DNA of 64,000 bases, taken from positions 16,237-80,236 of the forward strand of contig SLJK01000032.1 in the NCBI GenBank assembly GCA_007135125.1. The letters are read 5' to 3'. Under the pieces are notes generated by a model. It did no database searches. It was given only the letters and a program-made list of their open reading frames with translations, and was not told the origin of the DNA. Both the position numbers and the translations under genes were made by a program. The stretch is from Syntrophomonadaceae bacterium. GTDB taxonomy: Bacteria > Bacillota > Dethiobacteria > DTU022 > UBA8154. This document shows positions 1 to 64,000 of the stretch, one piece after another. Numbering within the stretch: the stretch's first letter is position 1; each line of letters begins with the position of its first letter.

Positions 1-159
1 GCTCTCGATCCTGACTCCAATAAGCTAATTACTTCGCGGATCTTGATCGATGCTACCACGCCCTACGAATGGGAAAACAAGCCCCAAGAAGTAGCCATGG
101 ACAGTGAGACCATGGAGAAAGTTCACTCTCGCTGGAAAGAGTACGGTTTTGACTTTTAA
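1..159 (+). CDS. UbiD-family (de)carboxylase, C-terminal fragment (5' truncated by window edge)
   Basis: Frame 1 reads ALDPDSNKLITSRILIDATTPYEWENKPQEVAMDSETMEKVHSRWKEYGFDF*. The W-x-KYGF C-terminal motif parallels the C-terminus of the complete UbiD paralog at 2937-4370 (…LANWEKYGFTK). Confidence 0.55.
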   Translation, partial: ALDPDSNKLITSRILIDATTPYEWENKPQEVAMDSETMEKVHSRWKEYGFDF

Positions 160-229
160 CGTCTTTCAGCATATTGTGTTAAAAGCCACTTATCCCCAAA
201 AAATGTTATATGAAAGGAGTTAACATCCA

Positions 230-772
230 ATGATGCAAAAAAATGTTGCTCAAGCTGTGGAGAAAGCAAAAAAAATTAAGCTTGTTGTTTTCGATGTCCA
301 TGGAGTATTAACTGATAATACGGTTATTTACGATGATGAAGGGAGGCGCTTACGGGCTTTTTGCCATGAGGATGGTTTTGGTTGTAATGCGCTGATGCTT
401 ATGGGTGTCGAGGTGGCCGTAATCACCAGGAAGTCAAAATCAGTAGCCGCCAGGATGGAAGATATCGGGATTAAACGGTTTTACCAAACCAAGGAAAAGA
501 TTGTCCAGTATGAACAACTACTAGAAGAACTTGGCATAACTGATGAAGAAGTTTGTTATGTGGGTGATGAAATTATTGATATCGGGGTAATGAAAAGAGT
601 TGGGTTTGCCGTAGCTCCTTCCGATGCAAAAACAATGGCTATGGATGTGGCGCACTGGGTTACCGAAAAAGCGGGGGGGAAAGGTGTAGCGAGAGAACTT
701 GCAGAGTTTATCCTGGAAGCACAGGGTAAATGGGGGACTTTCTGTGAAAAGGTAATGAGTAAAGGCTGGTAA
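230..772 (+). CDS. HAD-IIIA phosphatase, KdsC/YrbI-like (candidate PpcD-like phosphatase subunit)
   Basis: 180 aa. LVVFDVHGVLTD (DxDGV-type motif I), VITRKSK, YVGDEIID and GGKGVARE match KDO-8-P phosphatase-family motifs. RBS GAAAGGAG upstream. Confidence 0.8.
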   Translation: MMQKNVAQAVEKAKKIKLVVFDVHGVLTDNTVIYDDEGRRLRAFCHEDGFGCNALMLMGVEVAVITRKSKSVAARMEDIGIKRFYQTKEKIVQYEQLLEELGITDEEVCYVGDEIIDIGVMKRVGFAVAPSDAKTMAMDVAHWVTEKAGGKGVARELAEFILEAQGKWGTFCEKVMSKGW

Positions 773-912
773 CAATTCCCTTTTATGTAGGATAGTGTTT
801 AGGGTAAAATGTTAATTCTTGGAAGGGATTTTTATTTTATTGTCTTATAATACGATTAGTACAATGTGTTTTGGTTCTGGCTGGGGCCAGTTAGAAAAGG
901 GGCTAGTAGCTT

Positions 913-2856
913 ATGGATAAAAACAATCTCTCCTTTCCGTTTTTCGAACAGTCCTCCTCAGAGGACAACTGGTACGGGCAGGATCTGAACAGAGAAACGG
1001 AAAAACATAATAGTCAGTTACTTGCTTCGGGAGAGTCGAGAAGAGAGCTTCTTAAAGAACGTAAAAGGGTGATTCAGTGGAGGATATTAAATGAAGCCAC
1101 TGCCATCTTAAATTCTCAGCTGCACTCGGAAAGCCTTCCCCTTAAATTTATTAAATGTGCAAAGAAATTAGTCTCTGCCGGAGAGGCGCTCTTGGCTTTA
1201 AAAGAAGAAAAAGATGCGAGTCTGACTATTATTAAACATTACTCCACTACCGAGGGTTCTGGGGAAAAGCTGGTTGAAGAAAAATCCCAAAACCCTCAGG
1301 GTGCCATCAAGATTATTATGGAAAACGAAGAAGTTATTAATAGGAACTCATCGCAATTTCCTTCTCATGAACTTTACGGTTTTTATTCCATAAAAAAGAG
1401 TCTTCTGGGGATCCCGATCTATGCAAGCGGGAAAGTTATAGGTGCCCTTTTGATGGCCAACAAATGGGAAGAGGATTCTTTTACCCGTGACGACCAGGAG
1501 CTGCTGCTAATTTTAGGTGCCCAGCTGGGTATAGCCCTGGAAAACTCCAGGCTTTATGAAAAAACTGATGAGAAGCTGCAGGCAAAAGTGGAAGAGTTGG
1601 AACAGGTTAACGACCTTCTGACAAAAAAACATAAAGTGCTGGCTAAATCTTTGGAAATTCACAAGCAGTTAACCGATTTAGCTCTGCGAGGGGAGGGAAT
1701 AGAAGCTATCTGTAACACCCTGGTCTCCATTATTGGTTCACCAATTCAGGTTGAAGATTGTGCCTTTAATATTAAGGCAACGACCATGGAGCACTTAACC
1801 GGGGATTTTCTTAGTGGCAGGAACCTGGTAGATGGTTGTGGATATGAGCGACACTCAAATGAGCTTTTTAAAGGAAGAAAAGCGGTGGAAATTACCCTGG
1901 ATTCTAACACTACTCAATATATGGTCCCTATTATTGCAGGTCAGCAAGTCCTGGGGATCATAACCACGGTTTATGCAGATAGGTCTCTTGGCCAGCTAGA
2001 TAGGGTGGCTATGGAACAGGGAGCAACCATTATTGCCCTGGAAATGCTGAAGGAAAAAGCTGCCGTGGAGCAAACTCGACGCTTGCGGGAACACTTTTTG
2101 GAGCAGGTGCTGGAAAAAGATTATGAAAGCGAAGAGTGGGTGCATCATCGTGCTCTGCAGCTGGGATTTAATTTGAAGCATGCCTGCCAGGTGATGACAG
2201 TGGAGATCGAGCCCGGCCCAAAAGACAGGAGCCGGCCTGAACTATACCAGGAAATAAGGGAGTTCTATATAGACTCTACTACCAATGTTATTGTTATTAT
2301 CAAACATAATAGGGCCATAGTAATGCTCTCTTTCGACCCCCTGGAAGAGAAAGACGGGGTCAAACACCTTGCCGAATTGTTAAAGAAGTGGCTGGAGCAG
2401 TCGGTACAGGACGGCACCTGGTGGATTGCCCTGGGTACTATTTGCTATCAATTAGAAGACTGCGCTATTTCCTACCGAAAGGCAATTACAACTCTTGACA
2501 TTATGAAGGCTTTAAGGCTTACCCAAAAAATAGTTTCCAACGATAACCTGGGGATCTTTTCATTGATCGAAATTAACACCCAAAACTTTGCAGAATTCAC
2601 GCAAAGAACCCTGGGAGAGCTGTTGGATTATGATCAGAAGCATAAAACGCAGCTGGTGAGCACTTTAAACCTGTACTATAGACATAATGCTAATGTCCTG
2701 AAAGCATCCCGCCAGGGCTACCTGAATCCCAGCACCATGAAATACAGGTTGCGGAGAATACAGGAGATCACTGGTTTGGACTTAAAAGATGCCGATGTAG
2801 GCTTGCAGCTGCAGTTTGCTCTGAAATTAATGGAATTTGTTTGGTCAGATAGTTGA
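913..2856 (+). CDS. GAF-domain / PucR (CdaR)-family transcriptional regulator
   Basis: 647 aa. Central GAF-like block (…GIPIYASGKVIGALLMANKWEED…LGIALENSRLYE), a coiled-coil, and a C-terminal PucR-type HTH (…STMKYRLRRIQEITGLDL…). Confidence 0.7.
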   Translation: MDKNNLSFPFFEQSSSEDNWYGQDLNRETEKHNSQLLASGESRRELLKERKRVIQWRILNEATAILNSQLHSESLPLKFIKCAKKLVSAGEALLALKEEKDASLTIIKHYSTTEGSGEKLVEEKSQNPQGAIKIIMENEEVINRNSSQFPSHELYGFYSIKKSLLGIPIYASGKVIGALLMANKWEEDSFTRDDQELLLILGAQLGIALENSRLYEKTDEKLQAKVEELEQVNDLLTKKHKVLAKSLEIHKQLTDLALRGEGIEAICNTLVSIIGSPIQVEDCAFNIKATTMEHLTGDFLSGRNLVDGCGYERHSNELFKGRKAVEITLDSNTTQYMVPIIAGQQVLGIITTVYADRSLGQLDRVAMEQGATIIALEMLKEKAAVEQTRRLREHFLEQVLEKDYESEEWVHHRALQLGFNLKHACQVMTVEIEPGPKDRSRPELYQEIREFYIDSTTNVIVIIKHNRAIVMLSFDPLEEKDGVKHLAELLKKWLEQSVQDGTWWIALGTICYQLEDCAISYRKAITTLDIMKALRLTQKIVSNDNLGIFSLIEINTQNFAEFTQRTLGELLDYDQKHKTQLVSTLNLYYRHNANVLKASRQGYLNPSTMKYRLRRIQEITGLDLKDADVGLQLQFALKLMEFVWSDS

Positions 2857-2936
2857 ACATGTGCTGTGCTTCATTTGGAAGAAGGTAGTTAGAGGTATTA
2901 AGTTGAAATTAAAATATAAAGGAGGCTGTGCAAAAG

Positions 2937-4370
2937 GTGTATAAAGACAACCGAGAATTTATGAAAGCGCTGGAGGCTGCAGGAGAACTGGTTACCATTG
3001 ATCAGGAAGTGGACTGGGACATGGAAGCGGGAGCAATAGTCCGCAAGGTTTGTGAAGACAAGGCACCTTCTCCCCTGATGAACAAAATCAAGGATTACCC
3101 CGGGCATCGATACCTGGGAGCGCCCCTGGCAAACTACCGCAAGTTGGCCATAGCTATGGGCATGGATCCGGATAGCAGTATCCCTGAGATTGCTGCAGAA
3201 TACTTGGAGCGCACCAACAGAGAACCGGTAAAACCTGTTATTGTTGAAAAAGATCAGGCACCTTGCAAGGAAAATATTATTACAGGCGATGATGTTGACC
3301 TTTTTACTCTGCCTGCTCCCATGGTCCATGAAGGTGATGGGGGACGGTACCTGGCAACCTGGCATTTTGTGGTAACCAAGGACCCTGACAAGCAGGAAGT
3401 TAACTGGGGAATGTACAGGCAGATGGTTTATAATTCCAAAATAATGACCGGACCGCTATTTCCTTTTTCCGGTGGTGGCCAGGTTTTCCACGGGAAATAT
3501 GTTCCCCGCGGTGAGGCTATGCCTTTTGCTACTGTGATTGGCCCGGATCCCCTTGGTGCTATTGCGGGTTCCGCCCCCACAGCTATCCCTGAGCCGGAAT
3601 ATACGGGGCAGCTTTTGGGGAAACCTGTGGAACTGGTGAAATGTGAAACAGTGGATTTGGAAGTCCCCGCCAATGCCGAAATAATTATTGAGGGGTATAT
3701 TCTTCCTGATGTATCGATAGAGGAGGGACCTTTCGGTGAGTACACTGGTTACCGTACTTCTCCGAGAGATACTCGCACGGTTTACCAGGTAACTGCCATC
3801 ACCCATAGAAATGATCCCATAACCACCATTTCCAATATGGGTGTTCCCACCGACGAGGGGCAGCTTTTGCGTTCTTTCACCCTGGGTTTGGAAATGGATA
3901 GGATGCTTCGCAACCAGGGTATCCCTATAACGGGAGTGTATATGCTGCCCGAATCGACTCACCACCTGGTTGTAGTTGGAGTTAAGCCGCTTTATACTAA
4001 TATAGCGGCACAAATTGCTCAAACTGTTTTTGGTAGTTCGCTGGGTATGTGGTTCCATATGGTTGTGGTAGTAGATGATAAAACAGATATTTATAATTTC
4101 AACGAAGTTTTGCATGCCCTAAGTACTCGCTGTCATCCTGTAAACGGCATACATGTCTGGCAGGGAGTGGGGACACCCCTCTATCCTTTCCTCAGCGCGG
4201 CGGAAAGGAAGAAATCAGTAGGCCCTAAAGTTCTCTTTGACTGCACCTTCCCGTTGGACTGGGATCCATTAAGCGAGGTGCCCAGACTTGTTTCTTTCAA
4301 GACAGTTTATCCCCAGGAGATCCAGGACAAGGTTCTGGCCAACTGGGAAAAATATGGCTTTACAAAATAG
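2937..4370 (+). CDS. UbiD-family prFMN-dependent (de)carboxylase (phenylphosphate carboxylase alpha/beta-like)
   Basis: The ORF track starts at GTG 2928. GTG 2937 has better AGGAGG spacing and gives MYKDNREF…, typical of a UbiD N-terminus. About 478 aa, with UbiD-like blocks throughout (…GPFGEYTGYR…, …WHFVVTKD…). Confidence 0.8.
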   Translation: MYKDNREFMKALEAAGELVTIDQEVDWDMEAGAIVRKVCEDKAPSPLMNKIKDYPGHRYLGAPLANYRKLAIAMGMDPDSSIPEIAAEYLERTNREPVKPVIVEKDQAPCKENIITGDDVDLFTLPAPMVHEGDGGRYLATWHFVVTKDPDKQEVNWGMYRQMVYNSKIMTGPLFPFSGGGQVFHGKYVPRGEAMPFATVIGPDPLGAIAGSAPTAIPEPEYTGQLLGKPVELVKCETVDLEVPANAEIIIEGYILPDVSIEEGPFGEYTGYRTSPRDTRTVYQVTAITHRNDPITTISNMGVPTDEGQLLRSFTLGLEMDRMLRNQGIPITGVYMLPESTHHLVVVGVKPLYTNIAAQIAQTVFGSSLGMWFHMVVVVDDKTDIYNFNEVLHALSTRCHPVNGIHVWQGVGTPLYPFLSAAERKKSVGPKVLFDCTFPLDWDPLSEVPRLVSFKTVYPQEIQDKVLANWEKYGFTK

Positions 4371-4386
4371 TAAAGGAGGAAATATA

Positions 4387-4641
4387 ATGGCTCGCTATGA
4401 TGTTTTTATAAACAGCTTGGCAGATCTGCCTGAAGGAAAAGAGGTTCAACTTGCGATAAGGGATCTTTCGCCGGGAATTCATAAGTACTGCTATCAGGAT
4501 GTACTGGCCATGGTCTCTCCTGACCCCGAGAAATATGATGAAAAAATGCAGGTTCGTTATGGCAGGGGACAGGCACATCCACAACTATTCTCTATCAAAA
4601 TACAGGAGAATGTTGAAAGGATTCCGGAGCGATGGAGGTAG
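4387..4641 (+). CDS. small (85 aa) protein translationally coupled between two UbiD paralogs (candidate PpcC-like small subunit)
   Basis: The ORF track lists 4288-4641. The plausible start is ATG 4387, directly after the upstream stop and with RBS AAAGGAGGAAATATA. MARYDVFINSLADLPEGKEVQLAIRDL… The 3' end overlaps the next UbiD start by 10 nt. Confidence 0.5.
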   Translation: MARYDVFINSLADLPEGKEVQLAIRDLSPGIHKYCYQDVLAMVSPDPEKYDEKMQVRYGRGQAHPQLFSIKIQENVERIPERWR

Positions 4642-5999
4642 ACTTAAGAAGTTTTCTTCATACTTTAAAAGAAAATAAAGAACTTATAGAACTTGAGGAC
4701 GAAGTCAGCCCCCGTTACGAAGTTACTTCCATTTTCAAAGAGGTGCTGGGGGAGCAGGGAGGTCCGGCTGTCCTTTTGCACAATGTGAGCGGTTATCCCG
4801 GCCGGAAGTTGGCAGGGAACCTTTTGGCCAGCCGTGAAAAGATGGCTTTAGCCCTGGGGTGCCAGGTGGAAGATTTAAGGGACGCATATCTGAAAGGGCG
4901 CTTTGCTTCCCTGGAGCCTGTGCAGGTGCAAGGTAGTGCTCCGGCACAGGAAGAAACAGTGGCAGAAGAGATAGATCTTCTATCTCTTCTGCCCGCACCT
5001 ATTTTTCATCAGGGTGATGCCGGGCCTTACCTTACAGCAGGTGTGCTTTTGGCTAAAGATCCCGATACAGGGGTAATGAACAGTGGAATTCACAGGCTGC
5101 AACTAAAAGGCAAAACTAGGCTGGGGGTGTTTCTGGCTACACCGCCTCTGTCAAATTATTTCAAGAGATCTGAAGAAGAAGGTAAACCCCTGCAGGTGGC
5201 AGTAGCATTAGGTCTGCATCCAGCCGAGCTTTTAGCAGCAGCCGTTTCTCTTAAGGAGGGCATGAAAAGCAAGATTCATCTGGCCGGAGGTTTAGCCGGA
5301 CGAGGAATGCCGCTTACTCCAGCCAAAACCCTGGATATGATGGTGCCAGCCACGGCGGAAATTATCCTAGAGGGACATTTACTTCCTGGTATAAGAGAAG
5401 CAGAAGGACCTTTTGGAGAAAGTACCGGCTATTATTTTGAGGCGGAAAGCCCCATTTTGGAGATACAAGCGGTTACGTTTCGTAAGGATCCCATTCTTAC
5501 CGTTATTCCGCCCTGGGGAATCGAAACGGATATTATACTTGCAGTTTTTAGCGGAGCTGAACTGTGGAAGGAGCTGCACAGGGTTATTCCTGAAGTAAGA
5601 GATGTTACTTTTTTACCGGGCTCCCTCACTTTTCAGGGAGTTATCCAGGTGAGTGAATCACTTTCCAGGGAAAAAATAAGGCAACTGATTTACCTGGCTT
5701 TAAATTTGGATCGACGCCTGAAACACGTGATAGTGGTCGACGATGATGTGGATATTCATAGTTCTAGAGAGGTTTTATGGGCACTGGGGACTCGTTTTCA
5801 GGGCTCTACTGACCTCATTTGCCTCCCGGGCCTGGAAGGGTATGTTATTGATCCTTCCACCCAGGAAGGAGAAACAGCGAAACTTGGTTTTGATGCAACT
5901 GCACGACCGGAGGGGCCATATAGCAAGCGTTACCGGAGTCTTTCCCTTCCCCGGGAATCAATTTTAAAGGCAAAAAACATTCTGGAACAGAGGAGATGA
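4632..5999 (+). CDS. UbiD-family (de)carboxylase paralog
   Basis: 455 aa (MEVDLRSFLHTLKENKELIELEDEV…GPFGESTGYY…). Second complete UbiD paralog. Start overlaps the small ORF and the stop overlaps ubiX (ATGA). Confidence 0.8.
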   Translation: MEVDLRSFLHTLKENKELIELEDEVSPRYEVTSIFKEVLGEQGGPAVLLHNVSGYPGRKLAGNLLASREKMALALGCQVEDLRDAYLKGRFASLEPVQVQGSAPAQEETVAEEIDLLSLLPAPIFHQGDAGPYLTAGVLLAKDPDTGVMNSGIHRLQLKGKTRLGVFLATPPLSNYFKRSEEEGKPLQVAVALGLHPAELLAAAVSLKEGMKSKIHLAGGLAGRGMPLTPAKTLDMMVPATAEIILEGHLLPGIREAEGPFGESTGYYFEAESPILEIQAVTFRKDPILTVIPPWGIETDIILAVFSGAELWKELHRVIPEVRDVTFLPGSLTFQGVIQVSESLSREKIRQLIYLALNLDRRLKHVIVVDDDVDIHSSREVLWALGTRFQGSTDLICLPGLEGYVIDPSTQEGETAKLGFDATARPEGPYSKRYRSLSLPRESILKAKNILEQRR

Positions 6000-6610
6000 T
6001 GCCCGTGCGAATCGTAGTGGGTATATCCGGTGCGACTGGAGTGATCTACGGGATTAGGATCATGGAAATACTCAAGGAGCTTGAAGTGGAAACTCACCTG
6101 ATAATATCCGATGCAGGTAAGAAAAACATTGAGCTGGAAACCGGGTACGAAGTGGCCAGAGTTGAAGCGCTGGCGACAGAAGTTCATGATATATGTAACG
6201 TAGGTGCTTCTATTTCCAGTGGTTCTTTTAAAACCCATGGTATGATTGTTGCTCCCTGTTCTATCAAGAGCCTTTCTGCTATTGCTAATTCTTTCAATAA
6301 TAACCTGCTTATCAGGTCGGCAGATGTTACTTTAAAGGAAAAAAGAAAGCTGGTTATGATAGTAAGGGAGACGCCCTTGCACGTAGGTCATTTGCGGCTT
6401 ATGACAATGGTGGCGGAGGCAGGGGGAGTGCTGCTACCTCCAATGCCTGCTTTTTATAATCACCCTGAAACATTAGAAGATATGATTGACCAGACGGCGG
6501 GAAAAGCTCTGGACCAGTTCGGCATTGAGCATAACCTCTTTAACCGTTGGTACGGTACCGATTCGGCCAGAAGAAGAAACAAAGAAGCTTTAAAAAGGGG
6601 TTTGTTGTAA
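5996..6610 (+). CDS. ubiX: flavin prenyltransferase UbiX (prFMN synthase)
   Basis: 204 aa. IVVGISGATGVIYGIRIMEIL…MIVAPCSIKSLSAIANSF…RETPL is a classic UbiX/Pad1 flavoprotein. The start may be ATG 5999. Confidence 0.85.
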   Translation: MMPVRIVVGISGATGVIYGIRIMEILKELEVETHLIISDAGKKNIELETGYEVARVEALATEVHDICNVGASISSGSFKTHGMIVAPCSIKSLSAIANSFNNNLLIRSADVTLKEKRKLVMIVRETPLHVGHLRLMTMVAEAGGVLLPPMPAFYNHPETLEDMIDQTAGKALDQFGIEHNLFNRWYGTDSARRRNKEALKRGLL

Positions 6611-6614
6611 ACTC

Positions 6615-7139
6615 ATGGAAGAAATTATCGAAAGCAAGGAAATCTTTAACGGAAAAATTATCCGTGTCCGCCTGGATAAAGTAAGACTTCCCGATGGAAA
6701 GGAAAGTCAAAGGGAAATTGTGCAGCTCGGCGGCGCTGTAGCTATGGTGCCAGTTGATGAGAAAGGAAATATTTATTTCGTTAGACAATATAGAAAGCCC
6801 ATTGAAAAAGTTTTACTTGAAATACCGGCAGGGCGACTTGAACCGCCAGAAATTCCTGAGGATTGTGCTCGCCGGGAATTAGCAGAAGAGATCGGTTTGT
6901 GGCCGGATAAAATTAATAAACTTTCAGATTTCTTTTCCTCGCCTGGTTTTTCCAACGAGAATATCACTATATTTTTGGCCAGGAATTTGAGGAAGAGCAA
7001 AATGCGTCCGGATGAAGGAGAGTTTATTGATGTGGTATTATATCCTTTCTCTAAAGCATTAGCCATGATTAGTAGTGGAGAGATTCAGGACGGTAAAACA
7101 ATTGCGGGACTCCTGTTGGCCCATTATTTTCTGCAGTAG
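6615..7139 (+). CDS. NUDIX hydrolase (ADP-ribose pyrophosphatase NudF-like)
   Basis: 174 aa. Nudix box GRLEPPEIPEDCARRELAEEIGL (Gx5Ex7REUxEExGU). Confidence 0.8.
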   Translation: MEEIIESKEIFNGKIIRVRLDKVRLPDGKESQREIVQLGGAVAMVPVDEKGNIYFVRQYRKPIEKVLLEIPAGRLEPPEIPEDCARRELAEEIGLWPDKINKLSDFFSSPGFSNENITIFLARNLRKSKMRPDEGEFIDVVLYPFSKALAMISSGEIQDGKTIAGLLLAHYFLQ

Positions 7140-7212
7140 TAGTAATAGAAGAAGGTATTTTTCAATAGCGGTATCAGGTATATTTCAATATCTAAGAGTA
7201 AGAGGACTTTGG

Positions 7213-7250
7213 GGTATCTTTGTAGAATAGATACCTCACTTATTTTTTTA
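7213..7250 (+). terminator. rho-independent terminator after NUDIX gene
   Basis: Stem GGTATCT / AGATACC with a 9-nt loop, then a TATTTTTTTA U-tract. Confidence 0.5.
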
Positions 7251-7280
7251 TACCATATTTTATGGTAAGGGAGTGAACTT

Positions 7281-8384
7281 ATGGAAAAAATTTCGAAACG
7301 CCCCTGTTTAGATCAAATTACTCCTTATGTGCCCGGAAAACCTATTGAGGAGGTGGAAAGGGAGCTGGGGATAAAAGGAGTTATTAAATTAGCTTCCAAT
7401 GAAAATCCTCTTGGCCCTTCTTCTTTGGCTCAGGAGGCTATAAAGGAGTTTGCGCCTGAGGTAGGCATGTATCCTGATGGAAATTGCTTTTATTTAAAAG
7501 GAGAATTAGCCGATTATCTTGGGGTAACAGAAAAGAACATTGTTATGGGAAATGGAGCTGATGATCTTATCACCCTGGCCGGTCTTGCTTACTTGAACCC
7601 AGGGGATGAGATTATAATGGCGCAGCCCACTTTCTCACAATACGGATTTTCTGCCAGGCTTATGGATGCTATCCCGGTCAAAGTTCCGTCCCAGGATTTC
7701 CGTCATGACTTGAATGCTATAGCTGCAGCTATTACTGACAAGACGAAGATAATTTTTATCTGTAATCCCAACAATCCTACGGGCACCATTGTTACCAGGG
7801 AAGAGATGGAGACTTTCATTAAAAAGATCCCCACGAGTGTCCTGGTGGTTATTGACGAAGCATACTATGAATATGCCAGTGACCCTAAATATCCGCAGAG
7901 CATTGAGTTATTAAAAGAGGGTTATAATGTCTTTATCCTACGTACTTTTTCTAAGATATTCGGACTGGCTGGCTTGCGAGTAGGCTATGGATTGGCCCCG
8001 GAAAATGTTGTTACTGATATCAATACGGTTCGTGAACCTTTTAACGTAAATGCCATTGCCCAGTATGCTGCCAGGGCGGCGCTGAAAGACAAAAAACATG
8101 TCGAGGAAGGGCGCAGGATTAACGAGGAGGGCAAGATATACCTGGCAGAAGAATTTGAGCGCCTAAACCTTTTCCATCTTCCCACAGAAGCAAATTTTGT
8201 TTTTGTAGATGTAGGTGTGGATTCCCGCAAGCTTTTCCCGGTAATGTTGAAAAAAGGTGTTATTGTAAGAACAGGAGATATTTTTGGATATCCTGAGTTT
8301 ATCAGGTTAACTATTGGCACCCAGGAGCAAAATCGCCGTTTTATCAAAGCTTTTGAGGAGAGCATTAAAGAACTGCAAGGTTAG
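7281..8384 (+). CDS. hisC: histidinol-phosphate aminotransferase
   Basis: 367 aa. …LASNENPLGPS…, …FSKIFGLAGLRVGY… is PLP class-II aminotransferase and HisC-like throughout. RBS GGGAG. Confidence 0.85.
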   Translation: MEKISKRPCLDQITPYVPGKPIEEVERELGIKGVIKLASNENPLGPSSLAQEAIKEFAPEVGMYPDGNCFYLKGELADYLGVTEKNIVMGNGADDLITLAGLAYLNPGDEIIMAQPTFSQYGFSARLMDAIPVKVPSQDFRHDLNAIAAAITDKTKIIFICNPNNPTGTIVTREEMETFIKKIPTSVLVVIDEAYYEYASDPKYPQSIELLKEGYNVFILRTFSKIFGLAGLRVGYGLAPENVVTDINTVREPFNVNAIAQYAARAALKDKKHVEEGRRINEEGKIYLAEEFERLNLFHLPTEANFVFVDVGVDSRKLFPVMLKKGVIVRTGDIFGYPEFIRLTIGTQEQNRRFIKAFEESIKELQG

Positions 8385-8471
8385 ATAGTGTATACACAGG
8401 ACAGGGGTGGTTTCTTTTCAAGATTTTATCCTGCTATGATTGTGTTAATACATTTAAGTGAAATATTTCTA

Positions 8472-8514
8472 AGCTTCCAGTCAAAAAGTGCTTCCTGGAG
8501 GCTTTTCTTTTTTA
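8472..8514 (+). terminator. putative intrinsic terminator downstream of hisC
   Basis: AGCTTCCAG…CTGGAGGCT stem (one G-U) followed by TTTTCTTTTTT. The loop is rather large at 14 nt. Confidence 0.35.
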
Positions 8515-8549
8515 TTACAGCGCATGTAGTAAGAGGAATGATGTTAGTG

Positions 8550-8579
8550 TTGCAGATAGTACAAAAAAAAGTATATAAT
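8550..8579 (+). promoter_or_regulatory. sigma-A-type promoter for tsaE operon
   Basis: TTGCAG, an 18-nt spacer, then TATAAT, 20-30 nt upstream of the tsaE start. Confidence 0.4.
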
Positions 8580-8600
8580 AAAAGTTGATAGCAGGGGTGA

Positions 8601-9083
8601 GTGCCAGTGATTATTTTGGAGAGTCACAGTCAGGAACAGACCAGGAAGATAGGGCGTTTTCTGGGTGAGCGCATTCTTTCCGGAACCGTAATTACCTTGA
8701 ATGGCGAGCTGGGTGCAGGCAAAACTGTGCTGGCCAAAGGGGTAGGAGAAGGCCTGGGCATTAAGAAAGCCATTACCAGCCCTTCTTTTGTATTGATGAA
8801 TATCTATCATGGACGATTTAATTTCTATCATTTTGATTTTTACCGCCTGGAGGAAGAAGAAGAATTATGGGAATTAGGGCTGGAAGAATATTTTTATGAT
8901 GAAGGAGTAGTACTGGTGGAGTGGGCAGACAAATTTATAGACAGTCTTCCTGCTACCAGGCTTGATATTTGTATTGAAAAATCTAAAGATAACCTTGAAA
9001 ACGGCCGTATTCTTTATTTTATACCTCAGGGAAAATTTGATTTAACTGTATTGGAGGAGTTGGAAAGCCAGTGTTTTTGTTAG
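8601..9083 (+). CDS. tsaE: tRNA t6A37 biosynthesis ATPase TsaE (YjeE)
   Basis: Walker A GELGAGKTVLAKG, then …FYHFDFYRL…W.LGLEEY…. GTG start (8601 or 8607). Confidence 0.8.
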   Translation: MPVIILESHSQEQTRKIGRFLGERILSGTVITLNGELGAGKTVLAKGVGEGLGIKKAITSPSFVLMNIYHGRFNFYHFDFYRLEEEEELWELGLEEYFYDEGVVLVEWADKFIDSLPATRLDICIEKSKDNLENGRILYFIPQGKFDLTVLEELESQCFC

Positions 9084-9778
9084 CCATTGATACAACTACA
9101 CCAGTTTGCTCTGTGGCTTTAGGAGACGAAGATAAGCTTTGGGGAGAATATACCCTAAATTTAAAAAACACCCATTCTCAAAAGCTAATGCCTCTTCTTG
9201 TGTCTCTCTTTCAGGAAACAAGAATAGATAAAGATATGTTACAGGGCATTGCAGTGACTACCGGCCCGGGGTCTTTTACCGGTATTCGTATAGGAATGGC
9301 CACCGCAATGGGGCTTGCACAGGGATGGGGAAAACCGCTTGTAAGTGTTATGACTCTGGATGCCCTGGCAGAAGTTGGAGCTTACTATCCCATACTTATC
9401 TGTCCGCTGCTTGATGCCCGAAAAGGCCAGGTATATACTGCTCTGTATCGAGGAGAAAAAGGAAGGGCTCGCATGCTTGAACCTGCTTCAGCCTGTTTCG
9501 CCGACGATCTTTTAGTTCATCTGGAATCATATAAAGAAAAGATTCTTTTTCCGGGCGATCCCCTGGAAAGGACCAGGGAAAAATTTAAAGCTTCCCTGGG
9601 AGAAAAGTACCTGGAGTTTCCTTTATTATTATTGTCCAACAGGGCTTCCCTGGTTCTTAAAAAAGGTATACAAAACTGGAAGGAATTGGGCCCGGAATCT
9701 CCATACGCTTTAAGGCCATATTACCTTCGGCTTCCTGAAGCAGAAAGACGTTTCAAGGAGCAAAAGAAAGGGGAGTAG
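9071..9778 (+). CDS. tsaB: tRNA t6A37 biosynthesis protein TsaB (YeaZ)
   Basis: MFLLAIDTTTPVCSVALG…GPGSFTGIRIG… is an inactive Kae1/YgjD-family paralog. Overlaps the tsaE end by 13 nt. Confidence 0.85.
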   Translation: MFLLAIDTTTPVCSVALGDEDKLWGEYTLNLKNTHSQKLMPLLVSLFQETRIDKDMLQGIAVTTGPGSFTGIRIGMATAMGLAQGWGKPLVSVMTLDALAEVGAYYPILICPLLDARKGQVYTALYRGEKGRARMLEPASACFADDLLVHLESYKEKILFPGDPLERTREKFKASLGEKYLEFPLLLLSNRASLVLKKGIQNWKELGPESPYALRPYYLRLPEAERRFKEQKKGE

Positions 9779-9784
9779 CAGTAG

Positions 9785-10228
9785 TTGCAGTTGGTGATCT
9801 GCCAAATGGAAGAGGATGATTTGGAACAGGTTATTCATATTGAGAAGGAGTCTTTCCGATGTCCATGGTCGCTAAGTTCTTTTCAGAGTGAAATGGGCGT
9901 GAACAAGTACTCCTATTATATTGTAGCCAAAAAGAAGGCAGATAATCTGGTAGTCGGATATACAGGAACGTGGATACTTTTTGAAGAAGCTCATATCACA
10001 ACCCTGGCTGTGCATCCAGATTTCCGCCAGAAAGGAATAGCAGCTATTTTGCTGGAGCATTTGTTAAGTAAATTTAGAAACGTGGGGGTCACCTATATAT
10101 TTTTGGAAGTGAGGAGCTCCAATTATTCCGCCCAAAAGCTTTATGAAAAGTATAGTTTTGCCATAGCCGGGAAACGAAAAAGGTACTATGATGATGAGGA
10201 CGCCATTATAATGGTAAAGCATTTTTAG
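9785..10228 (+). CDS. rimI: ribosomal-protein-alanine N-acetyltransferase RimI (GNAT)
   Basis: 147 aa GNAT (…AVHPDFRQKGIAAILLEHL…) in the canonical tsaB-rimI-tsaD position. TTG start with RBS AAAGGGGAG. Confidence 0.8.
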   Translation: MQLVICQMEEDDLEQVIHIEKESFRCPWSLSSFQSEMGVNKYSYYIVAKKKADNLVVGYTGTWILFEEAHITTLAVHPDFRQKGIAAILLEHLLSKFRNVGVTYIFLEVRSSNYSAQKLYEKYSFAIAGKRKRYYDDEDAIIMVKHF

Positions 10229-10244
10229 GAAGAGGTGCTGTTAA

Positions 10245-11267
10245 ATGTTAAGCAAAACTGTTATCCTGGGCCTGGAAACAAGTTGCGATGACACAGCTGC
10301 AGCGGTAGTTGCTAACGGGCGGAATATTTTAAGTAACGTGGTCTCGTCCCAGGACAGTTTGCATCATCGTTTTGGAGGAGTGGTGCCGGAGGTAGCCTCA
10401 AGGCGCCACCTGGAAATTATTAACCCTCTTATAGACGAAGCCATGAGTAAAGCAGGTATTAGCCTCCAGGAAATAGATGGAATAGCGGTATCTTATGGAC
10501 CAGGCCTGGTTGGTTCTCTTCTGGTAGGGGTATCAATAGCTAAAGCTCTATCTTATGCCCTGGATATTCCATTGATACCTGTTAATCACCTGGAAGGACA
10601 TATTTATGCAAATTTTTTAACCGGGTCCATCATTACTTTTCCTCTTGTCTGCCTGGTAGTTTCCGGGGGGCATACTTCACTTCTTTATGTGGAAGGTCAT
10701 GGCAAAATTGAAGTACTTGGAAAGACACGGGATGATGCAGCAGGAGAAGTCTTCGATAAAATTGCCAGGGCTCTGGACCTGGGATTTCCCGGAGGACCAG
10801 TTATCGAGCGTCACGCCCAGCAGGGGGATTCGTCTGTTCTTTCTTTTCCGCGGGCCTTGATGGGAGAAGATGGAAAGATGGATTTTAGTTTCAGCGGAGT
10901 TAAGACTGCTGTATTGAATTACATTCGCATGGAGCAAGAGAAGGGTTCCAGGACAGACATTTATGCCCTCTCCGCTGCTTTTCAGGATGCAGTGGTGGAG
11001 GTGCTGGTGGATAAATCTTTTATGGCTGCCCGGCAAAAGGAGGCCAAACAATTCTTGCTGGCCGGCGGGGTTGCTGCCAACGGTGAGCTTAGAAGAAGAC
11101 TGCGCGTTAAACTGGAAGCGGAAGGGATAGAGGTTGTTGCACCTCCTGTGGAGCTGTGTACCGATAATGGAGCTATGGTTGCTGCTGCCGGGTATTATTA
11201 CCTGAGAAGAGGTATTCGGGCCAATTGGGATTTAAACGCAGTGCCCAGCCTGGAAGTTGGCCAATAA
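10245..11267 (+). CDS. tsaD: tRNA N6-adenosine threonylcarbamoyltransferase TsaD (Gcp/Kae1/YgjD)
   Basis: MLSKTVILGLETSCDDTAAAVV…NHLEGHIYANFL…VSGGHTS…GVAANGELR is the universal Kae1/TsaD signature. Confidence 0.9.
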   Translation: MLSKTVILGLETSCDDTAAAVVANGRNILSNVVSSQDSLHHRFGGVVPEVASRRHLEIINPLIDEAMSKAGISLQEIDGIAVSYGPGLVGSLLVGVSIAKALSYALDIPLIPVNHLEGHIYANFLTGSIITFPLVCLVVSGGHTSLLYVEGHGKIEVLGKTRDDAAGEVFDKIARALDLGFPGGPVIERHAQQGDSSVLSFPRALMGEDGKMDFSFSGVKTAVLNYIRMEQEKGSRTDIYALSAAFQDAVVEVLVDKSFMAARQKEAKQFLLAGGVAANGELRRRLRVKLEAEGIEVVAPPVELCTDNGAMVAAAGYYYLRRGIRANWDLNAVPSLEVGQ

Positions 11268-11296
11268 TATTTTTTTATGTTACCTGATGTAAAAAC

Positions 11297-11381
11297 TGTG
11301 GATAGAATACTTAGAGGCGCTTAAAATGAGGGTTTTTCTGTGGATAAACCTGTGGATACTGTGAATACTTTTTGTGGAAAA
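11297..11381 (+). promoter_or_regulatory. cluster of four co-oriented DnaA boxes (TGTGGATAA-type)
   Basis: TGTGGATAg (11297-11305), TGTGGATAA (11339-11347, perfect reverse complement of TTATCCACA), TGTGGATAc (11351-11359) and TGTGGAaAA (11373-11381). Confidence 0.5.
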
Positions 11382-11561
11382 TAGTTGTCTCGTGTTGAAA
11401 CATATTATAGGCAGGGATAATATCAGCTTCAGTAATGTGACATAATTCTTTTTTTGTTAGTTGCGGAACGTACCCTCAGGGTGCCGGTATTTTTGCTATA
11501 ATTATTTATGACAACCGGTGGCGCAGTATTTATCTTAGTGTTACGAAAGGAAGGAGATTGT

Positions 11562-12965
11562 TTGCTGCATACTTTTCAGACGGTTCATTTCATAGGTATC
11601 GGTGGCTACGGAATGAGTGCCCTTGCTTATATCTTACTTCGCTCTGGATATGTGGTGCAGGGTTCTGATATAAAGATGTCTACACTGGTTAAGTCTCTGG
11701 AAAATTCAGGAGCAAAGATCTTTAGAGGTCATAGCCCGGCCCATATAGACGGTGCAGATCTTGTAGTTTATTCCACTGCTATTCCTGCAGATAACTCTGA
11801 ACTGGCTGCTGCCAGGGGAAAGAGCCTTACGGTTTGGCATCGATCAGAACTTTTAGCTGCTTTGCTGAATACAGGTTGTGGAATAGCGGTCGCTGGTGCC
11901 CACGGAAAAACTACAACTTCTGCTATGCTCTCCTTGATTTTGGAAAAAGGAGGGTTAGATCCTACCGCTCTTGTTGGCGGCGAAGTGCCTTCTTTTAATG
12001 GGAATGCGCGTTTAGGGAGCAGTAATATTATTGTAGCGGAGGCATGTGAAAGCGATCATTCTTTTTTACGATATAAGCCTTATCTGGCGTTGATAACTAA
12101 CATTGAAGCTGACCACCTGGAACATTATGAAGGTAATTTTCAATATCTTTTGGAAGGTTACCGGCAATTTATTAATAATGTTAAAAGAGAGGGTACTCTT
12201 ATTTATTGTGGTGATGATCCTTTTTTAATGGAGATGCAGGCATTATTGCCCCCTAACTCCCTTTCGTACGGTCTGTCTCAAAGTGTAGATTTTAGAGGAG
12301 AGCTGTTGGAGTTGCAAGAAATGGGTTCACGCTTCGCTGTTTCTTGCAAGGGCGAACATAAAGGAAATCTGGTTTTGAATATACCAGGTTCTCATAATGT
12401 TCTTAACGCTCTTGGGGCTGCAGCAGCAGCCTTTGTTCTCGGTGTGGACTTCAAAGCTGTACAGGAGGCGCTGTATACTTTTACAGGTGCGCGAAGAAGG
12501 TTTGAAAAAATTGGTGAAGAAAATGATATCCTGGTAATAGACGATTATGCCCATCATTCCACAGAAGTCAGGGTTACCCTGGAAGCTGCGAGACGCAGCG
12601 GCAGAAGAGTGATCTGCGTTTTTCAACCGCATCGTTATACGCGTACCAGCTTTCTATGGAATGAGTTTGTCGAAGCTTTTAATGATGCTGATATACTTAT
12701 GCTGTCGGAGATCTACGGTGCAGGCGAAGAACCTCTGGAAGGGGTTAACTCCGGTGAGCTCGGCCTGCAGATCAGCGAAAGAACGCAGAAAAACGTTTAT
12801 GTGGCGAAGACAGGTGAAGAGCTGCTGCAGCGCCTCATAAAGGTTGCTGTGAAAGGAGATATTGTTTTAACAATGGGCGCAGGAGATATCTGGCAGGTTG
12901 GTAGGAATTATTACCAGTATTTGCTAAGAAATAGCAGTATTCATGCCATGGAGGACCAGGGTTAA
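11562..12965 (+). CDS. murC: UDP-N-acetylmuramate--L-alanine ligase
   Basis: HFIGIGGYGMSALA, …AGAHGKTTTSAML… and a Mur ligase C-domain. The ORF opens at 11508. In-frame TTG 11562 with AAGGAG 6 nt upstream is the likely start (about 467 aa). Confidence 0.8.
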   Translation: MLHTFQTVHFIGIGGYGMSALAYILLRSGYVVQGSDIKMSTLVKSLENSGAKIFRGHSPAHIDGADLVVYSTAIPADNSELAAARGKSLTVWHRSELLAALLNTGCGIAVAGAHGKTTTSAMLSLILEKGGLDPTALVGGEVPSFNGNARLGSSNIIVAEACESDHSFLRYKPYLALITNIEADHLEHYEGNFQYLLEGYRQFINNVKREGTLIYCGDDPFLMEMQALLPPNSLSYGLSQSVDFRGELLELQEMGSRFAVSCKGEHKGNLVLNIPGSHNVLNALGAAAAAFVLGVDFKAVQEALYTFTGARRRFEKIGEENDILVIDDYAHHSTEVRVTLEAARRSGRRVICVFQPHRYTRTSFLWNEFVEAFNDADILMLSEIYGAGEEPLEGVNSGELGLQISERTQKNVYVAKTGEELLQRLIKVAVKGDIVLTMGAGDIWQVGRNYYQYLLRNSSIHAMEDQG

Positions 12966-13011
12966 AAGGCTTGAAAATGAAAACTATGTCGGTAAGGCAA
13001 GTATATAATGG

Positions 13012-13869
13012 GTGGGGAAAAGGGGTCCGAAAAGTTTGTTAAACAATAGTTTTATACATTTTAGCGGGATAGGCACAAAAACAGAGACAAAGCTGTGGGA
13101 ACAAGGAATTTATGATTGGGATGGTCTGGAGGGTGCTGTACGAAAAAACAGGTGGAAGGGCAGGAATTCACCCAGCTTGTTGGGGGAGGTTGAAGAGTCG
13201 CGGAAGAGGCTCGAGGAGGGGAACGCTGTTTTTTTTGCCCAACGGACACCTGGCAGGGAGCACTGGCGACTATTGGGGGAGTTTCGTGAACAGACGGCTT
13301 TTTTAGATATCGAAACAACTGGGCTGGGTTTTTCCCAGGATTATATAACGACCATTGCGCTGTATGACGGTAGGAATATTTATTATTACGTTTGGGGTGA
13401 AAACCTGTACCAGTTTGCAGAAGATATAAAAAATTACGGCCTTGTGGTAACTTATAACGGCAAGCTTTTTGATGTACCTTTTATTGAGAGGTATTTAAAT
13501 ATACACCTGGAGCTTGCCCATATCGATTTGCGTTATATTCTCCATGCATTGGGGTACAGGGGAGGCCTTAAAGGGTGTGAACGGCAGATGGGTATTGGGC
13601 GTGGTGACCTTGATGGTGTGGATGGTTATATGGCTGTACTTCTCTGGCGGGAATACCGAAAGAAAAAGGATGTTCGCGCCCTGGAAACGCTGCTTTCCTA
13701 TAATATAGAAGATGCGGTTAATTTGGAAAAATTAGCCTGCTGTGCTTACAATATGCTGCTTGAAGCTACCCCTTTTAAAGAGAAAACGTTGGCCCCTCCC
13801 GGGGGATGTACTGTTCCATTCAGCCCCTCCAGGGAAATTATTTCCAGGCTTTCCCGCCAGTTGAGGTGA
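13012..13869 (+). CDS. RNase H-like-fold predicted exonuclease (YprB/COG3359-like) with N-terminal HhH-like motif
   Basis: FSGIGTKTETKLWEQG (HhH-like), then FLDIETTGL…YNGKLFDVPF…YNIEDAVNLEKL (DEDD/RNaseH-like acidic motifs). The start could be TTG 13036. Confidence 0.5.
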   Translation: MGKRGPKSLLNNSFIHFSGIGTKTETKLWEQGIYDWDGLEGAVRKNRWKGRNSPSLLGEVEESRKRLEEGNAVFFAQRTPGREHWRLLGEFREQTAFLDIETTGLGFSQDYITTIALYDGRNIYYYVWGENLYQFAEDIKNYGLVVTYNGKLFDVPFIERYLNIHLELAHIDLRYILHALGYRGGLKGCERQMGIGRGDLDGVDGYMAVLLWREYRKKKDVRALETLLSYNIEDAVNLEKLACCAYNMLLEATPFKEKTLAPPGGCTVPFSPSREIISRLSRQLR

Positions 13870-13932
13870 GGTTCAGCTTGAGGACTAATACATATAAGTC
13901 AGGTTTTTGGGGAGCTGGTTTAATAAGTAGTA

Positions 13933-15177
13933 TCAAGTAGTTTTAAAAATTGCCTCTGGCTCTGTATAATCCCTGGGGGAGGTGAAAAATTTTTTGTGTA
14001 GGCAGATACACTTTAGTTTTTTTCCCCTGGTAATAGTTCCGTTGTTACTCCCCAGCCCCAATATGCGGGTTCCGTTTTGTACCGCGATTCGCAGGATTTC
14101 CAGGGGGGAAAGCCCGGCCTGGTGAAAGAAAAGCAGTTCCTGATGATATCCAGCTTCCCATGTTACGCCGGGGGATCCCGTATCTGTTCCAATCCCCAGT
14201 GATACCCCCAGTTGTTGCGCTTTTTTTATGGCAGCGAGCTGTTCCTGCATAATATCTTGCAGCAATTCTCTTTCCGGTGATTTTTGTTCTTTTTTGTATA
14301 ATTTAAGTGCCGCTCCCACCGGCGCGACCGTGGGGACCCATGAGACTTTTCTTTCAGCCATTAATTCCAGGGTCTTTTCTTGAAGGAAATAGCCATGTTC
14401 TACTGAATGAACTCCTGCTTCCACCGCCATACGTACAGCATTATCCGAACTGGCATGGACCATTACCGGCAACCCTTTTTTTTCTGCTTTTTGTACGATT
14501 GCTCGCATTTCTTCAGCGGAGAATTGCAAAGCTCCTACTTTGCCTTTGCGGTGAAAACTAACCAGACCGGTTAGTACTACTTTTAATTGTGAGGCGCCCT
14601 CATCTTTGAGGCTGTTGATTAATTCTTCTGCCTCGTGCAGGTTATTAACTCCTTCGCCCCCCAGACCACTGCCGTAGCAACCCCGGCGGTACAGGGCTTT
14701 TCCGCAGCCAATTACCTGGGGATAGGCTGCTTTTTGGGGAACACTATAGTTTGGCAAGCTGTCCCCGGTTACCCGGAGGGAAGTGCCCCGATAATCACCT
14801 CCGTCCCGCAGGGCAACTAAACCGTTATTTGCAGCGATGCGGAGCCGTTTTTCCAGCACCTCTGCCGGAACCGGAGCAGTGAGACTTTTAAAACCATTTA
14901 TACCGTCCAGGGCCAGGTGGACATGGCAGTCCACAAAGCCGGGTATCAACAACCATTCGGAAGGCAGGGAAATGACTCTCCAGTCGGTGGGAGACCTGAA
15001 CTGTTCTCCTCTTTTCAGTACGCTGACCTGCTGTATCCTGTTGTTGCGCAAGTAAATGGCTACCCGGGCGCTTTTTTCACCCGCAGAGGGGCGAACCTCT
15101 TTGTCCAAGAAGAAGGTTACTGCTTCGGTCTCTATGATGACTTTCTCTTTTGCGGGTAAAATATACTGTTCCATCAA
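13933..15177 (-). CDS. amidohydrolase-family metal-dependent hydrolase
   Basis: 414 aa. LIPGFVDCHVHLALDG (HxH metal motif), …VHSVEHG…, GTDTG is a TIM-barrel amidohydrolase (imidazolonepropionase/chlorohydrolase-like). Confidence 0.7.
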   Translation of the reverse strand: MMEQYILPAKEKVIIETEAVTFFLDKEVRPSAGEKSARVAIYLRNNRIQQVSVLKRGEQFRSPTDWRVISLPSEWLLIPGFVDCHVHLALDGINGFKSLTAPVPAEVLEKRLRIAANNGLVALRDGGDYRGTSLRVTGDSLPNYSVPQKAAYPQVIGCGKALYRRGCYGSGLGGEGVNNLHEAEELINSLKDEGASQLKVVLTGLVSFHRKGKVGALQFSAEEMRAIVQKAEKKGLPVMVHASSDNAVRMAVEAGVHSVEHGYFLQEKTLELMAERKVSWVPTVAPVGAALKLYKKEQKSPERELLQDIMQEQLAAIKKAQQLGVSLGIGTDTGSPGVTWEAGYHQELLFFHQAGLSPLEILRIAVQNGTRILGLGSNNGTITRGKKLKCICLHKKFFTSPRDYTEPEAIFKTT

Positions 15178-15238
15178 TGCCTCCAGAGTGCTTAGATCTG
15201 CAGTGATTCTGCATAGAATTTCTGGTATTAATATCCTT

Positions 15239-16921
15239 TTAGGGTAGGGGCTTGAAGGTAGATATGTGTCCTCCCAGGGACTCTACTGTTTCTCCTTCAA
15301 CCAATATTTGCACGGCGTTTATCTCTTGCAATTGTGTCAGGGTTTGCACGATAGAATTCACCAGTACACTTTCTGCTTCACTGCCATAGCTTGCCTCAGC
15401 TATCGCTGAGGAAAAGTCCACGTAAGCTACGGCGTTTTCCACGTGTACTCCCAGCAATTCTGTATCTTCCGGGATAATCCTGCTGAGCTCCGGTTTCTCC
15501 GGGCCTTGAAGAAGTGCCTTTACAAGCTCTTGTGGTTCGGGCGGGGATTCAAAGCTTCTCTTTTCTTTTTCTAACCGGAAGCTGGTGTCCGTAATCTCCA
15601 TGTAGTACAGGGTATATTCCCCTGCCTCGGTTTGTGCAGTTTTAGCGGAAACCGCTTCCCAATTTATCTTGCTGCCGGCCACTTCTTCTAGAGTTTTTTC
15701 CAGTTGAAACGTTTCCCTGGTACTAACAATGAATATTTCGGCGTCGCTTTTAATCCACCTGGCGACATTACTTTCCCCGCTATATAGTTCAAACACGTTT
15801 TGAACGCCTTCGTCCACTTCCACCCTATCATTATCCAGTGTCCCTTGTTCACCACCAGCCATAAAATGGGGCTCATTGGGGGTAGTTGTATAATAGATGT
15901 CCAAAAAGTCTTTTCCACTTTCTCCCCTAAAGCGGAGCACATAGTCAAAAAAAGGCTCGTCCAAAAGACCTGCTTGTATCAATTCCATATCCGCAGGAGC
16001 AGCTGCAAGTGCTTGCCCAACTTCAGGCCATCCGTCTTTCACCTCTTCTAAAGAGATGGCCTGGTTTAGCTCTTCGACCTCTATTCCCGCTGGGAGTTCC
16101 CAGGCAAAACTATCTTCTTCCAGGGCAGGGTTAATCTCCAGCTCTTTGAACTCTACGGTCAAACTGGAGCCGTCCGGGTGGTTTAGAACTTTGCGCAAAG
16201 GCAGGTTAACAGATTCGTCTATCCACATCTGGTGAAAATCTTCGTCCCCGGGGAAGCGGTATTCCAGAACGGTTGTGTTACGCTCGAAAATTTTTTCTTT
16301 ACCCAGCACATTAATTTCTGCGGCTTCTTCTAATTCCCATACAGCAGTGCCGATATGGTAGCGCCACAGTTCTCTCTCCGGAAAAAGGTTATCTACCGTA
16401 ATTTTTGTGGGCCCGATAATTGCCAGTTTTTCTCCGTCGCTCAGATAATGTCTCTCCGAATTATTCCAGATGTGAAAGGCAGAATATTGTAGTGGTTTTT
16501 GATATTTTATCTCTATTGTTTCTAAAAACTCTGTTTCTCCTTCTCGTTCTGATCTTATCTCCACCACTCCCTTGTAACTATGCAGCTCTTCGTAAGCCTC
16601 TACAACGGCATGAACAATGTTCCCGTCGTTTATACCGGTTAGGTTGAACAGGTTCAGCCCCAATACCAGGAGGATAGCTGCCGCTGCGGCTACTGCTCCT
16701 TTAAAGGAGCGTGAACGAAAAAATGCAGCTGTGGTGTTGTATTTCCACGCTTTTTTTATTCTTTTTACAGCCCTTACAGTTTCAAACATTTTTTCCAGTT
16801 CTGCATCTTTTTCTGTTTCTTTTCCTTGCTCCTGGCGACGATAAAAAGCAGGTTTCTGCTCGTTTCGCAGATTATCTATGAATTCATCGATATATTCTTC
16901 ATGTCGATTCTCATTCATCAA
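15239..16921 (-). CDS. membrane-spanning anti-sigma factor with extracytoplasmic GerMN-like domain
   Basis: 560 aa. Short cytoplasmic N-terminus, one TM helix (AAAAAILLVLGLNLFNL), a large extracellular region, and a C-terminal block LVKALLQGPE…LGVHVENAVAYVDFS…QILVEGETVESLGGH (GerMN-type). Start overlaps the sigma gene stop. Confidence 0.55.
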   Translation of the reverse strand: MMNENRHEEYIDEFIDNLRNEQKPAFYRRQEQGKETEKDAELEKMFETVRAVKRIKKAWKYNTTAAFFRSRSFKGAVAAAAAILLVLGLNLFNLTGINDGNIVHAVVEAYEELHSYKGVVEIRSEREGETEFLETIEIKYQKPLQYSAFHIWNNSERHYLSDGEKLAIIGPTKITVDNLFPERELWRYHIGTAVWELEEAAEINVLGKEKIFERNTTVLEYRFPGDEDFHQMWIDESVNLPLRKVLNHPDGSSLTVEFKELEINPALEEDSFAWELPAGIEVEELNQAISLEEVKDGWPEVGQALAAAPADMELIQAGLLDEPFFDYVLRFRGESGKDFLDIYYTTTPNEPHFMAGGEQGTLDNDRVEVDEGVQNVFELYSGESNVARWIKSDAEIFIVSTRETFQLEKTLEEVAGSKINWEAVSAKTAQTEAGEYTLYYMEITDTSFRLEKEKRSFESPPEPQELVKALLQGPEKPELSRIIPEDTELLGVHVENAVAYVDFSSAIAEASYGSEAESVLVNSIVQTLTQLQEINAVQILVEGETVESLGGHISTFKPLP

Positions 16922-17444
16922 AATAACCCCCTTCTTGCAGTTTAGTTTTTAATGCCTGCACTGCTCTAAACTGCAGGCTTCTTACAGCGCCGGGTTTACG
17001 TCCCATTTTCATTGCCACTTCTTCCACTGACCATCCTTCTATAATTCGATAGGTTAAAACTTTTTTGTAGTCATGGCTAAGCTCCTGCAATGCTTGTTGA
17101 ACCATCAGTCTTTCTTCCACCTCCTGGCGCTGTTGAGGAATGTCCCACCCTTTTTCCCGGAGCTCTTCGACCGAAAGAGAACCAGGCCTTCTTCCCCTTT
17201 TTCGCCAGAGGTCGGTAAGCAGGTTGCGGGCAGAAGTAAAAAGGTATGCTTCTATCTTATCGTGTTCTATGTTATCATTACCTGTCTGGCGAAAGACTTT
17301 ATGAAAAGTTTCCTGGGTCAGTTCTTCAGCTTCTTCCTTGTTTTGTACTTTGTAATAAAAAAAACGGTACAGTCGTGGCCAGAACTCTTTTGCTCGCAAA
17401 TTTAATTCTTCCTGAATACTTGCAGCAGCTTGCTTCATCGACAA
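16911..17444 (-). CDS. ECF (group IV sigma-70) RNA polymerase sigma factor
   Basis: 177 aa with sigma-70 region 2 (…FWPRLYRFFYYKV…EAEELTQETFHKV…) and region 4 (…EGWSVEEVAMKMGRKPGAVRSLQFRA…). Confidence 0.8.
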   Translation of the reverse strand: MSMKQAAASIQEELNLRAKEFWPRLYRFFYYKVQNKEEAEELTQETFHKVFRQTGNDNIEHDKIEAYLFTSARNLLTDLWRKRGRRPGSLSVEELREKGWDIPQQRQEVEERLMVQQALQELSHDYKKVLTYRIIEGWSVEEVAMKMGRKPGAVRSLQFRAVQALKTKLQEGGYFDE

Positions 17445-17490
17445 TTCACCTCGATACCGCGCGATATCGTATTATTCATTCTAATATAAA

Positions 17491-17516
17491 AGACGATCAA
17501 GTTGCCTTTTCGTTAC
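17491..17516 (-). promoter_or_regulatory. candidate autoregulated ECF-type promoter (AAC-N16-CGTC)
   Basis: Minus strand reads GTAACG, 15-16 nt, then CGTCT, about 40 nt upstream of the sigma start. Confidence 0.3.
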
Positions 17517-17671
17517 GAACACGGGTAGATTTATCGAAACAAGTACAGTTTTTACTTGAATTAAGGGGTAATATTATGTAGACTGGATTAATAAAGGCCA
17601 GAGAATGCCTTTAGTTTGCTTAAAGAAGTTATTCATGTCTATGAAATGGTTTTGAGGGGTTGAGTTAATGT

Positions 17672-18529
17672 ATGCCAAAAAAAGATGATGGTTTTATCTC
17701 AGAAAGTGAATATCCAGACGAAGAAACTTTGCGGGAGCTAAATGAGCTGTATCATGACGAAAAACTACCTGGGGATGATTCCAATCTTCGCAAGGGCAGA
17801 TCCCTTCTTATAAAACTTGCAGCTGTGATTATTGCGCTTGGTGTTATGGCTTTTTTCCTGGGCGGGACTTTAAGAGTTTTGCAGATGCCTTCCCTGGAAT
17901 TTTTGGAGAGCTCCAGGAAGCTAAGTCAAGATCCGGCGATCAGTGAATGGCAGGAGGCCGTGGTGCAGGTGCGAACCGCAGCCGGAATCGAGATTGTTAC
18001 TGCTGGACGAAGCGGGCGAAAGGGAAGCGGTTTTAATATCAGCGAAAGCGGCCATATTATAACCAACTGTCATCTGTTGGAAGGTGCTGACTCTGTAAGT
18101 GTCTTTTTCCCTGAGCAAGGAAGCCGCCGCGCTGTCAACTGGTTTTGTGCCGAAGATGATGATCTGGCAATAATCTCACTGGAGGGAGAGGGACTGCCTT
18201 ATGTGGATCTTAGCCGGGGTCCACAACCGGAGATCGGTGACCGGCTGATCATTATCGGGAACCCTTTGGGTTTTTCGGGAACGGTGATGCAAGGTGAGCT
18301 CTCCGGCTACGGCAGATTTTCTGCCTCTGGAGAGGCAGTGTTAGAGATCAAAGCGCCTATTCAGGCGGGTAGTAGTGGAAGCCCGGTTTTTGATGGGGAA
18401 GGAAAAGTTGTGGGAGTGGTTTTCGCGTCCCTGGCAGGTACTGAAGAAGGCGAAAGTAAGGGCCTGGCAGTACCTGTTTCCAGAGTTCATTCCCTTTTGG
18501 AGGAAAACTATGAAAATGTTTTTAAATAA
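17672..18529 (+). CDS. membrane-anchored trypsin-like (S1) serine protease, no PDZ
   Basis: N-terminal TM, then catalytic triad context …ITNCHLL… (His), …DDDLAIISL… (Asp), …GSSGSPVFDGEGKVVGV… (Ser). Confidence 0.75.
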   Translation: MPKKDDGFISESEYPDEETLRELNELYHDEKLPGDDSNLRKGRSLLIKLAAVIIALGVMAFFLGGTLRVLQMPSLEFLESSRKLSQDPAISEWQEAVVQVRTAAGIEIVTAGRSGRKGSGFNISESGHIITNCHLLEGADSVSVFFPEQGSRRAVNWFCAEDDDLAIISLEGEGLPYVDLSRGPQPEIGDRLIIIGNPLGFSGTVMQGELSGYGRFSASGEAVLEIKAPIQAGSSGSPVFDGEGKVVGVVFASLAGTEEGESKGLAVPVSRVHSLLEENYENVFK

Positions 18530-19554
18530 GCCGAGACGGTATTTAGCACATAATTGATATCGCGGTCATTTATATCTTTATGTATAACCATGCGAATAAG
18601 GTCTTTGCCGAAAGGAATAGCTTGTATGCCATGAGACTCCAGATGCTGCAGAAAATCTTCCGTATCTGCCTTTCCTTCTTTTAAGCTGAGTAGGATGATG
18701 TTTGTAGGAGGAGGAAAAGGGTCTACTTTCAGGTGATTTAGGTTGGCAAGGCCCTGGGCCAGTGTAAGAGCGCGACGGTGGTCTTCTTTTAAAAGGGGGA
18801 TATTTTGCAGAGAAGCAAAGCCGGCGGCGGCCAGGATCCCTGCCTGGCGCATACCTCCCCCCAGTAGTTTTCTGTATCTCCTGGCTGATTCTATAAAAGG
18901 AGCAGGCCCGGCCAAAATAGAACCTATTGGGGCACCAAGTCCCTTGGATAAGCAGAACATCACAGAATCACAGCAGCGAGTAAACTCTGTAACAGGGCGA
19001 TCTAGGGCGATTGAGGCATTGAATATTCGTGCTCCGTCCAGGTGAACATGCAGCCTGGTTTCTTGTGCAGCCTGGTAATAGCTTTGTAGTTCATCCGGCC
19101 TTAATACGGTTCCACCCTGGCGGTTATGTGAGTTTTCAAGGCAGAGTAGCCTTGCCGGCGCAAAATGTTGGTCAGGCGGCCTTACAGCTTGTAGCACTTT
19201 TTCCGGTCCTCCGGAGCAGTGCAGATCAGCTACTGGCCAAAACTGCACCCCTCCAACCACGGAACTTCCCCCAGCTTCGTAATAAAAAATATGTGATTCT
19301 GCATCAAGGATCACCGCATCTCCCCTGGAGGTATGAGCCAGCACGGCGGCCAGGTTTCCCATGGTCCCCGAGGGCATAAAGACTGCCAAGTCTTTTTCGA
19401 CCAGTTCCGCGGCATTTTTCTCCAAGAGCTTAACAGTTGGATCATCCCCAAACACATCGTCTCCCAAAGGAGCCTCAACCATAGCTTTTTTCATTGCTGC
19501 ATCTGGAAGCGTAACCGTGTCGCTTCGCAGATCAATTTTTTGAGCAGGCGTCAT
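18508..19554 (-). CDS. ltaE: low-specificity L-threonine aldolase
   Basis: MTPAQKIDLRSDTVTLP…SGTMGNLAAVLAH…FCLSKGLGAPIGS… The track start (19578, MEYKE…) lies on the RBS AAGGAGAG itself, so the second ATG is used. Confidence 0.8.
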   Translation of the reverse strand: MTPAQKIDLRSDTVTLPDAAMKKAMVEAPLGDDVFGDDPTVKLLEKNAAELVEKDLAVFMPSGTMGNLAAVLAHTSRGDAVILDAESHIFYYEAGGSSVVGGVQFWPVADLHCSGGPEKVLQAVRPPDQHFAPARLLCLENSHNRQGGTVLRPDELQSYYQAAQETRLHVHLDGARIFNASIALDRPVTEFTRCCDSVMFCLSKGLGAPIGSILAGPAPFIESARRYRKLLGGGMRQAGILAAAGFASLQNIPLLKEDHRRALTLAQGLANLNHLKVDPFPPPTNIILLSLKEGKADTEDFLQHLESHGIQAIPFGKDLIRMVIHKDINDRDINYVLNTVSAYLKTFS

Positions 19555-19756
19555 AATTAAGCTCTCCTTATATTCCAACTAAAATTAGCAAACAAACATG
19601 GAAGATTTACTCATCTGTTCTATTCAATTTGCGTTGTTCAAAATCCTGCCACGCTCTAGTATCCTTCCATAGTATTACAGGAAACATTCTCATTATTAAA
19701 ATGTTTAATAACCTTTAATAATAAGGACATTTTGGGAAAATATTCTTTTTTCCAGG

Positions 19757-19785
19757 TTGACTTATGGGCTCCCTTTGGGTAAAAT
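19757..19785 (+). promoter_or_regulatory. sigma-A-type promoter upstream of cysK
   Basis: TTGACT, a 17-nt spacer, then TAAAAT. Confidence 0.35.
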
Positions 19786-19850
19786 AAACTTATTCTAACT
19801 AATTCTATTAAATTAATAGGAATTACAAAGACAACTACAGGAAGCGGGGT

Positions 19851-20783
19851 ATGAAAATGAATATTGCTCGCAACGTTTCACAGTTGGTAGGTGGTACACC
19901 TCTGGTATATTTGAATCGTGTAACAGAAGAGGGTGCAGCAGCGGTAGCGGCCAAGCTAGAATCTTTTAATCCCGGCGGGAGCGTAAAGGACCGTATCGGT
20001 TTAAGCATGATTGAAGCTGCGGAGCGGGACGGCTTGATTAAGAAAGATACGATAATCCTGGAACCAACCAGCGGCAATACAGGCATTGCCCTGGCCATGC
20101 TTGCGGCGGCTAAAGGTTACCACTGTGTGTTAGTTATGCCCGATACCATGAGCCAGGAGCGCAGAAGCCTTCTTAAAGCCCTGGGAGCGGAACTGGTTTT
20201 AACACCTGGAGCGGAGGGTATGAAAGGGGCTATTAAAAAAACTGAAGAGATGGCGGCTGCTGATGACAGGCACTTTATTCCGCAGCAGTTTTCCAATCCT
20301 GCTAACCCGGAGGTACACCGCCAAACCACAGCAGAAGAGATCTGGAAAGATACTGATGGAACTGTTGATATTTTTGTTGCTGGAGTAGGTACAGGGGGCA
20401 CAGTAACTGGTGTGGGAGAGGTACTTAAGAAACGCAAGCCTGATTTGAAGGTCGTTGCCGTGGAGCCGGCAGAATCTCCGGTCTTGGGGGGAGGCAAACC
20501 CGGACCTCATCGTATTCAGGGCATCGGAGCGGGTTTTATTCCGGAAGTGCTTGACATTTCCGTGATCGACGAGGTGATACAGGTGCCTGATAAACTTGCT
20601 CTCGAAACTTCCCGGAGACTTCACGGGGAAGAAGGGCTGCTGGTTGGTATTTCATCAGGTGCCGCTTGTCAAGCAGCCTTGCAGGTTGTTGCCCGTCCTG
20701 AGAACAAGGGTAAGCTGGTAGTTGTAGTTTTTCCGGACCTGGCCGAAAGGTATATCTCTACGGCTCTTTTTAGTGTGGATTAA
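19851..20783 (+). CDS. cysK: cysteine synthase A (O-acetylserine sulfhydrylase)
   Basis: …[15 protein letters not shown]…, …[12 protein letters not shown]…, GTGGT is the PLP fold-II CysK signature. Confidence 0.9.
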
Positions 20784-20829
20784 AAATAGTGAACCAACAT
20801 TTTATAATCGGTTTTATGAAGGATAGAAG

Positions 20830-21879
20830 GTGATGATTGTGGTACCTCTGGAGGAGGGCAGCTGGGAACGCTATTCGCGGCAGATACTTTTTAGCCCTAT
20901 TGGTAGGGAAGGGCAAAAAAGTTTTCTTAAGAGCAGGGTGGCTATTATAGGTTTAGGAGCACTGGGCACTGTTTCTGCAGGCAGCCTTGCCAGGGCGGGA
21001 ATTGGATTCTTAAAGCTGGTCGATAGAGATTTTGTAGAAGAATCCAATTTGCAGAGACAGATGCTTTTTGATGAAGAAGATGCCAGGAATGCTTTGCCCA
21101 AAGCGCTAGCGGCTCAGCAAAAGATAAGTAAAATAAATTCTGAAATAAGCTGCCAGGCCCTGATAGAAGATGTTAATTATGGAAATGTGGAAGGAATAAT
21201 TAAAGATGTTGATCTTGTTCTGGATGCCACAGATAACTTCGAAATCAGGTATTTGATAAATGAAGCGTGTGTGAAGCATAATATTCCCTGGATTTATGGA
21301 GCTTGCCTGGCCAGTTCGGGTTATACTTTTACTATATTACCGGAAGAGACAGCCTGTCTGGCCTGTTTTATTGGCAAAGTACCTCCTCCACCCGGCTCAG
21401 GTTTAACTTGCGATACAGCAGGTATTATTAGCCCTGCTGTTAATATTGTAGCTTCCTTGCAGGTTGCCGAGGCCATGAAATTGCTCAGTGGGAATAAGGA
21501 GGCCCTGCAAAAGAACGCCCAATTTTTCGACCTGTGGGAGAATCATTTTATGGAATTGGAAATACAAAGGAACGAAGAATGTGCTGTATGTGCGAAAAGG
21601 GAGTTTCACCTGCTCTCCGGCAAGAACCAACAGGGCACTACTTACCTTTGTGGACGTGATGCTGTGCAGCTACTCCCTTCAGCGCCTCAAAAGCTTTCTT
21701 TGAAAACCATGGAAAAGAAATTGGCACCTTTAGGCGACGTATTTGCCACCGATTTTTTATTGAAATTTAACGATGGAAAGCATGAGATGGTTATTTTTCC
21801 TGACGGGCGTGCTATGATTAAAGGCACCTCAGATCTTAAATTGGCGCGCACCCTTTATGCACGTTATTTGGGCAACTGA
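20830..21879 (+). CDS. ThiF/MoeB/HesA-family E1-like adenylyltransferase with extra ~100-aa C-terminal domain
   Basis: YSRQILF…VAIIGLGALGT…LVDRDFVEESNLQRQ and the CxxC…CxxC pair (ACLAC, CAVC). C-terminal domain of unknown type (…DFLLKFNDGKHEMVIFPDGRAMIKG…). Confidence 0.7.
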   Translation: MMIVVPLEEGSWERYSRQILFSPIGREGQKSFLKSRVAIIGLGALGTVSAGSLARAGIGFLKLVDRDFVEESNLQRQMLFDEEDARNALPKALAAQQKISKINSEISCQALIEDVNYGNVEGIIKDVDLVLDATDNFEIRYLINEACVKHNIPWIYGACLASSGYTFTILPEETACLACFIGKVPPPPGSGLTCDTAGIISPAVNIVASLQVAEAMKLLSGNKEALQKNAQFFDLWENHFMELEIQRNEECAVCAKREFHLLSGKNQQGTTYLCGRDAVQLLPSAPQKLSLKTMEKKLAPLGDVFATDFLLKFNDGKHEMVIFPDGRAMIKGTSDLKLARTLYARYLGN

Positions 21880-21925
21880 TATCTAGTGTAAATTATTTCG
21901 GTTGCCTGTTTTGGAGGGAAGAGTA

Positions 21926-23071
21926 GTGCTTTATCTTGACAATGCAGCGACTTCTTATCCCAAACCTGAAGAAGTTTACCGAGCAATGGATTATTTTTTG
22001 CGTAATCAGGCAGCTAATCCCGGGCGTGCAGCTTTCAGGATGGCGGTAGAGGCTGAAAGGCTTATAACCGATACCAGGTTACTGCTAAAGGATTTTTTTA
22101 ACCTTCCCAGGCCCGAACAGGTAGTATTCACCCTGAATTGTACTGAAGCATTAAATATAGTTCTTAAAGGGCTTCTTAACCCTGGGGCCCATGTTATAAC
22201 CAGCGGTTTAGAGCATAATTCGGTTAGCAGGCCTCTTAACAGGCTCAAAGTAGATGGAGTAGACTTTTCCATTGTTAATGCTGCTCCTGACGGATTAATT
22301 AACCCGGAAGAAATTGCCAAATTAATTCGTCACGACACACAGCTTATTGTGCTTACACATGCTTCCAATGTACTGGGAACTATTGAACCTGTGAAAGAGA
22401 TTGGAGAAATTGCTGCCGAAAAGGGAGTATTGTTTCTCCTCGATGCGGCTCAAACTGCAGGAGCGATTCCTCTAGATATGCAGGATTTGAAGATAAGTAT
22501 TCTGGCTTGTTCCGGACATAAAGGGTTAATGGGGCCTCCGGGAACCGGTGTTCTGGCTATTAGGGATGATGATCTAGAGATTGCTTCATTAAAGGAGGGT
22601 GGGACGGGTAGTTTTTCCGAAGAACCCTTTCAACCTTCATATTACCCTGACCGTTTGGAAGCGGGAACTCCTAATACAGTGGGAATAGCGGGTCTAAAGG
22701 CCGGTGTAGAGTTTATAAAAAAGGAAGGGTTAGAAAGCATAAGAGAACACGAAGTAAATTTATTGAAGCTGCTCCTGGAAGAGCTTTCCAATATTCCTAA
22801 TGTTACTCTTTACGGCACAACAGAGGCAGATAAACGGACAGGGTTAGTATCTTTTAATATTGAAGGTTGGGACCCACAGGATGCAGCGGCGGTGCTGGAG
22901 ACACGGTTTGAGGTAGCCTGCAGAGCGGGATTGCATTGTGCCCCGTGGGCTCATCGTTTCAACGAGACTTATCCTGACGGGGCTATACGTTTTGGTATAA
23001 GTTATTTTAATACTGAAAGCGAAATTAGAACAGCACTGGATGCTGTGGGCACGTTAGCAAAGGCTTTTTAA
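21926..23071 (+). CDS. cysteine desulfurase (class V aminotransferase, NifS/IscS-like)
   Basis: VLYLDNAATSYPKP…, …SGHKGLMGPPGTG… (Lys-PLP), …GLHCAPWAH… GTG 21926 with GGAGGG RBS preferred over the track start 21902. Confidence 0.8.
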   Translation: MLYLDNAATSYPKPEEVYRAMDYFLRNQAANPGRAAFRMAVEAERLITDTRLLLKDFFNLPRPEQVVFTLNCTEALNIVLKGLLNPGAHVITSGLEHNSVSRPLNRLKVDGVDFSIVNAAPDGLINPEEIAKLIRHDTQLIVLTHASNVLGTIEPVKEIGEIAAEKGVLFLLDAAQTAGAIPLDMQDLKISILACSGHKGLMGPPGTGVLAIRDDDLEIASLKEGGTGSFSEEPFQPSYYPDRLEAGTPNTVGIAGLKAGVEFIKKEGLESIREHEVNLLKLLLEELSNIPNVTLYGTTEADKRTGLVSFNIEGWDPQDAAAVLETRFEVACRAGLHCAPWAHRFNETYPDGAIRFGISYFNTESEIRTALDAVGTLAKAF

Positions 23072-23100
23072 CAATACTATTAGAAAGGGGAAAATTAATT

Positions 23101-23550
23101 ATGCAGCTTTCTACAAAGGCACGTTATGCGACAAGGGCCATGATTGAGCTGGCCCTGGAGTTTGGAACAAATCCTCTTCAATTAAAGGAAATTGCCAGGA
23201 GGCAGGATATTTCTGAAAAGTACCTGGAACAAGTGCTTTTACCTTTGCGGACCAGAGGATTTATTTACACTCTTAAGGGAAGCAAAGGGGGTTATTGTTT
23301 GGCGGTTACTCCCCAGGACGTCACTCTCTATGATATTATTCAGACGGTAGAAGGTTCTATTGCGCCAGTTCACTGTGTTGAAAACAAAGAAATATGTGCA
23401 AGGATTGACAAATGTGCCATGCGAAACTACTGGAGCAGGTTAAAGGATAAAATCACTGAAGAGCTTCAGAAAACAACTCTTGCCGATTTGGCACAAGAGC
23501 AAAAAGAAAAAGAAGGGGAAGTAGGAGAAAAACTAGATTACCAGATTTAA
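23101..23550 (+). CDS. Rrf2-family transcriptional regulator with 3-Cys motif (IscR-like)
   Basis: MQLSTKARYATRAMIELAL… (Rrf2 wHTH) and C-x6-C-x5-C (HCVENKEICARIDKC), consistent with an Fe-S-ligating Rrf2. Confidence 0.8.
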   Translation: MQLSTKARYATRAMIELALEFGTNPLQLKEIARRQDISEKYLEQVLLPLRTRGFIYTLKGSKGGYCLAVTPQDVTLYDIIQTVEGSIAPVHCVENKEICARIDKCAMRNYWSRLKDKITEELQKTTLADLAQEQKEKEGEVGEKLDYQI

Positions 23551-23562
23551 ATTGTGGTAATG

Positions 23563-23608
23563 AAAAGGCTTTTACCTGCCAAATTGTTTTTAGCAGTAAA
23601 AGCCTTTT
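23563..23608. terminator. bidirectional terminator between convergent Rrf2 and dctP genes
   Basis: Perfect 13-bp stem AAAAGGCTTTTAC / GTAAAAGCCTTTT with a 20-nt loop. U-tracts are available on both strands. Confidence 0.45.
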
Positions 23609-23679
23609 TAAGTCAGCTGTTTATTATTTGGAAATTACTGGACTAACTAAGCAGTTTCAAAGCGCGTTTATTAACAGCT

Positions 23680-24765
23680 TTATCCTTCATAATCGCCGTA
23701 TTCTTCTGAGAATCTTGCGTCCAGTTCACGTACGGTGTTAATAATTTCTTCGCCGTGCAGCCCCCTTGCTTCGGCGTCTCCGATCCAGTTTTCAACAATG
23801 GGTTCGATGCGTCCTCTCCATCGTTCTTCTTCGCCGGGGTCGAGTTCAAAAACTTCAATTCCATGTTCTTCGATACCAAACTCCAGTCCTCGTTCAGTAT
23901 GCTCTGTTCTCAGCTTACCATATTCGTACGCATATTCTTTGCTCATTTCCTCGATGGTTTCTTGAATATCCGTGGGAAGTGCATTCCAGGTCTCCAGATT
24001 CATCACTTTCATGAAAACGATGTTGTAGAGAAAGGGAGTTTTGGTGACATAGTCCAGGACTTCAGCCAACCTGAATCCTTTAAGAGTGTCAGTGGGAGCA
24101 AGAATGCCATCCAGTAGTGCAGAATCAAGTGCCAGATATGATTCGGACATGGGCATTGATACCGGTGTTACGCCAAGTGCCTGCATGGGTGCAACCGTTC
24201 CTCCTACAACCCTCATTTCTTTTTCTTCAATAGCTTCCAGGGTGTTGCCGGGCTCCTCCCTGGTCATAATGTCACCGGGACCTGTAGCCCAGAAAAAAAG
24301 CACCTTAACATCGTCATATTCGTCTATAAGCTCTTTCTCCTTCAATGTCTTATAACCCTCGTTCACAGTGAGGGAGGCCACCAGGGCGTTATCATTTTGA
24401 TAGCCGGGCAGCTCAAAGGCTTCGGTTACCGGGAATATTCCCGGTGTATAGGCCGGGCATGTTGTCCCGATATCTGCCGAGCCATCTACAACACCTTCAT
24501 AGATTTCAGTAGCTCCCAGGAGAGCTTCACCGGGCTGTATGGTTATTTTTACTTTTCCGTCGGTTCGCTCTTCCAGGTCCCTTGCCCATACCTCGTGTCC
24601 TTCAGTTACCTGGAAATCTGTCCCTGGCCAAAAAGTGGCAAATTGCAACTCAATTACTTCATCCGGATCGGTTGCCGGTGGCTCATCAGCAGCACAACCA
24701 GTGAAAACAGGCAAAGTTGACATTATTGCTGTGACTAGTATAAAACCAAGAAGCTTGCTTTTCAT
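23680..24765 (-). CDS. TRAP transporter substrate-binding protein (DctP family), lipoprotein
   Basis: Signal peptide plus lipobox (…VFTGC). The DctP-like fold is highly similar (~60% by eye) to the paralog at 26801-27940. Confidence 0.75.
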   Translation of the reverse strand: MKSKLLGFILVTAIMSTLPVFTGCAADEPPATDPDEVIELQFATFWPGTDFQVTEGHEVWARDLEERTDGKVKITIQPGEALLGATEIYEGVVDGSADIGTTCPAYTPGIFPVTEAFELPGYQNDNALVASLTVNEGYKTLKEKELIDEYDDVKVLFFWATGPGDIMTREEPGNTLEAIEEKEMRVVGGTVAPMQALGVTPVSMPMSESYLALDSALLDGILAPTDTLKGFRLAEVLDYVTKTPFLYNIVFMKVMNLETWNALPTDIQETIEEMSKEYAYEYGKLRTEHTERGLEFGIEEHGIEVFELDPGEEERWRGRIEPIVENWIGDAEARGLHGEEIINTVRELDARFSEEYGDYEG

Positions 24766-24831
24766 CCACTATACCCTCCTTGCAAGATCTTCAGCTAGGA
24801 TTGCTGAAAATACAATGTTTTTATGATTATT

Positions 24832-26139
24832 TTATATCCTTGCCATTTCAGGTAGAAAGAGTGCAATTTGCGGAAAAGCAAACAATAGTGCAATACACAC
24901 TACAATGGCAATAAGGAACGGCCAGGTACCTTTAAAAATCTCCATGACATCTATATCTCTGGCTACCCCCGCCACTACATATACATTAGCTCCTACCGGG
25001 GGTGTAATAACTCCCATGCCAAGTGCTAAAACGACAATAACCCCAAACCAAATAGGGTCATACCCCAGGGTAACAGCAACAGGGTAAAAGATAGGTGTGG
25101 TCATTAGAATAAGGGCCAGGGCATCGATGAAAAGCCCTAAAATAAGGTAAACCACTAAAACAAGAATCAGAACAAAAGTGGGAGAAAAGGGAGCTTCTAC
25201 AGCCATAGTAGCAACAAAGGCAGGGAGCCCGGTAATACCCAGGAAGCGTCCGTAAATAAAGGCAGCTCCCGTGAGAAAAAGGACCATGGCCGATAAGCGT
25301 ACCGCGTCAGCCGTTGAGCTGATAAAACCTTGCCAGGATAGTGTCCTTCGGACCAGCGATACTATAAGAGTTGCAAAAGCGCCTATACCTCCGGCTTCGG
25401 TAGGAGTAAAATATCCTAAAAATAGCCCACCCATTACGGCGATAAAAATTACAACAACTTCCATTCCTCCTGAAAAAAGTGCCTTAAGTTTATCAATTGA
25501 GGAAATTTTAGGTCCGGCAGGGGCGGCGGAAGGATCACGCAAAGCTATAAAATAAACCGTTAGCATGAATAAGAACATTAACAGGAGACCGGGGAAGATA
25601 CCGGCCAGAAAAAGCTGGGAGATGGAGGTCCCCGTTGAAACACCGTAAAGGATAAAAATGACGCTGGGAGGGATCATTACTCCAAGAATGGCTGCTGCGG
25701 CAATGGTGGCGGTAGAGAGAGTGCGTCTGTACTCAAACTTGGTCATTTCCGGGAGGGCCACGGCGGTCATGGTAGCAGCGGTAGCCGTGGTAGAGCCGCA
25801 GATAGCACCAAAAGCTGTACAGGCTGCTATGGTGGCCATGGACAAACCGGCCGGAAAGCCACCGATTACTTTATAAGTGGCATCATATATCCTACTGCTG
25901 AGCCCGGAGTAAAAAGCTATAAAACCCATCCACATAAAGAGAGGAACTACAATAAGCGAATAAGAAGCAAAATTGGAGTACATGGTCTGGGCCGAGATAG
26001 ACAGGGCAGCTGTAATATTAGTAAGGTAGGCATAGCCAGCCATTCCAATTACCAGCATTACAAAGGCGATTGGCAGGCGGAGAAAAAGCAGCACGAATAG
26101 AATTATTATGGAAATAAATGCTACATACAATGGATCCAT
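24832..26139 (-). CDS. TRAP transporter large permease DctM
   Basis: 435 aa, about 12 TM, with a typical DctM composition. Confidence 0.85.
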   Translation of the reverse strand: MDPLYVAFISIIILFVLLFLRLPIAFVMLVIGMAGYAYLTNITAALSISAQTMYSNFASYSLIVVPLFMWMGFIAFYSGLSSRIYDATYKVIGGFPAGLSMATIAACTAFGAICGSTTATAATMTAVALPEMTKFEYRRTLSTATIAAAAILGVMIPPSVIFILYGVSTGTSISQLFLAGIFPGLLLMFLFMLTVYFIALRDPSAAPAGPKISSIDKLKALFSGGMEVVVIFIAVMGGLFLGYFTPTEAGGIGAFATLIVSLVRRTLSWQGFISSTADAVRLSAMVLFLTGAAFIYGRFLGITGLPAFVATMAVEAPFSPTFVLILVLVVYLILGLFIDALALILMTTPIFYPVAVTLGYDPIWFGVIVVLALGMGVITPPVGANVYVVAGVARDIDVMEIFKGTWPFLIAIVVCIALLFAFPQIALFLPEMARI

Positions 26140-26633
26140 TATTGCTCACTCCCCTTTACAGCTAAATTAATTGCTTTAAGAAAATCTCTAAGCAGAACGA
26201 TGGCGAGAATAATAAAACCGATACCGACCAGAAAAATAATGGGGTAAATAGGAATCTGCAGATGACCGGTGTAATAACCTCTTTCCATCATCCTCAAGGC
26301 ATAAATAATTGTCCGCCAGGCTAATAAAGAGGAGAAAAAAACGGCTAAGAGCATGGTAAAGGTATCTATAATGCCCTGTACACGTAAAGGAAACTTCCTC
26401 ACCAGTACGCTCACGAAGATATGCCCTTTCATATGCTGGCAGTAAGCTACAGCCATACCGATGAGGACAGCTCCCAAAATTTCTGTCATTTCCACGGTGC
26501 CAGGAATGGGCCTCCAAAATGCGCGTATGATTACGTTGCCTGAAATGAGAAGCATTACCGCTACCAGTGCAATTTGGCTTATATGAGATATTTGCCAGGA
26601 AACAGTGCCCACAAATTTGTCCAAAAACCTCAT
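26139..26633 (-). CDS. TRAP transporter small permease DctQ
   Basis: 164 aa, 4 TM, immediately upstream of and overlapping dctM. Confidence 0.7.
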   Translation of the reverse strand: MRFLDKFVGTVSWQISHISQIALVAVMLLISGNVIIRAFWRPIPGTVEMTEILGAVLIGMAVAYCQHMKGHIFVSVLVRKFPLRVQGIIDTFTMLLAVFFSSLLAWRTIIYALRMMERGYYTGHLQIPIYPIIFLVGIGFIILAIVLLRDFLKAINLAVKGSEQ

Positions 26634-26800
26634 TTATTTCTGCCTCCTTGTAACATATGTATGGACAGCAAGAGTGTTTATAGAGAAGGCACCGCTGTCT
26701 CATGTCTTAAACTAAGACAGCAGATGCCTTCTCTTCAAGCTCTGGTTAAACAAGGAGCAGCAATTATTAATATATCAATTGCACTCTTGTTAGTTTAAAA

Positions 26801-27940
26801 TCAGTTAAAATAGTCGCCATACTCAGCAGAGTATTTTTCCTGGAGGTCCTTAACTGTTTGCAGGATTTCCTCGCCGGGCAGGCCTTGATCATTAAGACCC
26901 TCCACGTAGCCGTCCTGGACTGGCTCGATCGCTTCCATCCATCTTTCTACTTCATTAGCGTCGAGTTCGATTATTTCATGACCGAATTCATCCACGGCAA
27001 ATTCCTGACCAAACAATGTATGCTCGGTTCTTAGCACTCCATATTCATAGACGTACTTTTCGTTCACTTCGTCAAAAATCTGTTGTACTTCGGCGGGGAA
27101 AGAGTTCCATGTGTCCTGGTTCATGACTTTTATAAACGTAATGTTGTAGAGGAAAGGTGTCTTGGTGATGTAGTTGGTTACCTCGGCCAGCATAAATCCT
27201 TGAAGGGTATCGGTAGGGGCAAGGATTGCCTCCACGATTCCCTGGTCCAGGGCCAGGTATGATTCGGACATGGGCATGGTAGTGGGGGTTCCTCCCAGCG
27301 CCTCTATCACGGGGACCGAACCGCCGGCTGCCCTTGTTTCCATGCCCTGGTAATCGTCCAGCGTGTGGACAGGAGACTGCGAAATGATATCCCCGGGTCC
27401 CGTGCTCCAGAAATGCATGACCTTTACATCTTCATATTCCTGCGTAACCAGGTCATAAGTTTCAAAAGCATCCTGAATAACCATGGAGGAAACCAGGGCG
27501 TTGTCGTTAGGGAAGCCAGGGAGCTCAAAGGTTTCTGTGACAGGGAATACCCCCGGAGTGTAAGAAGGGCAGGTAGAGCCCAGATCGGCAGCTCCGTCGG
27601 CTACACCTTCATATATTTCCGTTGCTCCCAGCAAAGCGCCCGCGGGGTGCCAGTTGAAGTCGATGGTGTGGTTGGTTTCCGATTCTACACGATCTTTTAT
27701 CTCCTGTGCCCAGACTTGGTGTCCATCTGCAACCTGAAAGTCTTCACCAGGCCAGAAAGTAGCAAATTCCATGGTAAAATGTTCTCCTTCTGCATCAGGA
27801 TCTGCAGGCTCGGCAGGTTCATCCGGCTCATCTACGTCAGGATCCGGAGCGGGTGCAGGTTCATCAGGAGCACAACCCACAAATGCAAACATGGATACCA
27901 TCGCTATGGCTAATAACAGAATAAACAACTTTCTTTTCAT
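26801..27940 (-). CDS. TRAP transporter substrate-binding protein (DctP family) paralog, lipoprotein with P/D/E-rich linker
   Basis: Lipobox …FVGC, then APDEPAPAPDPDVDEPDEPAEPADPDAEGE linker, then a DctP fold. Confidence 0.75.
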   Translation of the reverse strand: MKRKLFILLLAIAMVSMFAFVGCAPDEPAPAPDPDVDEPDEPAEPADPDAEGEHFTMEFATFWPGEDFQVADGHQVWAQEIKDRVESETNHTIDFNWHPAGALLGATEIYEGVADGAADLGSTCPSYTPGVFPVTETFELPGFPNDNALVSSMVIQDAFETYDLVTQEYEDVKVMHFWSTGPGDIISQSPVHTLDDYQGMETRAAGGSVPVIEALGGTPTTMPMSESYLALDQGIVEAILAPTDTLQGFMLAEVTNYITKTPFLYNITFIKVMNQDTWNSFPAEVQQIFDEVNEKYVYEYGVLRTEHTLFGQEFAVDEFGHEIIELDANEVERWMEAIEPVQDGYVEGLNDQGLPGEEILQTVKDLQEKYSAEYGDYFN

Positions 27941-28284
27941 TCAATTGACCCTCCTTCAAAGTTTTAAAAAAATAAACAACCCCTCTTGTAATACCCGACG
28001 CCGACTTTTTATCACCACCTTTCTTATGAATACGTTACTAAAATAGTTACAGTGAAAATCACTACAGTCAACTATCCCTTGGAACATTCTGAAAATAATC
28101 TATGTTAACTCTATCACAAATAATTTATGGAATCAAGCCATTTTTCATGTACTAAAAATGGACAAATGAAAAATTCCAGGAAATTAAGTGGGATACGAAA
28201 AAATATTTCGCCTACTGTAGTTATTTATAACAAATATTGCAAATATATAACTATCCCTAATACTTGCCAGCTGTGGCTTGATCT

Positions 28285-28428
28285 TTAAAGTAAGTATCGA
28301 GAAACCAGGAAAAGGATTATTCCAATTAGAAGAAGGGTAAGCCCCAGCCTGACGATGAGCATGACTCCTTTAATAAACAATATTAGAATAATCAAGGCTG
28401 CCAGTATTAGTAACGGTACGTAAAGCAT
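28285..28428 (-). CDS. hypothetical 47-aa two-helix hydrophobic peptide (not in ORF track)
   Basis: MLYVPLLILAALIILILFIKGVMLIVRLGLTLLLIGIILFLVSRYLL*. RBS GGGGAGGAA overlaps the SDR stop. Confidence 0.25.
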   Translation of the reverse strand: MLYVPLLILAALIILILFIKGVMLIVRLGLTLLLIGIILFLVSRYLL

Positions 28429-28442
28429 CACCGGTTCCTCCC

Positions 28443-29210
28443 CTATACCGTCATTGAGCCTCCATCTACCATAATAGTTTCTCCTGTAATATAACTGGAT
28501 GCCTCCGAGGATAAAAATAATACCGGATGAACGATTTCAGACGGTTCGGCAATTCTGCCCAGGGGAATATTGTTGATTATATTATCGTAGTTTTCTTGGT
28601 TGGACCAGAAAGGTTTGCTGAAATGGGTTTTTACCATGGCCGGCGCCACAGCATTAACCTGGATATTATACGGAGCTAGTTCTGAGGCCAGCACTTTGGT
28701 AAGCATTTCTAAACCGGCTTTTGCTATACCGTAAATTCCCATTCCGGCAGAAGCTTTTCGTGATGCTATGGAAGAGATATTAATAATTTTGCCGCTTTGT
28801 TGTTCTTTCATGATCTCGGCAGCTTTTTTTGAACAGAGAAACGTTCCTCCCAGGTTTGTCTCTACGATTTTTTGCCACAGGGAATAGTCAGTTTCTAATG
28901 TAGATGGAGTAACCAGATTCATACCCACATTATTGACAAGGACGTCAAGACGTCCAAACTTTTCCAGGGTAGCCCTGAAAAGTTTGGCTACATCTTCTTC
29001 CCTGGCAATATGTGCGGTCATCGCCAGTACATTATCTTTATTGTCAAGGCCTTCCAGGACAGCCTCTATTCCTTCTTTCTTTCTGCCGCAGAAAGCCACC
29101 TTTGCTTTTTGTTCTAACAGCGTCTTTACCATCTCCAGGCCAATACCCCTGGTTCCCCCGGTTACTAAAAACACTTTATTTTCCAGGCCATACCAACAAT
29201 TAGAAGGCAT
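28443..29210 (-). CDS. short-chain dehydrogenase/reductase (FabG-like)
   Basis: TGGTRGIG Rossmann motif, NNVG, S…YxxxK (IYGIAKAG) catalytic motif. Confidence 0.8.
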   Translation of the reverse strand: MPSNCWYGLENKVFLVTGGTRGIGLEMVKTLLEQKAKVAFCGRKKEGIEAVLEGLDNKDNVLAMTAHIAREEDVAKLFRATLEKFGRLDVLVNNVGMNLVTPSTLETDYSLWQKIVETNLGGTFLCSKKAAEIMKEQQSGKIINISSIASRKASAGMGIYGIAKAGLEMLTKVLASELAPYNIQVNAVAPAMVKTHFSKPFWSNQENYDNIINNIPLGRIAEPSEIVHPVLFLSSEASSYITGETIMVDGGSMTV

Positions 29211-29403
29211 CCAAAACTCCTTTCGTTAACCGCATCTTCTCAAAACATTTTGTCTTTTTTATAAAGATTCTCTTAAGTAATAAAAATTCCTTCCCTTGCG
29301 AAAATATTTATAAGGGAAAATATGTCAAGGTTAACAAATATTTTTAGACACAAAAATTGAAACGATCCTTGTCGGGTTAGTTACATCCTTGGGCGAGTTA
29401 GGG

Positions 29404-29432
29404 TTGATTTTTTTACAAAAAAATAATATAAT
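29404..29432 (+). promoter_or_regulatory. sigma-A promoter for tRNA-Arg(CCT)
   Basis: TTGATT, a 17-nt spacer, then TATAAT, about 30 nt upstream of the tRNA 5' end. Confidence 0.4.
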
Positions 29433-29467
29433 ACCTGCAGCGTTGATAGGCTTCTTTACACAGGTGA

Positions 29468-29543
29468 GCACCTGTAGCTCAGGGGATAGAGCACCGGATT
29501 CCTAATCCGGGTGTCGGAGGTTCGATCCCTCCCAGGTGCACCA
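29468..29543 (+). tRNA. tRNA-Arg (anticodon CCT), CCA encoded
   Basis: 76-nt cloverleaf folded by hand: acceptor GCACCTG/CAGGTGC, anticodon stem CCGGA/TCCGG, loop TTCCTAA, T-loop TTCGATC. Confidence 0.8.
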
Positions 29544-29585
29544 TTTTTATGGCTAAACTTTTTTGCTTGGCAGCTAAATTAATAA

Positions 29586-29621
29586 AAGGATGCTTCCTAA
29601 GAAAGGAAGCATCCTTTTATT
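29586..29621. terminator. intrinsic terminator between tRNA and thiolase (bidirectional)
   Basis: 12-bp stem AAGGATGCTTCC / GGAAGCATCCTT, a 7-nt loop, flanked by A-run and T-run. Confidence 0.5.
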
Positions 29622-29681
29622 AAAAAGAGTTATTTTTCGAAAACCCGGTTAAATACAAATTGATTGTTTACTGCATAATGA

Positions 29682-30878
29682 TTAACCGGTTACCTTAACA
29701 ATGAGGCTGGCACCTGTGTCGCCGGCGGCACATCCGGTAAAGAGCCCGTAACCACCGCCCACTATGACTAATTCTTCGATCATTTCAGCAATACATCGAC
29801 CGGCAGTAGGTCCCTGCGGGTGCCCGAATATCATAGAGCTGCCATAGTTATTGAAGCTCATGGGGTCTAATCCCATTTTTTTGGACATATATACATCATT
29901 AGCAGCAAAAGGGTTGTGTGTTTTTATAACTTTTATATCTTTCAGGGCAAGCCCAGCATTTTTCAGTGCATTTTCCGCTGCCGGCACAGGGGCAGCAGCC
30001 ATAAACCCTTTATCTACCCTGGTGAATCCATAGGAGACAACCTGTATCTCTACGTTTTTGTCCGCACTTAATTCCTGTGCTTTTTCTTTGGTGGTAACGA
30101 TAAAACCACAGTTGCCATCGGCAGGATGGGTTTGGACTCCAGAACTGTGCACGCCGTCTGGTAGGAACGCTTTAAGGGAAGCAAGCCCTTCTTTAGTTCT
30201 TGGTGTGACTCCTTCGTCGGCTTCCAGGGTGCCCCTTTTCTTCCTGCTGATCTTATATTCCACGGGAAACATATAACGTTTCTGGAATTCGCGGTCGTTA
30301 GCGAGAGATTCCTGGTACTGCTCGTAACGACGAAGGGCAACTTCATCACAGAGTTCCTTGGTAATTCCTTCAATTGAGCAAGCAGTATTCTCCGCTGTTT
30401 TGATCATGGGGAGTCCTACCCAGGGGTCGGCATTGAAGTTATCCATCATCCAGTTTTCAGAGATTACTTCGCCACCCGGGCCCAACGGGTTAGGCCAAAC
30501 CGTATGAGGTCCGTTGGAGCAACGGTCTGTCATAAGACAGAAAGCCAGGTTAAGGTTTCCTGTTTCCACGTTCATGGCTGCATAATTGAGACATGTGGTA
30601 GATGTGGAGCAAGCTTGAGAAATATGCAAAGCAGGAACCTGTTCTGCCCCCAGCATGCCGCCGGCCCAGGTGGATGCATAAAATGTGTGCAGCTGCCCTA
30701 TTGTTTTTCCAAAAACAACGTAATCGATCATTGCCGGATCAAAACTCTTTGAGTCAAGCCACCGCTTGGCAGTGACTGCCCCCAGCTCGATAGCATTGTC
30801 ATTTTGCAGGCTGCCCTGCCAGCGTGCGAATGGTGAGCTGAAGTAGCCACGGAATGGAATAAACGCTTTTTCATACAT
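29682..30878 (-). CDS. thiolase-family acyl-CoA acetyl/acyltransferase
   Basis: …QACSTSTTCLNYAA… (active-site Cys), C-terminal …GCAAGDTGASLIV… The track ORF extends to 30995. ATG 30878 with RBS AAGGAGG is the likely start (MYEKAF…). Confidence 0.8.
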   Translation of the reverse strand: MYEKAFIPFRGYFSSPFARWQGSLQNDNAIELGAVTAKRWLDSKSFDPAMIDYVVFGKTIGQLHTFYASTWAGGMLGAEQVPALHISQACSTSTTCLNYAAMNVETGNLNLAFCLMTDRCSNGPHTVWPNPLGPGGEVISENWMMDNFNADPWVGLPMIKTAENTACSIEGITKELCDEVALRRYEQYQESLANDREFQKRYMFPVEYKISRKKRGTLEADEGVTPRTKEGLASLKAFLPDGVHSSGVQTHPADGNCGFIVTTKEKAQELSADKNVEIQVVSYGFTRVDKGFMAAAPVPAAENALKNAGLALKDIKVIKTHNPFAANDVYMSKKMGLDPMSFNNYGSSMIFGHPQGPTAGRCIAEMIEELVIVGGGYGLFTGCAAGDTGASLIVKVTG

Positions 30879-30931
30879 TGAATGAAACCTCCTTGATAAT
30901 AATTCAACTACTCCCGAATTTAGTCGGTGGT

Positions 30932-30945
30932 AGTTTGATTTGCTG
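30932..30945. promoter_or_regulatory. perfect 14-bp palindrome GCTGCTTAAGCAGC (candidate operator) upstream of thiolase
   Basis: Self-complementary 14-mer 54-67 nt upstream of the thiolase start codon. Confidence 0.25.
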
Positions 30946-31282
30946 CTTAAGCAGCCCCAAATTATGCAACCGCAAAAATATCTAACCTCATACAAACAAA
31001 AAATGATACAGCTTATCCGCGCATGTTGTCCCCGCTATGGATTGTACACCTCCTTTTTGTGCATGATTGGAAAAAGTGATGCCGGTATCCGATAAACAGC
31101 TATTCAATGAATATTTCAACTTCCTCTTTGTATATTCGCCATAAATAATGCTTTCCCTGCCAGCTGCACTTCAAAAAGGTTTATCAATAATTAACGGTCT
31201 GCTACAAAAAAAATCAAAGATAAGAGGAATGGGGTCGACAGGTGCAGAAAAATAGATAAAGCAAAGAAAGGGGGATTGGTTA

Positions 31283-32941
31283 ATGATAACAATGAAAGCT
31301 GAAGAAGGCAGGCAGTTATGTGAAGAAAAAATATTTCCGCGAAACTTTACCAGGTTTGGTTTAGATGTGAACCCTATTGTGTCTTTTGCAAGTGGCTTTT
31401 TTGTAGTAGTCTTTTCCTTGTTTGCACTTTTAAATTTAGATCTGGCAAGCAGGTTGTTTGAAGCCATGAATGAAGCCATTGTAACGAATTTTGACTGGGT
31501 TTTCATTTTATCCAGTAATTTTTTTATCATAGTTTGCCTGTTCCTGGCCTTATCCAGGTTGGGCACGGTTAGAATTGGAGGTGTTCATGCCCAGGTAGAG
31601 TTTACCAATTTTGCCTGGTATTCGATGCTGCTTTCTGCCGGTATGGGCATAGGCTTGATGTTTTGGGCAGTGGGTGAACCCCTGCATCATTTTGCTAATA
31701 CTCCTCCTATCTTTGGCAGCCCTGAGGCAGCCCACACCTCTTTGGCGACCACTTTTTTCCACTGGGGATTACATCCCTGGGGGATATATGCTTTAATGTC
31801 TCTGGGACTGGCATTTTTTGCCTTTAATAAACAGTTACCCTTATCTTTGCGGTCTGTTTTTTATCCTTTGCTGAAAGATAAAATTTGCGGCCCTCTGGGG
31901 GACTTAATTGATACTTTTGCGGTGTTGTCGGTACTGTTTGGGCTGGCTACCTCCTTGGGACTTGGCATTCAGCAGATCAACAGTGGACTGGATTACATGA
32001 CTGGAGTCGGCTTCTCGGTAAGCATACAGATAATTTTAATAGCTTTAATAACTTTGATTGCTATTATTTCTGTTTTGGCAGGTATTGATAAAGGTATTAA
32101 GTTTTTGGCTACCCTTAATATGAAAATTGCCCTTGTTTTTATGGTAATTATTTTCCTTTTGGGTCCGACAGGTTATATACTGCGTCTTTTTTCCAATTCT
32201 CTGGGCTTATACATTGGCAATATTGTGGCAGACTCGTTTTATATAGCTGTGGGTGATGGTTCGTGGCAGGGTAGTTGGTCAATTTTTTATTTGGCCTGGT
32301 GGATTTCCTGGTCACCTTTTGTGGGGATGTTTATTGCCCGGATTTCCAAAGGGAGAACAGTGCGGGAGTTAATTCTGGGGGTCCTAATTGTTCCTTCATT
32401 GCTCTCCTTTTTTTGGCTCTCTGTGTTTGGAGGAACGGCTATATCAATAGATCAGGCTATGGGTGGCTCCCTTTTTGAGGTGGTCCGGGATGATCTTCCC
32501 GTGGCGCTCTTTGAGATGATTAGCTTTTTAAGTGTGCCGGTGTTGGCGGATCTGGCGAGGATGGCCATGTTTATTCTGGCTACAGTTCTTGTAATCGTCT
32601 ATTTTATAACCTCTTCCGATTCAGGTTCTCTGGTGGTAGATAAGATGACTTCTGGCGGGAAGATCAATACCCCGGCCAAACAGCGGGTTTTCTGGTGTTC
32701 CCTGGAAGGATTGATTGCCGCAGTGCTGCTTATAATCGGCGGGGAACAGGCCCTGGAAGCTTTGCAAACCGCGGTAATAAGTGCAGGACTTCCTCTCTCT
32801 ATTATACTGGTTGTTATGACCATTTCGCTTGTAAAAGGGCTGGAAGCTGCACATACTAAACAAATGTGGGTTTTAGATGCTAAAAGGTTTGAAAGGTTTA
32901 TTCATGCACGTTCCGAGGAGGAGGAAACGGAAGGTGAATAA
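31283..32941 (+). CDS. BCCT-family (betaine/carnitine/choline) transporter
   Basis: 552 aa, 12 TM, with the BCCT signature …WGLHPWGIYALMSLGLAFFAFNK…. Confidence 0.85.
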   Translation: MITMKAEEGRQLCEEKIFPRNFTRFGLDVNPIVSFASGFFVVVFSLFALLNLDLASRLFEAMNEAIVTNFDWVFILSSNFFIIVCLFLALSRLGTVRIGGVHAQVEFTNFAWYSMLLSAGMGIGLMFWAVGEPLHHFANTPPIFGSPEAAHTSLATTFFHWGLHPWGIYALMSLGLAFFAFNKQLPLSLRSVFYPLLKDKICGPLGDLIDTFAVLSVLFGLATSLGLGIQQINSGLDYMTGVGFSVSIQIILIALITLIAIISVLAGIDKGIKFLATLNMKIALVFMVIIFLLGPTGYILRLFSNSLGLYIGNIVADSFYIAVGDGSWQGSWSIFYLAWWISWSPFVGMFIARISKGRTVRELILGVLIVPSLLSFFWLSVFGGTAISIDQAMGGSLFEVVRDDLPVALFEMISFLSVPVLADLARMAMFILATVLVIVYFITSSDSGSLVVDKMTSGGKINTPAKQRVFWCSLEGLIAAVLLIIGGEQALEALQTAVISAGLPLSIILVVMTISLVKGLEAAHTKQMWVLDAKRFERFIHARSEEEETEGE

Positions 32942-33004
32942 GACAGGGTTATTTGTTTCCAGGACTTATATTACTATAAAAATTAATTGGGAGGTTTGGA
33001 TAAA

Positions 33005-33778
33005 ATGCCTAGTTGCCAGGTAAAAGGAGTAGAAATAAGCTATCTGGAAGTTGGCCAGAAGTCAAGTTCGCTTAAAAACCTCATTTTTATCCACGGAGCC
33101 GGGGGAAATTCGGGGCGCTGGATAAACCAAATTGAACAACTTGGGAAACAGCACCCTGAACGATATTATGCTATTGCACCAGATCTACCCGGTCATGGTC
33201 AGTCTGGCGGGGAGGCTTGCGGGCAGATTTTTCTTTACCGGGAATGGATAAAGGAAATTGCTGAGGCTGTGGGAATGGGCAGGATAGTAGTTGTGGGACA
33301 TTCTATGGGCGGAGCTGTTGCGCTGGACTTTGCCTTGAAATACCCTCAGTTTGCTGCAGGGCTAATTATTATCGGTTCCGGAACCCACTTTGAAATTGGC
33401 CAAACCCAGCTGGAAGCTTATAGAAGGGGAGAATATACCATGGAACAGGTACGTGCCAGTTTTGCCTCATCTTCACCAACACACCTTGTGCAGAAAATAT
33501 TTCAAGACGCCCGGCAGAGTGATCCCTGGGCGCGCTATCTGGATTTTTTGGCCTGCGACCGCTTTCAGGTGGAAGATCTTCAAAATATTGTTGTTAAAAC
33601 ACTTATCATCTGTGGTGCTGAAGATATTAATACCCCGCCAATACTTTCTGAGCAACTGGCGGATAAGATAAACGGTGCTGAATTGCGTATAATTGACAAT
33701 GCAGCTCACCAGGTTATGCTGGAACAGCCGGAGATTGTTAATAAGCATATCATCCACTTTTTAGAAGAAAAACAGTAG
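33005..33778 (+). CDS. alpha/beta-fold hydrolase
   Basis: …VGHSMGGAVAL… (GxSxG nucleophile elbow) and HG oxyanion motif (FIHGAGGN). Start at ATG 33005 with GGGAGG RBS. The track opens at TTG 32987. Confidence 0.75.
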   Translation: MPSCQVKGVEISYLEVGQKSSSLKNLIFIHGAGGNSGRWINQIEQLGKQHPERYYAIAPDLPGHGQSGGEACGQIFLYREWIKEIAEAVGMGRIVVVGHSMGGAVALDFALKYPQFAAGLIIIGSGTHFEIGQTQLEAYRRGEYTMEQVRASFASSSPTHLVQKIFQDARQSDPWARYLDFLACDRFQVEDLQNIVVKTLIICGAEDINTPPILSEQLADKINGAELRIIDNAAHQVMLEQPEIVNKHIIHFLEEKQ

Positions 33779-33810
33779 CATCCTTATCAGCTTTTTGCTG
33801 AGGGGAAAGA

Positions 33811-35184
33811 TCAGCGCTGCTCTAAAGGGATATAGCTGCTCTTGGGCATAACGTTTTTATAGGCGGGGCGGATGATTTTTCCGCCACTTACTATTTCTTC
33901 TATCCTGTGGGCCGACCATCCGGGAATTCTGGACATGGCAAAAATTGGCGTAAATAACTCCACGGGGATGTTTAACATTTGATAAACAAATCCGGAAAAA
34001 AAGTCTACATTTACAGGAATAGGTTTATCAATGTTCAGTTCTTCAGCAATTACCCGGGGAGCTATTTTCTCGATAACACTGTATAACATGTATTCCTCGT
34101 CCATACCTTTTTCATGCGAAAGTTCCCTGGCTTTTTCTTTTAATAGAAGTGCCCGCGGATCGGAGAGGGTATAAACAGCATGTCCTATACCGTATATTAA
34201 CCCTTTTCCATCAAAAGCCTTTTTCCGAATAATTTTAACCAGGTAATCTTCAATCTCTTTTTCATTGTTCCAGCTATGGACATGCTTTTTAATATCTTCA
34301 ATCATATTGATTACCTTAATATTTGCTCCGCCGTGTTTGGAACCTTTTAGAGCTCCTATAGCTGCCGCAATTACCGAGTATGTGTCCGTATCTGTCGAGG
34401 AAATTACATGGGTTGTAAAAGCCGAGTTGTTTCCCCCGCCGTGCTCGGCATGTAGAATCAGGGTGAGGTCAAGTATTTCTGCTTCCAGTTTGCTATATTG
34501 GTTGTCAGGTCTGATCATGTGCAAAAAATTTTCAGAGGGACTCAAGTCTTTTTGAGGTTTATGAATATATAAGCTCTTGTCACCAAAGAAGTGTGCCCTG
34601 GCTTGGTACCCGTAAGCAGCCATTGTCGGGAAACGCGCAATAAGTTCAATGGACTGCCTGAGAACGTTTGCAACACTGGTTTCTTCCGCTTCTTCGTCAT
34701 AGGAATAGGCGACCAATACACTTCTGGCAAGCTTGTTCATGATATCTTTGCTGGGCGCTTTTAAAATCATATCTTCGTTGAAACCGGCGGGAAGAGTTCT
34801 GCTTTCTCCCAGTAATTCTCTAAAATGTTTGAGCTCTGTGGCATTCGGCAATTTACCAAATAACAGCAGAAAGCAAATATCATCAAAGCCGTGCCTCTGC
34901 TCTTCCTGGAAACCTCTTACCATGTCCTTAATCTCAACACCACGGTAGTACAGCTTTCCTTCCTGGGGTACTATTTCCCCTTCGTCCAGAATGTAGGCGC
35001 GTACTTCTCCGATTTCTGTGAGACCTATTAAAACTCCGGTGCCGTCGCTGTTTCTTAAGCCCCGCTTGGTATTATATTTTTCGTATAATTGCGGGTTAAT
35101 ATAGCTGTTTCTTTCCGCTGTGCTGGCTAATTCGGTAAATAGATCATGCTTGAAAAGGTCAGTATTGGGCTGGTTGGTTTCCAT
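33811..35184 (-). CDS. citrate synthase-family enzyme
   Basis: …LHAEHGGGN… and …GIGHAVY… are citrate/2-methylcitrate synthase signature histidines. RBS AAGGAGAAAAATAAA. Confidence 0.8.
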   Translation of the reverse strand: METNQPNTDLFKHDLFTELASTAERNSYINPQLYEKYNTKRGLRNSDGTGVLIGLTEIGEVRAYILDEGEIVPQEGKLYYRGVEIKDMVRGFQEEQRHGFDDICFLLLFGKLPNATELKHFRELLGESRTLPAGFNEDMILKAPSKDIMNKLARSVLVAYSYDEEAEETSVANVLRQSIELIARFPTMAAYGYQARAHFFGDKSLYIHKPQKDLSPSENFLHMIRPDNQYSKLEAEILDLTLILHAEHGGGNNSAFTTHVISSTDTDTYSVIAAAIGALKGSKHGGANIKVINMIEDIKKHVHSWNNEKEIEDYLVKIIRKKAFDGKGLIYGIGHAVYTLSDPRALLLKEKARELSHEKGMDEEYMLYSVIEKIAPRVIAEELNIDKPIPVNVDFFSGFVYQMLNIPVELFTPIFAMSRIPGWSAHRIEEIVSGGKIIRPAYKNVMPKSSYIPLEQR

Positions 35185-35215
35185 TTTATTTTTCTCCTTG
35201 GCATACAGAAATATA

Positions 35216-35243
35216 CCAAGCCTGTAAATATTTACAGGCTTGG
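35216..35243 (-). terminator. hairpin (13-bp perfect stem) downstream of the acidic SurA-N-like gene
   Basis: CCAAGCCTGTAAA / TTTACAGGCTTGG. Weak U-tract. Confidence 0.35.
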
Positions 35244-35298
35244 TAGTTAGCCCCGGTTATGTTTTTACAAAAAACGAATCCCCATAAGCAAATTGGTC

Positions 35299-36177
35299 TT
35301 ATTGCACTGGCATTTGCATCTGCTGCTGCATTTGTTGTAATTCGTACATCTCTCGTAACTCTTCTTCGGAAAAAATCAGTTCTTCGGGATCAAGATTTTC
35401 ATCTAAATAATTTTCCAGGTAGGTCTGGGTAGGCAGATGTTTGACAATCTCTTCTTCCAATTCCTCCCTGGTTATACCTCTTGCTTCCATCTGGTGCTCC
35501 AGCATCTCTTCTCCACCGAATTGTTGGGCAATTTGCTGATACTGTTCCTCAATGTCTGCATCACTTACAGTGATATCCTCTTTTTCTACTCTTTGCTTTA
35601 ATACAACCTGGGTAATAAGGTTTTCCAGAATTTGTTCTCTTTGCTGTTCTATCATAGCAGAGATTTCATCGCTTTCAGTATCCATTCCTTGCATTTCCAT
35701 CTGCTGTATTTGTTCTTGTTCTATTTCCAACAATTCCTCTTTTTTGATCTCTTCGCCGTTAACTGTTGCTATAGCGGCTTCTTCATCACCCTGGCCGATT
35801 ACTTCCAGGAATTTTTCAATTTCACTCTCTGCTTTAAGCTCTTCCAGGTGCTGCAGCAGTAGTTCTTGTTCTTTCTGCTGTGTTAACTGTTCCTCCAGGT
35901 AAGGCCTGGCTTCTTCAAAACCATCTACCTCTTCCTCGCCGTTCAAGGCAATTTCTTCTTCATCGTTTACTACAATTTCTTCTTCACCATTTCCTGCCAT
36001 TCCGAATATATCAGGCGTATAGTTAATGAAATATGCGCCAAATGCTAATCCTACCGCTAGAGCAATAGCAGCGATAATGATTGCTTTTTTATTCGATGAG
36101 TTTTCCTTTTTCTCCTCACTTGGTTTGTCGCTATCTTCATTATCGGTTATGCCATTATTTTCATTTTCAGTATCCAT
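35299..36177 (-). CDS. membrane-anchored, highly acidic E/Q-rich protein with SurA-N-terminal-like chaperone domain
   Basis: ATG 36177 has RBS GGGAGG; the track opens at 36258. One TM (AIIIAAIALAVGLAFGAYFI), then a long E/Q/D-rich coiled region. C-terminal …TVSDADIEEQYQQIAQQFGG…RGITREELEEEIVKHL… resembles the SurA/PrsA N-domain. Confidence 0.45.
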   Translation of the reverse strand: MDTENENNGITDNEDSDKPSEEKKENSSNKKAIIIAAIALAVGLAFGAYFINYTPDIFGMAGNGEEEIVVNDEEEIALNGEEEVDGFEEARPYLEEQLTQQKEQELLLQHLEELKAESEIEKFLEVIGQGDEEAAIATVNGEEIKKEELLEIEQEQIQQMEMQGMDTESDEISAMIEQQREQILENLITQVVLKQRVEKEDITVSDADIEEQYQQIAQQFGGEEMLEHQMEARGITREELEEEIVKHLPTQTYLENYLDENLDPEELIFSEEELREMYELQQMQQQMQMPVQ

Positions 36178-36443
36178 GATGACCTCCCACCCTGATTTTA
36201 TAACCAACTTGATTAACCATTGGATACCCATTGTAACAGAGTTTATTTTGTTAATCAATAGGCCTAATTGCCTCAGAAAAAAAGTACTCGAAATTACTTC
36301 GTTGCCTTATAATTAAAAAGTACTCCGAAAAAGTGGCGTATTGTCTCATGCCAAAACTTATCTTTTCATTGACAGTAAACAGGGGCTGTGTTAACTTATG
36401 CACAAATCTAGCAAAGCGAACTTTGTAAAGAAGGGAATAACTG

Positions 36444-38264
36444 GTGCCTAAATATTTCAAAATTATCTTTTTATTACTGGTTTTTATAATTGCGTTGGCA
36501 GTTTTTTGCTTATTACTTTTCTCTCCTGAGTTTTTGAAAAAAACTTTTTTTGAAGGACAGCCGCAAACATACACCGAAGAGGATATTGATAAAAGGCGTT
36601 ACCCCGAGTCCTCTGAAATAGTGCAGGAGCTATTTAAGCTGGAAAAACTTCTCGAAAAACCTATTCCCGAAAACGAAGAAAGCCTGCTTGCTTTTGCAGA
36701 TCGGGAAGATGCTATCGGTTACACTGCAGCACTGGCGTTGGCCCGTTTTTATGCTGAGGACGGGCGGGATGCCAGGCCACTTTTCCTAAAAGCCCTTAAT
36801 CTGTACAAGACTACCAATGTAGAAAAAGAATTGGCTGCCTATCTTAAAGAAATGGGTTATGAGGAAGAGGCCAGGGCAAAATATTATCAACTGCTGCCTG
36901 ATAGTGATGCTAAGGACAATCTGCTTAAACTTGGCGTTACTCCTTTAGATATTAGCTACTCACTATATGATGGTGCGCATTTTAGGGAACTGGCAAGCTT
37001 TTTGGAGCCTTATCTGGACGATTTTGAGATTGAAGAACTGCGTTATTTGCTTGCAGCTGCTCTTGTCAATACAGGAGAATATGCAAAAGCGCTCCCCCTA
37101 TTAGAAGATTTAATGCAGGCAGATGCATTGTTTCTGGAGACAGACAATGAAGCAGATAGGCGCAGTATCGAATGGTATTATGCTCGCACTCTGGAAGCGG
37201 TAGGGGAAACTGCAAAGGCACTTTCCTTGTATGAAGAAATTGGCCGGGAAGGCAGCTACCGTAAGGGAATAATCTATAATGCTAGAGATAATAAAGCGGA
37301 TGCAGCGGAAGCTTTTAGTACTTCTCCAGAACAAGCGGGACGGTGGTGGGGCGCAAGGTTGTGGGAAGAATTGGGGCAAACTCAACAGGCACTCCCTATT
37401 TACATGCAGCTGGCCCGCGAAGAAGGTTATGTGCAAGATGATGCTGCTTATAGGGCTTATCTGCTTCTTTCCAGGGACGAAGACCCCCGGGCCGATGAGT
37501 TTTTAGAATATCTTGCTGCAGAGCCGGCATGGCTGACCAGATTAGGTAAAGAGCCCCTTTGGGAGACAAAGGAACCTTTGCCACCGGTAAATCCTTCTTT
37601 TATTAGTAGAGCAGAAGCATACCGGGAACATGGAAGAGACGAAATGGCTGCTTTGGAATTGGCTATTGGGGAAGCACTTGCTTCACCGAAAGAGTTTCTG
37701 GCTCTTGGAAATTGGCATCTGCAGCAGGAAAATTATTTTAAAGCGGTGAGATTAGGAATAGAGTTATTAGAGGAGCATCCCTGCCCTGAGAGTTATCGGC
37801 TCGCTTTCCCCAGACCTTATAAGGAAGAGGTGGAAAAAGCAGCGGAAGAATACCGACTTGCTCCCCATCTTATTTGGGCGGTAATGCGTGAAGAAAGCCA
37901 TTTTCGGCCTGCCGTAATTTCGCCGGCAGATGCAAGAGGTTTAATGCAGGTGATGCCTTCCACTGGTCAGGATATTGCCGAGCGTGAGGGAATGGAAATA
38001 AGCTTGACAGACCTTTTTGATCCGGAACTGAACATCAAGTTCGGGGCTTGGTACCTTCGTGCTATGCTGGACAGTTTCGATGAAGACTATGATAGAGCTT
38101 TAGCGGCTTATAATGCCGGGCCCAGTAATGTACGGCGGTGGGGCAGTAGTCCTTTGGGGGAGGAGGATGGCGGTTTTCCTACAGCTATAACTTATAGAGA
38201 AACGAGGCAGTATGTTACCAGGGTAATGAATACTTTCCTGACCTACGACTGGCTTTATAATTGA
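36444..38264 (+). CDS. lytic transglycosylase (SLT domain) with N-terminal TPR-like repeats, membrane-anchored
   Basis: C-terminal …ESHFRPAVISPADARGLMQVMPSTG…AYNAGPSNVRRW is the SLT family-1 catalytic Glu context. N-terminal TM. Confidence 0.8.
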   Translation: MPKYFKIIFLLLVFIIALAVFCLLLFSPEFLKKTFFEGQPQTYTEEDIDKRRYPESSEIVQELFKLEKLLEKPIPENEESLLAFADREDAIGYTAALALARFYAEDGRDARPLFLKALNLYKTTNVEKELAAYLKEMGYEEEARAKYYQLLPDSDAKDNLLKLGVTPLDISYSLYDGAHFRELASFLEPYLDDFEIEELRYLLAAALVNTGEYAKALPLLEDLMQADALFLETDNEADRRSIEWYYARTLEAVGETAKALSLYEEIGREGSYRKGIIYNARDNKADAAEAFSTSPEQAGRWWGARLWEELGQTQQALPIYMQLAREEGYVQDDAAYRAYLLLSRDEDPRADEFLEYLAAEPAWLTRLGKEPLWETKEPLPPVNPSFISRAEAYREHGRDEMAALELAIGEALASPKEFLALGNWHLQQENYFKAVRLGIELLEEHPCPESYRLAFPRPYKEEVEKAAEEYRLAPHLIWAVMREESHFRPAVISPADARGLMQVMPSTGQDIAEREGMEISLTDLFDPELNIKFGAWYLRAMLDSFDEDYDRALAAYNAGPSNVRRWGSSPLGEEDGGFPTAITYRETRQYVTRVMNTFLTYDWLYN

Positions 38265-38833
38265 GGGTTTTTTATCTTTTGAAGTTCTTTGGCGGCAATC
38301 TCCTTTGCCAGATCCGTAAAAAACCAATGCTTGATAAATTGTTGCAGCATTTTCCGGTATTCTACCCGCTCTATTGCGAAACGTTCAGCATCAATGGAAA
38401 AGCCTTCTGGAGAAAAACGGAAAAGCTTGTCGGCATCTTTAACGATTTTCTCCTCCAGGGAGATTGCCTTTTCGCTGGAATCATGGCTTTCGATAATCCG
38501 GCATATTTCCAATCTGTTCTCTTCTTTTACAGAGGTTTGTTTCAATAGCCTGGCGGCAATTTTTGCACCTTCCACTTCGTGAATACGCCGGATATTTTCA
38601 TCAATTTTTCTTGGTCCGAACGCTAACAAGTGTTGTTCTGTGGGAACGGCACTCCAGCCCACATCGTGCAGGATGATAGCAGGCATAACAATTTCTGGAT
38701 CTCCGCCCAGTTTTTCCAATAATTGCTGGGCAAAATTATAGCAGATTTCTGTATGCACCTGGTTGTGCCTGACAGTTAAATAAGGTTTTGCCAGCTCGAA
38801 GAGTTCATTCCATTTATCATCATCATAGGACAT
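38255..38833 (-). CDS. HD-domain metal-dependent phosphohydrolase
   Basis: …ILHDVGW… (HD motif) with additional H…D residues. It follows the CoA ligase gene 18 nt downstream and is likely co-transcribed. Confidence 0.7.
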   Translation of the reverse strand: MSYDDDKWNELFELAKPYLTVRHNQVHTEICYNFAQQLLEKLGGDPEIVMPAIILHDVGWSAVPTEQHLLAFGPRKIDENIRRIHEVEGAKIAARLLKQTSVKEENRLEICRIIESHDSSEKAISLEEKIVKDADKLFRFSPEGFSIDAERFAIERVEYRKMLQQFIKHWFFTDLAKEIAAKELQKIKNPQL

Positions 38834-38850
38834 AGTTTTTCTCCTTTATT

Positions 38851-40431
38851 TCATAAGGAGCGGAGCTTGAAGCGCTGTATTTTGCCGGTGGTGCTTTTCG
38901 GCAATTCGGCAGCTATTTCGATCCAACGTGGATACTTGTACTTGGCCAGCCTTTCCAGAACCCAGTTTTTTAGCTCCTCCTCCAGATTTTCCACCCTCTC
39001 ATGACTTTCGCGGAGTACTACAAAGGCTTTCGGCTTTATCAGGTTGTTTTCGTCAGCTTGCCCTATTACAGCAGACTCAAAGACAGCTGGGTGACTGTTA
39101 AGGCAATTTTCAATTTCCACCGGAGATACCCAAATCCCGCCGACTTTTAACATATCGTCAGACCTTCCTGCACACCAGTAGTATCCATCTTCATCCACGT
39201 AAAATTTGTCTCCCGTATTTATCCATTCCCCCTGCATGGTTATGCGTGTTTTTTCGCGTTTACGCCAGTATTGCTGAGCTGCGCTGTCACCTTTAACCAG
39301 CAGTGTCCCTATTTCACCCTGGGGCACTTCGTCTCCCTGGTCATCTACCAACTTCAATTCATATCCCGGAACCGGTTTGCCGGTGGAACCTGGTTTTATT
39401 TCGCCGGGACGGTTGGAGAGGAAGATATGAAGCATTTCACTCGACCCCATGCCGTCTAAAATATCTATCCCAAAACGTTTTTTCCAGCGGTGGTAGAGAT
39501 CCTCCGGCAGCGCTTCCCCTGCTGATACACATATTCTTACAGAAGATAATTCGTGGTTTCCGTTAGGGTCAGGGGTTGTTCCTGTTTCCTGATCTTGATG
39601 TTCTTTATACTTCAACATCTGCCCATAAAGGGTGGGAACACCGAAAAACACCGTGGGGCGGTAATATTCCAGGTTTTTGAAAACATTTTCCGGTGAAGGG
39701 GGACGAGAGTCCAGGACGGCGGAAGCTCCTACAGAGAGAGGGAAGTACATACCATTTCCCAAACCGTAGGCAAAAAACAGCCTGGCCGGGGAATAGCAGA
39801 TATCTTCTTCAGTCAATTCCAGCACCTCTTTTGCATAATTATTAGAGGTAACGACCATGTCATACTGGGAATGAATGGCTCCTTTTGGAGGTCCTGTAGA
39901 ACCTGAGCTGTAAAGCCAGAAACCTACATCATCTTTAGTTGTGCGTGCGGTTTTGAGCATGGTAGGGGCCTGCCTGTACTTTTGCTTGAAAGGAATATGA
40001 GCCCCATTAATCTCCGAGATGACTATTAGATCACGCAAATAATATAATTCTCCCTTAATGTTTTGTACAACGGGCTGCATTTCATCAGAAATTACGAGTG
40101 CTCGCACACGGCTGTCGTTAAGATAATATTCGTAATCTTCAGGGGTGAGCATGGTGTTAACCGGTATGGGCACCGCCCCAATTTTAATAGCCCCCCAAAA
40201 TACTGCGTAAAATTGTGGAACATCCAGCATGATAATAAGTATTTTGTCGTCGATTCTCAGGCCGAGTTCCCTAAATCCATTGGCAGTCTTATTTGCCATT
40301 TTGTGGATATCATTATAAGAATAATTGCGGTGTGCCGTATAAACGGCGACTTTATGTCCCCGACCCTGCCTGATGTTACGATCCAAAAAATAGTCAGCGG
40401 CATTAAAAAATTCCTGTTCTACCCCATGCAC
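38851..40431 (-). CDS. aromatic acid-CoA ligase of the benzoate/4-hydroxybenzoate-CoA ligase (BadA/HbaA/BclA) family
   Basis: Block-by-block match recalled from BadA: FWLYSSGSTGPPKG, RLFFAYGLGNGMYFP, SSEMLHIFLSN, DMLKVGGIWVSP, LAKYKYPRWIEIAAELPKSTTGKIQRFKLR. Confidence 0.85.
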   Translation of the reverse strand: MHGVEQEFFNAADYFLDRNIRQGRGHKVAVYTAHRNYSYNDIHKMANKTANGFRELGLRIDDKILIIMLDVPQFYAVFWGAIKIGAVPIPVNTMLTPEDYEYYLNDSRVRALVISDEMQPVVQNIKGELYYLRDLIVISEINGAHIPFKQKYRQAPTMLKTARTTKDDVGFWLYSSGSTGPPKGAIHSQYDMVVTSNNYAKEVLELTEEDICYSPARLFFAYGLGNGMYFPLSVGASAVLDSRPPSPENVFKNLEYYRPTVFFGVPTLYGQMLKYKEHQDQETGTTPDPNGNHELSSVRICVSAGEALPEDLYHRWKKRFGIDILDGMGSSEMLHIFLSNRPGEIKPGSTGKPVPGYELKLVDDQGDEVPQGEIGTLLVKGDSAAQQYWRKREKTRITMQGEWINTGDKFYVDEDGYYWCAGRSDDMLKVGGIWVSPVEIENCLNSHPAVFESAVIGQADENNLIKPKAFVVLRESHERVENLEEELKNWVLERLAKYKYPRWIEIAAELPKSTTGKIQRFKLRSL

Positions 40432-40530
40432 GGTTTAAACGCCTCCTCTTTGCGCCAAGAGAGAATATTTAGAAACTTCTGTTTGATAAAAAAGCGACTC
40501 TCCATCTAAAAGAGCCGCCTGCCTTAATGG

Positions 40531-40605
40531 TGGTACGCCCGCAGGGATTCGAACCCCGACTTCAGGCTCCGGAGGCCTGCGTGATATCCCTTTCACCACG
40601 GGCGC
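40531..40605 (-). tRNA. tRNA-Arg (anticodon CCG), CCA encoded
   Basis: 75-nt cloverleaf on the minus strand: acceptor GCGCCCG, anticodon loop CTCCGGA, T-loop TTCGAAT. Confidence 0.8.
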
Positions 40606-40616
40606 AGGGTATTTTT

Positions 40617-40645
40617 ATGATATCATCGACTTCGAAAAAAGTCAA
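40617..40645 (-). promoter_or_regulatory. sigma-A promoter for tRNA-Arg(CCG)
   Basis: Minus strand reads TTGACT, a 17-nt spacer, then TATCAT, about 10 nt upstream of the tRNA. Confidence 0.35.
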
Positions 40646-40820
40646 ACTTACGAGTTAGGGAGACAGAGTAATAAGCAAAGAAGAGCAAGATGGAGAAGGT
40701 TCGAAGATTGCTTGGCAGGGTAAGGTGATACCGTGAAAAAATATTCCATCCCCGGGCAGGAGATCCGTATTTTCACATGGAACTATTGATAATCGCCAAA
40801 AAGAAGGGAAGGCATCTTAT

Positions 40821-42116
40821 TTGTTATTTCCAGAAAGCAAAACGGTACCGATTAATATTAATACGCATATTTTGCCAACTACCAAGTTCAAGACCATTAT
40901 TATAACCGTATTTATCCAGCAAATATTGGATAAAGAGCTTGCTGCCAGAACAGCTCTTATACCGGCGGTGCTGGAAAGGGGGACCAGTGGTTGCCCAACT
41001 TACCGTGACTTGAGAAAGCGTTTGGAAGAATTGTACGGAGCTGAGCTTACCGCAGATGTTTCTAAAAAGGGCGAAAAACATGTTCTGACCTTTTCCCTGG
41101 AGGTTATTAATGACAAGTTTGTGCCGGGGGAAAAGCTGTTGCGCCGGGGATTGGAATTGTTAAAAGATGTTCTTGCTGATCCGCTGCTGGAAAATGGGAC
41201 TTTTAAAAGCAGCTATGTTGAACAGGAAAAGCGACAACTGGAAAAAGAGATCAACAGTTTGATCAATGACAAAATCAGTTATGCTTTAGAGCGCTGTATC
41301 CAGAACATGTGTTACAGTGAGAGGTTTGGGGTTTTTAAATATGGCGCTGTATCTGATTTAGAAAAGATTACACCGGAGACACTTTATCAGTACTATGTCA
41401 ATCTACTTGCTGAAAATCCTATCGATATTGTCATAGTGGGGGAGGTAGAACCAGAAAAAACTTACTCACTGGTTGAAGATATTTTTTCTTTTTCAAGGTC
41501 TTCCCGGTTAAAAGAGATACCCCCTGCAGAGGCAAAGAACGTTCCGGCAGAAATTCGCTATTTTCAGGAAAAGCTTCCGGTAAACCAGGGCAAGCTTAAC
41601 TTGGGCTATCGTACTAACTTTGCTTATAGCGACGATGAATATCTGGCCCTCTTGTTTTACAACGGTATTTTGGGAGGGTTTCCCCATTCAAAGCTGTTTC
41701 AAAATGTCAGGGAAAAAGCCAGCCTGGCTTATTATGTCTTTTCCCGTTTGGAAAAGCACAAGGGTATTCAGCTGATTGGTTCTGGCATAGATGTTGAAAA
41801 TTATGAACTAGCCTTGGAGATTATTGAAAAACAGGTGGAGCTTGTTAGGCATGGAGAGATTTCCCAAGAAGAGATGGAGAATACCAGAATAGGCCTTATT
41901 AACCAGTATAAAACAATAGGTGACAGTCCATATAATTTGGTGAATTTTTTCCTGGATGGTTTGGTAGGTGAAAGTGCAAAAGGGCTGGAATATTACATAG
42001 AGGGCTTGCAAAGTGTAAAGAAAGATGATGTAGTAGAAATAGCCCAAAAAGTATATCTGGATACCGTTTATTTTTTGCGCTCTCCGGATGGCGAAGAAAG
42101 GGGCGAAACAGTATAA
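40821..42116 (+). CDS. M16-family peptidase-like protein, non-catalytic subunit (no HxxEH)
   Basis: 431 aa with an M16 fold but lacking the zinc motif. Stop overlaps the start of the next M16 gene (TAAATG). The start (TTG 40821) is uncertain. Confidence 0.65.
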   Translation: MLFPESKTVPININTHILPTTKFKTIIITVFIQQILDKELAARTALIPAVLERGTSGCPTYRDLRKRLEELYGAELTADVSKKGEKHVLTFSLEVINDKFVPGEKLLRRGLELLKDVLADPLLENGTFKSSYVEQEKRQLEKEINSLINDKISYALERCIQNMCYSERFGVFKYGAVSDLEKITPETLYQYYVNLLAENPIDIVIVGEVEPEKTYSLVEDIFSFSRSSRLKEIPPAEAKNVPAEIRYFQEKLPVNQGKLNLGYRTNFAYSDDEYLALLFYNGILGGFPHSKLFQNVREKASLAYYVFSRLEKHKGIQLIGSGIDVENYELALEIIEKQVELVRHGEISQEEMENTRIGLINQYKTIGDSPYNLVNFFLDGLVGESAKGLEYYIEGLQSVKKDDVVEIAQKVYLDTVYFLRSPDGEERGETV

Positions 42117-43415
42117 ATGCAGTTTAAGGTTAAGGAAAATAAAGGCCTGGGGGAAAAAGTATATCATACCGTTCTAAATTCCGGGCTATCTCTCTTTGTA
42201 TTACCCAAGCAGAGTTTTAGTAAAAAATACGCCATTTTTTCTACCAGATTTGGTTCAATTGATAACAGTTTTTCCCTAGAAGGAAACGGTGAAAAACATT
42301 TGAAGGTGCCTGATGGTGTGGCTCATTTCCTGGAACACAAGCTTTTTGACCAGGAGGATGGCAACGCTTTTGATCATTTTGCTGCTTACGGAGGTTCTCC
42401 TAACGCTTATACCAGTTTTACGCAGACCACATATCTTTTTTCCTGTACAGACTTTTTCCCGGAAAACTTTAACTTGCTGCTGGATTTTGTGCAAAGCCCT
42501 TATTTTACTGAAGAAAGTGTGGCAAAAGAACAGGGAATCATTCAGCAGGAGATACGTATGTACCAGGATAATCCAGACTGGCGTGTTTTTTTCAATCTTT
42601 TAGAGTCTCTTTACAGTGAACATCCTGTCCGTAACGATATAGCCGGAAGCGTGGAAAGCATTAGTTTTATAACCAAGGATATTTTATATACCTGTTACAA
42701 CACTTTCTATCATCCTTCCAACATGGCAATTTTTGTAACAGGTGACCTTTCTCCGCAGGAGGTTCTGGCACTTGTGGAGAGGAACATGGCTGGAAAGAGC
42801 TTTTCTCAGCCTGAGAACATACAAAGAGATTATCCCATGGAACAACCGGAAGTCCAACGTAAAGAAGTCTCCCAGGAGCTTTCCGTTTCTCAACCTATTA
42901 TCAATATCGGGTTTAAGGATACATATAATTACCTGGACGGTAAAGAGCTTCTCTTCCGCGATTTGGCCTGTGAGCTGATGCTGGAATTGATCTTTGGGAA
43001 AAGTGAGTCATTTTATAACCGCCTTTACGATGAGGAAATTATTGATGATCTTTTCTCTGCTGATTATATAGCTGAGTGTACTTATGGTTATACTCTCATA
43101 AGTGCCAGGACAAATGATCCTGACAGGCTTCACCATGAAGTTCTAATGGAGATAGAGCAGGTTAGAAAAAGGGGATTAAATGAGGAAGATTTTAACAGGC
43201 ATAAACGTAAGTTAAGAGGAGAGCTACTGCGAAGCTTTAATTCTTTAGAATTTATCGCAAATAATTATCTAGCTTATAAATTCCGAGGAATAGAGTTTTT
43301 TGATATTGTTGATCTCCTCCAAGATATCACCCTTGAGGATCTGGAAAAAATGTTGGCCGAACATTTACAAGAGAAATACCATGCTATATCTGTTATCAAA
43401 CCATATTCCGGTTAA
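42117..43415 (+). CDS. M16-family zinc peptidase (insulinase-like), catalytic subunit
   Basis: HFLEH (HxxEH zinc motif) at the N-terminus, 432 aa. Forms a YmfF/YmfH-like pair with the preceding gene. Confidence 0.8.
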   Translation: MQFKVKENKGLGEKVYHTVLNSGLSLFVLPKQSFSKKYAIFSTRFGSIDNSFSLEGNGEKHLKVPDGVAHFLEHKLFDQEDGNAFDHFAAYGGSPNAYTSFTQTTYLFSCTDFFPENFNLLLDFVQSPYFTEESVAKEQGIIQQEIRMYQDNPDWRVFFNLLESLYSEHPVRNDIAGSVESISFITKDILYTCYNTFYHPSNMAIFVTGDLSPQEVLALVERNMAGKSFSQPENIQRDYPMEQPEVQRKEVSQELSVSQPIINIGFKDTYNYLDGKELLFRDLACELMLELIFGKSESFYNRLYDEEIIDDLFSADYIAECTYGYTLISARTNDPDRLHHEVLMEIEQVRKRGLNEEDFNRHKRKLRGELLRSFNSLEFIANNYLAYKFRGIEFFDIVDLLQDITLEDLEKMLAEHLQEKYHAISVIKPYSG

Positions 43416-43528
43416 AAAGTATACAAGGCACTGAAAATGCTGTATTTACAAGGTAAGCAATGTTTGCAGGGTATTAATTATTAAAGTCCAAACACTTCGT
43501 TGTACTTTGTAGGAGGAGGATGCTTTAG

Positions 43529-44383
43529 ATGAGAAAAGTTGGCATTATAACGGACAGCGCTGCGGATTTGCCACCTGAGGTTTTGCAAGAGCAGAAGATC
43601 AAGGAAATTCCTTTGAAAATTACCTTTGGAAGGGAAATTTTTCGAGACGGCATTGACCTATCTCCCGCTGAATTTTACAATAAAATGGAAGAATCAACAG
43701 AAATGCCTACTATCTCCTCTCCCAGTGCCAGGGAATTTTTGGAGGCCTTTGAACGTTTGAAGGAGGAAGGATACGATGGGGCTGTTTGTATAATTGCCAG
43801 TAATAATATCGTCAAGGTTTTTAATGCGGCCTGTGAGGCTAGAGATCTGGCCCTTCCCTTTCCTGTTATGGTTGTAGAAAGTCATGCCGCCACAATGAAC
43901 CAGGGCTTCCTGGTATTGGAAGCTGCACGAGCTGCAGACCAGGGATTTGCTATCGGAGAAATTGTAGAACGCCTGTGGCAAATTCGTCCGCACATCCGCT
44001 TCTGGGGAGTGGTTAGTGTTTTGCATTTTATGGTTCGAGCTTGTAAGATAAGCAAGGGTTCTGCTTTTATGCGAGCTTTATTCAACGTTAAACCGATCAT
44101 TACCATTGATGAGGAAGGGGCAGTTGATTCGGTGGACAAGGTGAGGTCTTTCCAGCAGGGGATGGCATATCTGCTGCGCGAGATAGAAAAGGAAACGTCA
44201 CGTGATGGCAAGCTTCACGTGGCAGTTTTACATGCGGGCGAAAAAGAAAAAGCCGAAAGCCTGCTGGAAGAGATCTCCAGCAGGCATGACTGTTTTGAAA
44301 AATATTTGTGTGATCTTACGCCAGCTATCGGTAGCTTTACTGGGCCCGGGGTCGCCGGGGTAAGCTATTATATTGAAAAGTAA
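43529..44383 (+). CDS. DegV-family fatty-acid-binding protein
   Basis: MRKVGIITDSAADLP…, …ISSPSA…, …SGS… is the DegV/EDD fold signature. Confidence 0.85.
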   Translation: MRKVGIITDSAADLPPEVLQEQKIKEIPLKITFGREIFRDGIDLSPAEFYNKMEESTEMPTISSPSAREFLEAFERLKEEGYDGAVCIIASNNIVKVFNAACEARDLALPFPVMVVESHAATMNQGFLVLEAARAADQGFAIGEIVERLWQIRPHIRFWGVVSVLHFMVRACKISKGSAFMRALFNVKPIITIDEEGAVDSVDKVRSFQQGMAYLLREIEKETSRDGKLHVAVLHAGEKEKAESLLEEISSRHDCFEKYLCDLTPAIGSFTGPGVAGVSYYIEK

Positions 44384-44399
44384 ATATGGAGCTGAGACG

Positions 44400-45794
44400 A
44401 TGAACTTAGATGCCAATCTGTTTTCAGTAGATGAAACTCTTGAATTAAGGAGAAAAGAAGTTGTAGGGCTATATAAAAAATATGTACATCATGGTAGAGC
44501 TTCTTCACAGGCGCTGCTTAATTTGGATACTAATTTTGTAAAAGCTGAAGACTGTATAGTTTGGGACGAGGATGGACGTGAGTACCTGGATTTTGTGGGA
44601 GGTTATGGTTCCTTAAATCTGGGGCACAATCACCCTGCAGTTTTAGGAGCTTTACGCAAAGTCGAAGACGCGCCTGTGATGATGCAGTCTGCTCTCTCCA
44701 AGTTTGCCGCAGTGCTTGCTCATAATCTCGCCCAGATCACACCTGGGGCCTTGCAGAATTGTTGGTTTTGCAGTACCGGAACAGAGGCAGTTGAAGGTGC
44801 TCTTAAGTTGGCCCGCCTTTATACGGGTAAAAAAAACATTATATACTGCCAGGGAGGTTTTCATGGCAAAACCCTGGGCTCTCTTTCCGTAACGGGTAAG
44901 AAAAACTACCAGCAGCCTTTTGAACCTCTGGTTCCTGGCTGCATTTCTATTCCATTTGGGGATCACGAAGTCCTTGAAAAGGTCTTACAAGAACATGAAG
45001 CTGCAGCTTTTATCGTGGAACCTATTCTTGGTGAAGGCGGTATTATTCTTCCTCCTGACGGATATTTGAAAGAGGTGCGGCGGTTATGCAGCAGGTATGA
45101 AACTCTTTTTATTCTGGATGAGATCCAAACCGGATTGGGCCGCACGGGGACACTTTTTGCCTGTGAGCATGATGAGATTGTTCCTGATGTTATGGTCTTA
45201 TCTAAGTCGCTGGGTGGTGGGGTTGTCCCCATTGGGGCTTATATTACCACAGCCCCCATCATGAAGAATGCTTATGGCAGCAGCATAGAAAAAATTACTA
45301 TGCTGACCAGCACTTTCGGCGGTAACACTCGCAGTACAGCTGCGGCCATTGCAGCCGTAGAAACTATTGTCAGAGAAAAACTCCCGCAACAGGCTGCCGA
45401 AAAAGGTTCCTACTTTTTGAATAAATTACAGGGCTTACAGGAGAAGTATGATATTATAAAAGAAGTAAGAGGCAGGGGACTTTTAATTGGGTTAGAGTTG
45501 GCCCAGGAAGGGGGTTTGCTGGATTATCTTTCTGCAGGCTCTCTTAAAAAGCTTTCCAGCGAATATCTTTCATCGATGGTTGGAGCAGAACTGCAGGCAA
45601 AGTATGGAATAATAACCTTGTTTACTACCAATAACCCTAACGTGCTCAGGTTGGAACCACCCTTAACAGTTACTTATGAACAGTTAGATCAAGCAGTAGA
45701 TGCTTTTGACAAACTTTTTTCCAGGTATAAAAGTTTCCTAAAAATTGCATTTAGAAGCAGTAGAAGTGCAATCTCTTCTTTTTTCCGGAAGTAA
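44400..45794 (+). CDS. class-III PLP aminotransferase (acetylornithine/GABA/omega-aminotransferase family)
   Basis: …STGTEAVEGALKLAR…, …FILDEIQTGLGRTGTLFACEH… (Lys in …VLSKSLGGG). ATG 44400 with GGAG RBS preferred over the track start 44373. Confidence 0.8.
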   Translation: MNLDANLFSVDETLELRRKEVVGLYKKYVHHGRASSQALLNLDTNFVKAEDCIVWDEDGREYLDFVGGYGSLNLGHNHPAVLGALRKVEDAPVMMQSALSKFAAVLAHNLAQITPGALQNCWFCSTGTEAVEGALKLARLYTGKKNIIYCQGGFHGKTLGSLSVTGKKNYQQPFEPLVPGCISIPFGDHEVLEKVLQEHEAAAFIVEPILGEGGIILPPDGYLKEVRRLCSRYETLFILDEIQTGLGRTGTLFACEHDEIVPDVMVLSKSLGGGVVPIGAYITTAPIMKNAYGSSIEKITMLTSTFGGNTRSTAAAIAAVETIVREKLPQQAAEKGSYFLNKLQGLQEKYDIIKEVRGRGLLIGLELAQEGGLLDYLSAGSLKKLSSEYLSSMVGAELQAKYGIITLFTTNNPNVLRLEPPLTVTYEQLDQAVDAFDKLFSRYKSFLKIAFRSSRSAISSFFRK

Positions 45795-45857
45795 CTCAAG
45801 CGGATTTTCCGTTGTTTTCTTCCCCTGGCATAACTTAGGAAAGGGGTTAATACAATA

Positions 45858-47315
45858 ATGGGTACAAATGAAAAAGAATTTGTTAAGGAGATTACTCCTC
45901 GCAACGAAGATTTTTCTCAATGGTACCTGGACATCGTCTTGAAGTCAGAGATGATGGATTATGCACCTGTAAAGGGTTGTATGGCTATTCGTCCCTATGG
46001 TTATGCCATCTGGGAAAATATCCAGCAACTGCTGGACAGGCGCATTAAAGCTACAGGCCATGAGAATGCATATTTCCCTCTTTTTATTCCAGAGTCACTG
46101 CTGCAGAAAGAAGCTGAGCATGTGGAAGGATTTGCTCCGGAAGTGGCCTGGGTTACTCATGGTGGAGGCGAGAAGCTAACAGAACGTCTGGTGGTAAGAC
46201 CTACCTCGGAAGCAATTATTTGTCAAATGTATTCCCGGTGGATTCAATCCTGGAGAGATCTTCCTCTGCTTATTAATCAGTGGTGCAACGTGGTGAGATG
46301 GGAAAAGAATACACGCCCCTTTTTAAGAACTTCCGAATTTTTATGGCAAGAAGGCCATACGGTGCACTGCACTGAGGTGGAAGCGGAAGAAGAAGCTCTT
46401 AAAATGCTTGGGGTTTATAAGGAGTTTGCGGAGACAGAACTGGCTATTCCTGTTATTTCAGGTCTCAAATCGGAACGGGAAAAGTTTGCCGGGGCAATGC
46501 GAACCTATACTATTGAAGCTCTTATGGCTGATGGAAGAGCCTTACAGGCAGGAACATCGCATAACCTGGGGCAGCATTTTGCAAAAGTGTTTGATATCCA
46601 GTTTCTGGATAAAGATGATGAGTTGAAGTACCCCTGGCAAACTTCATGGGGAGTTTCAACCAGGCTTATAGGAGCACTTATTATGGTTCATGGGGATGAC
46701 CGTGGACTGAAACTCCCCCCCCGCGTGGCTCCTTTGCAAATAGTGGTAGTACCAATTTTTACTAAAAAAGGTCGAGAAGAAGTACTGCAAAAGGCGAAAG
46801 AAATTACAGCTTTACTGGGGGAGAACTTTCGCGTTAAGCTTGACGAACGCGAAGGCTATTCTCCCGGGTGGAAATTCAATGAGTGGGAGATGAAAGGTGT
46901 TCCGCTTCGTTTAGAAATAGGCCCTAAAGATCTACAGAACGACGGAGTAACAGCGGTGAGAAGAGAGACAGGTGAGAAAAGCTTTATACCGGAAAAAGTG
47001 CTTGCGGAGAGGATTCCCGAGCTGTTGGAAGAGATTCAGGGGGAGCTTTTACGGCAGGCCCAGCAGTTTCGAGAAGAAAAGACGCATTTGGTTTCCGATT
47101 ATACAGAATTTAAAAGGATTCTGGAAGAAGAACGGGGTTTTCTGCTGACACACTGGTGTGGGGATCCTTCTTGTGAGGAAAATATAAAGGAAGAAACAAA
47201 ATCCACGATTAGGTGTTTGCCCTTTGAGGTAAGCGGCAAGATTAGTAAAACGGGGCCCTGTGTCAGGTGTGGGAAAGAAGAAGGAGCCCCTGTTTATTTT
47301 GCCCGGGCCTACTGA
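45858..47315 (+). CDS. proS: proline--tRNA ligase, archaeal/eukaryotic-type (class II, type III ProRS)
   Basis: …MAIRPYGYAIWENIQ… (motif 1), …NQWCNVVRWE…, …FLRTSEFLWQEGH… (motif 2), …GTSHNLGQ… (motif 3), C-terminal Zn ribbon …CVRCGKEE…. Confidence 0.9.
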   Translation: MGTNEKEFVKEITPRNEDFSQWYLDIVLKSEMMDYAPVKGCMAIRPYGYAIWENIQQLLDRRIKATGHENAYFPLFIPESLLQKEAEHVEGFAPEVAWVTHGGGEKLTERLVVRPTSEAIICQMYSRWIQSWRDLPLLINQWCNVVRWEKNTRPFLRTSEFLWQEGHTVHCTEVEAEEEALKMLGVYKEFAETELAIPVISGLKSEREKFAGAMRTYTIEALMADGRALQAGTSHNLGQHFAKVFDIQFLDKDDELKYPWQTSWGVSTRLIGALIMVHGDDRGLKLPPRVAPLQIVVVPIFTKKGREEVLQKAKEITALLGENFRVKLDEREGYSPGWKFNEWEMKGVPLRLEIGPKDLQNDGVTAVRRETGEKSFIPEKVLAERIPELLEEIQGELLRQAQQFREEKTHLVSDYTEFKRILEEERGFLLTHWCGDPSCEENIKEETKSTIRCLPFEVSGKISKTGPCVRCGKEEGAPVYFARAY

Positions 47316-47332
47316 TCGATTAATTATCAAAA

Positions 47333-48493
47333 TTGCTTTATAGGAGGTGTTTTCGGCCTGTTTTTGCAGGTCGCGCTTTTATGAAAAGCAAAGTTTATTT
47401 TTCAGAAAGAAGGTCGACGTCCGGTCGCAAAAGTTTGGCTGTAAAATTGGGCAAGCTGTTTGACCGTTTGGGTTATAAAGATGTGATGGAAAAAGGTGAA
47501 TTGGTGGCGGTTAAGCTCCATTTTGGCGAACGAGGTTTGACTACGTTTATTAATCCGGTCTTTGTCCGTGTTGTTGTAGAGCGGCTCCTTAAAAAAGGCC
47601 TAAAACCTTTCCTGACCGATACAAACACTCTTTATATTGAAAGCAGGCACAATGCTGTTGACCATCTGCAAACAGCTGTGCGTCATGGCTTTGGTTTTGC
47701 CACAACAGAGGCCCCAATTATTATTGCCGATGGGCTAAGAGGCCTTGATTCTAAAGACGTTTCTCTTTCAGGAAAGCACTTTGAGACGGTAAAGATAGCT
47801 CAGGCCATCCTGGATGCTGATAGTATGGTAGTTCTTTCCCATGTAAAGGGTCATGTCATAAGTGGGTTTGGAGGGGCCCTTAAAAATTTAAGCATGGGCT
47901 GCAGCAGCAGGGCCGGCAAACATATGATGCATGCTGATATGGTGCCGGAAGTGCAGGAGGATAAGTGCAGGGGAGATGCTGTCTGTGTACACCACTGCCC
48001 TGCTCACTGCATAACTATGGTAAACAAAAAGGCTGTGATAGATAAGGAACTGTGTATCGGTTGCGGAGAATGCGTAGCAGCATGTCCTCATGAAGCTATT
48101 AAAGTCGATTGGACTGAAGATGGAAATCTCATGCAGGAGAGAATGGCTGAGTTTGCCTTAGGAGCAGTGCAGGATAAAAGAGATAAGTGCTGTTTCATTA
48201 ATTTTTTAATGGATATTACTCCCCACTGTGATTGTCACGATTGGAGTGACAGCCCTTTTGTTCCCGATATCGGTATTTTAGCTTCTTGTGACCCTGTAGC
48301 CATTGATCAGGCTTCAGTGGACATGATAAATGACCAACATGGCCTTGCCAATTCCAAGTTGAGCGGAAGTTACTTGCAGGGAGAAGATAAGTTTGCCAAC
48401 CTGTTTCCAGGATGTGACTATACCAGGCAGCTGGCGCATGCCGAAAATATGGGGCTTGGTAGCAGGGAATACGAACTCATAAAGGTCGGATGA
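47333..48493 (+). CDS. DUF362-domain protein with two 4Fe-4S ferredoxin motifs
   Basis: CVHHCPAHC… and CIGCGECVAACP are CxxCxxCxxxCP clusters embedded in a DUF362-like scaffold. The start may be ATG 47381. Confidence 0.65.
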   Translation: MLYRRCFRPVFAGRAFMKSKVYFSERRSTSGRKSLAVKLGKLFDRLGYKDVMEKGELVAVKLHFGERGLTTFINPVFVRVVVERLLKKGLKPFLTDTNTLYIESRHNAVDHLQTAVRHGFGFATTEAPIIIADGLRGLDSKDVSLSGKHFETVKIAQAILDADSMVVLSHVKGHVISGFGGALKNLSMGCSSRAGKHMMHADMVPEVQEDKCRGDAVCVHHCPAHCITMVNKKAVIDKELCIGCGECVAACPHEAIKVDWTEDGNLMQERMAEFALGAVQDKRDKCCFINFLMDITPHCDCHDWSDSPFVPDIGILASCDPVAIDQASVDMINDQHGLANSKLSGSYLQGEDKFANLFPGCDYTRQLAHAENMGLGSREYELIKVG

Positions 48494-48496
48494 TAG

Positions 48497-49423
48497 TTGA
48501 ATAATGAGCTGCAGTCAAACGCAGTGCAGCGATACCGCCAGGGGAAAAAGGCCCTCATTTTAAATATCTTGATAAATTTATCACTTGCTCTTTTTAAAGG
48601 CATTATTGGGTTTTTTGCCCGCAGTCAGGCCATGATCGCTGATGCTTTTCATTCCTTTGGGGATCTTTTGGTAAACCTGGTGGTGTTGGCCGGGCTAAAG
48701 ACTGCGTACAAACCGGCTGACGAGGGCCACCCATATGGGCATGGTAAAGCAGAGACTTTGGCCCAAAACGTTGTCGGACTGTTAATCATTGCTACCGGCG
48801 GATATCTTATTGTTAGTTCTTTTCTTTCTTTAAGGGATGAACTGTTGGAACCTCCAGCGTCTTTTGCCCTGGTAGCTGCTGTTGTCTCCATCGTGGTGAA
48901 AGAATTTCTTTTTCGTTATATGTGGAAGTTGGGCAAAAGGGTTAATTCTCGGGCGTTGTTGGCTAATGCCTGGGATCATCGAAGTGACGTGCTTTCGTCA
49001 ACCGCCGCCCTGGTCGGAATCGGTGGAGCACGGGCGGGTGCTTATATGGGTTACCCCCCCTTATATTACCTGGACCCCTTGGCCGGCGTTATTGTATCAG
49101 TCCTGATCGTATATATGGGAGTTGGGATTATGCGTGATGCCGGCAACGAGCTGATGGATGCGATGTGCTCACCGGAAACAATGGAGGAGATTTGTGCTGC
49201 GGCCATGGAAGTTCCACGCGTAAACGAAATACACCAAATTCGCGCCAGGAGCAGCGGTCCCTGTCTTCTGGTGGAGATGGATATAGGTATTGATGGAGGC
49301 CTTAGTGTGGAAGAAGGCCATAAGGTTGCCCATGAAGTGGAAAATAAATTGTTTCAAGTGAGAAATGATATTCTTACCCTTACAGTTCATATTGGGCCCA
49401 GCAAAAGAACGGAGAACAGATAA
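48497..49423 (+). CDS. cation diffusion facilitator (CDF) family metal efflux transporter
   Basis: …ADAFHSFGDLL…, …NAWDHRSDVLSS…, 6 TM plus a C-terminal cytoplasmic domain are CzcD/FieF-like. Confidence 0.8.
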   Translation: MNNELQSNAVQRYRQGKKALILNILINLSLALFKGIIGFFARSQAMIADAFHSFGDLLVNLVVLAGLKTAYKPADEGHPYGHGKAETLAQNVVGLLIIATGGYLIVSSFLSLRDELLEPPASFALVAAVVSIVVKEFLFRYMWKLGKRVNSRALLANAWDHRSDVLSSTAALVGIGGARAGAYMGYPPLYYLDPLAGVIVSVLIVYMGVGIMRDAGNELMDAMCSPETMEEICAAAMEVPRVNEIHQIRARSSGPCLLVEMDIGIDGGLSVEEGHKVAHEVENKLFQVRNDILTLTVHIGPSKRTENR

Positions 49424-49577
49424 GTATTATTTCTGAATTTTTGCGAAAAGGCTGCAGCTCATGACTTTTTTCCAAATTATGCTTTTGGTAGCAGGATTAT
49501 TATTCTTGGAAGGAGAATATTTTTTTGTAGTTTTTGTATAAGGTGCTAACAGATAGAAAAGGTTTAAAAAGGAGGTT

Positions 49578-50075
49578 ATGGTTTTGTGCCAGTGCCAGGA
49601 AGCGGCAACTTCTGTGGAAGAGAACTTTGAGTATGAGAAAGTAGAAAGTCTGTTGCAGGATTACCTGGATAAGAAGGGGGTCATGGTCCCCATTTTACAG
49701 GCAATCCAGGAAGAATTTGGCTACCTCCCACGACCAGCCCTGGAATATGTGGCAAAAAGACTGCGTATACCGGTGAGCAAGGTTTTTGGGGTAGCCACTT
49801 TTTATGCGCAATTTCATCTTGAACCCAGGGGTGAAAATATTATCCGGCTTTGTCGTGGAACTGCTTGTCACGTCAGGGGAGTAGCTAAAGTAGCTGACAA
49901 GATGCAGGAGCATCTTGGTGTCGATGTGGGTGGTACTACGCCAGATATGAAATTTACTTATGAAGAGGTGGCTTGTATTGGTGCGTGTGGCTTAGCGCCG
50001 GTAATGATGATCAACGACCGGACCTTTGGAAAGTTGGAGCCGGATAAATTAAAGGGTATCCTGGAGCAGTTTTAA
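49578..50075 (+). CDS. NuoE/FdsG-like [2Fe-2S] thioredoxin-fold subunit of NAD-linked formate dehydrogenase
   Basis: …LCRGTACHVRG… …ACIGACGLAPVM… carries the four-Cys 2Fe-2S motif of NuoE/HndA. Confidence 0.85.
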   Translation: MVLCQCQEAATSVEENFEYEKVESLLQDYLDKKGVMVPILQAIQEEFGYLPRPALEYVAKRLRIPVSKVFGVATFYAQFHLEPRGENIIRLCRGTACHVRGVAKVADKMQEHLGVDVGGTTPDMKFTYEEVACIGACGLAPVMMINDRTFGKLEPDKLKGILEQF

Positions 50076-50123
50076 TTTGCCCGGCAGAGATTGAAATGTA
50101 TGCAATAAGGGGAGGGACGTTAG

Positions 50124-50303
50124 ATGGAAAGGTTTATAGATCCTTGCTGTAAGGAATGTTTTAATAGCAAAGATAATCGCTGCGACCAGTTTGTTGAATG
50201 CTGTCTAACAGGACCCCTTTGCCATGATAGCGAAGAATGTGCGGCAAAGAGAAGGGCCATAGTCGAAAAACTTGCTCATAGTCCGGGCTACCTGGAGCAA
50301 TAA
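50124..50303 (+). CDS. hypothetical Cys-rich 59-aa protein (8 Cys) between nuoE- and nuoF-like genes (not in ORF track)
   Basis: MERFIDPCCKECFNSKDNRCDQFVECCLTGPLCHDSEECAAKRRAIVEKLAHSPGYLEQ*. Strong RBS AAGGGGAGGG 6 nt upstream. It ends 28 nt before the GTG start of the NuoF-like gene. Confidence 0.3.
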   Translation: MERFIDPCCKECFNSKDNRCDQFVECCLTGPLCHDSEECAAKRRAIVEKLAHSPGYLEQ

Positions 50304-50331
50304 TCCAAGGCAGGTGGAAGGAGGGAAACAA

Positions 50332-52116
50332 GTGTACGAAAAACAAATTTTAATCTGTGCCGGGACAGGATGTATATCTTCCGGTGCCTACGAGGTCAAA
50401 GAAGCGCTGGATAATGAGCTGCAAAAGAATAATATGGAAGACAAAGTGCGTGTTATTCTTTCGGGATGTCACGGGTTTTGTGAAAAAGGTCCCCTGCTTA
50501 TCGTCTATCCGGAAGATATTTTCTATTGTGAAGTTACCGGGGAGGATATGCCTGAACTGGTAGAACAACATTTGGTTAATGGCAACATAGTGGAAAGGCT
50601 GCTTTATAAAGATCCCAATACGGAGCAAATTGTCAGCAATCACGAAGAGATTCTTTTTTACAGCAAGCAAAAAAGATTGGTGCTGCGCAACTGTGGGGTT
50701 ATAGATCCGGAGAATATTGACGAATATATCATTCGCGGCGGGTATCAAGGACTGAAAAATGCCCTGGATAAGGATCCTTCAGAGGTGGTGGAGATGATAA
50801 AAAACTCTGGCCTCAGGGGGCGCGGTGGGGCAGGCTTCCCCGCCGGCATGAAGTGGGAATTTGCTTATCGCAGCCAGGGCGATAAAAAGTATGTGGTCTG
50901 TAATGCTGACGAAGGTGATCCCGGAGCTTTTATGGACCGCAGTACGCTGGAAGGTGACCCCCATGCAGTACTGGAGGGCATTATGATTGCCGGTAAGGCC
51001 ATTGGTAGTGATGAGGCTTATATTTACGTTCGGGCCGAGTATCCGCTGGCTATTAAGCGCTTAAGAACTGCCATTGCCCAGGCAGAGGAATATGGGCTTA
51101 TTGGGGAAAATATTTTGAATAGCGGTTTCAACTACAAGGTTAATATAAAAGAGGGAGCCGGAGCCTTCGTTTGTGGGGAAGAAACGGCTCTATTAGCTTC
51201 CATTGAGGGAGAACGCGGGATGCCACGTCCCCGTCCCCCTTTTCCAGCTGTAAAGGGACTTTGGGGTAAACCTACCTGTATTAATAATGTCGAAACCCTG
51301 GCCAACGTGCCTCTCATTATGCGCAAAGGAGTGAAATGGTTTACTTCTGTCGGCACCGAAGGAAGCAAGGGAACTAAAATTTTTGCTCTCACCGGTAAGG
51401 TTAACAATACCGGGCTTTGTGAGGTGCCCATGGGTATAACGTTGCGTGAAGTTGTCTTTGATATTGGCGGAGGTATCCGCGGGGGCAAGAAATACAAGGC
51501 TGTTCAGATAGGTGGTCCTTCAGGAGGTTGTATACCGGAGTCACTTTTGGATCTGCCTATTGATTTTGATTCTCTTACCCAGGCAGGAGCTATGATGGGT
51601 TCTGGTGGCCTGGTGGCCATGGACGAGGAAACCTGTATGGTAGATCTTGCCCGATATTTCCTATCTTTTACCCAAAATGAATCTTGCGGTAAATGCACTC
51701 CGTGCCGTGAAGGCACCAAGCGCATGCTGGAGATTTTAGAGCGTATTACTGAGGGAAAAGGGGAGGCTGAAGATATCTCTCGCCTCGAGAAAATCGCTGT
51801 AACTGTTAAAGACAGTTCTCTTTGTGGATTGGGACAGACGGCGCCAAATCCTATACTTACCACGCTGAGGTATTTCCGGGATGAATACGAAGCACATATC
51901 TATGACCGCAGATGTCCGGCCGGGATGTGCAAGGAACTGCTCAGTTACTATATAGACCCAGAAATCTGTAACGGGTGCCGTGCCTGTACCAAGGTCTGCC
52001 CCGTTGAGGCTATAACGGGCGAAAAAAAGGAACCTCACGTAATTGATGAGGAAAAATGTATTGCGTGCGGTGCCTGCCTGGATCGTTGTAAATTTGGAGC
52101 TGTAAAGACAAAGTAA
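50332..52116 (+). CDS. NuoF/FdsB-like NAD(H)-binding FMN/Fe-S subunit with N-terminal 2Fe-2S domain and C-terminal 2x[4Fe-4S]
   Basis: GTG 50332 with AGGAGGG RBS; the track opens at 50272. …GRGGAGFPAGMKWEF… (NADH/FMN site), …ESCGKCTPCREG… (N3 cluster), C-terminal CNGCRAC…CIACGAC. Confidence 0.85.
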   Translation: MYEKQILICAGTGCISSGAYEVKEALDNELQKNNMEDKVRVILSGCHGFCEKGPLLIVYPEDIFYCEVTGEDMPELVEQHLVNGNIVERLLYKDPNTEQIVSNHEEILFYSKQKRLVLRNCGVIDPENIDEYIIRGGYQGLKNALDKDPSEVVEMIKNSGLRGRGGAGFPAGMKWEFAYRSQGDKKYVVCNADEGDPGAFMDRSTLEGDPHAVLEGIMIAGKAIGSDEAYIYVRAEYPLAIKRLRTAIAQAEEYGLIGENILNSGFNYKVNIKEGAGAFVCGEETALLASIEGERGMPRPRPPFPAVKGLWGKPTCINNVETLANVPLIMRKGVKWFTSVGTEGSKGTKIFALTGKVNNTGLCEVPMGITLREVVFDIGGGIRGGKKYKAVQIGGPSGGCIPESLLDLPIDFDSLTQAGAMMGSGGLVAMDEETCMVDLARYFLSFTQNESCGKCTPCREGTKRMLEILERITEGKGEAEDISRLEKIAVTVKDSSLCGLGQTAPNPILTTLRYFRDEYEAHIYDRRCPAGMCKELLSYYIDPEICNGCRACTKVCPVEAITGEKKEPHVIDEEKCIACGACLDRCKFGAVKTK

Positions 52117-52136
52117 CCGGTAAAGGAGGGACTGAA

Positions 52137-54812
52137 ATGCTTTCATTAACAATAAATGGTCATGAAGTAAAAGTGGAACCGGGTAGTACCATCCTGCAGG
52201 CAGCTGAAAAGCTGGGTATATTTATACCGACTTTTTGTTATGATCCGCAGCTTGCCCAGGTGGGTGCTTGTCGTATCTGCGTAGTAGAAGTGGAGAAGGC
52301 CCGTGCTTTGGTGGCTTCTTGTTGCACTCCTGCTGCAGATGGCATGATTGTGCATACGGATAGCGAGCGTGTTTTAGCTGCCCGCCAGGCTAACTTGAGC
52401 CTGCTGTTGGCCAATCACCCCCTGGACTGTCTTACCTGTGAAAAAACTGGCGAGTGTAAGCTGCAGGATTACTGTTACCTCTACGGGGTAGACGAAAGTG
52501 ATTTTGTCGGTGCGCAGAAAGACTATGATCTGGATGATACCAATCCTTTTTATATAAGGGACATGAATAAGTGCATCCTGTGCGGTCTCTGTGTGCGTAT
52601 CTGTTATGATGTTAATGGAGCTGGTGCTATTGAATTTATAAACAGGGGTTTTGACTCTAAGGTTACTCCTGCTTTTGACGATCCGATGGAGTATTCTTCC
52701 TGTGTTTTTTGCGGAATGTGTGTGGATTCCTGTCCTGTAGGTGCTCTTATTCCGAAGGAGAGTATTCGACAGGCCCGTCCCTGGGAACTGAAAAGCGTAA
52801 AAACCATCTGTCCGTACTGTGGCACCGGTTGTGGTTTAGAGCTTTTGGTAAAAGACAACAAAGTAGTTAAGGTTAGGGGAGATTTATCTAATCCTGTTAG
52901 CCGGGGACAGACCTGTGTTAAAGGTCATTTCGGGATCGATTTTCTGGACAGTCCGGACCGTTTAAAGACACCCCTGGTTAAAAAGAACGGTGAATTTAGG
53001 GAGACTACCTGGGAGGATGCCTTGGAGCTGGTAGCTGCCAAACTCAAGGAGGTAAAGCCCACAGAAGTGGCAGGCTTGGCGTCGGCAAGGGCTACCAATG
53101 AAGAAAACTATCTTTTCCAGAAGCTTATCCGGTCACTAGGCAGTAATAGTGTAGACCATTGTGCCCGGCTTTGACATGCACCTACTGTAGCCGGTCTGGC
53201 TACATCTTTTGGCAGCGGTGCTATGACCAACAGTATTAGTGAGATAGAAGATGCTCAAGCGCTTTTTGTCATTGGCTCGAATACTACCGAGACCCATCCC
53301 GTTATCGGTTACAGGATTAAGATGGCAAAAAATAAAGGTGCTTCACTTATCGTAGCCGATCCCAGGCATATTGATTTAGCCGACTATGCTGATGTTTTTT
53401 TGCAGATGCGCCCGGGAACCGACGGGGCACTTCTTAACGGACTATTGAACGTAATTGTAGACGAAAGTCTGATTGACAAGGCTTTTATCGAGAAGAGAAC
53501 AGAGGGTTTCGAGGAGTTAGTGGCAGCTGTTAAAAAGTATACTCCAGAATACGTGGAAGGGATTACGGGCGTGCCTGCCGCTGATATTCGCAAGGCTGCA
53601 AGGTTATATGGCACTGCGGAAAATGCTGCTATCTGTTATACCATGGGTATTACCCAGCATGTGGAAGGGACAAATAATGTGTTGGCTATAGCTAACCTGG
53701 CCATGGCCTCAGGTAACCTGGGCAAACCTCACAGCGGTGTGAATCCTTTAAGGGGACAGAATAATGTCCAGGGGGCCTGTGACATGGGAGCGTTACCTAA
53801 TGTTTTTACCGGTTATCAGCGGGTTGATATGGATGCCCAACGAGAGAAATTTGAGAAGGCTTGGGGAGTCGCTCTTAACTCAACTCCCGGCTATACTGTA
53901 ACCGAGGTTATGGATGCTGTTTTGGATGGGAAGGTTAAATTTATGTATGTTATGGGCGAAAATCCTTCTCTAAGCGATCCTAACCTTCATCATGTGGACG
54001 AAGCTCTGACTGAGGTAGATTTTTTAGTAGTCCAGGATATTTTCTTGACAGAGACAGCACAAAAAGCCGACGTGGTATTACCGGCAGCTGCTTTTGCCGA
54101 AAAAGAAGGCACTTTTGTAAATACTGAACGGCGTGTACAGCTTATCCGCCAGGCGGTTACAGCTCCAGGAGAAGCCAAACCTGACTGGGTAATTCTGACG
54201 GAATTGGCCCAAAGACTTGGATTGCCCTGGAAATATGAAAGCGCAGAAGATGTCTTCCGTGAAATAACGGATCTGACCCCCAGTTATGCCGGGATTAGTT
54301 ATCAGCGCCTGGAAAATGAAGGTGGGCTGCAGTGGCCCTGTCCGGAAGAGGGACACCCCGGTACATCCATCTTGCACAAGGATGTTTTTGCAAAAGGTAA
54401 GGGTGTATTTACGCCGGTAGAGTATTCTCCACCGGCAGAAGAACCATGCCAGGAGTACCCCCTTATTCTCACTACGGGGAGGGACCTTTACCATTATCAC
54501 ACTGGTTCTATGACCAGACAAAGCAAAGGACTTGCCGCGTTCAGGCCGATGGAGAAAGCCCAGGTAAATCCTGAAGATGCGAAAGCATTGGGGCTGGAGG
54601 AAGGTGACGCTATCAAGATTACTTCCAGAAGAGGAGAAGTAACGGCCAGATCTACTATAACAGAAATTGTACCTCCTGGTGTGGTTTTCATGACTTTTCA
54701 CTTTCATGAATCTGCGGTAAACCTTTTAACCTGCTGCGAAGCGATAGATCCCGTGGCCAAGATTCCCGAGCTTAAAACATGTGCTATCAAACTGGAAAAA
54801 GCAGCTTTGTAA
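52137..54812 (+). CDS. fdhA: formate dehydrogenase catalytic subunit, molybdo/tungstopterin, selenocysteine-containing (in-frame UGA at 53172-53174)
   Basis: Track ORFs 52137-53174 and 53223-54812 are in the same frame and bridged by …VDHCARL-U-HAPTVAGLA… This is the canonical Sec position of formate dehydrogenase. The N-terminus has 2Fe-2S and 4Fe-4S motifs; the C-terminus has MopB domains. Confidence 0.85.
53176..53221 (+). promoter_or_regulatory. SECIS-like hairpin immediately 3' of the Sec UGA
   Basis: TGTAGCC-GGTCT-GGCTACA (7-bp stem, GGUCU apical loop), nested in outer GCACC…GGTGC pairing. It begins 12 nt after the UGA. Confidence 0.5.
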
Positions 54813-54840
54813 CAGTAATTGAAGCATTGGTAAGTTTATT

Positions 54841-54876
54841 AAGGCCCCCTTCAGTTTAGCAGAGGGGGCCTTTTAG
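54841..54876 (+). terminator. intrinsic terminator after fdhA
   Basis: AAGGCCCCC / GGGGGCCTT stem with a 14-nt loop, then TTTT. Confidence 0.55.
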
Positions 54877-54929
54877 TAACCTGGGTTCAAAGGATTCTTT
54901 ATGTTTTAAAAAGAGAGGGGTTTTTAAGA

Positions 54930-55712
54930 ATGAAATACAAGAAAATATCAGTAGTAGATAATCAAGGTATAGTAACCTTAACCCTGGAACGTCCGGAAGT
55001 ATTTAATGCCCTGGATGAACTTTCGGTACAGGAAATCAAGGAAGCTGTTTACCGCAGCGCTGAAAAAAGTGATTTAAGAGGTTTAATCATCACGGGCAGG
55101 GGGGAAAAGGCTTTCTCGGCGGGGGCAGACCTAAAGAGCCTCAGCTCCTTGAGTGCTGTAGAGTATTATAATTCCCTGGAGGATGCTCTGGAGGTACTTG
55201 AAAAAATATGGACTATGAAGGTGCCTACTGTTGCAGCTATTAATGGCCTGGCTTTGGGTGGAGGGTGTGAGCTTGCACTGGCCTGTGATTTTAGAATTGC
55301 TGTTCCAGAAGCGCGTATTGGTCTTCCCGAACTTAATCATGCTCTTTTACCCGGGTGGGGTGGAGTACACTTAATGTCACGCATTCTGGGCAGGGCCAAA
55401 ACTTTGGAACTGGTTTTAACCGGTGAACCTGTAAAGGGTGATAAAGCCTTGGAAATAGGGTTGGTGACAAAGATCGCTCCCAGGGAGCGGTTGCTTGAAG
55501 AAGCAGAGACTCTTATCAATAAAGTTGGCGAAAAGGGTCCTATTGCCATCAAACTGGTGAAGGAGATAGTGAATAATTACCAGGACACCGATATCAAAAA
55601 AGCTTTTTTCCACGAAGCTTTATGCAGCATGGCAGCTTTTGTCTCTGAGGATGCCCGCGAGGGTATAAAGGCATTTTCCAGCAACGAAAAACCGTTCTTT
55701 AAAGGTAAGTAA
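54930..55712 (+). CDS. enoyl-CoA hydratase/isomerase (crotonase) family
   Basis: …FSAGADLK…, …AAINGLALGGGCELALACDFRIA… is the crotonase oxyanion-hole signature. Confidence 0.85.
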   Translation: MKYKKISVVDNQGIVTLTLERPEVFNALDELSVQEIKEAVYRSAEKSDLRGLIITGRGEKAFSAGADLKSLSSLSAVEYYNSLEDALEVLEKIWTMKVPTVAAINGLALGGGCELALACDFRIAVPEARIGLPELNHALLPGWGGVHLMSRILGRAKTLELVLTGEPVKGDKALEIGLVTKIAPRERLLEEAETLINKVGEKGPIAIKLVKEIVNNYQDTDIKKAFFHEALCSMAAFVSEDAREGIKAFSSNEKPFFKGK

Positions 55713-55791
55713 AAAATGTCAGGAACCCGGCAGTGGGATTGCCATTTTTAGCCGAATCATACTCTGGGGATAAAAAACATTTAAGCTTAAC

Positions 55792-56100
55792 TTATTCTCC
55801 TTCTTTCTGTAAGCGTTGGTTTTGATCCTTCAGCCGTTCTATTTCTTCTAACAACTCCAGAATAACGGCGGCACCGGTCAGATTTATTCCCAGTGTCCGC
55901 CGCAGTCGCAGCACCTTAAAGATACGGTGGACCTGATCTGAGCGTATTTGGGTTCCCCGGGCCTCAATAATCCCTGTTTCTACAAGTTTTTGAAACAGGT
56001 CTAATGGAATACTCAGCCTATTAATATCTATCCAGCGATATTCTTCTTCGGAGATTTCTGCGTCGAAACAGAAAAGCTCAATGCTGTATCTTCTCATCAC
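55792..56100 (-). CDS. MerR-like chaperone-modulator protein (CbpM-like)
   Basis: 102 aa immediately downstream of the DnaJ-homolog gene. Size and arrangement match cbpA-cbpM. Confidence 0.55.
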   Translation of the reverse strand: MMRRYSIELFCFDAEISEEEYRWIDINRLSIPLDLFQKLVETGIIEARGTQIRSDQVHRIFKVLRLRRTLGINLTGAAVILELLEEIERLKDQNQRLQKEGE

Positions 56101-56112
56101 TTACACCCCCAC

Positions 56113-57159
56113 TTAACGATGAACTTGGGCCAGTTTCTGATAGAGTTCTTCTTCCTCGGGACTTATTTCTTGAGGCAGATCTACCACAATCCGTAAATAC
56201 AGGTCTCCCCTGCTTCCATCTTTTTTGGGAAGGCCTTTATCGCGCAGCCTTAGTTTCTGCCCTGTATGACTGCGAGGTGGAATATTGACACGCATAGTTC
56301 CGTCTAATGTGTTAAAGGGCACTTTTTCTCCCAGCGCTGCTTGCCAGGGGTAAACTTTTAGGTCTGCTTCCAGGTCATCTCCTTTTACATTGTAGACTTT
56401 ATGGGGAAGTATTTTTATCTTTAGGTAGAGATCTCCCTGTTCTCCACCGGGCTCGGATTCTCCACCTTGACCTTTAAGGCGAATTTTCTTGCCGTCCCTC
56501 GCATCACGCGGAACTTTCAGCTTGATATTTTTCATCTTGGGGACCTGGCCAGTTCCTCCACAGTAGTTACAGAAGTTTCTTCCTATATGGCCGGCTCCGC
56601 TACATTTATCACAAAGGTCCTGCATGGAAAACTGGATTTGCTTTTCACGCCCATGGTATATTTCCTCCAAAGTAACCTGCAGCTCAGCTTCTACATCTAA
56701 ACCTCGTTGGGGGCGGCGTGTTCTTCCTGCGCCAGTCATGTCTTCTGCATTGAAGCCCGCACCTCCAAAAAAAGCCTCGAAAAAGTCACTGAAACTGCTG
56801 GCTCCGCCACGATCTCCTCCAAAGCTAAAGGTATAATCCTCAAAACCACCTTGCTGGCTTCTTCTTCTGCTATCCGAGGCGCGGAAACCGGAAGAGTCCC
56901 GATAAGCGTTAAAGTCATCACCGTGTTCCCAGTTGGCACCCAGGCGGTTGTATTTTTCTCGTTTTTCCGGGTCGCTGAGCACTTCGTACGCTTCGTTGAT
57001 TGATTTGAATTGCTCTTCCGCTTCCTCTTTTTTCTCGGGTGGCTGGAGATCGGGGTGATGTTTGCGTGCCAGTTTGCGGTAAGCGTTTCGTATATCTTTT
57101 TCAGTTGCGTTACGGTCCAGTCCCAAAACTTTGTAATAATCTTGGTATTTCACTGCCAT
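56113..57159 (-). CDS. cbpA: DnaJ-family co-chaperone (CbpA-like), J-domain plus G/F-rich region plus partial Zn-finger
   Basis: MAVKYQDYYKVLGL…KDIRNAYRKLARKHHPDL (J-domain, HPD), G/F-rich tract, CxxCxGxG x2. ATG 57159 with GGGGTG RBS; the track opens at 57282. Confidence 0.8.
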   Translation of the reverse strand: MAVKYQDYYKVLGLDRNATEKDIRNAYRKLARKHHPDLQPPEKKEEAEEQFKSINEAYEVLSDPEKREKYNRLGANWEHGDDFNAYRDSSGFRASDSRRRSQQGGFEDYTFSFGGDRGGASSFSDFFEAFFGGAGFNAEDMTGAGRTRRPQRGLDVEAELQVTLEEIYHGREKQIQFSMQDLCDKCSGAGHIGRNFCNYCGGTGQVPKMKNIKLKVPRDARDGKKIRLKGQGGESEPGGEQGDLYLKIKILPHKVYNVKGDDLEADLKVYPWQAALGEKVPFNTLDGTMRVNIPPRSHTGQKLRLRDKGLPKKDGSRGDLYLRIVVDLPQEISPEEEELYQKLAQVHR

Positions 57160-57318
57160 TTTATTCACCCCACTTACTATATCCTTTTTGACAGACCCCA
57201 CGATATTATGATTATATAAAAATTGTGCTTCAAAAACAATACTTGCCAGTTTTAGTAAAAATATGCGGGCAACCCTTAGCACATTCCGTTAGTATTCTTT
57301 ATTTACCATCGCAAGCTG

Positions 57319-58671
57319 TTAAAGAGCATATTTTTGTCCCAAGCGTCCGGCCAGAACAACAGGATGCAAGACTGGCCAGAAGGGGGGAGCATAAGAAAGG
57401 TCCATGGTAAAAGCATCTTTAACCGTTTTCTCGTAGGAGATAAGTGCTGCATAAGTGTCTATAGTTTTCACAGCTTCCAGCGGCCCTGCCAGTTGGGCTC
57501 CCAGTATGCGACCGTCCCCACGGTTAACGATCAAGACTGAATACAAGTCTTCAGTTCCAGGGTAGTAGCGTACTTTGGTGCCTGAAGTAAACTCATAGCG
57601 AACAGGGTCAAATCCGCTTTCCCGTGCATCTTCCAGGATGAGGCCTGTGCGGGCGATCCCCAGGTCAAAAAATTTGGTTATGGCGGTTCCTATAATTCCG
57701 GGAAATTGTTCCCTGTTTCCGCAGATATTTAGACCGGATATAAAGCCCTCTTTGTTGGCTTTTGGTGCCAGAGGTACATAAGTAGGCTTACCCGTGATGA
57801 GGTTTGTTCCCTCGGCACAGTCACCTGCTGCATAAATATAATCAAAGTTCGTTTGTAGATAGCGGTTTACTTTTACAGCGCCCTTTATGCCTAGTTCAAT
57901 GGAAGTGTTTTTTAAGAAGTCAGTGTTGGGTTTTACACCGGTAGCTACCAGCACGAAATCATAAAGCAGCTCGTCTGTTTCAGTTGTTACAACTACCCCT
58001 GAATTTACTTCTTCAACTTTTTTTACAGAACTGTTTAAATTAAGCACAATCCCTTTTTGCTGCATTTTGTCCTTGATGAGGTCGGAGATTTTTTGATCAA
58101 AGGTTTTGGCCAGATCTTTTCGCCTGTGAATCAAGTGTGTTTCCAGACCACGCTCTTGGAAAGCTTCCAGCATTTCGACAGCGATATATCCTCCTCCGAT
58201 AACGGCACATTTCCGCGGCTTATTCTTTTCTAGAAAAGCGTTTATCTTCTGCATATCATAAAGGTTTCTAATGGTGAAAACTTTTTTTGAACTAAAAATG
58301 TTTAACCCTTCTGTAATGGGAAGAGTGCCTGTTGCCAGCAGAAGGTACTCAAAAGTTTCTTTTATTTCACCTGTGCTTGATCTTATATGAAGTTCCTTTT
58401 GCACAGGGTCAACACTTATAACCTCATGGTCAAGCCTCAGGTCAATTTTTCTTTCCCGGACAGCCTTTTCCGGACTTAGTTCCAGCAGATCTTCAAAGCG
58501 GGGAACAGTTCCCGCAATATGATACGGCATACCGCATCCTGCAAAGGAGATATACTCTCCTTTTTCCAGCACAATTGCTTCCCACTCCGGTTTTTGCCTT
58601 TTTATCTGGCTGGCAGCAGTCATACCTGCTGCATTTCCTCCCACAATGACTACTTTACTCATATTATCCAC
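57319..58671 (-). CDS. CoA-disulfide reductase / NADH oxidase-family FAD-dependent pyridine nucleotide-disulfide oxidoreductase
   Basis: VVIVGGNAAGMTAA (FAD), …SFAGCGMPY… (single redox-active Cys typical of CoADR/Nox), second Rossmann …AVIGGGYIAVE…. Confidence 0.8.
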   Translation of the reverse strand: MDNMSKVVIVGGNAAGMTAASQIKRQKPEWEAIVLEKGEYISFAGCGMPYHIAGTVPRFEDLLELSPEKAVRERKIDLRLDHEVISVDPVQKELHIRSSTGEIKETFEYLLLATGTLPITEGLNIFSSKKVFTIRNLYDMQKINAFLEKNKPRKCAVIGGGYIAVEMLEAFQERGLETHLIHRRKDLAKTFDQKISDLIKDKMQQKGIVLNLNSSVKKVEEVNSGVVVTTETDELLYDFVLVATGVKPNTDFLKNTSIELGIKGAVKVNRYLQTNFDYIYAAGDCAEGTNLITGKPTYVPLAPKANKEGFISGLNICGNREQFPGIIGTAITKFFDLGIARTGLILEDARESGFDPVRYEFTSGTKVRYYPGTEDLYSVLIVNRGDGRILGAQLAGPLEAVKTIDTYAALISYEKTVKDAFTMDLSYAPPFWPVLHPVVLAGRLGQKYAL

Positions 58672-58807
58672 CTCGGTTTTTGAGATTCAACGGTTTTAAT
58701 TAAAGGAGCAATGTGCTATTTGTGAATATTATATTGTAAAGTATAGCAGTAATTACCATTGAGTTCAACCTGCTTAATAGAGTTTCTCCACCTTGAGTTG
58801 GAAATCG

Positions 58808-58836
58808 TTGACACTTATAAGTGAGTAGGATAAGAT
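58808..58836 (+). promoter_or_regulatory. sigma-A promoter upstream of ferritin
   Basis: TTGACA, a 17-nt spacer, then TAAGAT. Confidence 0.4.
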
Positions 58837-58866
58837 AAACACAACAAATTCTAAGGGGGTAGTGAC

Positions 58867-59376
58867 ATGTTATCTGATAAGCTGCAAAGCGAATTAAATG
58901 AACAGATCAAGTATGAATTTTTTTCAGCTAATTATTACCTGGCTATGGCTGCGTATTGTGCAGCAGAAGGATTTAACGGGTTTGCCAATTTTTTTATAGT
59001 CCAGGCAGAAGAGGAGCGCTTTCATGCCATGAAATTTTTTAATTTTATTAATGAAATGGATGGAAGAGCCCTTATGAAAGCTATGGATGAGCCCAAAAAT
59101 GAATATAGCTCCTTGGAAGAGATCTTTACACTGGCATTTAAGCATGAAAAATTTGTTACAGGCAGGATTTACTCCTTGATGGACCTGGCCATCGAAGAGA
59201 AAGAGCATGCAACTATCAGCTTTTTGAGATGGTTTGTTGATGAGCAAGTAGAAGAGGAGGCCTCCATGAGCGATCTTTTAAATAAAGTAAAACGGTTAGG
59301 TGAAAAAGGAGAAGGTATCTATATGCTTGACAAAGAGCTTTCACAAAGGACTTTTACGGCTCCCTCCGCAGAATAA
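58867..59376 (+). CDS. ftn: non-heme ferritin
   Basis: …EQIKYEFFSANYYLAMAAY…QAEEERFHAMKF… carries the ferroxidase-centre Glu/His ligands of bacterial Ftn. Confidence 0.9.
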   Translation: MLSDKLQSELNEQIKYEFFSANYYLAMAAYCAAEGFNGFANFFIVQAEEERFHAMKFFNFINEMDGRALMKAMDEPKNEYSSLEEIFTLAFKHEKFVTGRIYSLMDLAIEEKEHATISFLRWFVDEQVEEEASMSDLLNKVKRLGEKGEGIYMLDKELSQRTFTAPSAE

Positions 59377-59429
59377 TAGAGTTTATAATGTTAAGCATTC
59401 CACATTATAAAATTATATTCCATAATATA

Positions 59430-59459
59430 TTGACAGGTTTAATTTCTGTTGCTATAATA
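59430..59459 (+). promoter_or_regulatory. sigma-A promoter of the glutamate-synthase-like operon leader
   Basis: TTGACA, an 18-nt spacer, then TATAAT. Confidence 0.4.
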
Positions 59460-59567
59460 ATGATTACAGATTACAAAAGTACTGCTTTTTTCTTAAATTT
59501 CGGGCAGTTACGTTAATTTTAGATGGTGGAATGTAACTTTTCAGTTATAAAGTGATGCGGGCAAAGG

Positions 59568-59612
59568 CGCCCAACAGAGGCTGTTACTTGTGGCCCTGGT
59601 GGGCGTTTTTTT
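59568..59612 (+). terminator. intrinsic terminator inside the 5' leader (candidate attenuator)
   Basis: CGCCCAACAG / CTGGTGGGCG (9/10 bp) with an 18-nt loop, followed by T7. It lies about 110 nt downstream of the promoter -10 and 45 nt upstream of the ATG at 59657. Confidence 0.5.
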
Positions 59613-59656
59613 ATATACTCTTATTGATCAAATAATTGCGCAAGGGGTGATGGGGG

Positions 59657-60796
59657 ATGTGTGGAATCGCCGGGCTTATCAGCCGAAAAAAAGTAAAAGA
59701 AAACGGAAACCGCATCAGAAAAGCTATCGTGCTGCAGAACGACCGGGGAAATGGGCTGGGGGCCGGTTATGCAGCGTACGGCATTTATCCTGAATATGCC
59801 GAGCTTTATGCACTGCATGTTATGGCGGATAACTATTCCTCCATACTGGAAGTAAAGGAGTATTTGCAGCGTTACTTTGAAGTGCATATTATGGAAGATA
59901 TTCCCCTATGGAACAAGAAAATTGTCAACCATCCGTTGTGTAAACGTTTCTTTGTTAAGCCCCAAAGTTCACTTTTAACAGAATCTGTTGAAGAAATAAA
60001 TGAAGATGGCTTTACCATCGAGAAGGTTATGGAATTAAATGGTTCTTTTGATAACGCTTTTATTTTTTCTAGCGGGAAGAATATGGGGGTTTTCAAGGGA
60101 GTGGGAACTCCTGCAGATATTTATGATTTTTTCTGCCTGGATGATTACGAGGGCTATATTTGGTTGGCTCATAATCGCTTTCCTACTAATACTCCAGGTT
60201 GGTGGGGAGGGGCCCACCCTTTCAATTTGTTGAGATATTCCATAGTCCATAATGGAGAAATTTCTTCTTATGGGATTAACAAGCGCTATCTGGAAAGTTT
60301 CGGGTATGTATGCCGTATGCAGACAGACAGCGAAGTAGTTGCCTATCTATTGGACCTGCTGATTAGACGTCATGGCCTATCTGTTCACGAGGCAGCCACG
60401 GTTTTGGCGCCACCTTATTGGACAAGTATAGGGAGATTGGAAGATGAAGAGTCGCGTGACCGTAGGTTGGCTTTAAAGGTTGTCTATGAATCCGCTATGC
60501 TTAATGGACCTTTTGCTATATTAGCAGCTTTTGACAACGGCATGATAAGCTTGACAGATAACACCAAACTGCGCCCCATGACGGTAGCTGCAGAAGGAGA
60601 ATACAGTTATTATGCAAGCGAGGTTTCAGCTCTTTATGAGATGGAAGAAAATCCTACCCATGTTTATACCCCCCGGGCAGGCCAATCCCATGCGGTTTTT
60701 TTAGATGAAGCCAGTGGAAACGGGGGCAAGAAATCTTATCCTAACGAAAACGAAAATTTTTCGGCATCACCAGCAAAAGGAGGTAGCAAGGGATGA
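59657..60796 (+). CDS. class-II (Ntn) glutamine amidotransferase domain protein, archaeal-type GltB N-domain
   Basis: MCGIAGL… (Cys1 nucleophile directly after Met), …AHNRFPTNT…, …HNGEI… are GATase-2 hallmarks. Confidence 0.85.
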   Translation: MCGIAGLISRKKVKENGNRIRKAIVLQNDRGNGLGAGYAAYGIYPEYAELYALHVMADNYSSILEVKEYLQRYFEVHIMEDIPLWNKKIVNHPLCKRFFVKPQSSLLTESVEEINEDGFTIEKVMELNGSFDNAFIFSSGKNMGVFKGVGTPADIYDFFCLDDYEGYIWLAHNRFPTNTPGWWGGAHPFNLLRYSIVHNGEISSYGINKRYLESFGYVCRMQTDSEVVAYLLDLLIRRHGLSVHEAATVLAPPYWTSIGRLEDEESRDRRLALKVVYESAMLNGPFAILAAFDNGMISLTDNTKLRPMTVAAEGEYSYYASEVSALYEMEENPTHVYTPRAGQSHAVFLDEASGNGGKKSYPNENENFSASPAKGGSKG

Positions 60797-62313
60797 ACAA
60801 TTCAGGTAGCATTCCATCTCCAGGCTTGCGGTCAATTTTTCGTCCCCGTTTCAACATGGACCTTTGTGATGGATGTGGTATATGTGCCCAGGAATGCTCT
60901 TTCAACGAGATACGCATGGAAACCAGGGGAGGCAAAAAAATCCCTATGGCCAACAGTTCTTCCTGTGGGGCATGTCATCGTTGTGAATATACCTGCCCAA
61001 GGAATGCTATAACTATTGAAGAGAACAATTTGCACCTCAGGTCTCACGGGGTATGGGATAGAAATGCTGTCCAGCGTGTACACCTGCAGTCTACTTCCGG
61101 GTCGGTGGTGCTTACTGGGTTGGGGGCTGATACGGATATTCCGGTTTATTTTGATCGCTTGCTTTTCAACGCTTGCCAGGTAACCAACCCTTCCATAGAT
61201 CCACAACGTGAACCTATGGAAACCGTTACCTACTTGGGACAGAAATATCAAGCTATTGGTGAGATAGATGATCTTAGAAGTTTCCATAATTCCCTGATTC
61301 GCTTGAGTTTGCCCCTGGTCTTTGCCCCCATGTCCTATGGGAGCGTTAATTTAAACCTGCAATTGGCCATGGCCCGTGTTGCGAAAAAGAAGAATATGCT
61401 TTGGTATTCCGGGGAAGGAGGCCTGCATAAGGAACTACTTCCCTATAGCGATTACGCGGTTTTGCAGGTAGCTTCGGGCCGTTTTGGAGTAAGTCCGGAA
61501 TATTTACAGGCAGGCCGGGCCTACCAGATAAAGATAGGGCAGGGAGCCAAACCGGGGATTGGAGGTCATCTGCCGGGAGAAAAGGTTTTGGAGGGTATTT
61601 CAGAAACCAGGATGATTCCTTTGGGCAGTGATGCCATATCTCCGGCTCCTCAGCATGATATCTATTCCATTGAGGATCTGCGCCTGCTGATATATGCCCT
61701 CAAGGAAGCCAGCGGCTATAAGCCGGTATGTGTAAAGATTGCTGCGGTGCACAACGTTGCTGCCATTGCAAGCGGGATCGTTAGGGCCGGGGCTGACATG
61801 GTCTACCTGGACGGCTACCGGGGTGGCAGCGGGGCTACTCCTGCGATAGTCAGAGATAATGTTGGCATTCCTATAGAGCTGGCGCTGGCTGCTGTAGACC
61901 AACGCTTAAGAGAAGAAAGGATAAGGCACCAGGCTTCCCTTGTGGTAGCCGGCGGTATTCGCAGCAGTGCAGATGTTATGAAAGCTATTGCCCTGGGGGC
62001 AGATGCGGTAGCAATTGGGACAGCCTGTTTGATAGCCTGTGGCTGTCATGTTTGCCAGAGGTGCAGCAGCGGCAAGTGTCCCTGGGGAATCACCACGAAT
62101 GATCCGGTGCTTTCTAAGCGGCTGGATGTGGACTGGGCTGAAGAGAGGCTAACCAACCTGGTAGAAGGATGGCACCACGAAATGCAAGAAATCATGGGGC
62201 TAAATGGTATTTATGATATAGGCTCTTTTAGAGGCAACAGATTGATTTTGGAGGGGGTGGATCTACATGACCGAGAACTATCTGTCCTTGGGGTCAAACA
62301 CGCCGGTGAATAA
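60793..62313 (+). CDS. glutamate-synthase central (FMN-binding) domain protein with N-terminal 2x[4Fe-4S] ferredoxin
   Basis: CDGCGICAQEC…CGACHRCEYTCP, then a GltS FMN domain (…GEGG…, …IKIGQGAKPGIGGHLPG…, …YLDGYRGGSGA…, …AGGIRSSADV…). Confidence 0.85.
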   Translation: MNNSGSIPSPGLRSIFRPRFNMDLCDGCGICAQECSFNEIRMETRGGKKIPMANSSSCGACHRCEYTCPRNAITIEENNLHLRSHGVWDRNAVQRVHLQSTSGSVVLTGLGADTDIPVYFDRLLFNACQVTNPSIDPQREPMETVTYLGQKYQAIGEIDDLRSFHNSLIRLSLPLVFAPMSYGSVNLNLQLAMARVAKKKNMLWYSGEGGLHKELLPYSDYAVLQVASGRFGVSPEYLQAGRAYQIKIGQGAKPGIGGHLPGEKVLEGISETRMIPLGSDAISPAPQHDIYSIEDLRLLIYALKEASGYKPVCVKIAAVHNVAAIASGIVRAGADMVYLDGYRGGSGATPAIVRDNVGIPIELALAAVDQRLREERIRHQASLVVAGGIRSSADVMKAIALGADAVAIGTACLIACGCHVCQRCSSGKCPWGITTNDPVLSKRLDVDWAEERLTNLVEGWHHEMQEIMGLNGIYDIGSFRGNRLILEGVDLHDRELSVLGVKHAGE

Positions 62314-64000
62314 TGAAAAACAACAAAGAAAAACAGTAGAAATAGATGCCAGGGAGCTCTACTATAAAGAACTGAACAACCAGATCCGTGAATTGGCCCG
62401 GCAGGGTGTGCGCCATATTATTTTAAAAAATGTGCGCGGTCAACGGTACCTGGGTTCCGCCCTGACTTATGAAGATCTTTACCTTGAGATCTACGGTATC
62501 CCGGGAGAGGACCTTGGTTTTAATTTAAATGGTCCGACTTTGGAGGTATACGGTCATGCCCAGAATGCTGCTGCCAATACTATGGATAGTGGCAAAATAA
62601 TTGTTCACGGGTTGGGTGGAGATGCCCTGGCCTATGGTATGAGAGGTGGCACTCTTTTTATTAGAGATGATGTGGGGTATCGGGTAGGAATTCACATGAA
62701 AGAGTATCAACACAAAATTCCCGCTGTTGTTATCGGAGGCACGGCGGGTGATTATCTGGGAGAATACATGGCCGGAGGCACGATTTTGCTGCTCAACAGA
62801 GAGAATCGTGAGGATATGATCGTTGGCAGTTCTGAGAAGACCCTGGCGACCGGTATTCATGGAGGAGCAATGTATATCTTTGCTACTAAAATACCTGAGT
62901 ACATGTTGGGTATAGGGGCCTGTTTAGTGCCGCCGGAAGAAGCAGACCGGGAAAAGGTGGAACCCCTGGTGCAGGAATATTGCAGGTATTTTCAGATAGA
63001 GCAAGATTCCCTCCTAAATAGAGAGCTGCTTAAAATTGTAGCAGTAGGAAGCCGACCTTTTGCCCGTTTTTATTTCCCCTCCTATCCTTTTAACACGGGA
63101 CAGAAGCCGGAACATTTCCAGAAAACTTCTCCCTGCGAGTATAATTGCCCTGCGGGGGTTCCCACCGGCAGATTTTTGGGTCATCTTCGCCAGGGAGAGA
63201 TAAAAGAAGCTATTAGGCTTTTAGATGAAGTTACTCCGCTTCGCTACAGCTGCTGTGGCTTTATCTGCCCCCACCTTTGCCTGGAGAGCTGTACCAGGCG
63301 CCAGGTTGATTTTCCCGTTCGTACCGCTGAGTTGGCCAGGCATTTCAAAAGTGATCTGGATGTAGAGCTGGTAAGCGCCCCAAAATCAGAAAAGATTGCA
63401 GTTATCGGTGCGGGACCGGCAGGTTTAAGCTCGGCCTACCAGTTGGCTCGCCGTGGTTATAAGGTGACAGTTTTTGATGAAGGGAAGCGTCCTGGAGGGA
63501 AACTTTTCCAGGCAATTTCTCGCACCAGGCTGCCCCTGGAAGACCTTGAACATGATTTGCAGAGGATTGCCAAGCTGGGAGTGGAATTTGTCATGAATAC
63601 CCATATAGATTTTAAAGCCATGCATAAGCTGCTGCATGACTATAACCATGTCATCGTAGCTGTAGGTGCCCATAAATCGATACTTCCTCCCATTAAGGGG
63701 AAGGAACACCTTTGGCCGGGCTTGGATTTTTTGAAAAAATTTAACTTGCGCCCTTCCGCCCAGGTGCTGGCTTTGCCGGAGAAAGGTGATAAAATAGTGG
63801 TTATAGGTGGTGGTGATGCTGCCATTGATGGACTGGAAGCTCTTTTTGAGTTAGGAGTGTTAGGAAAGGATATCACTGTTTTAGATATTCAGAAGCCTTC
63901 TGCTCACCCGGAAGAACGCCGCAAAATGGAAGCCAGAGGAGTTTCTTTTATCTATCCCCGCTTTATGCAGGAAGCCGCATCTGACGGTGCTTTGGTAAGA
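62267..64000 (+). CDS. GltB C-terminal (GXGXG) domain fused to GltD-like FAD/NAD(P)-binding oxidoreductase; 3' end beyond window (absent from ORF track)
   Basis: Frame 2 is open from 62246 to the window end: …IVHGLGGDALAYGMRGGTLFIRDDVGYRVGIHMK…VIGGTAGDYLGEYMAGG… (GXGXG), then Cys-rich linker …CPAG…CCGFICPHLC…, then …IAVIGAGPAGLSSAYQLARRGYKVTVFDEGKRPGGK… (GltD-like). The start ATG 62267 (RBS GGAGGGGG) is uncertain; GTG 62306 is an alternative. Confidence 0.7.
   Translation, partial: MTENYLSLGSNTPVNNEKQQRKTVEIDARELYYKELNNQIRELARQGVRHIILKNVRGQRYLGSALTYEDLYLEIYGIPGEDLGFNLNGPTLEVYGHAQNAAANTMDSGKIIVHGLGGDALAYGMRGGTLFIRDDVGYRVGIHMKEYQHKIPAVVIGGTAGDYLGEYMAGGTILLLNRENREDMIVGSSEKTLATGIHGGAMYIFATKIPEYMLGIGACLVPPEEADREKVEPLVQEYCRYFQIEQDSLLNRELLKIVAVGSRPFARFYFPSYPFNTGQKPEHFQKTSPCEYNCPAGVPTGRFLGHLRQGEIKEAIRLLDEVTPLRYSCCGFICPHLCLESCTRRQVDFPVRTAELARHFKSDLDVELVSAPKSEKIAVIGAGPAGLSSAYQLARRGYKVTVFDEGKRPGGKLFQAISRTRLPLEDLEHDLQRIAKLGVEFVMNTHIDFKAMHKLLHDYNHVIVAVGAHKSILPPIKGKEHLWPGLDFLKKFNLRPSAQVLALPEKGDKIVVIGGGDAAIDGLEALFELGVLGKDITVLDIQKPSAHPEERRKMEARGVSFIYPRFMQEAASDGALVR

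Follow-up and report, generated by a model that had tools for sequence, protein, structure and literature searches.

Why should a gene for an aromatic acid-CoA ligase be followed closely by a gene for an HD-domain hydrolase? This question is raised by two neighboring genes in the 64-kb stretch of DNA analyzed here (the window). Both proteins belong to known families, and their pairing in an anaerobic spore-former suggests a possible last step of phosphorylation-initiated phenol or cresol breakdown.

Organization of the ligase-HD locus

The locus comprises the following features, listed in the direction of transcription.

40492-40645, minus strand: upstream boundary, with a promoter (TTGACT-17-TATCAT), tRNA-Arg(CCG) at 40531-40605, and an intrinsic terminator at 40520-40492
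40432-40491, minus strand: ligase leader, with GGAGG at 40446-40442 and only a weak candidate promoter (TTATCA-16-TATTCT)
38851-40431, minus strand: aromatic-acid CoA ligase of the benzoate-CoA ligase family, 526 aa, GTG start (open reading frame; PF00501, PF13193, TIGR02262)
38834-38850, minus strand: ligase-HD spacer, 17 nt, holding the ribosome-binding site AAAGGAG of the HD gene (read from the sequence)
38255-38833, minus strand: predicted CreD-family HD-domain phosphohydrolase, 192 aa, ATG start (PF01966, BLASTP, hhalign)

An earlier reading of this DNA from its sequence only had placed the HD gene 18 nt downstream of the ligase gene on the same strand. The coordinates, strand and order are correct, but the gap is 17 nt. 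Because this gap is short, carries a ribosome-binding site 7 nt 5′ of the HD start codon, and has no promoter- or terminator-like site that we could find on the minus strand, co-transcription of the two genes, which that reading also proposed, is the default interpretation. The GGAGG element lies 10 nt 5′ of the ligase GTG, and a scan from the terminator to this start codon found no consensus sigma-70 promoter. The operon could be fed by read-through past the tRNA-Arg terminator.

The simplest competing explanation is that the adjacency is meaningless. A solitary benzoate-CoA ligase gene would have acquired an unrelated HD phosphohydrolase gene downstream by chance in one lineage, perhaps through joint insertion beside tRNA-Arg. 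We consider this unlikely, and the evidence pulls in both directions. The 17-nt spacing with its ribosome-binding site implies co-transcription here, which argues against chance. The closest relative (L081) keeps the pair together with its flanks, the leader layout and the tRNA-Arg/terminator boundary, but its spacer is 81 nt rather than 17, which fits a fortuitous arrangement better. The immediate neighbors of the pair are housekeeping genes.

The ligase belongs to the benzoate-CoA ligase family

A Pfam domain search gives the ligase 258 bits with PF00501 and 65 bits with PF13193. The curated benzoate-CoA-ligase model TIGR02262 aligns with residues 9-525 of 526 at 651.1 bits, against a curated whole-protein cut-off of 375.25 bits. 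All ANL core motifs are present, specifically the P-loop SSGSTGxPKG, the hinge D in DDMLKV, and the catalytic Lys in PK[ST]xTGKIQRFKLR, and they align with those of BadA, BCL and AuaEII, to which the ligase is 45-47% identical. The C-terminus reads PKSTTGKIQRFKLRSL, just as the tail had been described earlier. The pocket motifs LFFAYGLGNG and GSSEMLHIFLSN are of the BadA/BCL type with one conservative S/T change. Residues F220-A221-Y222 and L334-H335-I336, which we take to form the wall of the aryl pocket as in the BadA/BCL structures, are the same as in those enzymes; the A221 position varies among A, S and G inside the ligase's clade. The model score and the aryl pocket thus bear out the proposal of a benzoate-CoA ligase, and by sequence the protein is best classed as an ordinary benzoate-type member of an already-known family.

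BadA of Rhodopseudomonas palustris and BCL of Burkholderia xenovorans LB400 (PDB 4eat, 2v7b) share TIGR02262 with the ligase. They also have equal length, the same two-domain ANL architecture, and the P-loop, hinge and C-terminal catalytic-lysine motifs. The pocket segments FFAYGLGN and GS[ST]EMLHIFLSN match, differing at the S/T position alone. However, identity to these enzymes is only 44.7-46.5%, and the ligase falls in a distinct clade without an identifiable characterized member. In a neighbor-joining tree of 119 sequences, with BadA, BCL and AuaEII as anchors, this clade is separate and its sister group consists of unnamed representatives, the source names being generic. The ligase does not group there with anthranilate or aliphatic ligases, an outcome that the earlier reading had named as contrary to its assignment. 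The clade is tight: its members from Bacillota, Syntrophorhabdia and Desulfobacterota are 74-91% identical.

Among solved structures, the best match by sequence is AuaEII, the anthranilate-CoA ligase of Stigmatella aurantiaca (PDB 4wv3; 503 bits, 46.8% identity). This enzyme lies in another clade and has the pocket motifs FFTFGTGGN and TENFHIF, whereas the ligase has FFAYGLGN and EMLHIF. Its high score is therefore no sign of an anthranilate substrate, and by clade and pocket the ligase is not of the AuaEII (2-aminobenzoate-CoA ligase) type. Orthologues named by JGI are mostly called 4-hydroxybenzoate-CoA ligase. The BadA-identical pocket would suit plain benzoate as well as 4-hydroxybenzoate, and specificity for one or the other is poorly predictable from sequence (PMC5852087).

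The HD protein is related to CreD-position proteins

The HD protein matches PF01966 at 52 bits (cut-off 22), which, like the matches of the ligase, is too strong to be fortuitous. Its metal-ligand set is complete (H27, H56-D57, H85, H117-D118 and D133/D135, invariant in 32 sequences), and its AF2 model has a pLDDT of 94. The sole homologues in the plasmid database (37% and 32% identity, 89% coverage) both reside in Rhodococcus clusters, and BLASTP against the HD proteins of the Rhodococcus cre clusters gives E values of 8e-22 (L088) and 1e-37 (L087). Alignment of the HD family with the CreD-position family by hhalign reaches 99.9% (E 3.3e-34, 181 columns).

The Rhodococcus clusters have the order IclR, P450, PPDK_N, PEP-utilizer, SDR, 2Fe2S, FAD reductase, HD and aldehyde dehydrogenase, and Microtetraspora has the same order. 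Both are colinear with creJ-I-H-G-F-E-D-C of Corynebacterium glutamicum, where creD is listed as a phosphohydrolase (PMC7764795). By this colinearity, the HD proteins of these clusters correspond to the position of C. glutamicum CreD (cg0638). We infer from this synteny that CreD belongs to the HD family. CreD is the enzyme that takes the activating phosphate off in this phosphorylation-initiated 4-cresol pathway, and its substrate is reported by Du and colleagues (2016) to be 4-phosphobenzoate.

By sequence comparison, the HD protein is a full-length homologue of the CreD-position HD proteins in actinobacterial cre (4-cresol) clusters, with CreD as its probable nearest family that has a functional anchor. 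The CreD-position proteins of two Rhodococcus species and Microtetraspora are 30-37% identical to it and share the motifs RxNxxH, LHDxGW, HExxG, GHD[ST] and [KR]DAD[KR]LxR. Unlike the genes in the cre clusters, the HD gene of the window adjoins a CoA ligase gene in a strict-anaerobe-type genome, without a kinase, P450 or dehydrogenases around it.

A second alternative is that the HD protein hydrolyzes a nucleotide that adenylate-forming enzymes release as a by-product (PPi, AMP, or the side products Ap4A and p4A) or a nucleotide second messenger. Roles of this kind, in PPi/AMP or nucleotide-signal hydrolysis, were those first suggested, and we now regard them as improbable. The nearest functional anchor is CreD, and the YqeK model TIGR00488 scores only 17.1 bits, far below its cut-off of 70.15. 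The HDIG model reaches 24.7 bits, below its cut-off of 27.6. The small stand-alone HD hydrolases YpgQ of Bacillus subtilis, YedJ of E. coli and 2pq7 show about 20% identity and no significant sequence match to the HD protein, whose family has two more invariant histidines (H85 and H117).

Genomic contexts of the HD family

The neighbors within 6 kb of the HD gene were compared at 79 loci from 79 genomes. The family occurs mostly beside phenylphosphate-synthase (Pps)-like kinases and not beside ligases. A pair of PEP-utilizer and PPDK_N kinase genes is present at 30 of the 79 loci, and PPDK_N density is about 5-fold lower at 8-10 kb from the HD gene than at 0-2 kb. This association with Pps-like kinases is plainly observed. 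Genuine pps/ppc clusters contain or adjoin the HD gene in Syntrophorhabdus, a Clostridia MAG and Thermincola, and two loci (L017 and L046) carry both HD and PpcD.

Several of these data favor a chance pairing of ligase and HD genes. A benzoate-type ligase gene is directly upstream of the HD gene at just two of the 79 loci, and ANL ligases are no more frequent close to it than farther away. Three ligase orthologues (73-76% identical) are solitary, in variable contexts and with no HD neighbor. In one Dethiobacter genome the two orthologues lie on different contigs, and one close relative of the HD protein (70%) is encoded among housekeeping genes. Against chance, Dethiobacter alkaliphilus shows an independent pairing of the HD gene with a ligase from another subfamily, and other ANL ligase genes accompany the HD gene in L002, L008, L064 and L045-type loci. 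Moreover, a pps-like, UbiD/UbiX or ANL-ligase gene occurs within 6 kb at 45 of the 79 loci (34 have none), a number that rises to 50 when AOR, NUDIX and Mo-hydroxylase genes are added. The earlier reading had also named, as evidence that would count against it, an HD gene with its own promoter and unrelated contexts in other genomes. There is no sign of its own promoter here, and the contexts elsewhere do differ gene by gene, but the theme of anaerobic aromatic catabolism is kept.

A distant phenylphosphate-carboxylase-type cluster

A candidate source of substrate for the ligase lies at the start of the window (Pfam and TIGR models).

1-7139, plus strand: phenylphosphate-carboxylase (Ppc)-type cluster, possibly linked to ligase-HD
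1-153, plus strand: PpcB C-terminus (51-residue fragment, TIGR02724 beta)
230-772, plus strand: PpcD-like HAD protein (best match TIGR02726 delta, 162 bits; cut-off 282)
913-2856, plus strand: PucR-type regulator (Pfam)
2928-4370, plus strand: PpcA (TIGR02723 alpha, 722 bits against 565, passing the equivalog cut-off)
4387-4641, plus strand: PpcC-like protein (best match TIGR02725 gamma, 92.5 bits; cut-off 135.6)
4632-5999, plus strand: second UbiD, passing the generic UbiD-family model only (TIGR00148, 302 against 245 bits)
5996-6610, plus strand: UbiX (model match)
6615-7139, plus strand: NudE-like NUDIX protein (model match)

Ppc models are thus the best matches for the gamma and delta proteins and the beta fragment, and of the four subunits alpha passes its cut-off. 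A UbiD cluster some 33 kb away had been reported as upstream of the ligase. It exists, at 31-33 kb, but is encoded by the other strand and lies downstream relative to ligase transcription, with housekeeping genes between. It had also been suggested that the ligase completes a route from either phenol or benzene. The Ppc type of the cluster favors phenol to 4-hydroxybenzoate, which remains plausible given PpcA and a single co-directional cluster in Syntrophorhabdus (ppcB-ppcD-ANL ligase-ppcD′-ppcA-ppcC-UbiD-UbiX-...-HD), and it disfavors benzene carboxylation. A pathway link between the distant cluster and ligase-HD is plausible, though indirect in this window. No operator motif common to the two loci was found, and the 64-kb window holds no PPDK_N or PEP-utilizer gene for a Pps-like kinase. 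Since the window begins inside ppcB, pps genes may lie just beyond its edge.

A third and very improbable alternative is that the HD protein supplies or recycles the prenylated-FMN precursor for UbiX/UbiD (DMAPP to DMAP, or FAD to FMN), with the NUDIX and riboflavin-kinase genes that are often alongside. Of 10 cases with a NUDIX gene, 9 have it less than 2 kb from HD, overlapping the HD stop codon in Desulfobacterales, and a CTP-dependent riboflavin kinase/HAD gene is equally close in 6 of 8. UbiX or UbiD occurs at 16 of the 79 loci, the UbiD-UbiX operon of the window ends in a NUDIX gene, and a UbiD-UbiX-NUDIX transcript has been reported from a benzene-degrading culture (PMC5852087). However, 63 of the 79 loci have neither UbiD nor UbiX within 6 kb, the UbiD peak is 4-6 kb away rather than adjoining HD, and aerobic cre clusters with a homologous HD gene lack both.

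A proposed route of dephosphorylation followed by CoA activation

We hypothesize instead, in what we judge an evenly balanced case, that the ligase and HD genes form a small catabolic operon for two consecutive steps that feed hydroxy-aromatic acids into the benzoyl-CoA pathway. A Pps-like kinase would phosphorylate the phenolic OH of the substrate. The HD protein, as a metal-dependent CreD-family phosphohydrolase, would then strip the aryl phosphate, for example converting 4-phosphobenzoate to 4-hydroxybenzoate and Pi. Finally, the ligase would turn the free acid (4-hydroxybenzoate or benzoate) into its CoA thioester while ATP is converted to AMP and PPi. What is directly observed is the family to which each protein belongs, the layout of the operon, and the homology between the HD protein and the proteins at the CreD position. 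We infer the substrates and the order of the HD and ligase steps.

A precedent for this logic is the Hpe (hydroxyphenylethanone/acetovanillone) pathway of Rhodococcus rhodochrous GD02, in which adjacent genes encode a phosphatase (HpeD), which lifts the aryl phosphate added by a Pps-like kinase, and an AMP-forming CoA synthetase (HpeE), which activates the product (PMC9618137). Unlike the proteins of the window, HpeD is a HAD-family (NagD-like) phosphatase and HpeE is an acetyl-CoA-synthetase-like ligase, and the likeness is one of functional analogy, not homology. In D. alkaliphilus, ligase-HD stands where HpeE and HpeD would be expected in an Hpe/Xcc-like cluster that also encodes a kinase pair, a biotin carboxylase and a carboxyltransferase.

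The canonical phenylphosphate carboxylase frees phosphate itself through its delta subunit, so that phenol does not obviously call for an additional phosphatase, which counts against the HD step. Also running against a catabolic operon are the missing kinase gene in the window, the housekeeping neighbors, the rarity of the pairing, and the 34 of 79 HD loci that have no pps-like, UbiD/UbiX or ANL-ligase gene within 6 kb.

More tentatively, and with doubts that outweigh our confidence, we propose that an O2-independent equivalent of the Cre/Hpe strategy, not described so far, is widespread among strict anaerobes, with the HD family as its marker. A Pps-like kinase would mask the phenol by phosphorylation; SDR, aldehyde:ferredoxin oxidoreductase, FAD- or Mo-enzymes, or UbiD- or biotin-type carboxylases would process the side chain as long as the phenol is masked; and the HD enzyme would unmask the phenol. 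The route would end with the ligase-HD operon, converting phospho-hydroxybenzoate to 4-hydroxybenzoate and then to 4-hydroxybenzoyl-CoA.

To our knowledge, biochemical proof of phosphorylation-first catabolism of alkyl- and acyl-phenols has so far come from aerobic actinobacteria only. If the wider proposal is true, it suggests that such catabolism is common in anoxic aromatic degradation. It would also explain the many phenylphosphate-synthase-like kinase paralogues of strict anaerobes and give a generically annotated "HD domain-containing protein" of hundreds of anaerobe genomes a concrete function, the unmasking of aryl phosphates. For the window alone the gain is modest: two genes can be annotated better, and there is a hint of phenolic degradation by the organism.

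Layout of the ligase and HD genes

The gene for a benzoate-CoA ligase family enzyme (the ligase) and the gene directly downstream of it for an HD-domain protein (HD) lie on the minus strand where the sequence-only reading had placed them, but the gap between them is 17 nt and not 18 nt as it had stated. Because a consensus scan of the minus strand in and near this gap finds no promoter-like or terminator-like site, co-transcription is the default reading.

Features of the ligase-HD locus
38851-40431, minus strand: ligase, 526 aa, GTG start, GGAGG 10 nt upstream
38255-38833, minus strand: HD protein, 192 aa, ATG start, AAAGGAG 7 nt upstream
40492-40645, minus strand: promoter, tRNA-Arg(CCG) and terminator block, directly upstream of the ligase
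40531-40605, minus strand: tRNA-Arg(CCG) gene, preceded by a strong promoter of its own, TTGACT-17-TATCAT
40520-40492, minus strand: terminator with a 12-bp stem, between tRNA-Arg(CCG) and the ligase

The 60 nt left between the tRNA terminator and the ligase GTG hold no consensus promoter, and an Rfam search returns two tRNAs only, with no riboswitch or leader RNA. The same tRNA-Arg(CCG)-terminator-ligase layout is kept in the closest relative of the window (L081, 8130-8290). Expression of the ligase through terminator read-through is possible, as is a past insertion of the gene pair at the tRNA gene. Housekeeping genes adjoin the pair (M16 peptidases, DegV, SLT, a SurA-like protein and citrate synthase), and the Germane domain and sigma factor encoded in the window are those of a spore-forming Bacillota-type genome. 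The HD gene converges with the SLT transglycosylase gene (36444-38264), and their 3′ ends share 10 nt (38255-38264), which leaves a terminator no space; 36 nt separate the two genes in the closest relative.

HD is related to a protein at the CreD position of cre-type operons

A tblastn search with HD against 72,556 plasmids yields exactly two matching records, both from Rhodococcus, with identities of 37 % and 32 % and 89 % of the protein covered. On both plasmids, and likewise on a chromosome of Microtetraspora, the homologue belongs to a cluster ordered IclR-P450-PPDK_N-PEP-utilizer-SDR-2Fe-2S-FAD reductase-HD-aldehyde dehydrogenase. This order is colinear with the cre operon of C. glutamicum, creJ-I-H-G-F-E-D-C (cg0645 to cg0637; PMC7764795), whose creD is given there as the phosphohydrolase gene, such that the HD protein occupies the CreD position. 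Pairwise BLASTP comparisons of the window HD with the Rhodococcus proteins give E values of 8e-22 and 1e-37 with all metal-site motifs aligned, and in a profile-profile comparison the alignment of the anaerobe HD family (A1) matches that of the actinobacterial proteins at the CreD position (A2) with a probability of 99.9 % (E 3.3e-34, 181 columns). Because of this colinearity and these two sequence comparisons, we file HD as a putative CreD-family HD phosphohydrolase, the identity of C. glutamicum CreD itself as an HD protein being inferred from gene order. Reviews that name CreD do not give its fold. Work by Du et al. in 2016 reportedly has CreD convert 4-phosphobenzoate to 4-hydroxybenzoate.

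The R. ruber cre-type cluster (L087, plasmid NZ_CP129900.1) carries two HD paralogues (11965-12576 and 20093-20764), one at the CreD position and the other upstream of the IclR regulator; the latter is closer to the window HD (37 % vs 32 %).

The HD family accompanies kinase pairs rather than ligases

From the 32-member alignment A1, a scan of one genome per species (GTDB representatives) recovered 380 relatives, from which 79 loci were retained, and the ORFs within 6 kb of each HD gene were clustered. Relatives in the protein collection number more than 1300.

Genes recurring within 6 kb of HD (loci out of 79)
30/79: PEP-utilizer and PPDK_N pairs (phenylphosphate synthase architecture)
18/79: LysR-type regulators
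15/79: UbiD
15/79: SDR
13/79: ANL ligases
12/79: aldehyde:ferredoxin oxidoreductase (AOR)
9/79: NUDIX
9/79: Mo-hydroxylases

Further recurring neighbors are two-CBS proteins (PpsC-like), riboflavin kinase/HAD, UbiX and a "phenol MetA" outer-membrane channel. At least one Pps-like, UbiD, ANL, AOR, NUDIX or Mo-hydroxylase gene is found within 6 kb at 50 of the 79 loci, and no Pps-like, UbiD/UbiX or ANL gene at 34. The co-directional run ends with the HD gene in 41/69.

As an internal control, marker density was followed with distance from HD in bins from 0-2 kb to 8-10 kb. PPDK_N density drops from 0.52 per 10 kb in the first of these bins to 0.11 in the last, and most NUDIX (9/10), RFK-HAD (6/8) and AOR (8/14) genes lie within 2 kb, whereas ANL ligases are distributed flatly over the five bins (5, 5, 2, 5, 3). 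It is thus the kinase pair, along with a few accessory genes, that specifically partners the HD family, rather than ligases.

A benzoate-type ligase stands immediately upstream of HD on the same strand at only 2/79 loci. One is the closest relative (L001/L081), whose ligase is 90 % identical and whose flanks show identical synteny; the other is in Dethiobacter alkaliphilus (L011/L080), whose ligase is 44 % identical and belongs to a different subfamily. Three orthologues of the window ligase (73-76 % identical) are solitary genes in unrelated contexts without an HD gene, and one Dethiobacter assembly encodes both orthologues on different contigs. Since ligase orthologues are solitary elsewhere and HD-adjacent ligases this rare, the pairing is lineage-specific. 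The sequence-only reading had named a separate HD promoter and an unrelated HD context in other genomes as part of its refutation; no such promoter is seen at this locus, and the contexts elsewhere vary from gene to gene but share the theme of anaerobic aromatic catabolism. No bam, bcr or hcr gene adjoins the ligase orthologues; a truncated HGD-D gene lies about 10 kb off in one locus (L086).

Several arrangements around HD recur by lineage. In Desulfobacterales, a NUDIX gene follows HD with a 4-nt overlap that amounts to translational coupling; a LysR regulator stands upstream of these two genes, and a PEP-utilizer/PPDK_N/UbiD operon runs divergently from them. In Geobacter and Syntrophobacteraceae, HD has a CTP-dependent riboflavin kinase/HAD gene as its neighbor. 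The loci behind these arrangements are L039 (9971-11130), L040, L048, L069, L027, L033, L062 and L074. A further operon, (AOR, HAD) FAD-oxidoreductase x2, SDR, PEP-utilizer, PPDK_N, (NIPSNAP, ABM), HD, (AOR), recurs in Desulfomonile, Syntrophaceae and Bacillota MAGs (L092 1-8606, L043, L049, L065, L052, L071). Lacking the P450 system, it has the look of an O2-independent cre counterpart, and the literature searched yielded no account of it.

Family and substrate of the ligase

The ligase carries both ANL Pfam domains and scores 651 bits against TIGR02262, the benzoate-CoA ligase family (cut-off 375). Because this family covers benzoate, 4-hydroxybenzoate and 2-aminobenzoate ligases, membership leaves the substrate unfixed. 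Among solved structures, the best sequence match is AuaEII (anthranilate; 503 bits), followed by Burkholderia BCL (464) and BadA (432), all at 44.7-46.8 % identity. The sequence-only reading had named a grouping with 2-aminobenzoate or aliphatic ligases as a refutation. In a neighbor-joining tree (n=119; representatives from an exhaustive family search, the three solved enzymes and close relatives of the ligase), the ligase instead falls in its own tight clade, with unnamed representatives as sister, outside both the BadA/BCL and AuaEII clades. Moreover, its pocket-wall motifs, LFFAYGLGN and GS[ST]EMLHIFLSN, are those of BadA/BCL except at the S/T position, and differ from the FFTFGTGGN and TENFHIF of the AuaEII clade. 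Judging by these motifs, the ligase is not an anthranilate-type enzyme.

Members of the ligase clade are 74-78 % identical across Syntrophorhabdus/Syntrophorhabdia, Bacillota and Desulfobacterota, which is unusually conserved between phyla. This suggests that the clade is under strong constraint and/or has spread horizontally among anaerobic aromatic degraders as one enzyme type; its members are solitary genes in unrelated contexts. JGI names in the clade are mostly "4-hydroxybenzoate-CoA ligase" with some "benzoate-CoA ligase", and a search of it for a characterized member returned none. The nearest 50 %-identity representatives are named only "benzoate-CoA ligase family protein". Specificity for benzoate versus 4-hydroxybenzoate is hard to predict from sequence (PMC5852087), and we leave the probable substrate as either.

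A possible phosphatase step before CoA activation

The Hpe (acetovanillone) pathway offers a precedent for joining the two activities. There, phosphorylation of the phenol by the Pps-like kinase HpeHI comes first, a biotin carboxylase is active only on the phospho-intermediate, and the HAD-type phosphatase HpeD takes the phosphate off, while the adjacent hpeE encodes an AMP-forming CoA synthetase; the same study points to CreHI of C. glutamicum (PMC9618137). By analogy, HD would strip phosphate from a phosphorylated hydroxy-aromatic acid and the co-transcribed ligase would turn the product into a CoA thioester, a phosphatase followed by a CoA synthetase as with hpeD-hpeE. We regard it as an even call whether HD and the ligase catalyze two such consecutive catabolic steps. 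This reading would explain the neighbors of the HD family, with the kinase pairs corresponding to CreHI/HpeHI, the SDRs to CreG, and AOR being the anaerobe's means of aldehyde oxidation, the CreC step.

A complete anaerobic aromatic island in D. alkaliphilus (L080, JAENYV010000009.1, 302-20576) encodes, in order, BcrBC/BcrAD-type reductase genes, DctPQM, ligase, HD, UPF0261, carboxyltransferase, PPDK_N, PEP-utilizer, biotin carrier, biotin carboxylase and a PucR-type regulator. The island resembles the Hpe/Xcc hydroxyacetophenone pathway, with HD where the HAD-type HpeD would be, and would fit dephosphorylation by HD ahead of the ligase. Against the reading count the absence of any kinase gene within the 64-kb window, the rarity of the pairing and the 34/79 HD loci without pps-like, UbiD/UbiX or ANL-ligase genes. 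Furthermore, canonical phenylphosphate carboxylase itself releases phosphate, and therefore a pure phenol route would have no obvious use for HD. That HD replaces the PpcD phosphatase subunit is rejected, as HD and PpcD-like genes coexist in two loci (L017 and L046).

The ligase and HD gene each belong to already known families, and their adjacency is specific to the lineage, has a sensible precedent and does not amount to a new type of system. Absent from the literature searched, it seems, are the recurrence of the HD family in anaerobic aromatic-catabolic islands and its CreD homology: no paper was found that ties an "HD domain" to phenylphosphate, to benzoate-CoA ligase or to UbiD/UbiX, and the Geobacter and Desulfatiglans papers make no mention of such a gene. 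Recurrence and homology together make the generic label "HD domain-containing protein" testable. It is a more doubtful proposition that anaerobes widely use an O2-independent Cre/Hpe-like strategy to "phosphorylate, transform, unmask", with the ligase-HD operon as its last module.

The UbiD cluster and other genes in the window

Features of the UbiD cluster (1-7139, plus strand)
Window start, plus strand: PpcB-like gene, last 51 codons, cut by the window edge
230-772, plus strand: KdsC/PpcD-like HAD phosphatase
913-2856, plus strand: PucR-type regulator, inserted between ppcD and ppcA
2928-4370, plus strand: PpcA (TIGR02723, 722 vs 565 bits)
4387-4641, plus strand: PpcC-like ORF, 84 aa, unannotated, perfect RBS
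After the PpcC-like ORF, plus strand: second UbiD, then UbiX and NUDIX hydrolase

The gamma and delta genes have Ppc models as their best matches, at scores under the cut-off. The cluster favors conversion of phenylphosphate to 4-hydroxybenzoate over benzene carboxylation, and phenylphosphate synthase genes may lie just beyond the window edge. The best support for the pathway proposed in the sequence-only reading, in which this cluster would feed the ligase, is a closely matching Syntrophorhabdus cluster (L017; ppcA 67 % and UbiX 63 % identical) that includes an ANL ligase and ends with HD. We reject its identity as the Syntrophorhabdus isophthalate cluster: the isophthalate ligase is PaaK-type, and L017 has ppcA, ppcC and ppcD homologues. 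In the window, 31 kb separate the UbiD cluster from the ligase-HD locus, which is on the other strand, and a search for an operator common to the ligase leader and the promoter regions of the Ppc, TRAP, SDR and thiolase genes gave only T-tract and RBS matches. The proposed link between cluster and ligase is plausible but, within the window, indirect.

Genes for benzoyl-CoA reductase or 4-hydroxybenzoyl-CoA reductase are absent from the rest of the window. At 23680-30995 (minus strand), a TRAP transporter (two DctP, DctQ, DctM) is encoded together with SDR and thiolase, and may import the aromatic-acid substrate of the ligase. Its DctM is 46 % identical to that of D. alkaliphilus (within L080 5168-8241), which there lies directly upstream of ligase-HD, and in another HD locus (L002) a single run comprises an ANL ligase, DctPQM and HD. 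Finally, two molybdopterin-oxidoreductase ORFs at 52137-54812 (plus strand), downstream of NuoE/NuoF-like genes (49578-52116), are one gene with an in-frame TGA (53172-53174) in the motif HCARL-U-HAPTVAGL, where formate dehydrogenase alpha canonically carries its selenocysteine.

Follow-up and report, generated by a model that had tools for sequence, protein, structure and literature searches.

A probable ANTAR-type attenuator with a single hexaloop in the leader of a split glutamate synthase operon from a Syntrophomonadaceae bacterium

We analysed a stretch of 64,000 nucleotides from a Syntrophomonadaceae bacterium (hereafter the window), in which a ferritin gene is followed by three genes for a split, archaeal-style glutamate synthase (gltS; Table 1). 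The third of these genes runs beyond the window and ends at window-equivalent position 64546, according to gene calls and Pfam searches on two further loci, L093 and L094. Both encode the exact amidotransferase protein of the window behind an identical leader, and over 14,344 positions L093 shows 13 differences from the window and L094 shows 24; judged by sequence identity, they come from the same organism.

Table 1. Features of the gltS locus, with positions counted from the first letter of the window
Feature	Position	Strand	Details
Ferritin gene	58867-59376	+	Pfam Ferritin, 5e-42
Two conserved boxes	59397-59426	+	ATTCCACATT at 59397-59406 and ATTCCATAAT at 59417-59426; invariant columns in alignment A1
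Promoter, sigma-70-type	59430-59458	+	TTGACA-17-TATAAT with extended -10 TG; 12/12 consensus positions; conserved in orthologues
Small hairpin at the P1 position	59533-59548	+	GUAAC-UUUUCA-GUUAU; 10-nt linker to P2; hexaloop without A1/G4
Weak alternative hairpin	59546-59557	+	UAU-AAAGUG-AUG; loop with A1 and G4; 3 bp; dG +2.6 kcal/mol; 1-nt linker
Putative antiterminator hairpin, ANTAR P2 type	59559-59572	+	GGGC-AAAGGC-GCCC; A59563 = A1, G59566 = G4
Intrinsic terminator	59563-59612	+	MFE -25.2 kcal/mol (z = -2.3 relative to shuffled sequences); consensus structure shared by 7 leaders
Shine-Dalgarno of first operon gene	59642-59650	+	AAGGGGTGA; GGTG conserved in alignment A1
Glutamate synthase subunit 1, class-II glutamine amidotransferase domain	59657-60796	+	Pfam GATase_2, GATase_6, GATase_7
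Glutamate synthase subunit 2, 4Fe-4S ferredoxin and FMN (Glu_synthase) domains	60793-62313	+	Pfam Glu_synthase 4e-117, Fer4_7
Third gene, GXGXG domain fused to GltD-like pyridine-nucleotide oxidoreductase	62267-64000	+	Frame open to window end

The operon is preceded by a promoter with -35 TTGACA at 59430-59435, -10 TATAAT at 59453-59458 and the extended -10 TG at 59450-59451 (TGcTATAAT). This promoter had been picked out in an earlier sequence-only reading of the same DNA and is real, although its spacer is 17 nt long and not 18 nt as stated there. It is the single site in the 64-kb window that fits TTGACA-N17-TATAAT with at most one mismatch (0.42 expected), and a gltS promoter stands at the equivalent position in orthologous loci. 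Transcription of the operon is predicted to start near 59465, which would leave about 98 nt of leader up to the base of a terminator and about 192 nt up to the ATG. A sequence scan found no promoter-like site between this terminator and the ATG, so operon transcripts must cross it. The terminator is an interrupted 18-bp hairpin with a 9-nt loop, in which the lower stem pairs 59563-59573 with 59600-59610 and the upper stem pairs 59575-59582 with 59592-59598, and the T7 tract that marks an intrinsic (Rho-independent) terminator follows the GC-rich stem directly (59606-59612); a consensus terminator scanner missed the site only owing to the 9-nt loop and the interrupted stem. The strong hairpin plus T7 described in the sequence-only reading is confirmed, with the stem starting at 59563 rather than 59568 and the T-run ending 44 rather than 45 nt before the ATG at 59657. 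Since the terminator is kept in relatives and also stands before further nitrogen genes of this genome, it is more than a chance structure.

A plain constitutive terminator at this place would end ferritin transcripts, insulate the two transcription units and damp the strong gltS promoter by a fixed fraction; regulation would then act at initiation through the conserved boxes upstream of the promoter, and the small hexaloop hairpin within the leader would have no separate role. The sequence-only reading had offered a related alternative, namely that this is simply the terminator of the ferritin gene, and part of that proposal holds: no hairpin plus T-run is found in 59377-59430, 3' of ferritin, so that ferritin lacks a terminator of its own before the promoter and its transcripts must end at the leader terminator, which probably serves this purpose as a secondary role. 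However, ferritin is absent upstream of gltS in L001, L002 and L005, and the element persists there (as a damaged copy in L005), which indicates that the terminator belongs to the gltS leader. Moreover, if termination were constitutive, an essential assimilation operon would be almost shut off, since its 12/12 promoter faces a -25 kcal/mol terminator that no second promoter bypasses.

The small hairpin at 59559-59572 (4 bp, dG -7.6 kcal/mol) contributes its loop and its 3' arm to the lower 5' arm of the terminator (59563-59573), and the two structures are mutually exclusive. In nascent-RNA folding, the small hairpin was part of the MFE structure until about 59600 had been made, after which the terminator replaced it; a small hairpin kept in place leaves the terminator just its upper part, which is separated from the U-tract by 7 nt. 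The sequence-only reading had pointed to exclusive antiterminator structures and a dual-hexaloop motif as features to look for, and the first was found, whereas the second is represented by one consensus hexaloop only. Targets of ANTAR proteins have been described as two hairpins, P1 and P2, with A1/G4 hexaloops and with P2 overlapping the terminator (Ramesh et al. 2012, PMC3369931), following the consensus SYAC-AAHGRH-GUDB for P1 and RRGY-AAHGDV-GCYY for P2. The window hairpin agrees with this P2 consensus at every position, and it has the features by which Ramesh et al. 2012 recognized a target: a P2 of at least 3 bp with an A1/G4 hexaloop that overlaps the 5' arm of a terminator. It also contains the minimal ANTAR binding motif, a single A1/G4 hexaloop on a short stem, which was redefined in this way after an ANTAR dimer was found to contact a single hexaloop (Walshe et al. 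2022, PMC8934654). Two further marks of an ANTAR target, an ANTAR protein in the same genome and recurrence in related leaders, are also present. Within the window itself, a search for a second copy of GGCAAAGGCGCC with up to two mismatches returned chance-level matches only.

Several MAGs labelled Dethiobacter or Syntrophomonadaceae, and two labelled Desulfovibrio-like, contain orthologous operons whose proteins are 65-82% identical, and more came from metagenomes. Hairpin and terminator are kept in L001, L002 (loop AACGGC, 9-bp stem) and L004 (AAAGGA), with a degraded U-tract in L001; the copy in L005 is damaged, having lost the closing pair and gained an insertion. The gltS leaders of four close relatives (L006, L086, L087 and L089) lack the hexaloop and carry a different TSS-proximal hairpin instead. 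Outside the hairpin and terminator the leader is not conserved, even in an 82%-identical relative. The same design (a stem, C-AA[ACGU]GG[CU]-G and an overlapping terminator) occurs before gltS-like genes of much more distant organisms, and before putative glnN-like and glmS-like genes, recognized from the N-terminal residues that they encode. A metagenome scan mostly returned 45-50%-identical proteins with unrelated promoters, and many of these loci carry the hexaloop hairpin. In leaders of a putative single-hexaloop kind, one C-AAAGGC-G hairpin, often starting a few nt from the predicted 5' end of the transcript, would compete directly with the terminator.

Three comparisons bear on whether the small hairpin is itself under selection. 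Of the 87 regions upstream of gltS (26 kb), 16 contained a hairpin with an AAnGnn hexaloop, a stem of 4 bp or more and a T-run; the frequency in all loci on both strands, 0.11 per kb, would predict about 2.8. Among 283 distinct occurrences of the octamer C-AAnGG[CT]-G, 19% were flanked by a stem of at least 4 bp, compared with 4-6% for three control octamers. Among 30 aligned instances from many taxa, loop positions A1, A2 and G4 do not vary, 28 instances close the loop with C-G, and both-sided changes occur in four of the five stem pairs; the covariation score was reached by none of 500 shuffles. Of the cells in this alignment 90% pair, against 31-56% in slid controls, a percentage that is inflated because the instances were picked partly for pairing, and the octamer control provides independent support. 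A constitutive terminator could account for part of the loop conservation, given that AAAGGC pairs with the 3' GCC/U-tract, which would itself select A-rich sequence. Yet the 5' arm of the small hairpin is dispensable for the terminator and nevertheless covaries with the 3' arm across the 30 instances, the stem is enriched 3- to 5-fold over the control octamers, and the element recurs before glnA and amt beside an ANTAR gene. We consider a purely constitutive terminator unlikely.

A Pfam scan of 20 mid-size ORFs (147-319 aa) detected no ANTAR domain in the window. In L093 and L094, a 188-aa ANTAR protein (PF03861, 2.4e-19; L094 15076-15642) starts at window-equivalent position 64732, 732 nt past the window end. 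Its best PDB matches are EutV (6wsh, 3e-15) and Rv1626, with NasR and AmiR also matched, and the EEEAY motif by which EutV holds the flipped G4 aligns to TEEQAY of the new protein. At the phospho-accepting Asp position of the receiver, the window organism has E, L086 has D, and L087 and L089 have S, which suggests that the domain is probably a pseudo-receiver; with E or S in place of the Asp, control of the cognate ANTAR protein in this clade may lie in how strongly it is expressed or in a partner protein, and not in phosphorylation. The gene belongs to a cluster conserved in relatives, in the order ferritin, gltS (three genes), optionally NAD synthase (nadE), ANTAR (~190 aa), glnA, amt and P-II. 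Further elements of the same kind stand in L093 and L094 before glnA (GGGGC-AAGGGC-GCCCU with an overlapping terminator) and before an amt remnant (GAGU-AAAGAC-GCUC with a terminator). Relatives also carry the element before glnA and amt, and L002 carries it before asnB as well. In the distant locus L049, 8 nt separate the -10 box from the hairpin, and the same cluster includes an ANTAR gene. Conditional antitermination with an ANTAR regulator as first candidate, as the sequence-only reading had proposed, is favoured by the fit to the P2 consensus, the ANTAR gene 732 nt beyond the window, the glnA and amt elements and the covariation across 30 instances. On these grounds we assign a probability of roughly 0.75 to the reading that an ANTAR-type attenuator gates the glutamate synthase operon.

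The same hairpin could in principle serve a regulated switch of another kind, operated by a riboswitch, a T-box, a leader peptide or another RNA-binding protein. About 95 nt between the start site and the hairpin have no assigned role, the missing P1 means that the element is not a textbook ANTAR site, and most distant loci with the motif have no ANTAR gene within the few kb fetched. These observations are set against several others. A comparison with 4227 Rfam covariance models gave no relevant match at E<=10 in 58600-60000, where chance matches alone appeared, and at gathering score the window, L005 and L094 yielded two tRNAs and nothing else, which rules out a T-box or a known riboswitch, both named as candidates in the sequence-only reading. 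A structured aptamer was likewise rejected, as the whole leader is no more stably folded than shuffled sequences (z = 0.16) and its part 5' of the hairpin is unconserved even in the 82%-identical relative. The leader peptide that had also been suggested has no credible reading frame: the sole leader ATGs lack a Shine-Dalgarno sequence and are not conserved, the one at 59460 preceding the predicted start site and the one at 59523 opening a frame of 10 codons. Moreover, transcripts of distant loci would start a few nt before the hairpin, leaving no space for an aptamer or a leader ORF, and the loop matches the ANTAR consensus in a cluster that contains an ANTAR gene, both in this clade and in L049. 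A regulated switch independent of ANTAR proteins is very unlikely.

The main departure from the published design concerns P1. The window leader has no convincing canonical P1, for which an upstream hairpin with an A1/G4 hexaloop would be expected a few nucleotides from P2. A dual-hairpin covariance model (R1), built from 25 published targets, did not report the window leader in a whole-window search; with filters off it gave 8.8 bits, with P1 aligned to the hairpin at 59533-59548, and related leaders scored 11-18 bits through their P2 half only. The element could still be a canonical dual-hairpin target with a divergent P1, for which 59533-59548 or 59546-59557 would act as loading hairpin. The former has 5 bp, a hexaloop, an AC/GU closing pair and a linker within the 5-12 nt of eut leaders; the latter contributes a second AAAG 14 nt upstream of the P2 AAAG, with a similar AAUAAAGAU 16 nt upstream in the amt leader of the same genome; and small hairpins lie 3-9 nt upstream of P2 in L001, L002 and L004. 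However, EutV required A1 and G4 in both loops, and UUUUCA has neither. The AAAGUG hairpin is unstable, its linker is shorter than the shortest among the published targets covered here (3 nt), and it is probably a chance structure; enumeration found no other A..G.. hexaloop hairpin in the window leader, and no equivalent exists in L001, L002, L004 or the glnA and amt leaders of the same genome. The sequence of the 59533-59548 hairpin is not conserved in L001, L002 and L004 either. Nine of the 30 instances have an upstream A..G.. hexaloop, compared with an expected 4.0, and most of these hexaloops sit on AU-only stems. Finally, a consensus TTGACA-17-TATAAT promoter ends 9-12 nt ahead of the hairpin in at least nine distant loci, and L049 is a case of this kind, so that no P1 could fit in between. 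A divergent P1 is quite unlikely in view of these results. Because the design is that of an ANTAR attenuator and the dual-hairpin form is lacking, we file the window element, from its sequence features, as a single-hexaloop variant of the ANTAR-type attenuator.

Upstream of the leader, the boxes ATTCCACATT and ATTCCATAAT lie 20 nt apart and abut the -35 on its upstream side; they share ATTCCA and are presumed to form a candidate transcription-factor binding site. In this organism the promoter of the ANTAR gene is built in the same way (ATTTCATATT, 10 nt, TTTCCAAAAT, 2 nt, then TTGACAG). Among 94 fetched loci, the combination of box and TTGACA occurs only at the gltS and ANTAR-gene promoters of the same clade, and 0.11 occurrences would be expected in the window. 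The strong conservation of these boxes, and their presence at the ANTAR promoter, would also suit regulation at initiation above a constitutive terminator. Readings of the hairpin and box sequences as sigma-54 or NtcA/CRP-type sites were rejected by eye, because neither the spacing nor the half-sites agree. In the simplest model, transcription of the operon and of the ANTAR gene would be driven by one nitrogen-responsive factor, and the ANTAR protein would then license elongation through three attenuators. Activation under nitrogen limitation, and the signal itself, we infer from the gene content and from published ANTAR nitrogen regulons.

For the gltS leader, the ANTAR reading would work as follows. 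RNA polymerase would start near 59465, at a promoter that probably answers to a factor bound at the two ATTCCA boxes, and would transcribe a leader of ~100 nt in which GGGC-AAAGGC-GCCC folds first. If left free, this hairpin would be displaced by the emerging 3' arm (59600-59610) in favour of the terminator, and transcription would stop at 59606-59612. When active, the 188-aa ANTAR protein would clamp the hexaloop as a dimer through A59563 and G59566 and thereby sequester the lower 5' arm of the terminator. The RNA could then fold only into the upper hairpin (59575-59598), which is 7 nt away from the U-tract, and so polymerase would continue into the operon. The elements before glnA and the amt remnant would be targets of this protein too, and gltS, glnA and amt would together constitute a GS-GOGAT nitrogen-assimilation regulon under one ANTAR protein. 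Binding of the protein to the hairpin, termination in its absence and the direction of regulation are each predicted here from the sequence elements.

Much of this design has precedents. The eut leaders of Enterococcus faecalis (eutP, eutG, eutS and eutA), which are controlled by EutV/EutW, likewise have a C-G-closed AAxGxx hexaloop hairpin with a 3' arm that doubles as the terminator's 5' arm, and the P2 hairpins of eutP (GGC-AAAGGA-GCC) and eutA (UUAAGC-AAAGGC-GCUUAA) resemble the window hairpin. EutV is a receiver-ANTAR protein of ~190 aa, and its structure (6wsh) is the best PDB match of the regulator described here. In contrast to the eut system, the window leader has no consensus P1, the receiver has E for Asp with no adjacent kinase gene, and the regulon concerns nitrogen assimilation rather than ethanolamine use; for EutV, antitermination needs both hairpins and their spacing (PMC8934654). 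In Firmicutes, predicted ANTAR targets precede glutamate synthase, glnA, amt/P-II and ANTAR genes in Desulfotomaculum reducens, D. acetoxidans, Carboxydothermus hydrogenoformans and Desulforudis (PMC3369931, Fig. 9 and Table S2). These nitrogen regulons share with the present one an ANTAR regulator, glutamine synthetase, glutamate-synthase-like and amt/P-II genes, and elements joined to terminators. They differ in having both hairpins (in D. reducens, GAAC-AACGAU-GUUC, UAGUC and AGGC-AAUGAU-GCCU), whereas the window leader reaches 8.8 bits with the dual-hairpin model. The GS-GOGAT cluster of C. thermocellum also includes an ANTAR-type regulator (Clo1313_2030), for which the source refers to NitR. 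Given these nitrogen-gene predictions and the C. thermocellum cluster, the kind of system is already known.

Two further ANTAR proteins act by antitermination in other pathways. AmiR of Pseudomonas aeruginosa, which works with AmiC on the amiE leader, has an unphosphorylated pseudo-receiver, as the regulator here seemingly does, and the nasF leader recognized by NasR in Klebsiella oxytoca has a P2 (GGAU-AAAGGC-GUCC) that resembles the window hairpin. Both differ from the present case in their sensory partners (AmiC and a NIT domain, respectively) and substrates, and both published targets are drawn with two hairpins. NitR of Clostridium acetobutylicum, an antiterminator-like protein linked to glnA and proposed to respond to nitrogen supply, is presumably comparable as well. 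The NitR model also involves an antisense RNA. The switch proposed here is thus of a known kind, and its unusual points are only the single-hexaloop architecture and the apparent pseudo-receiver.

Single-hexaloop ANTAR attenuators without P1 may be widespread, occurring in many anaerobes before split glutamate synthase, glnA, glnN-like, amt, asnB and glmS-like genes; we put this forward tentatively, as a possibility somewhat short of an even chance. If such a class exists, dual-hairpin searches would have missed its members. For the poorly studied lineage examined here, which is represented by MAGs only (relatives labelled Dethiobacter and Syntrophomonadaceae), these findings offer a testable form of control for the GS-GOGAT genes with two layers, a promoter box shared between the operon and its putative regulator and ANTAR-type attenuators on gltS, glnA and amt. 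If confirmed, the system would provide a natural test case for how a single hexaloop can suffice, against the need of EutV for two, and it would mean that covariance searches based on two hairpins under-count ANTAR regulons.

A conserved pair of ATTCCAyAwT boxes, 20 nt apart, abuts the -35 element of both the promoter of the split glutamate synthase operon (gltS) and that of the ANTAR gene, which encodes a predicted RNA-binding regulator. Among the 94 fetched loci, the pattern of boxes plus TTGACA is restricted to these two kinds of promoter. In the window, a 17-mer at 59406-59422, centred near -51, loosely resembles a TnrA/GlnR-type site (TGTNA-N7-TNACA). The promoter box also recurs in inverted form (GGAAT) within leaders (window 59527-59531, L004 2903-2915 and L006 3232-3244), and in the related loci L004 and L006 complete GGAAT-N3-ATTCC palindromes lie just ahead of the hexaloop or the RBS. 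These inverted copies could be operators for the presumed factor of the promoter boxes, or simply small RNA hairpins.

Coordinates of the features at gltS, related loci and elsewhere in the window
Feature	Locus	Position	Strand	Remark
ATTCCAyAwT box pair	window	59397-59426		gltS promoter
ATTCCAyAwT box pair	L094	14935-14974		
ATTCCAyAwT box pair	L001-L006, L086, L087, L089			gltS promoters
TAGCTACCnGG...CCnGGTAGCTA hairpin	L004	2809-2845		
TAGCTACCnGG...CCnGGTAGCTA hairpin	L006	3135-3175		
TAGCTACCnGG...CCnGGTAGCTA hairpin	L086	about 9842-9890		
TAGCTACCnGG...CCnGGTAGCTA hairpin	L087	about 9834-9875		
TAGCTACCnGG...CCnGGTAGCTA hairpin	L089	about 9820-9860		
asnB hairpin UGGC-AACGGC-GCCA	L002	about 2605-2655 (+ coordinates)	minus	
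Ferritin promoter remnant, regions compared	window vs L001	58780-58866 vs 2660-2720		
CbpA/CbpM-like pair	window	55792-57282	minus	
tRNA gene	window	29468-29540	+	Rfam gathering-level match
tRNA gene	window	40534-40605	-	Rfam gathering-level match

Other gltS leaders of the clade open, directly after the TSS, with a sequence-conserved TAGCTACCnGG...CCnGGTAGCTA hairpin followed by a T-run, of which the window contains no copy. This hairpin replaces the hexaloop element (the small ANTAR P2-type hairpin overlapping the leader terminator) in L006, L086, L087 and L089, and the two occur together in the L004 leader; it could be a second attenuator type or an RNA-stability element. The gltS leader of L005 looks like a disrupted one: an insert of about 650 nt (2345-2990), which lacks long ORFs and matches nothing in Rfam, separates the 5' half of its terminator from the gltS start codon, and at the same locus the closing pair of the hexaloop is mutated (GCC to ACC).

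Upstream of gltS, L001 and L091 are without the ferritin gene yet retain its promoter-like TTGACA...TAAGxT remnant; this suggests that DNA between the oxidoreductase gene and the gltS promoter was recently deleted or, in the lineage of the window, inserted. In every close relative, a CbpA/CbpM-like pair, consisting of a DnaJ-like and a small MerR_2 protein, shows synteny with the oxidoreductase-ferritin-gltS region; the pair has no relation to the gltS attenuator finding. Rfam gathering-level matches in the window comprised two tRNA genes and nothing further.

In L094, from the same organism as the window, the ammonium transporter gene amt is cut to a fragment covering Pfam positions 186-264 of 399 and fused in frame with mnmG/gidA (17317-19701; window-equivalent about 66973-69357), and it still keeps its hexaloop-plus-terminator leader. 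In L091 amt is lost, the C-terminal part of P-II being the sole remnant (13430-13810). In L002, and likewise in L005, the divergently transcribed asparagine synthase gene asnB has a UGGC-AACGGC-GCCA hairpin of its own that overlaps a terminator, and this arrangement extends the putative regulon to asnB.
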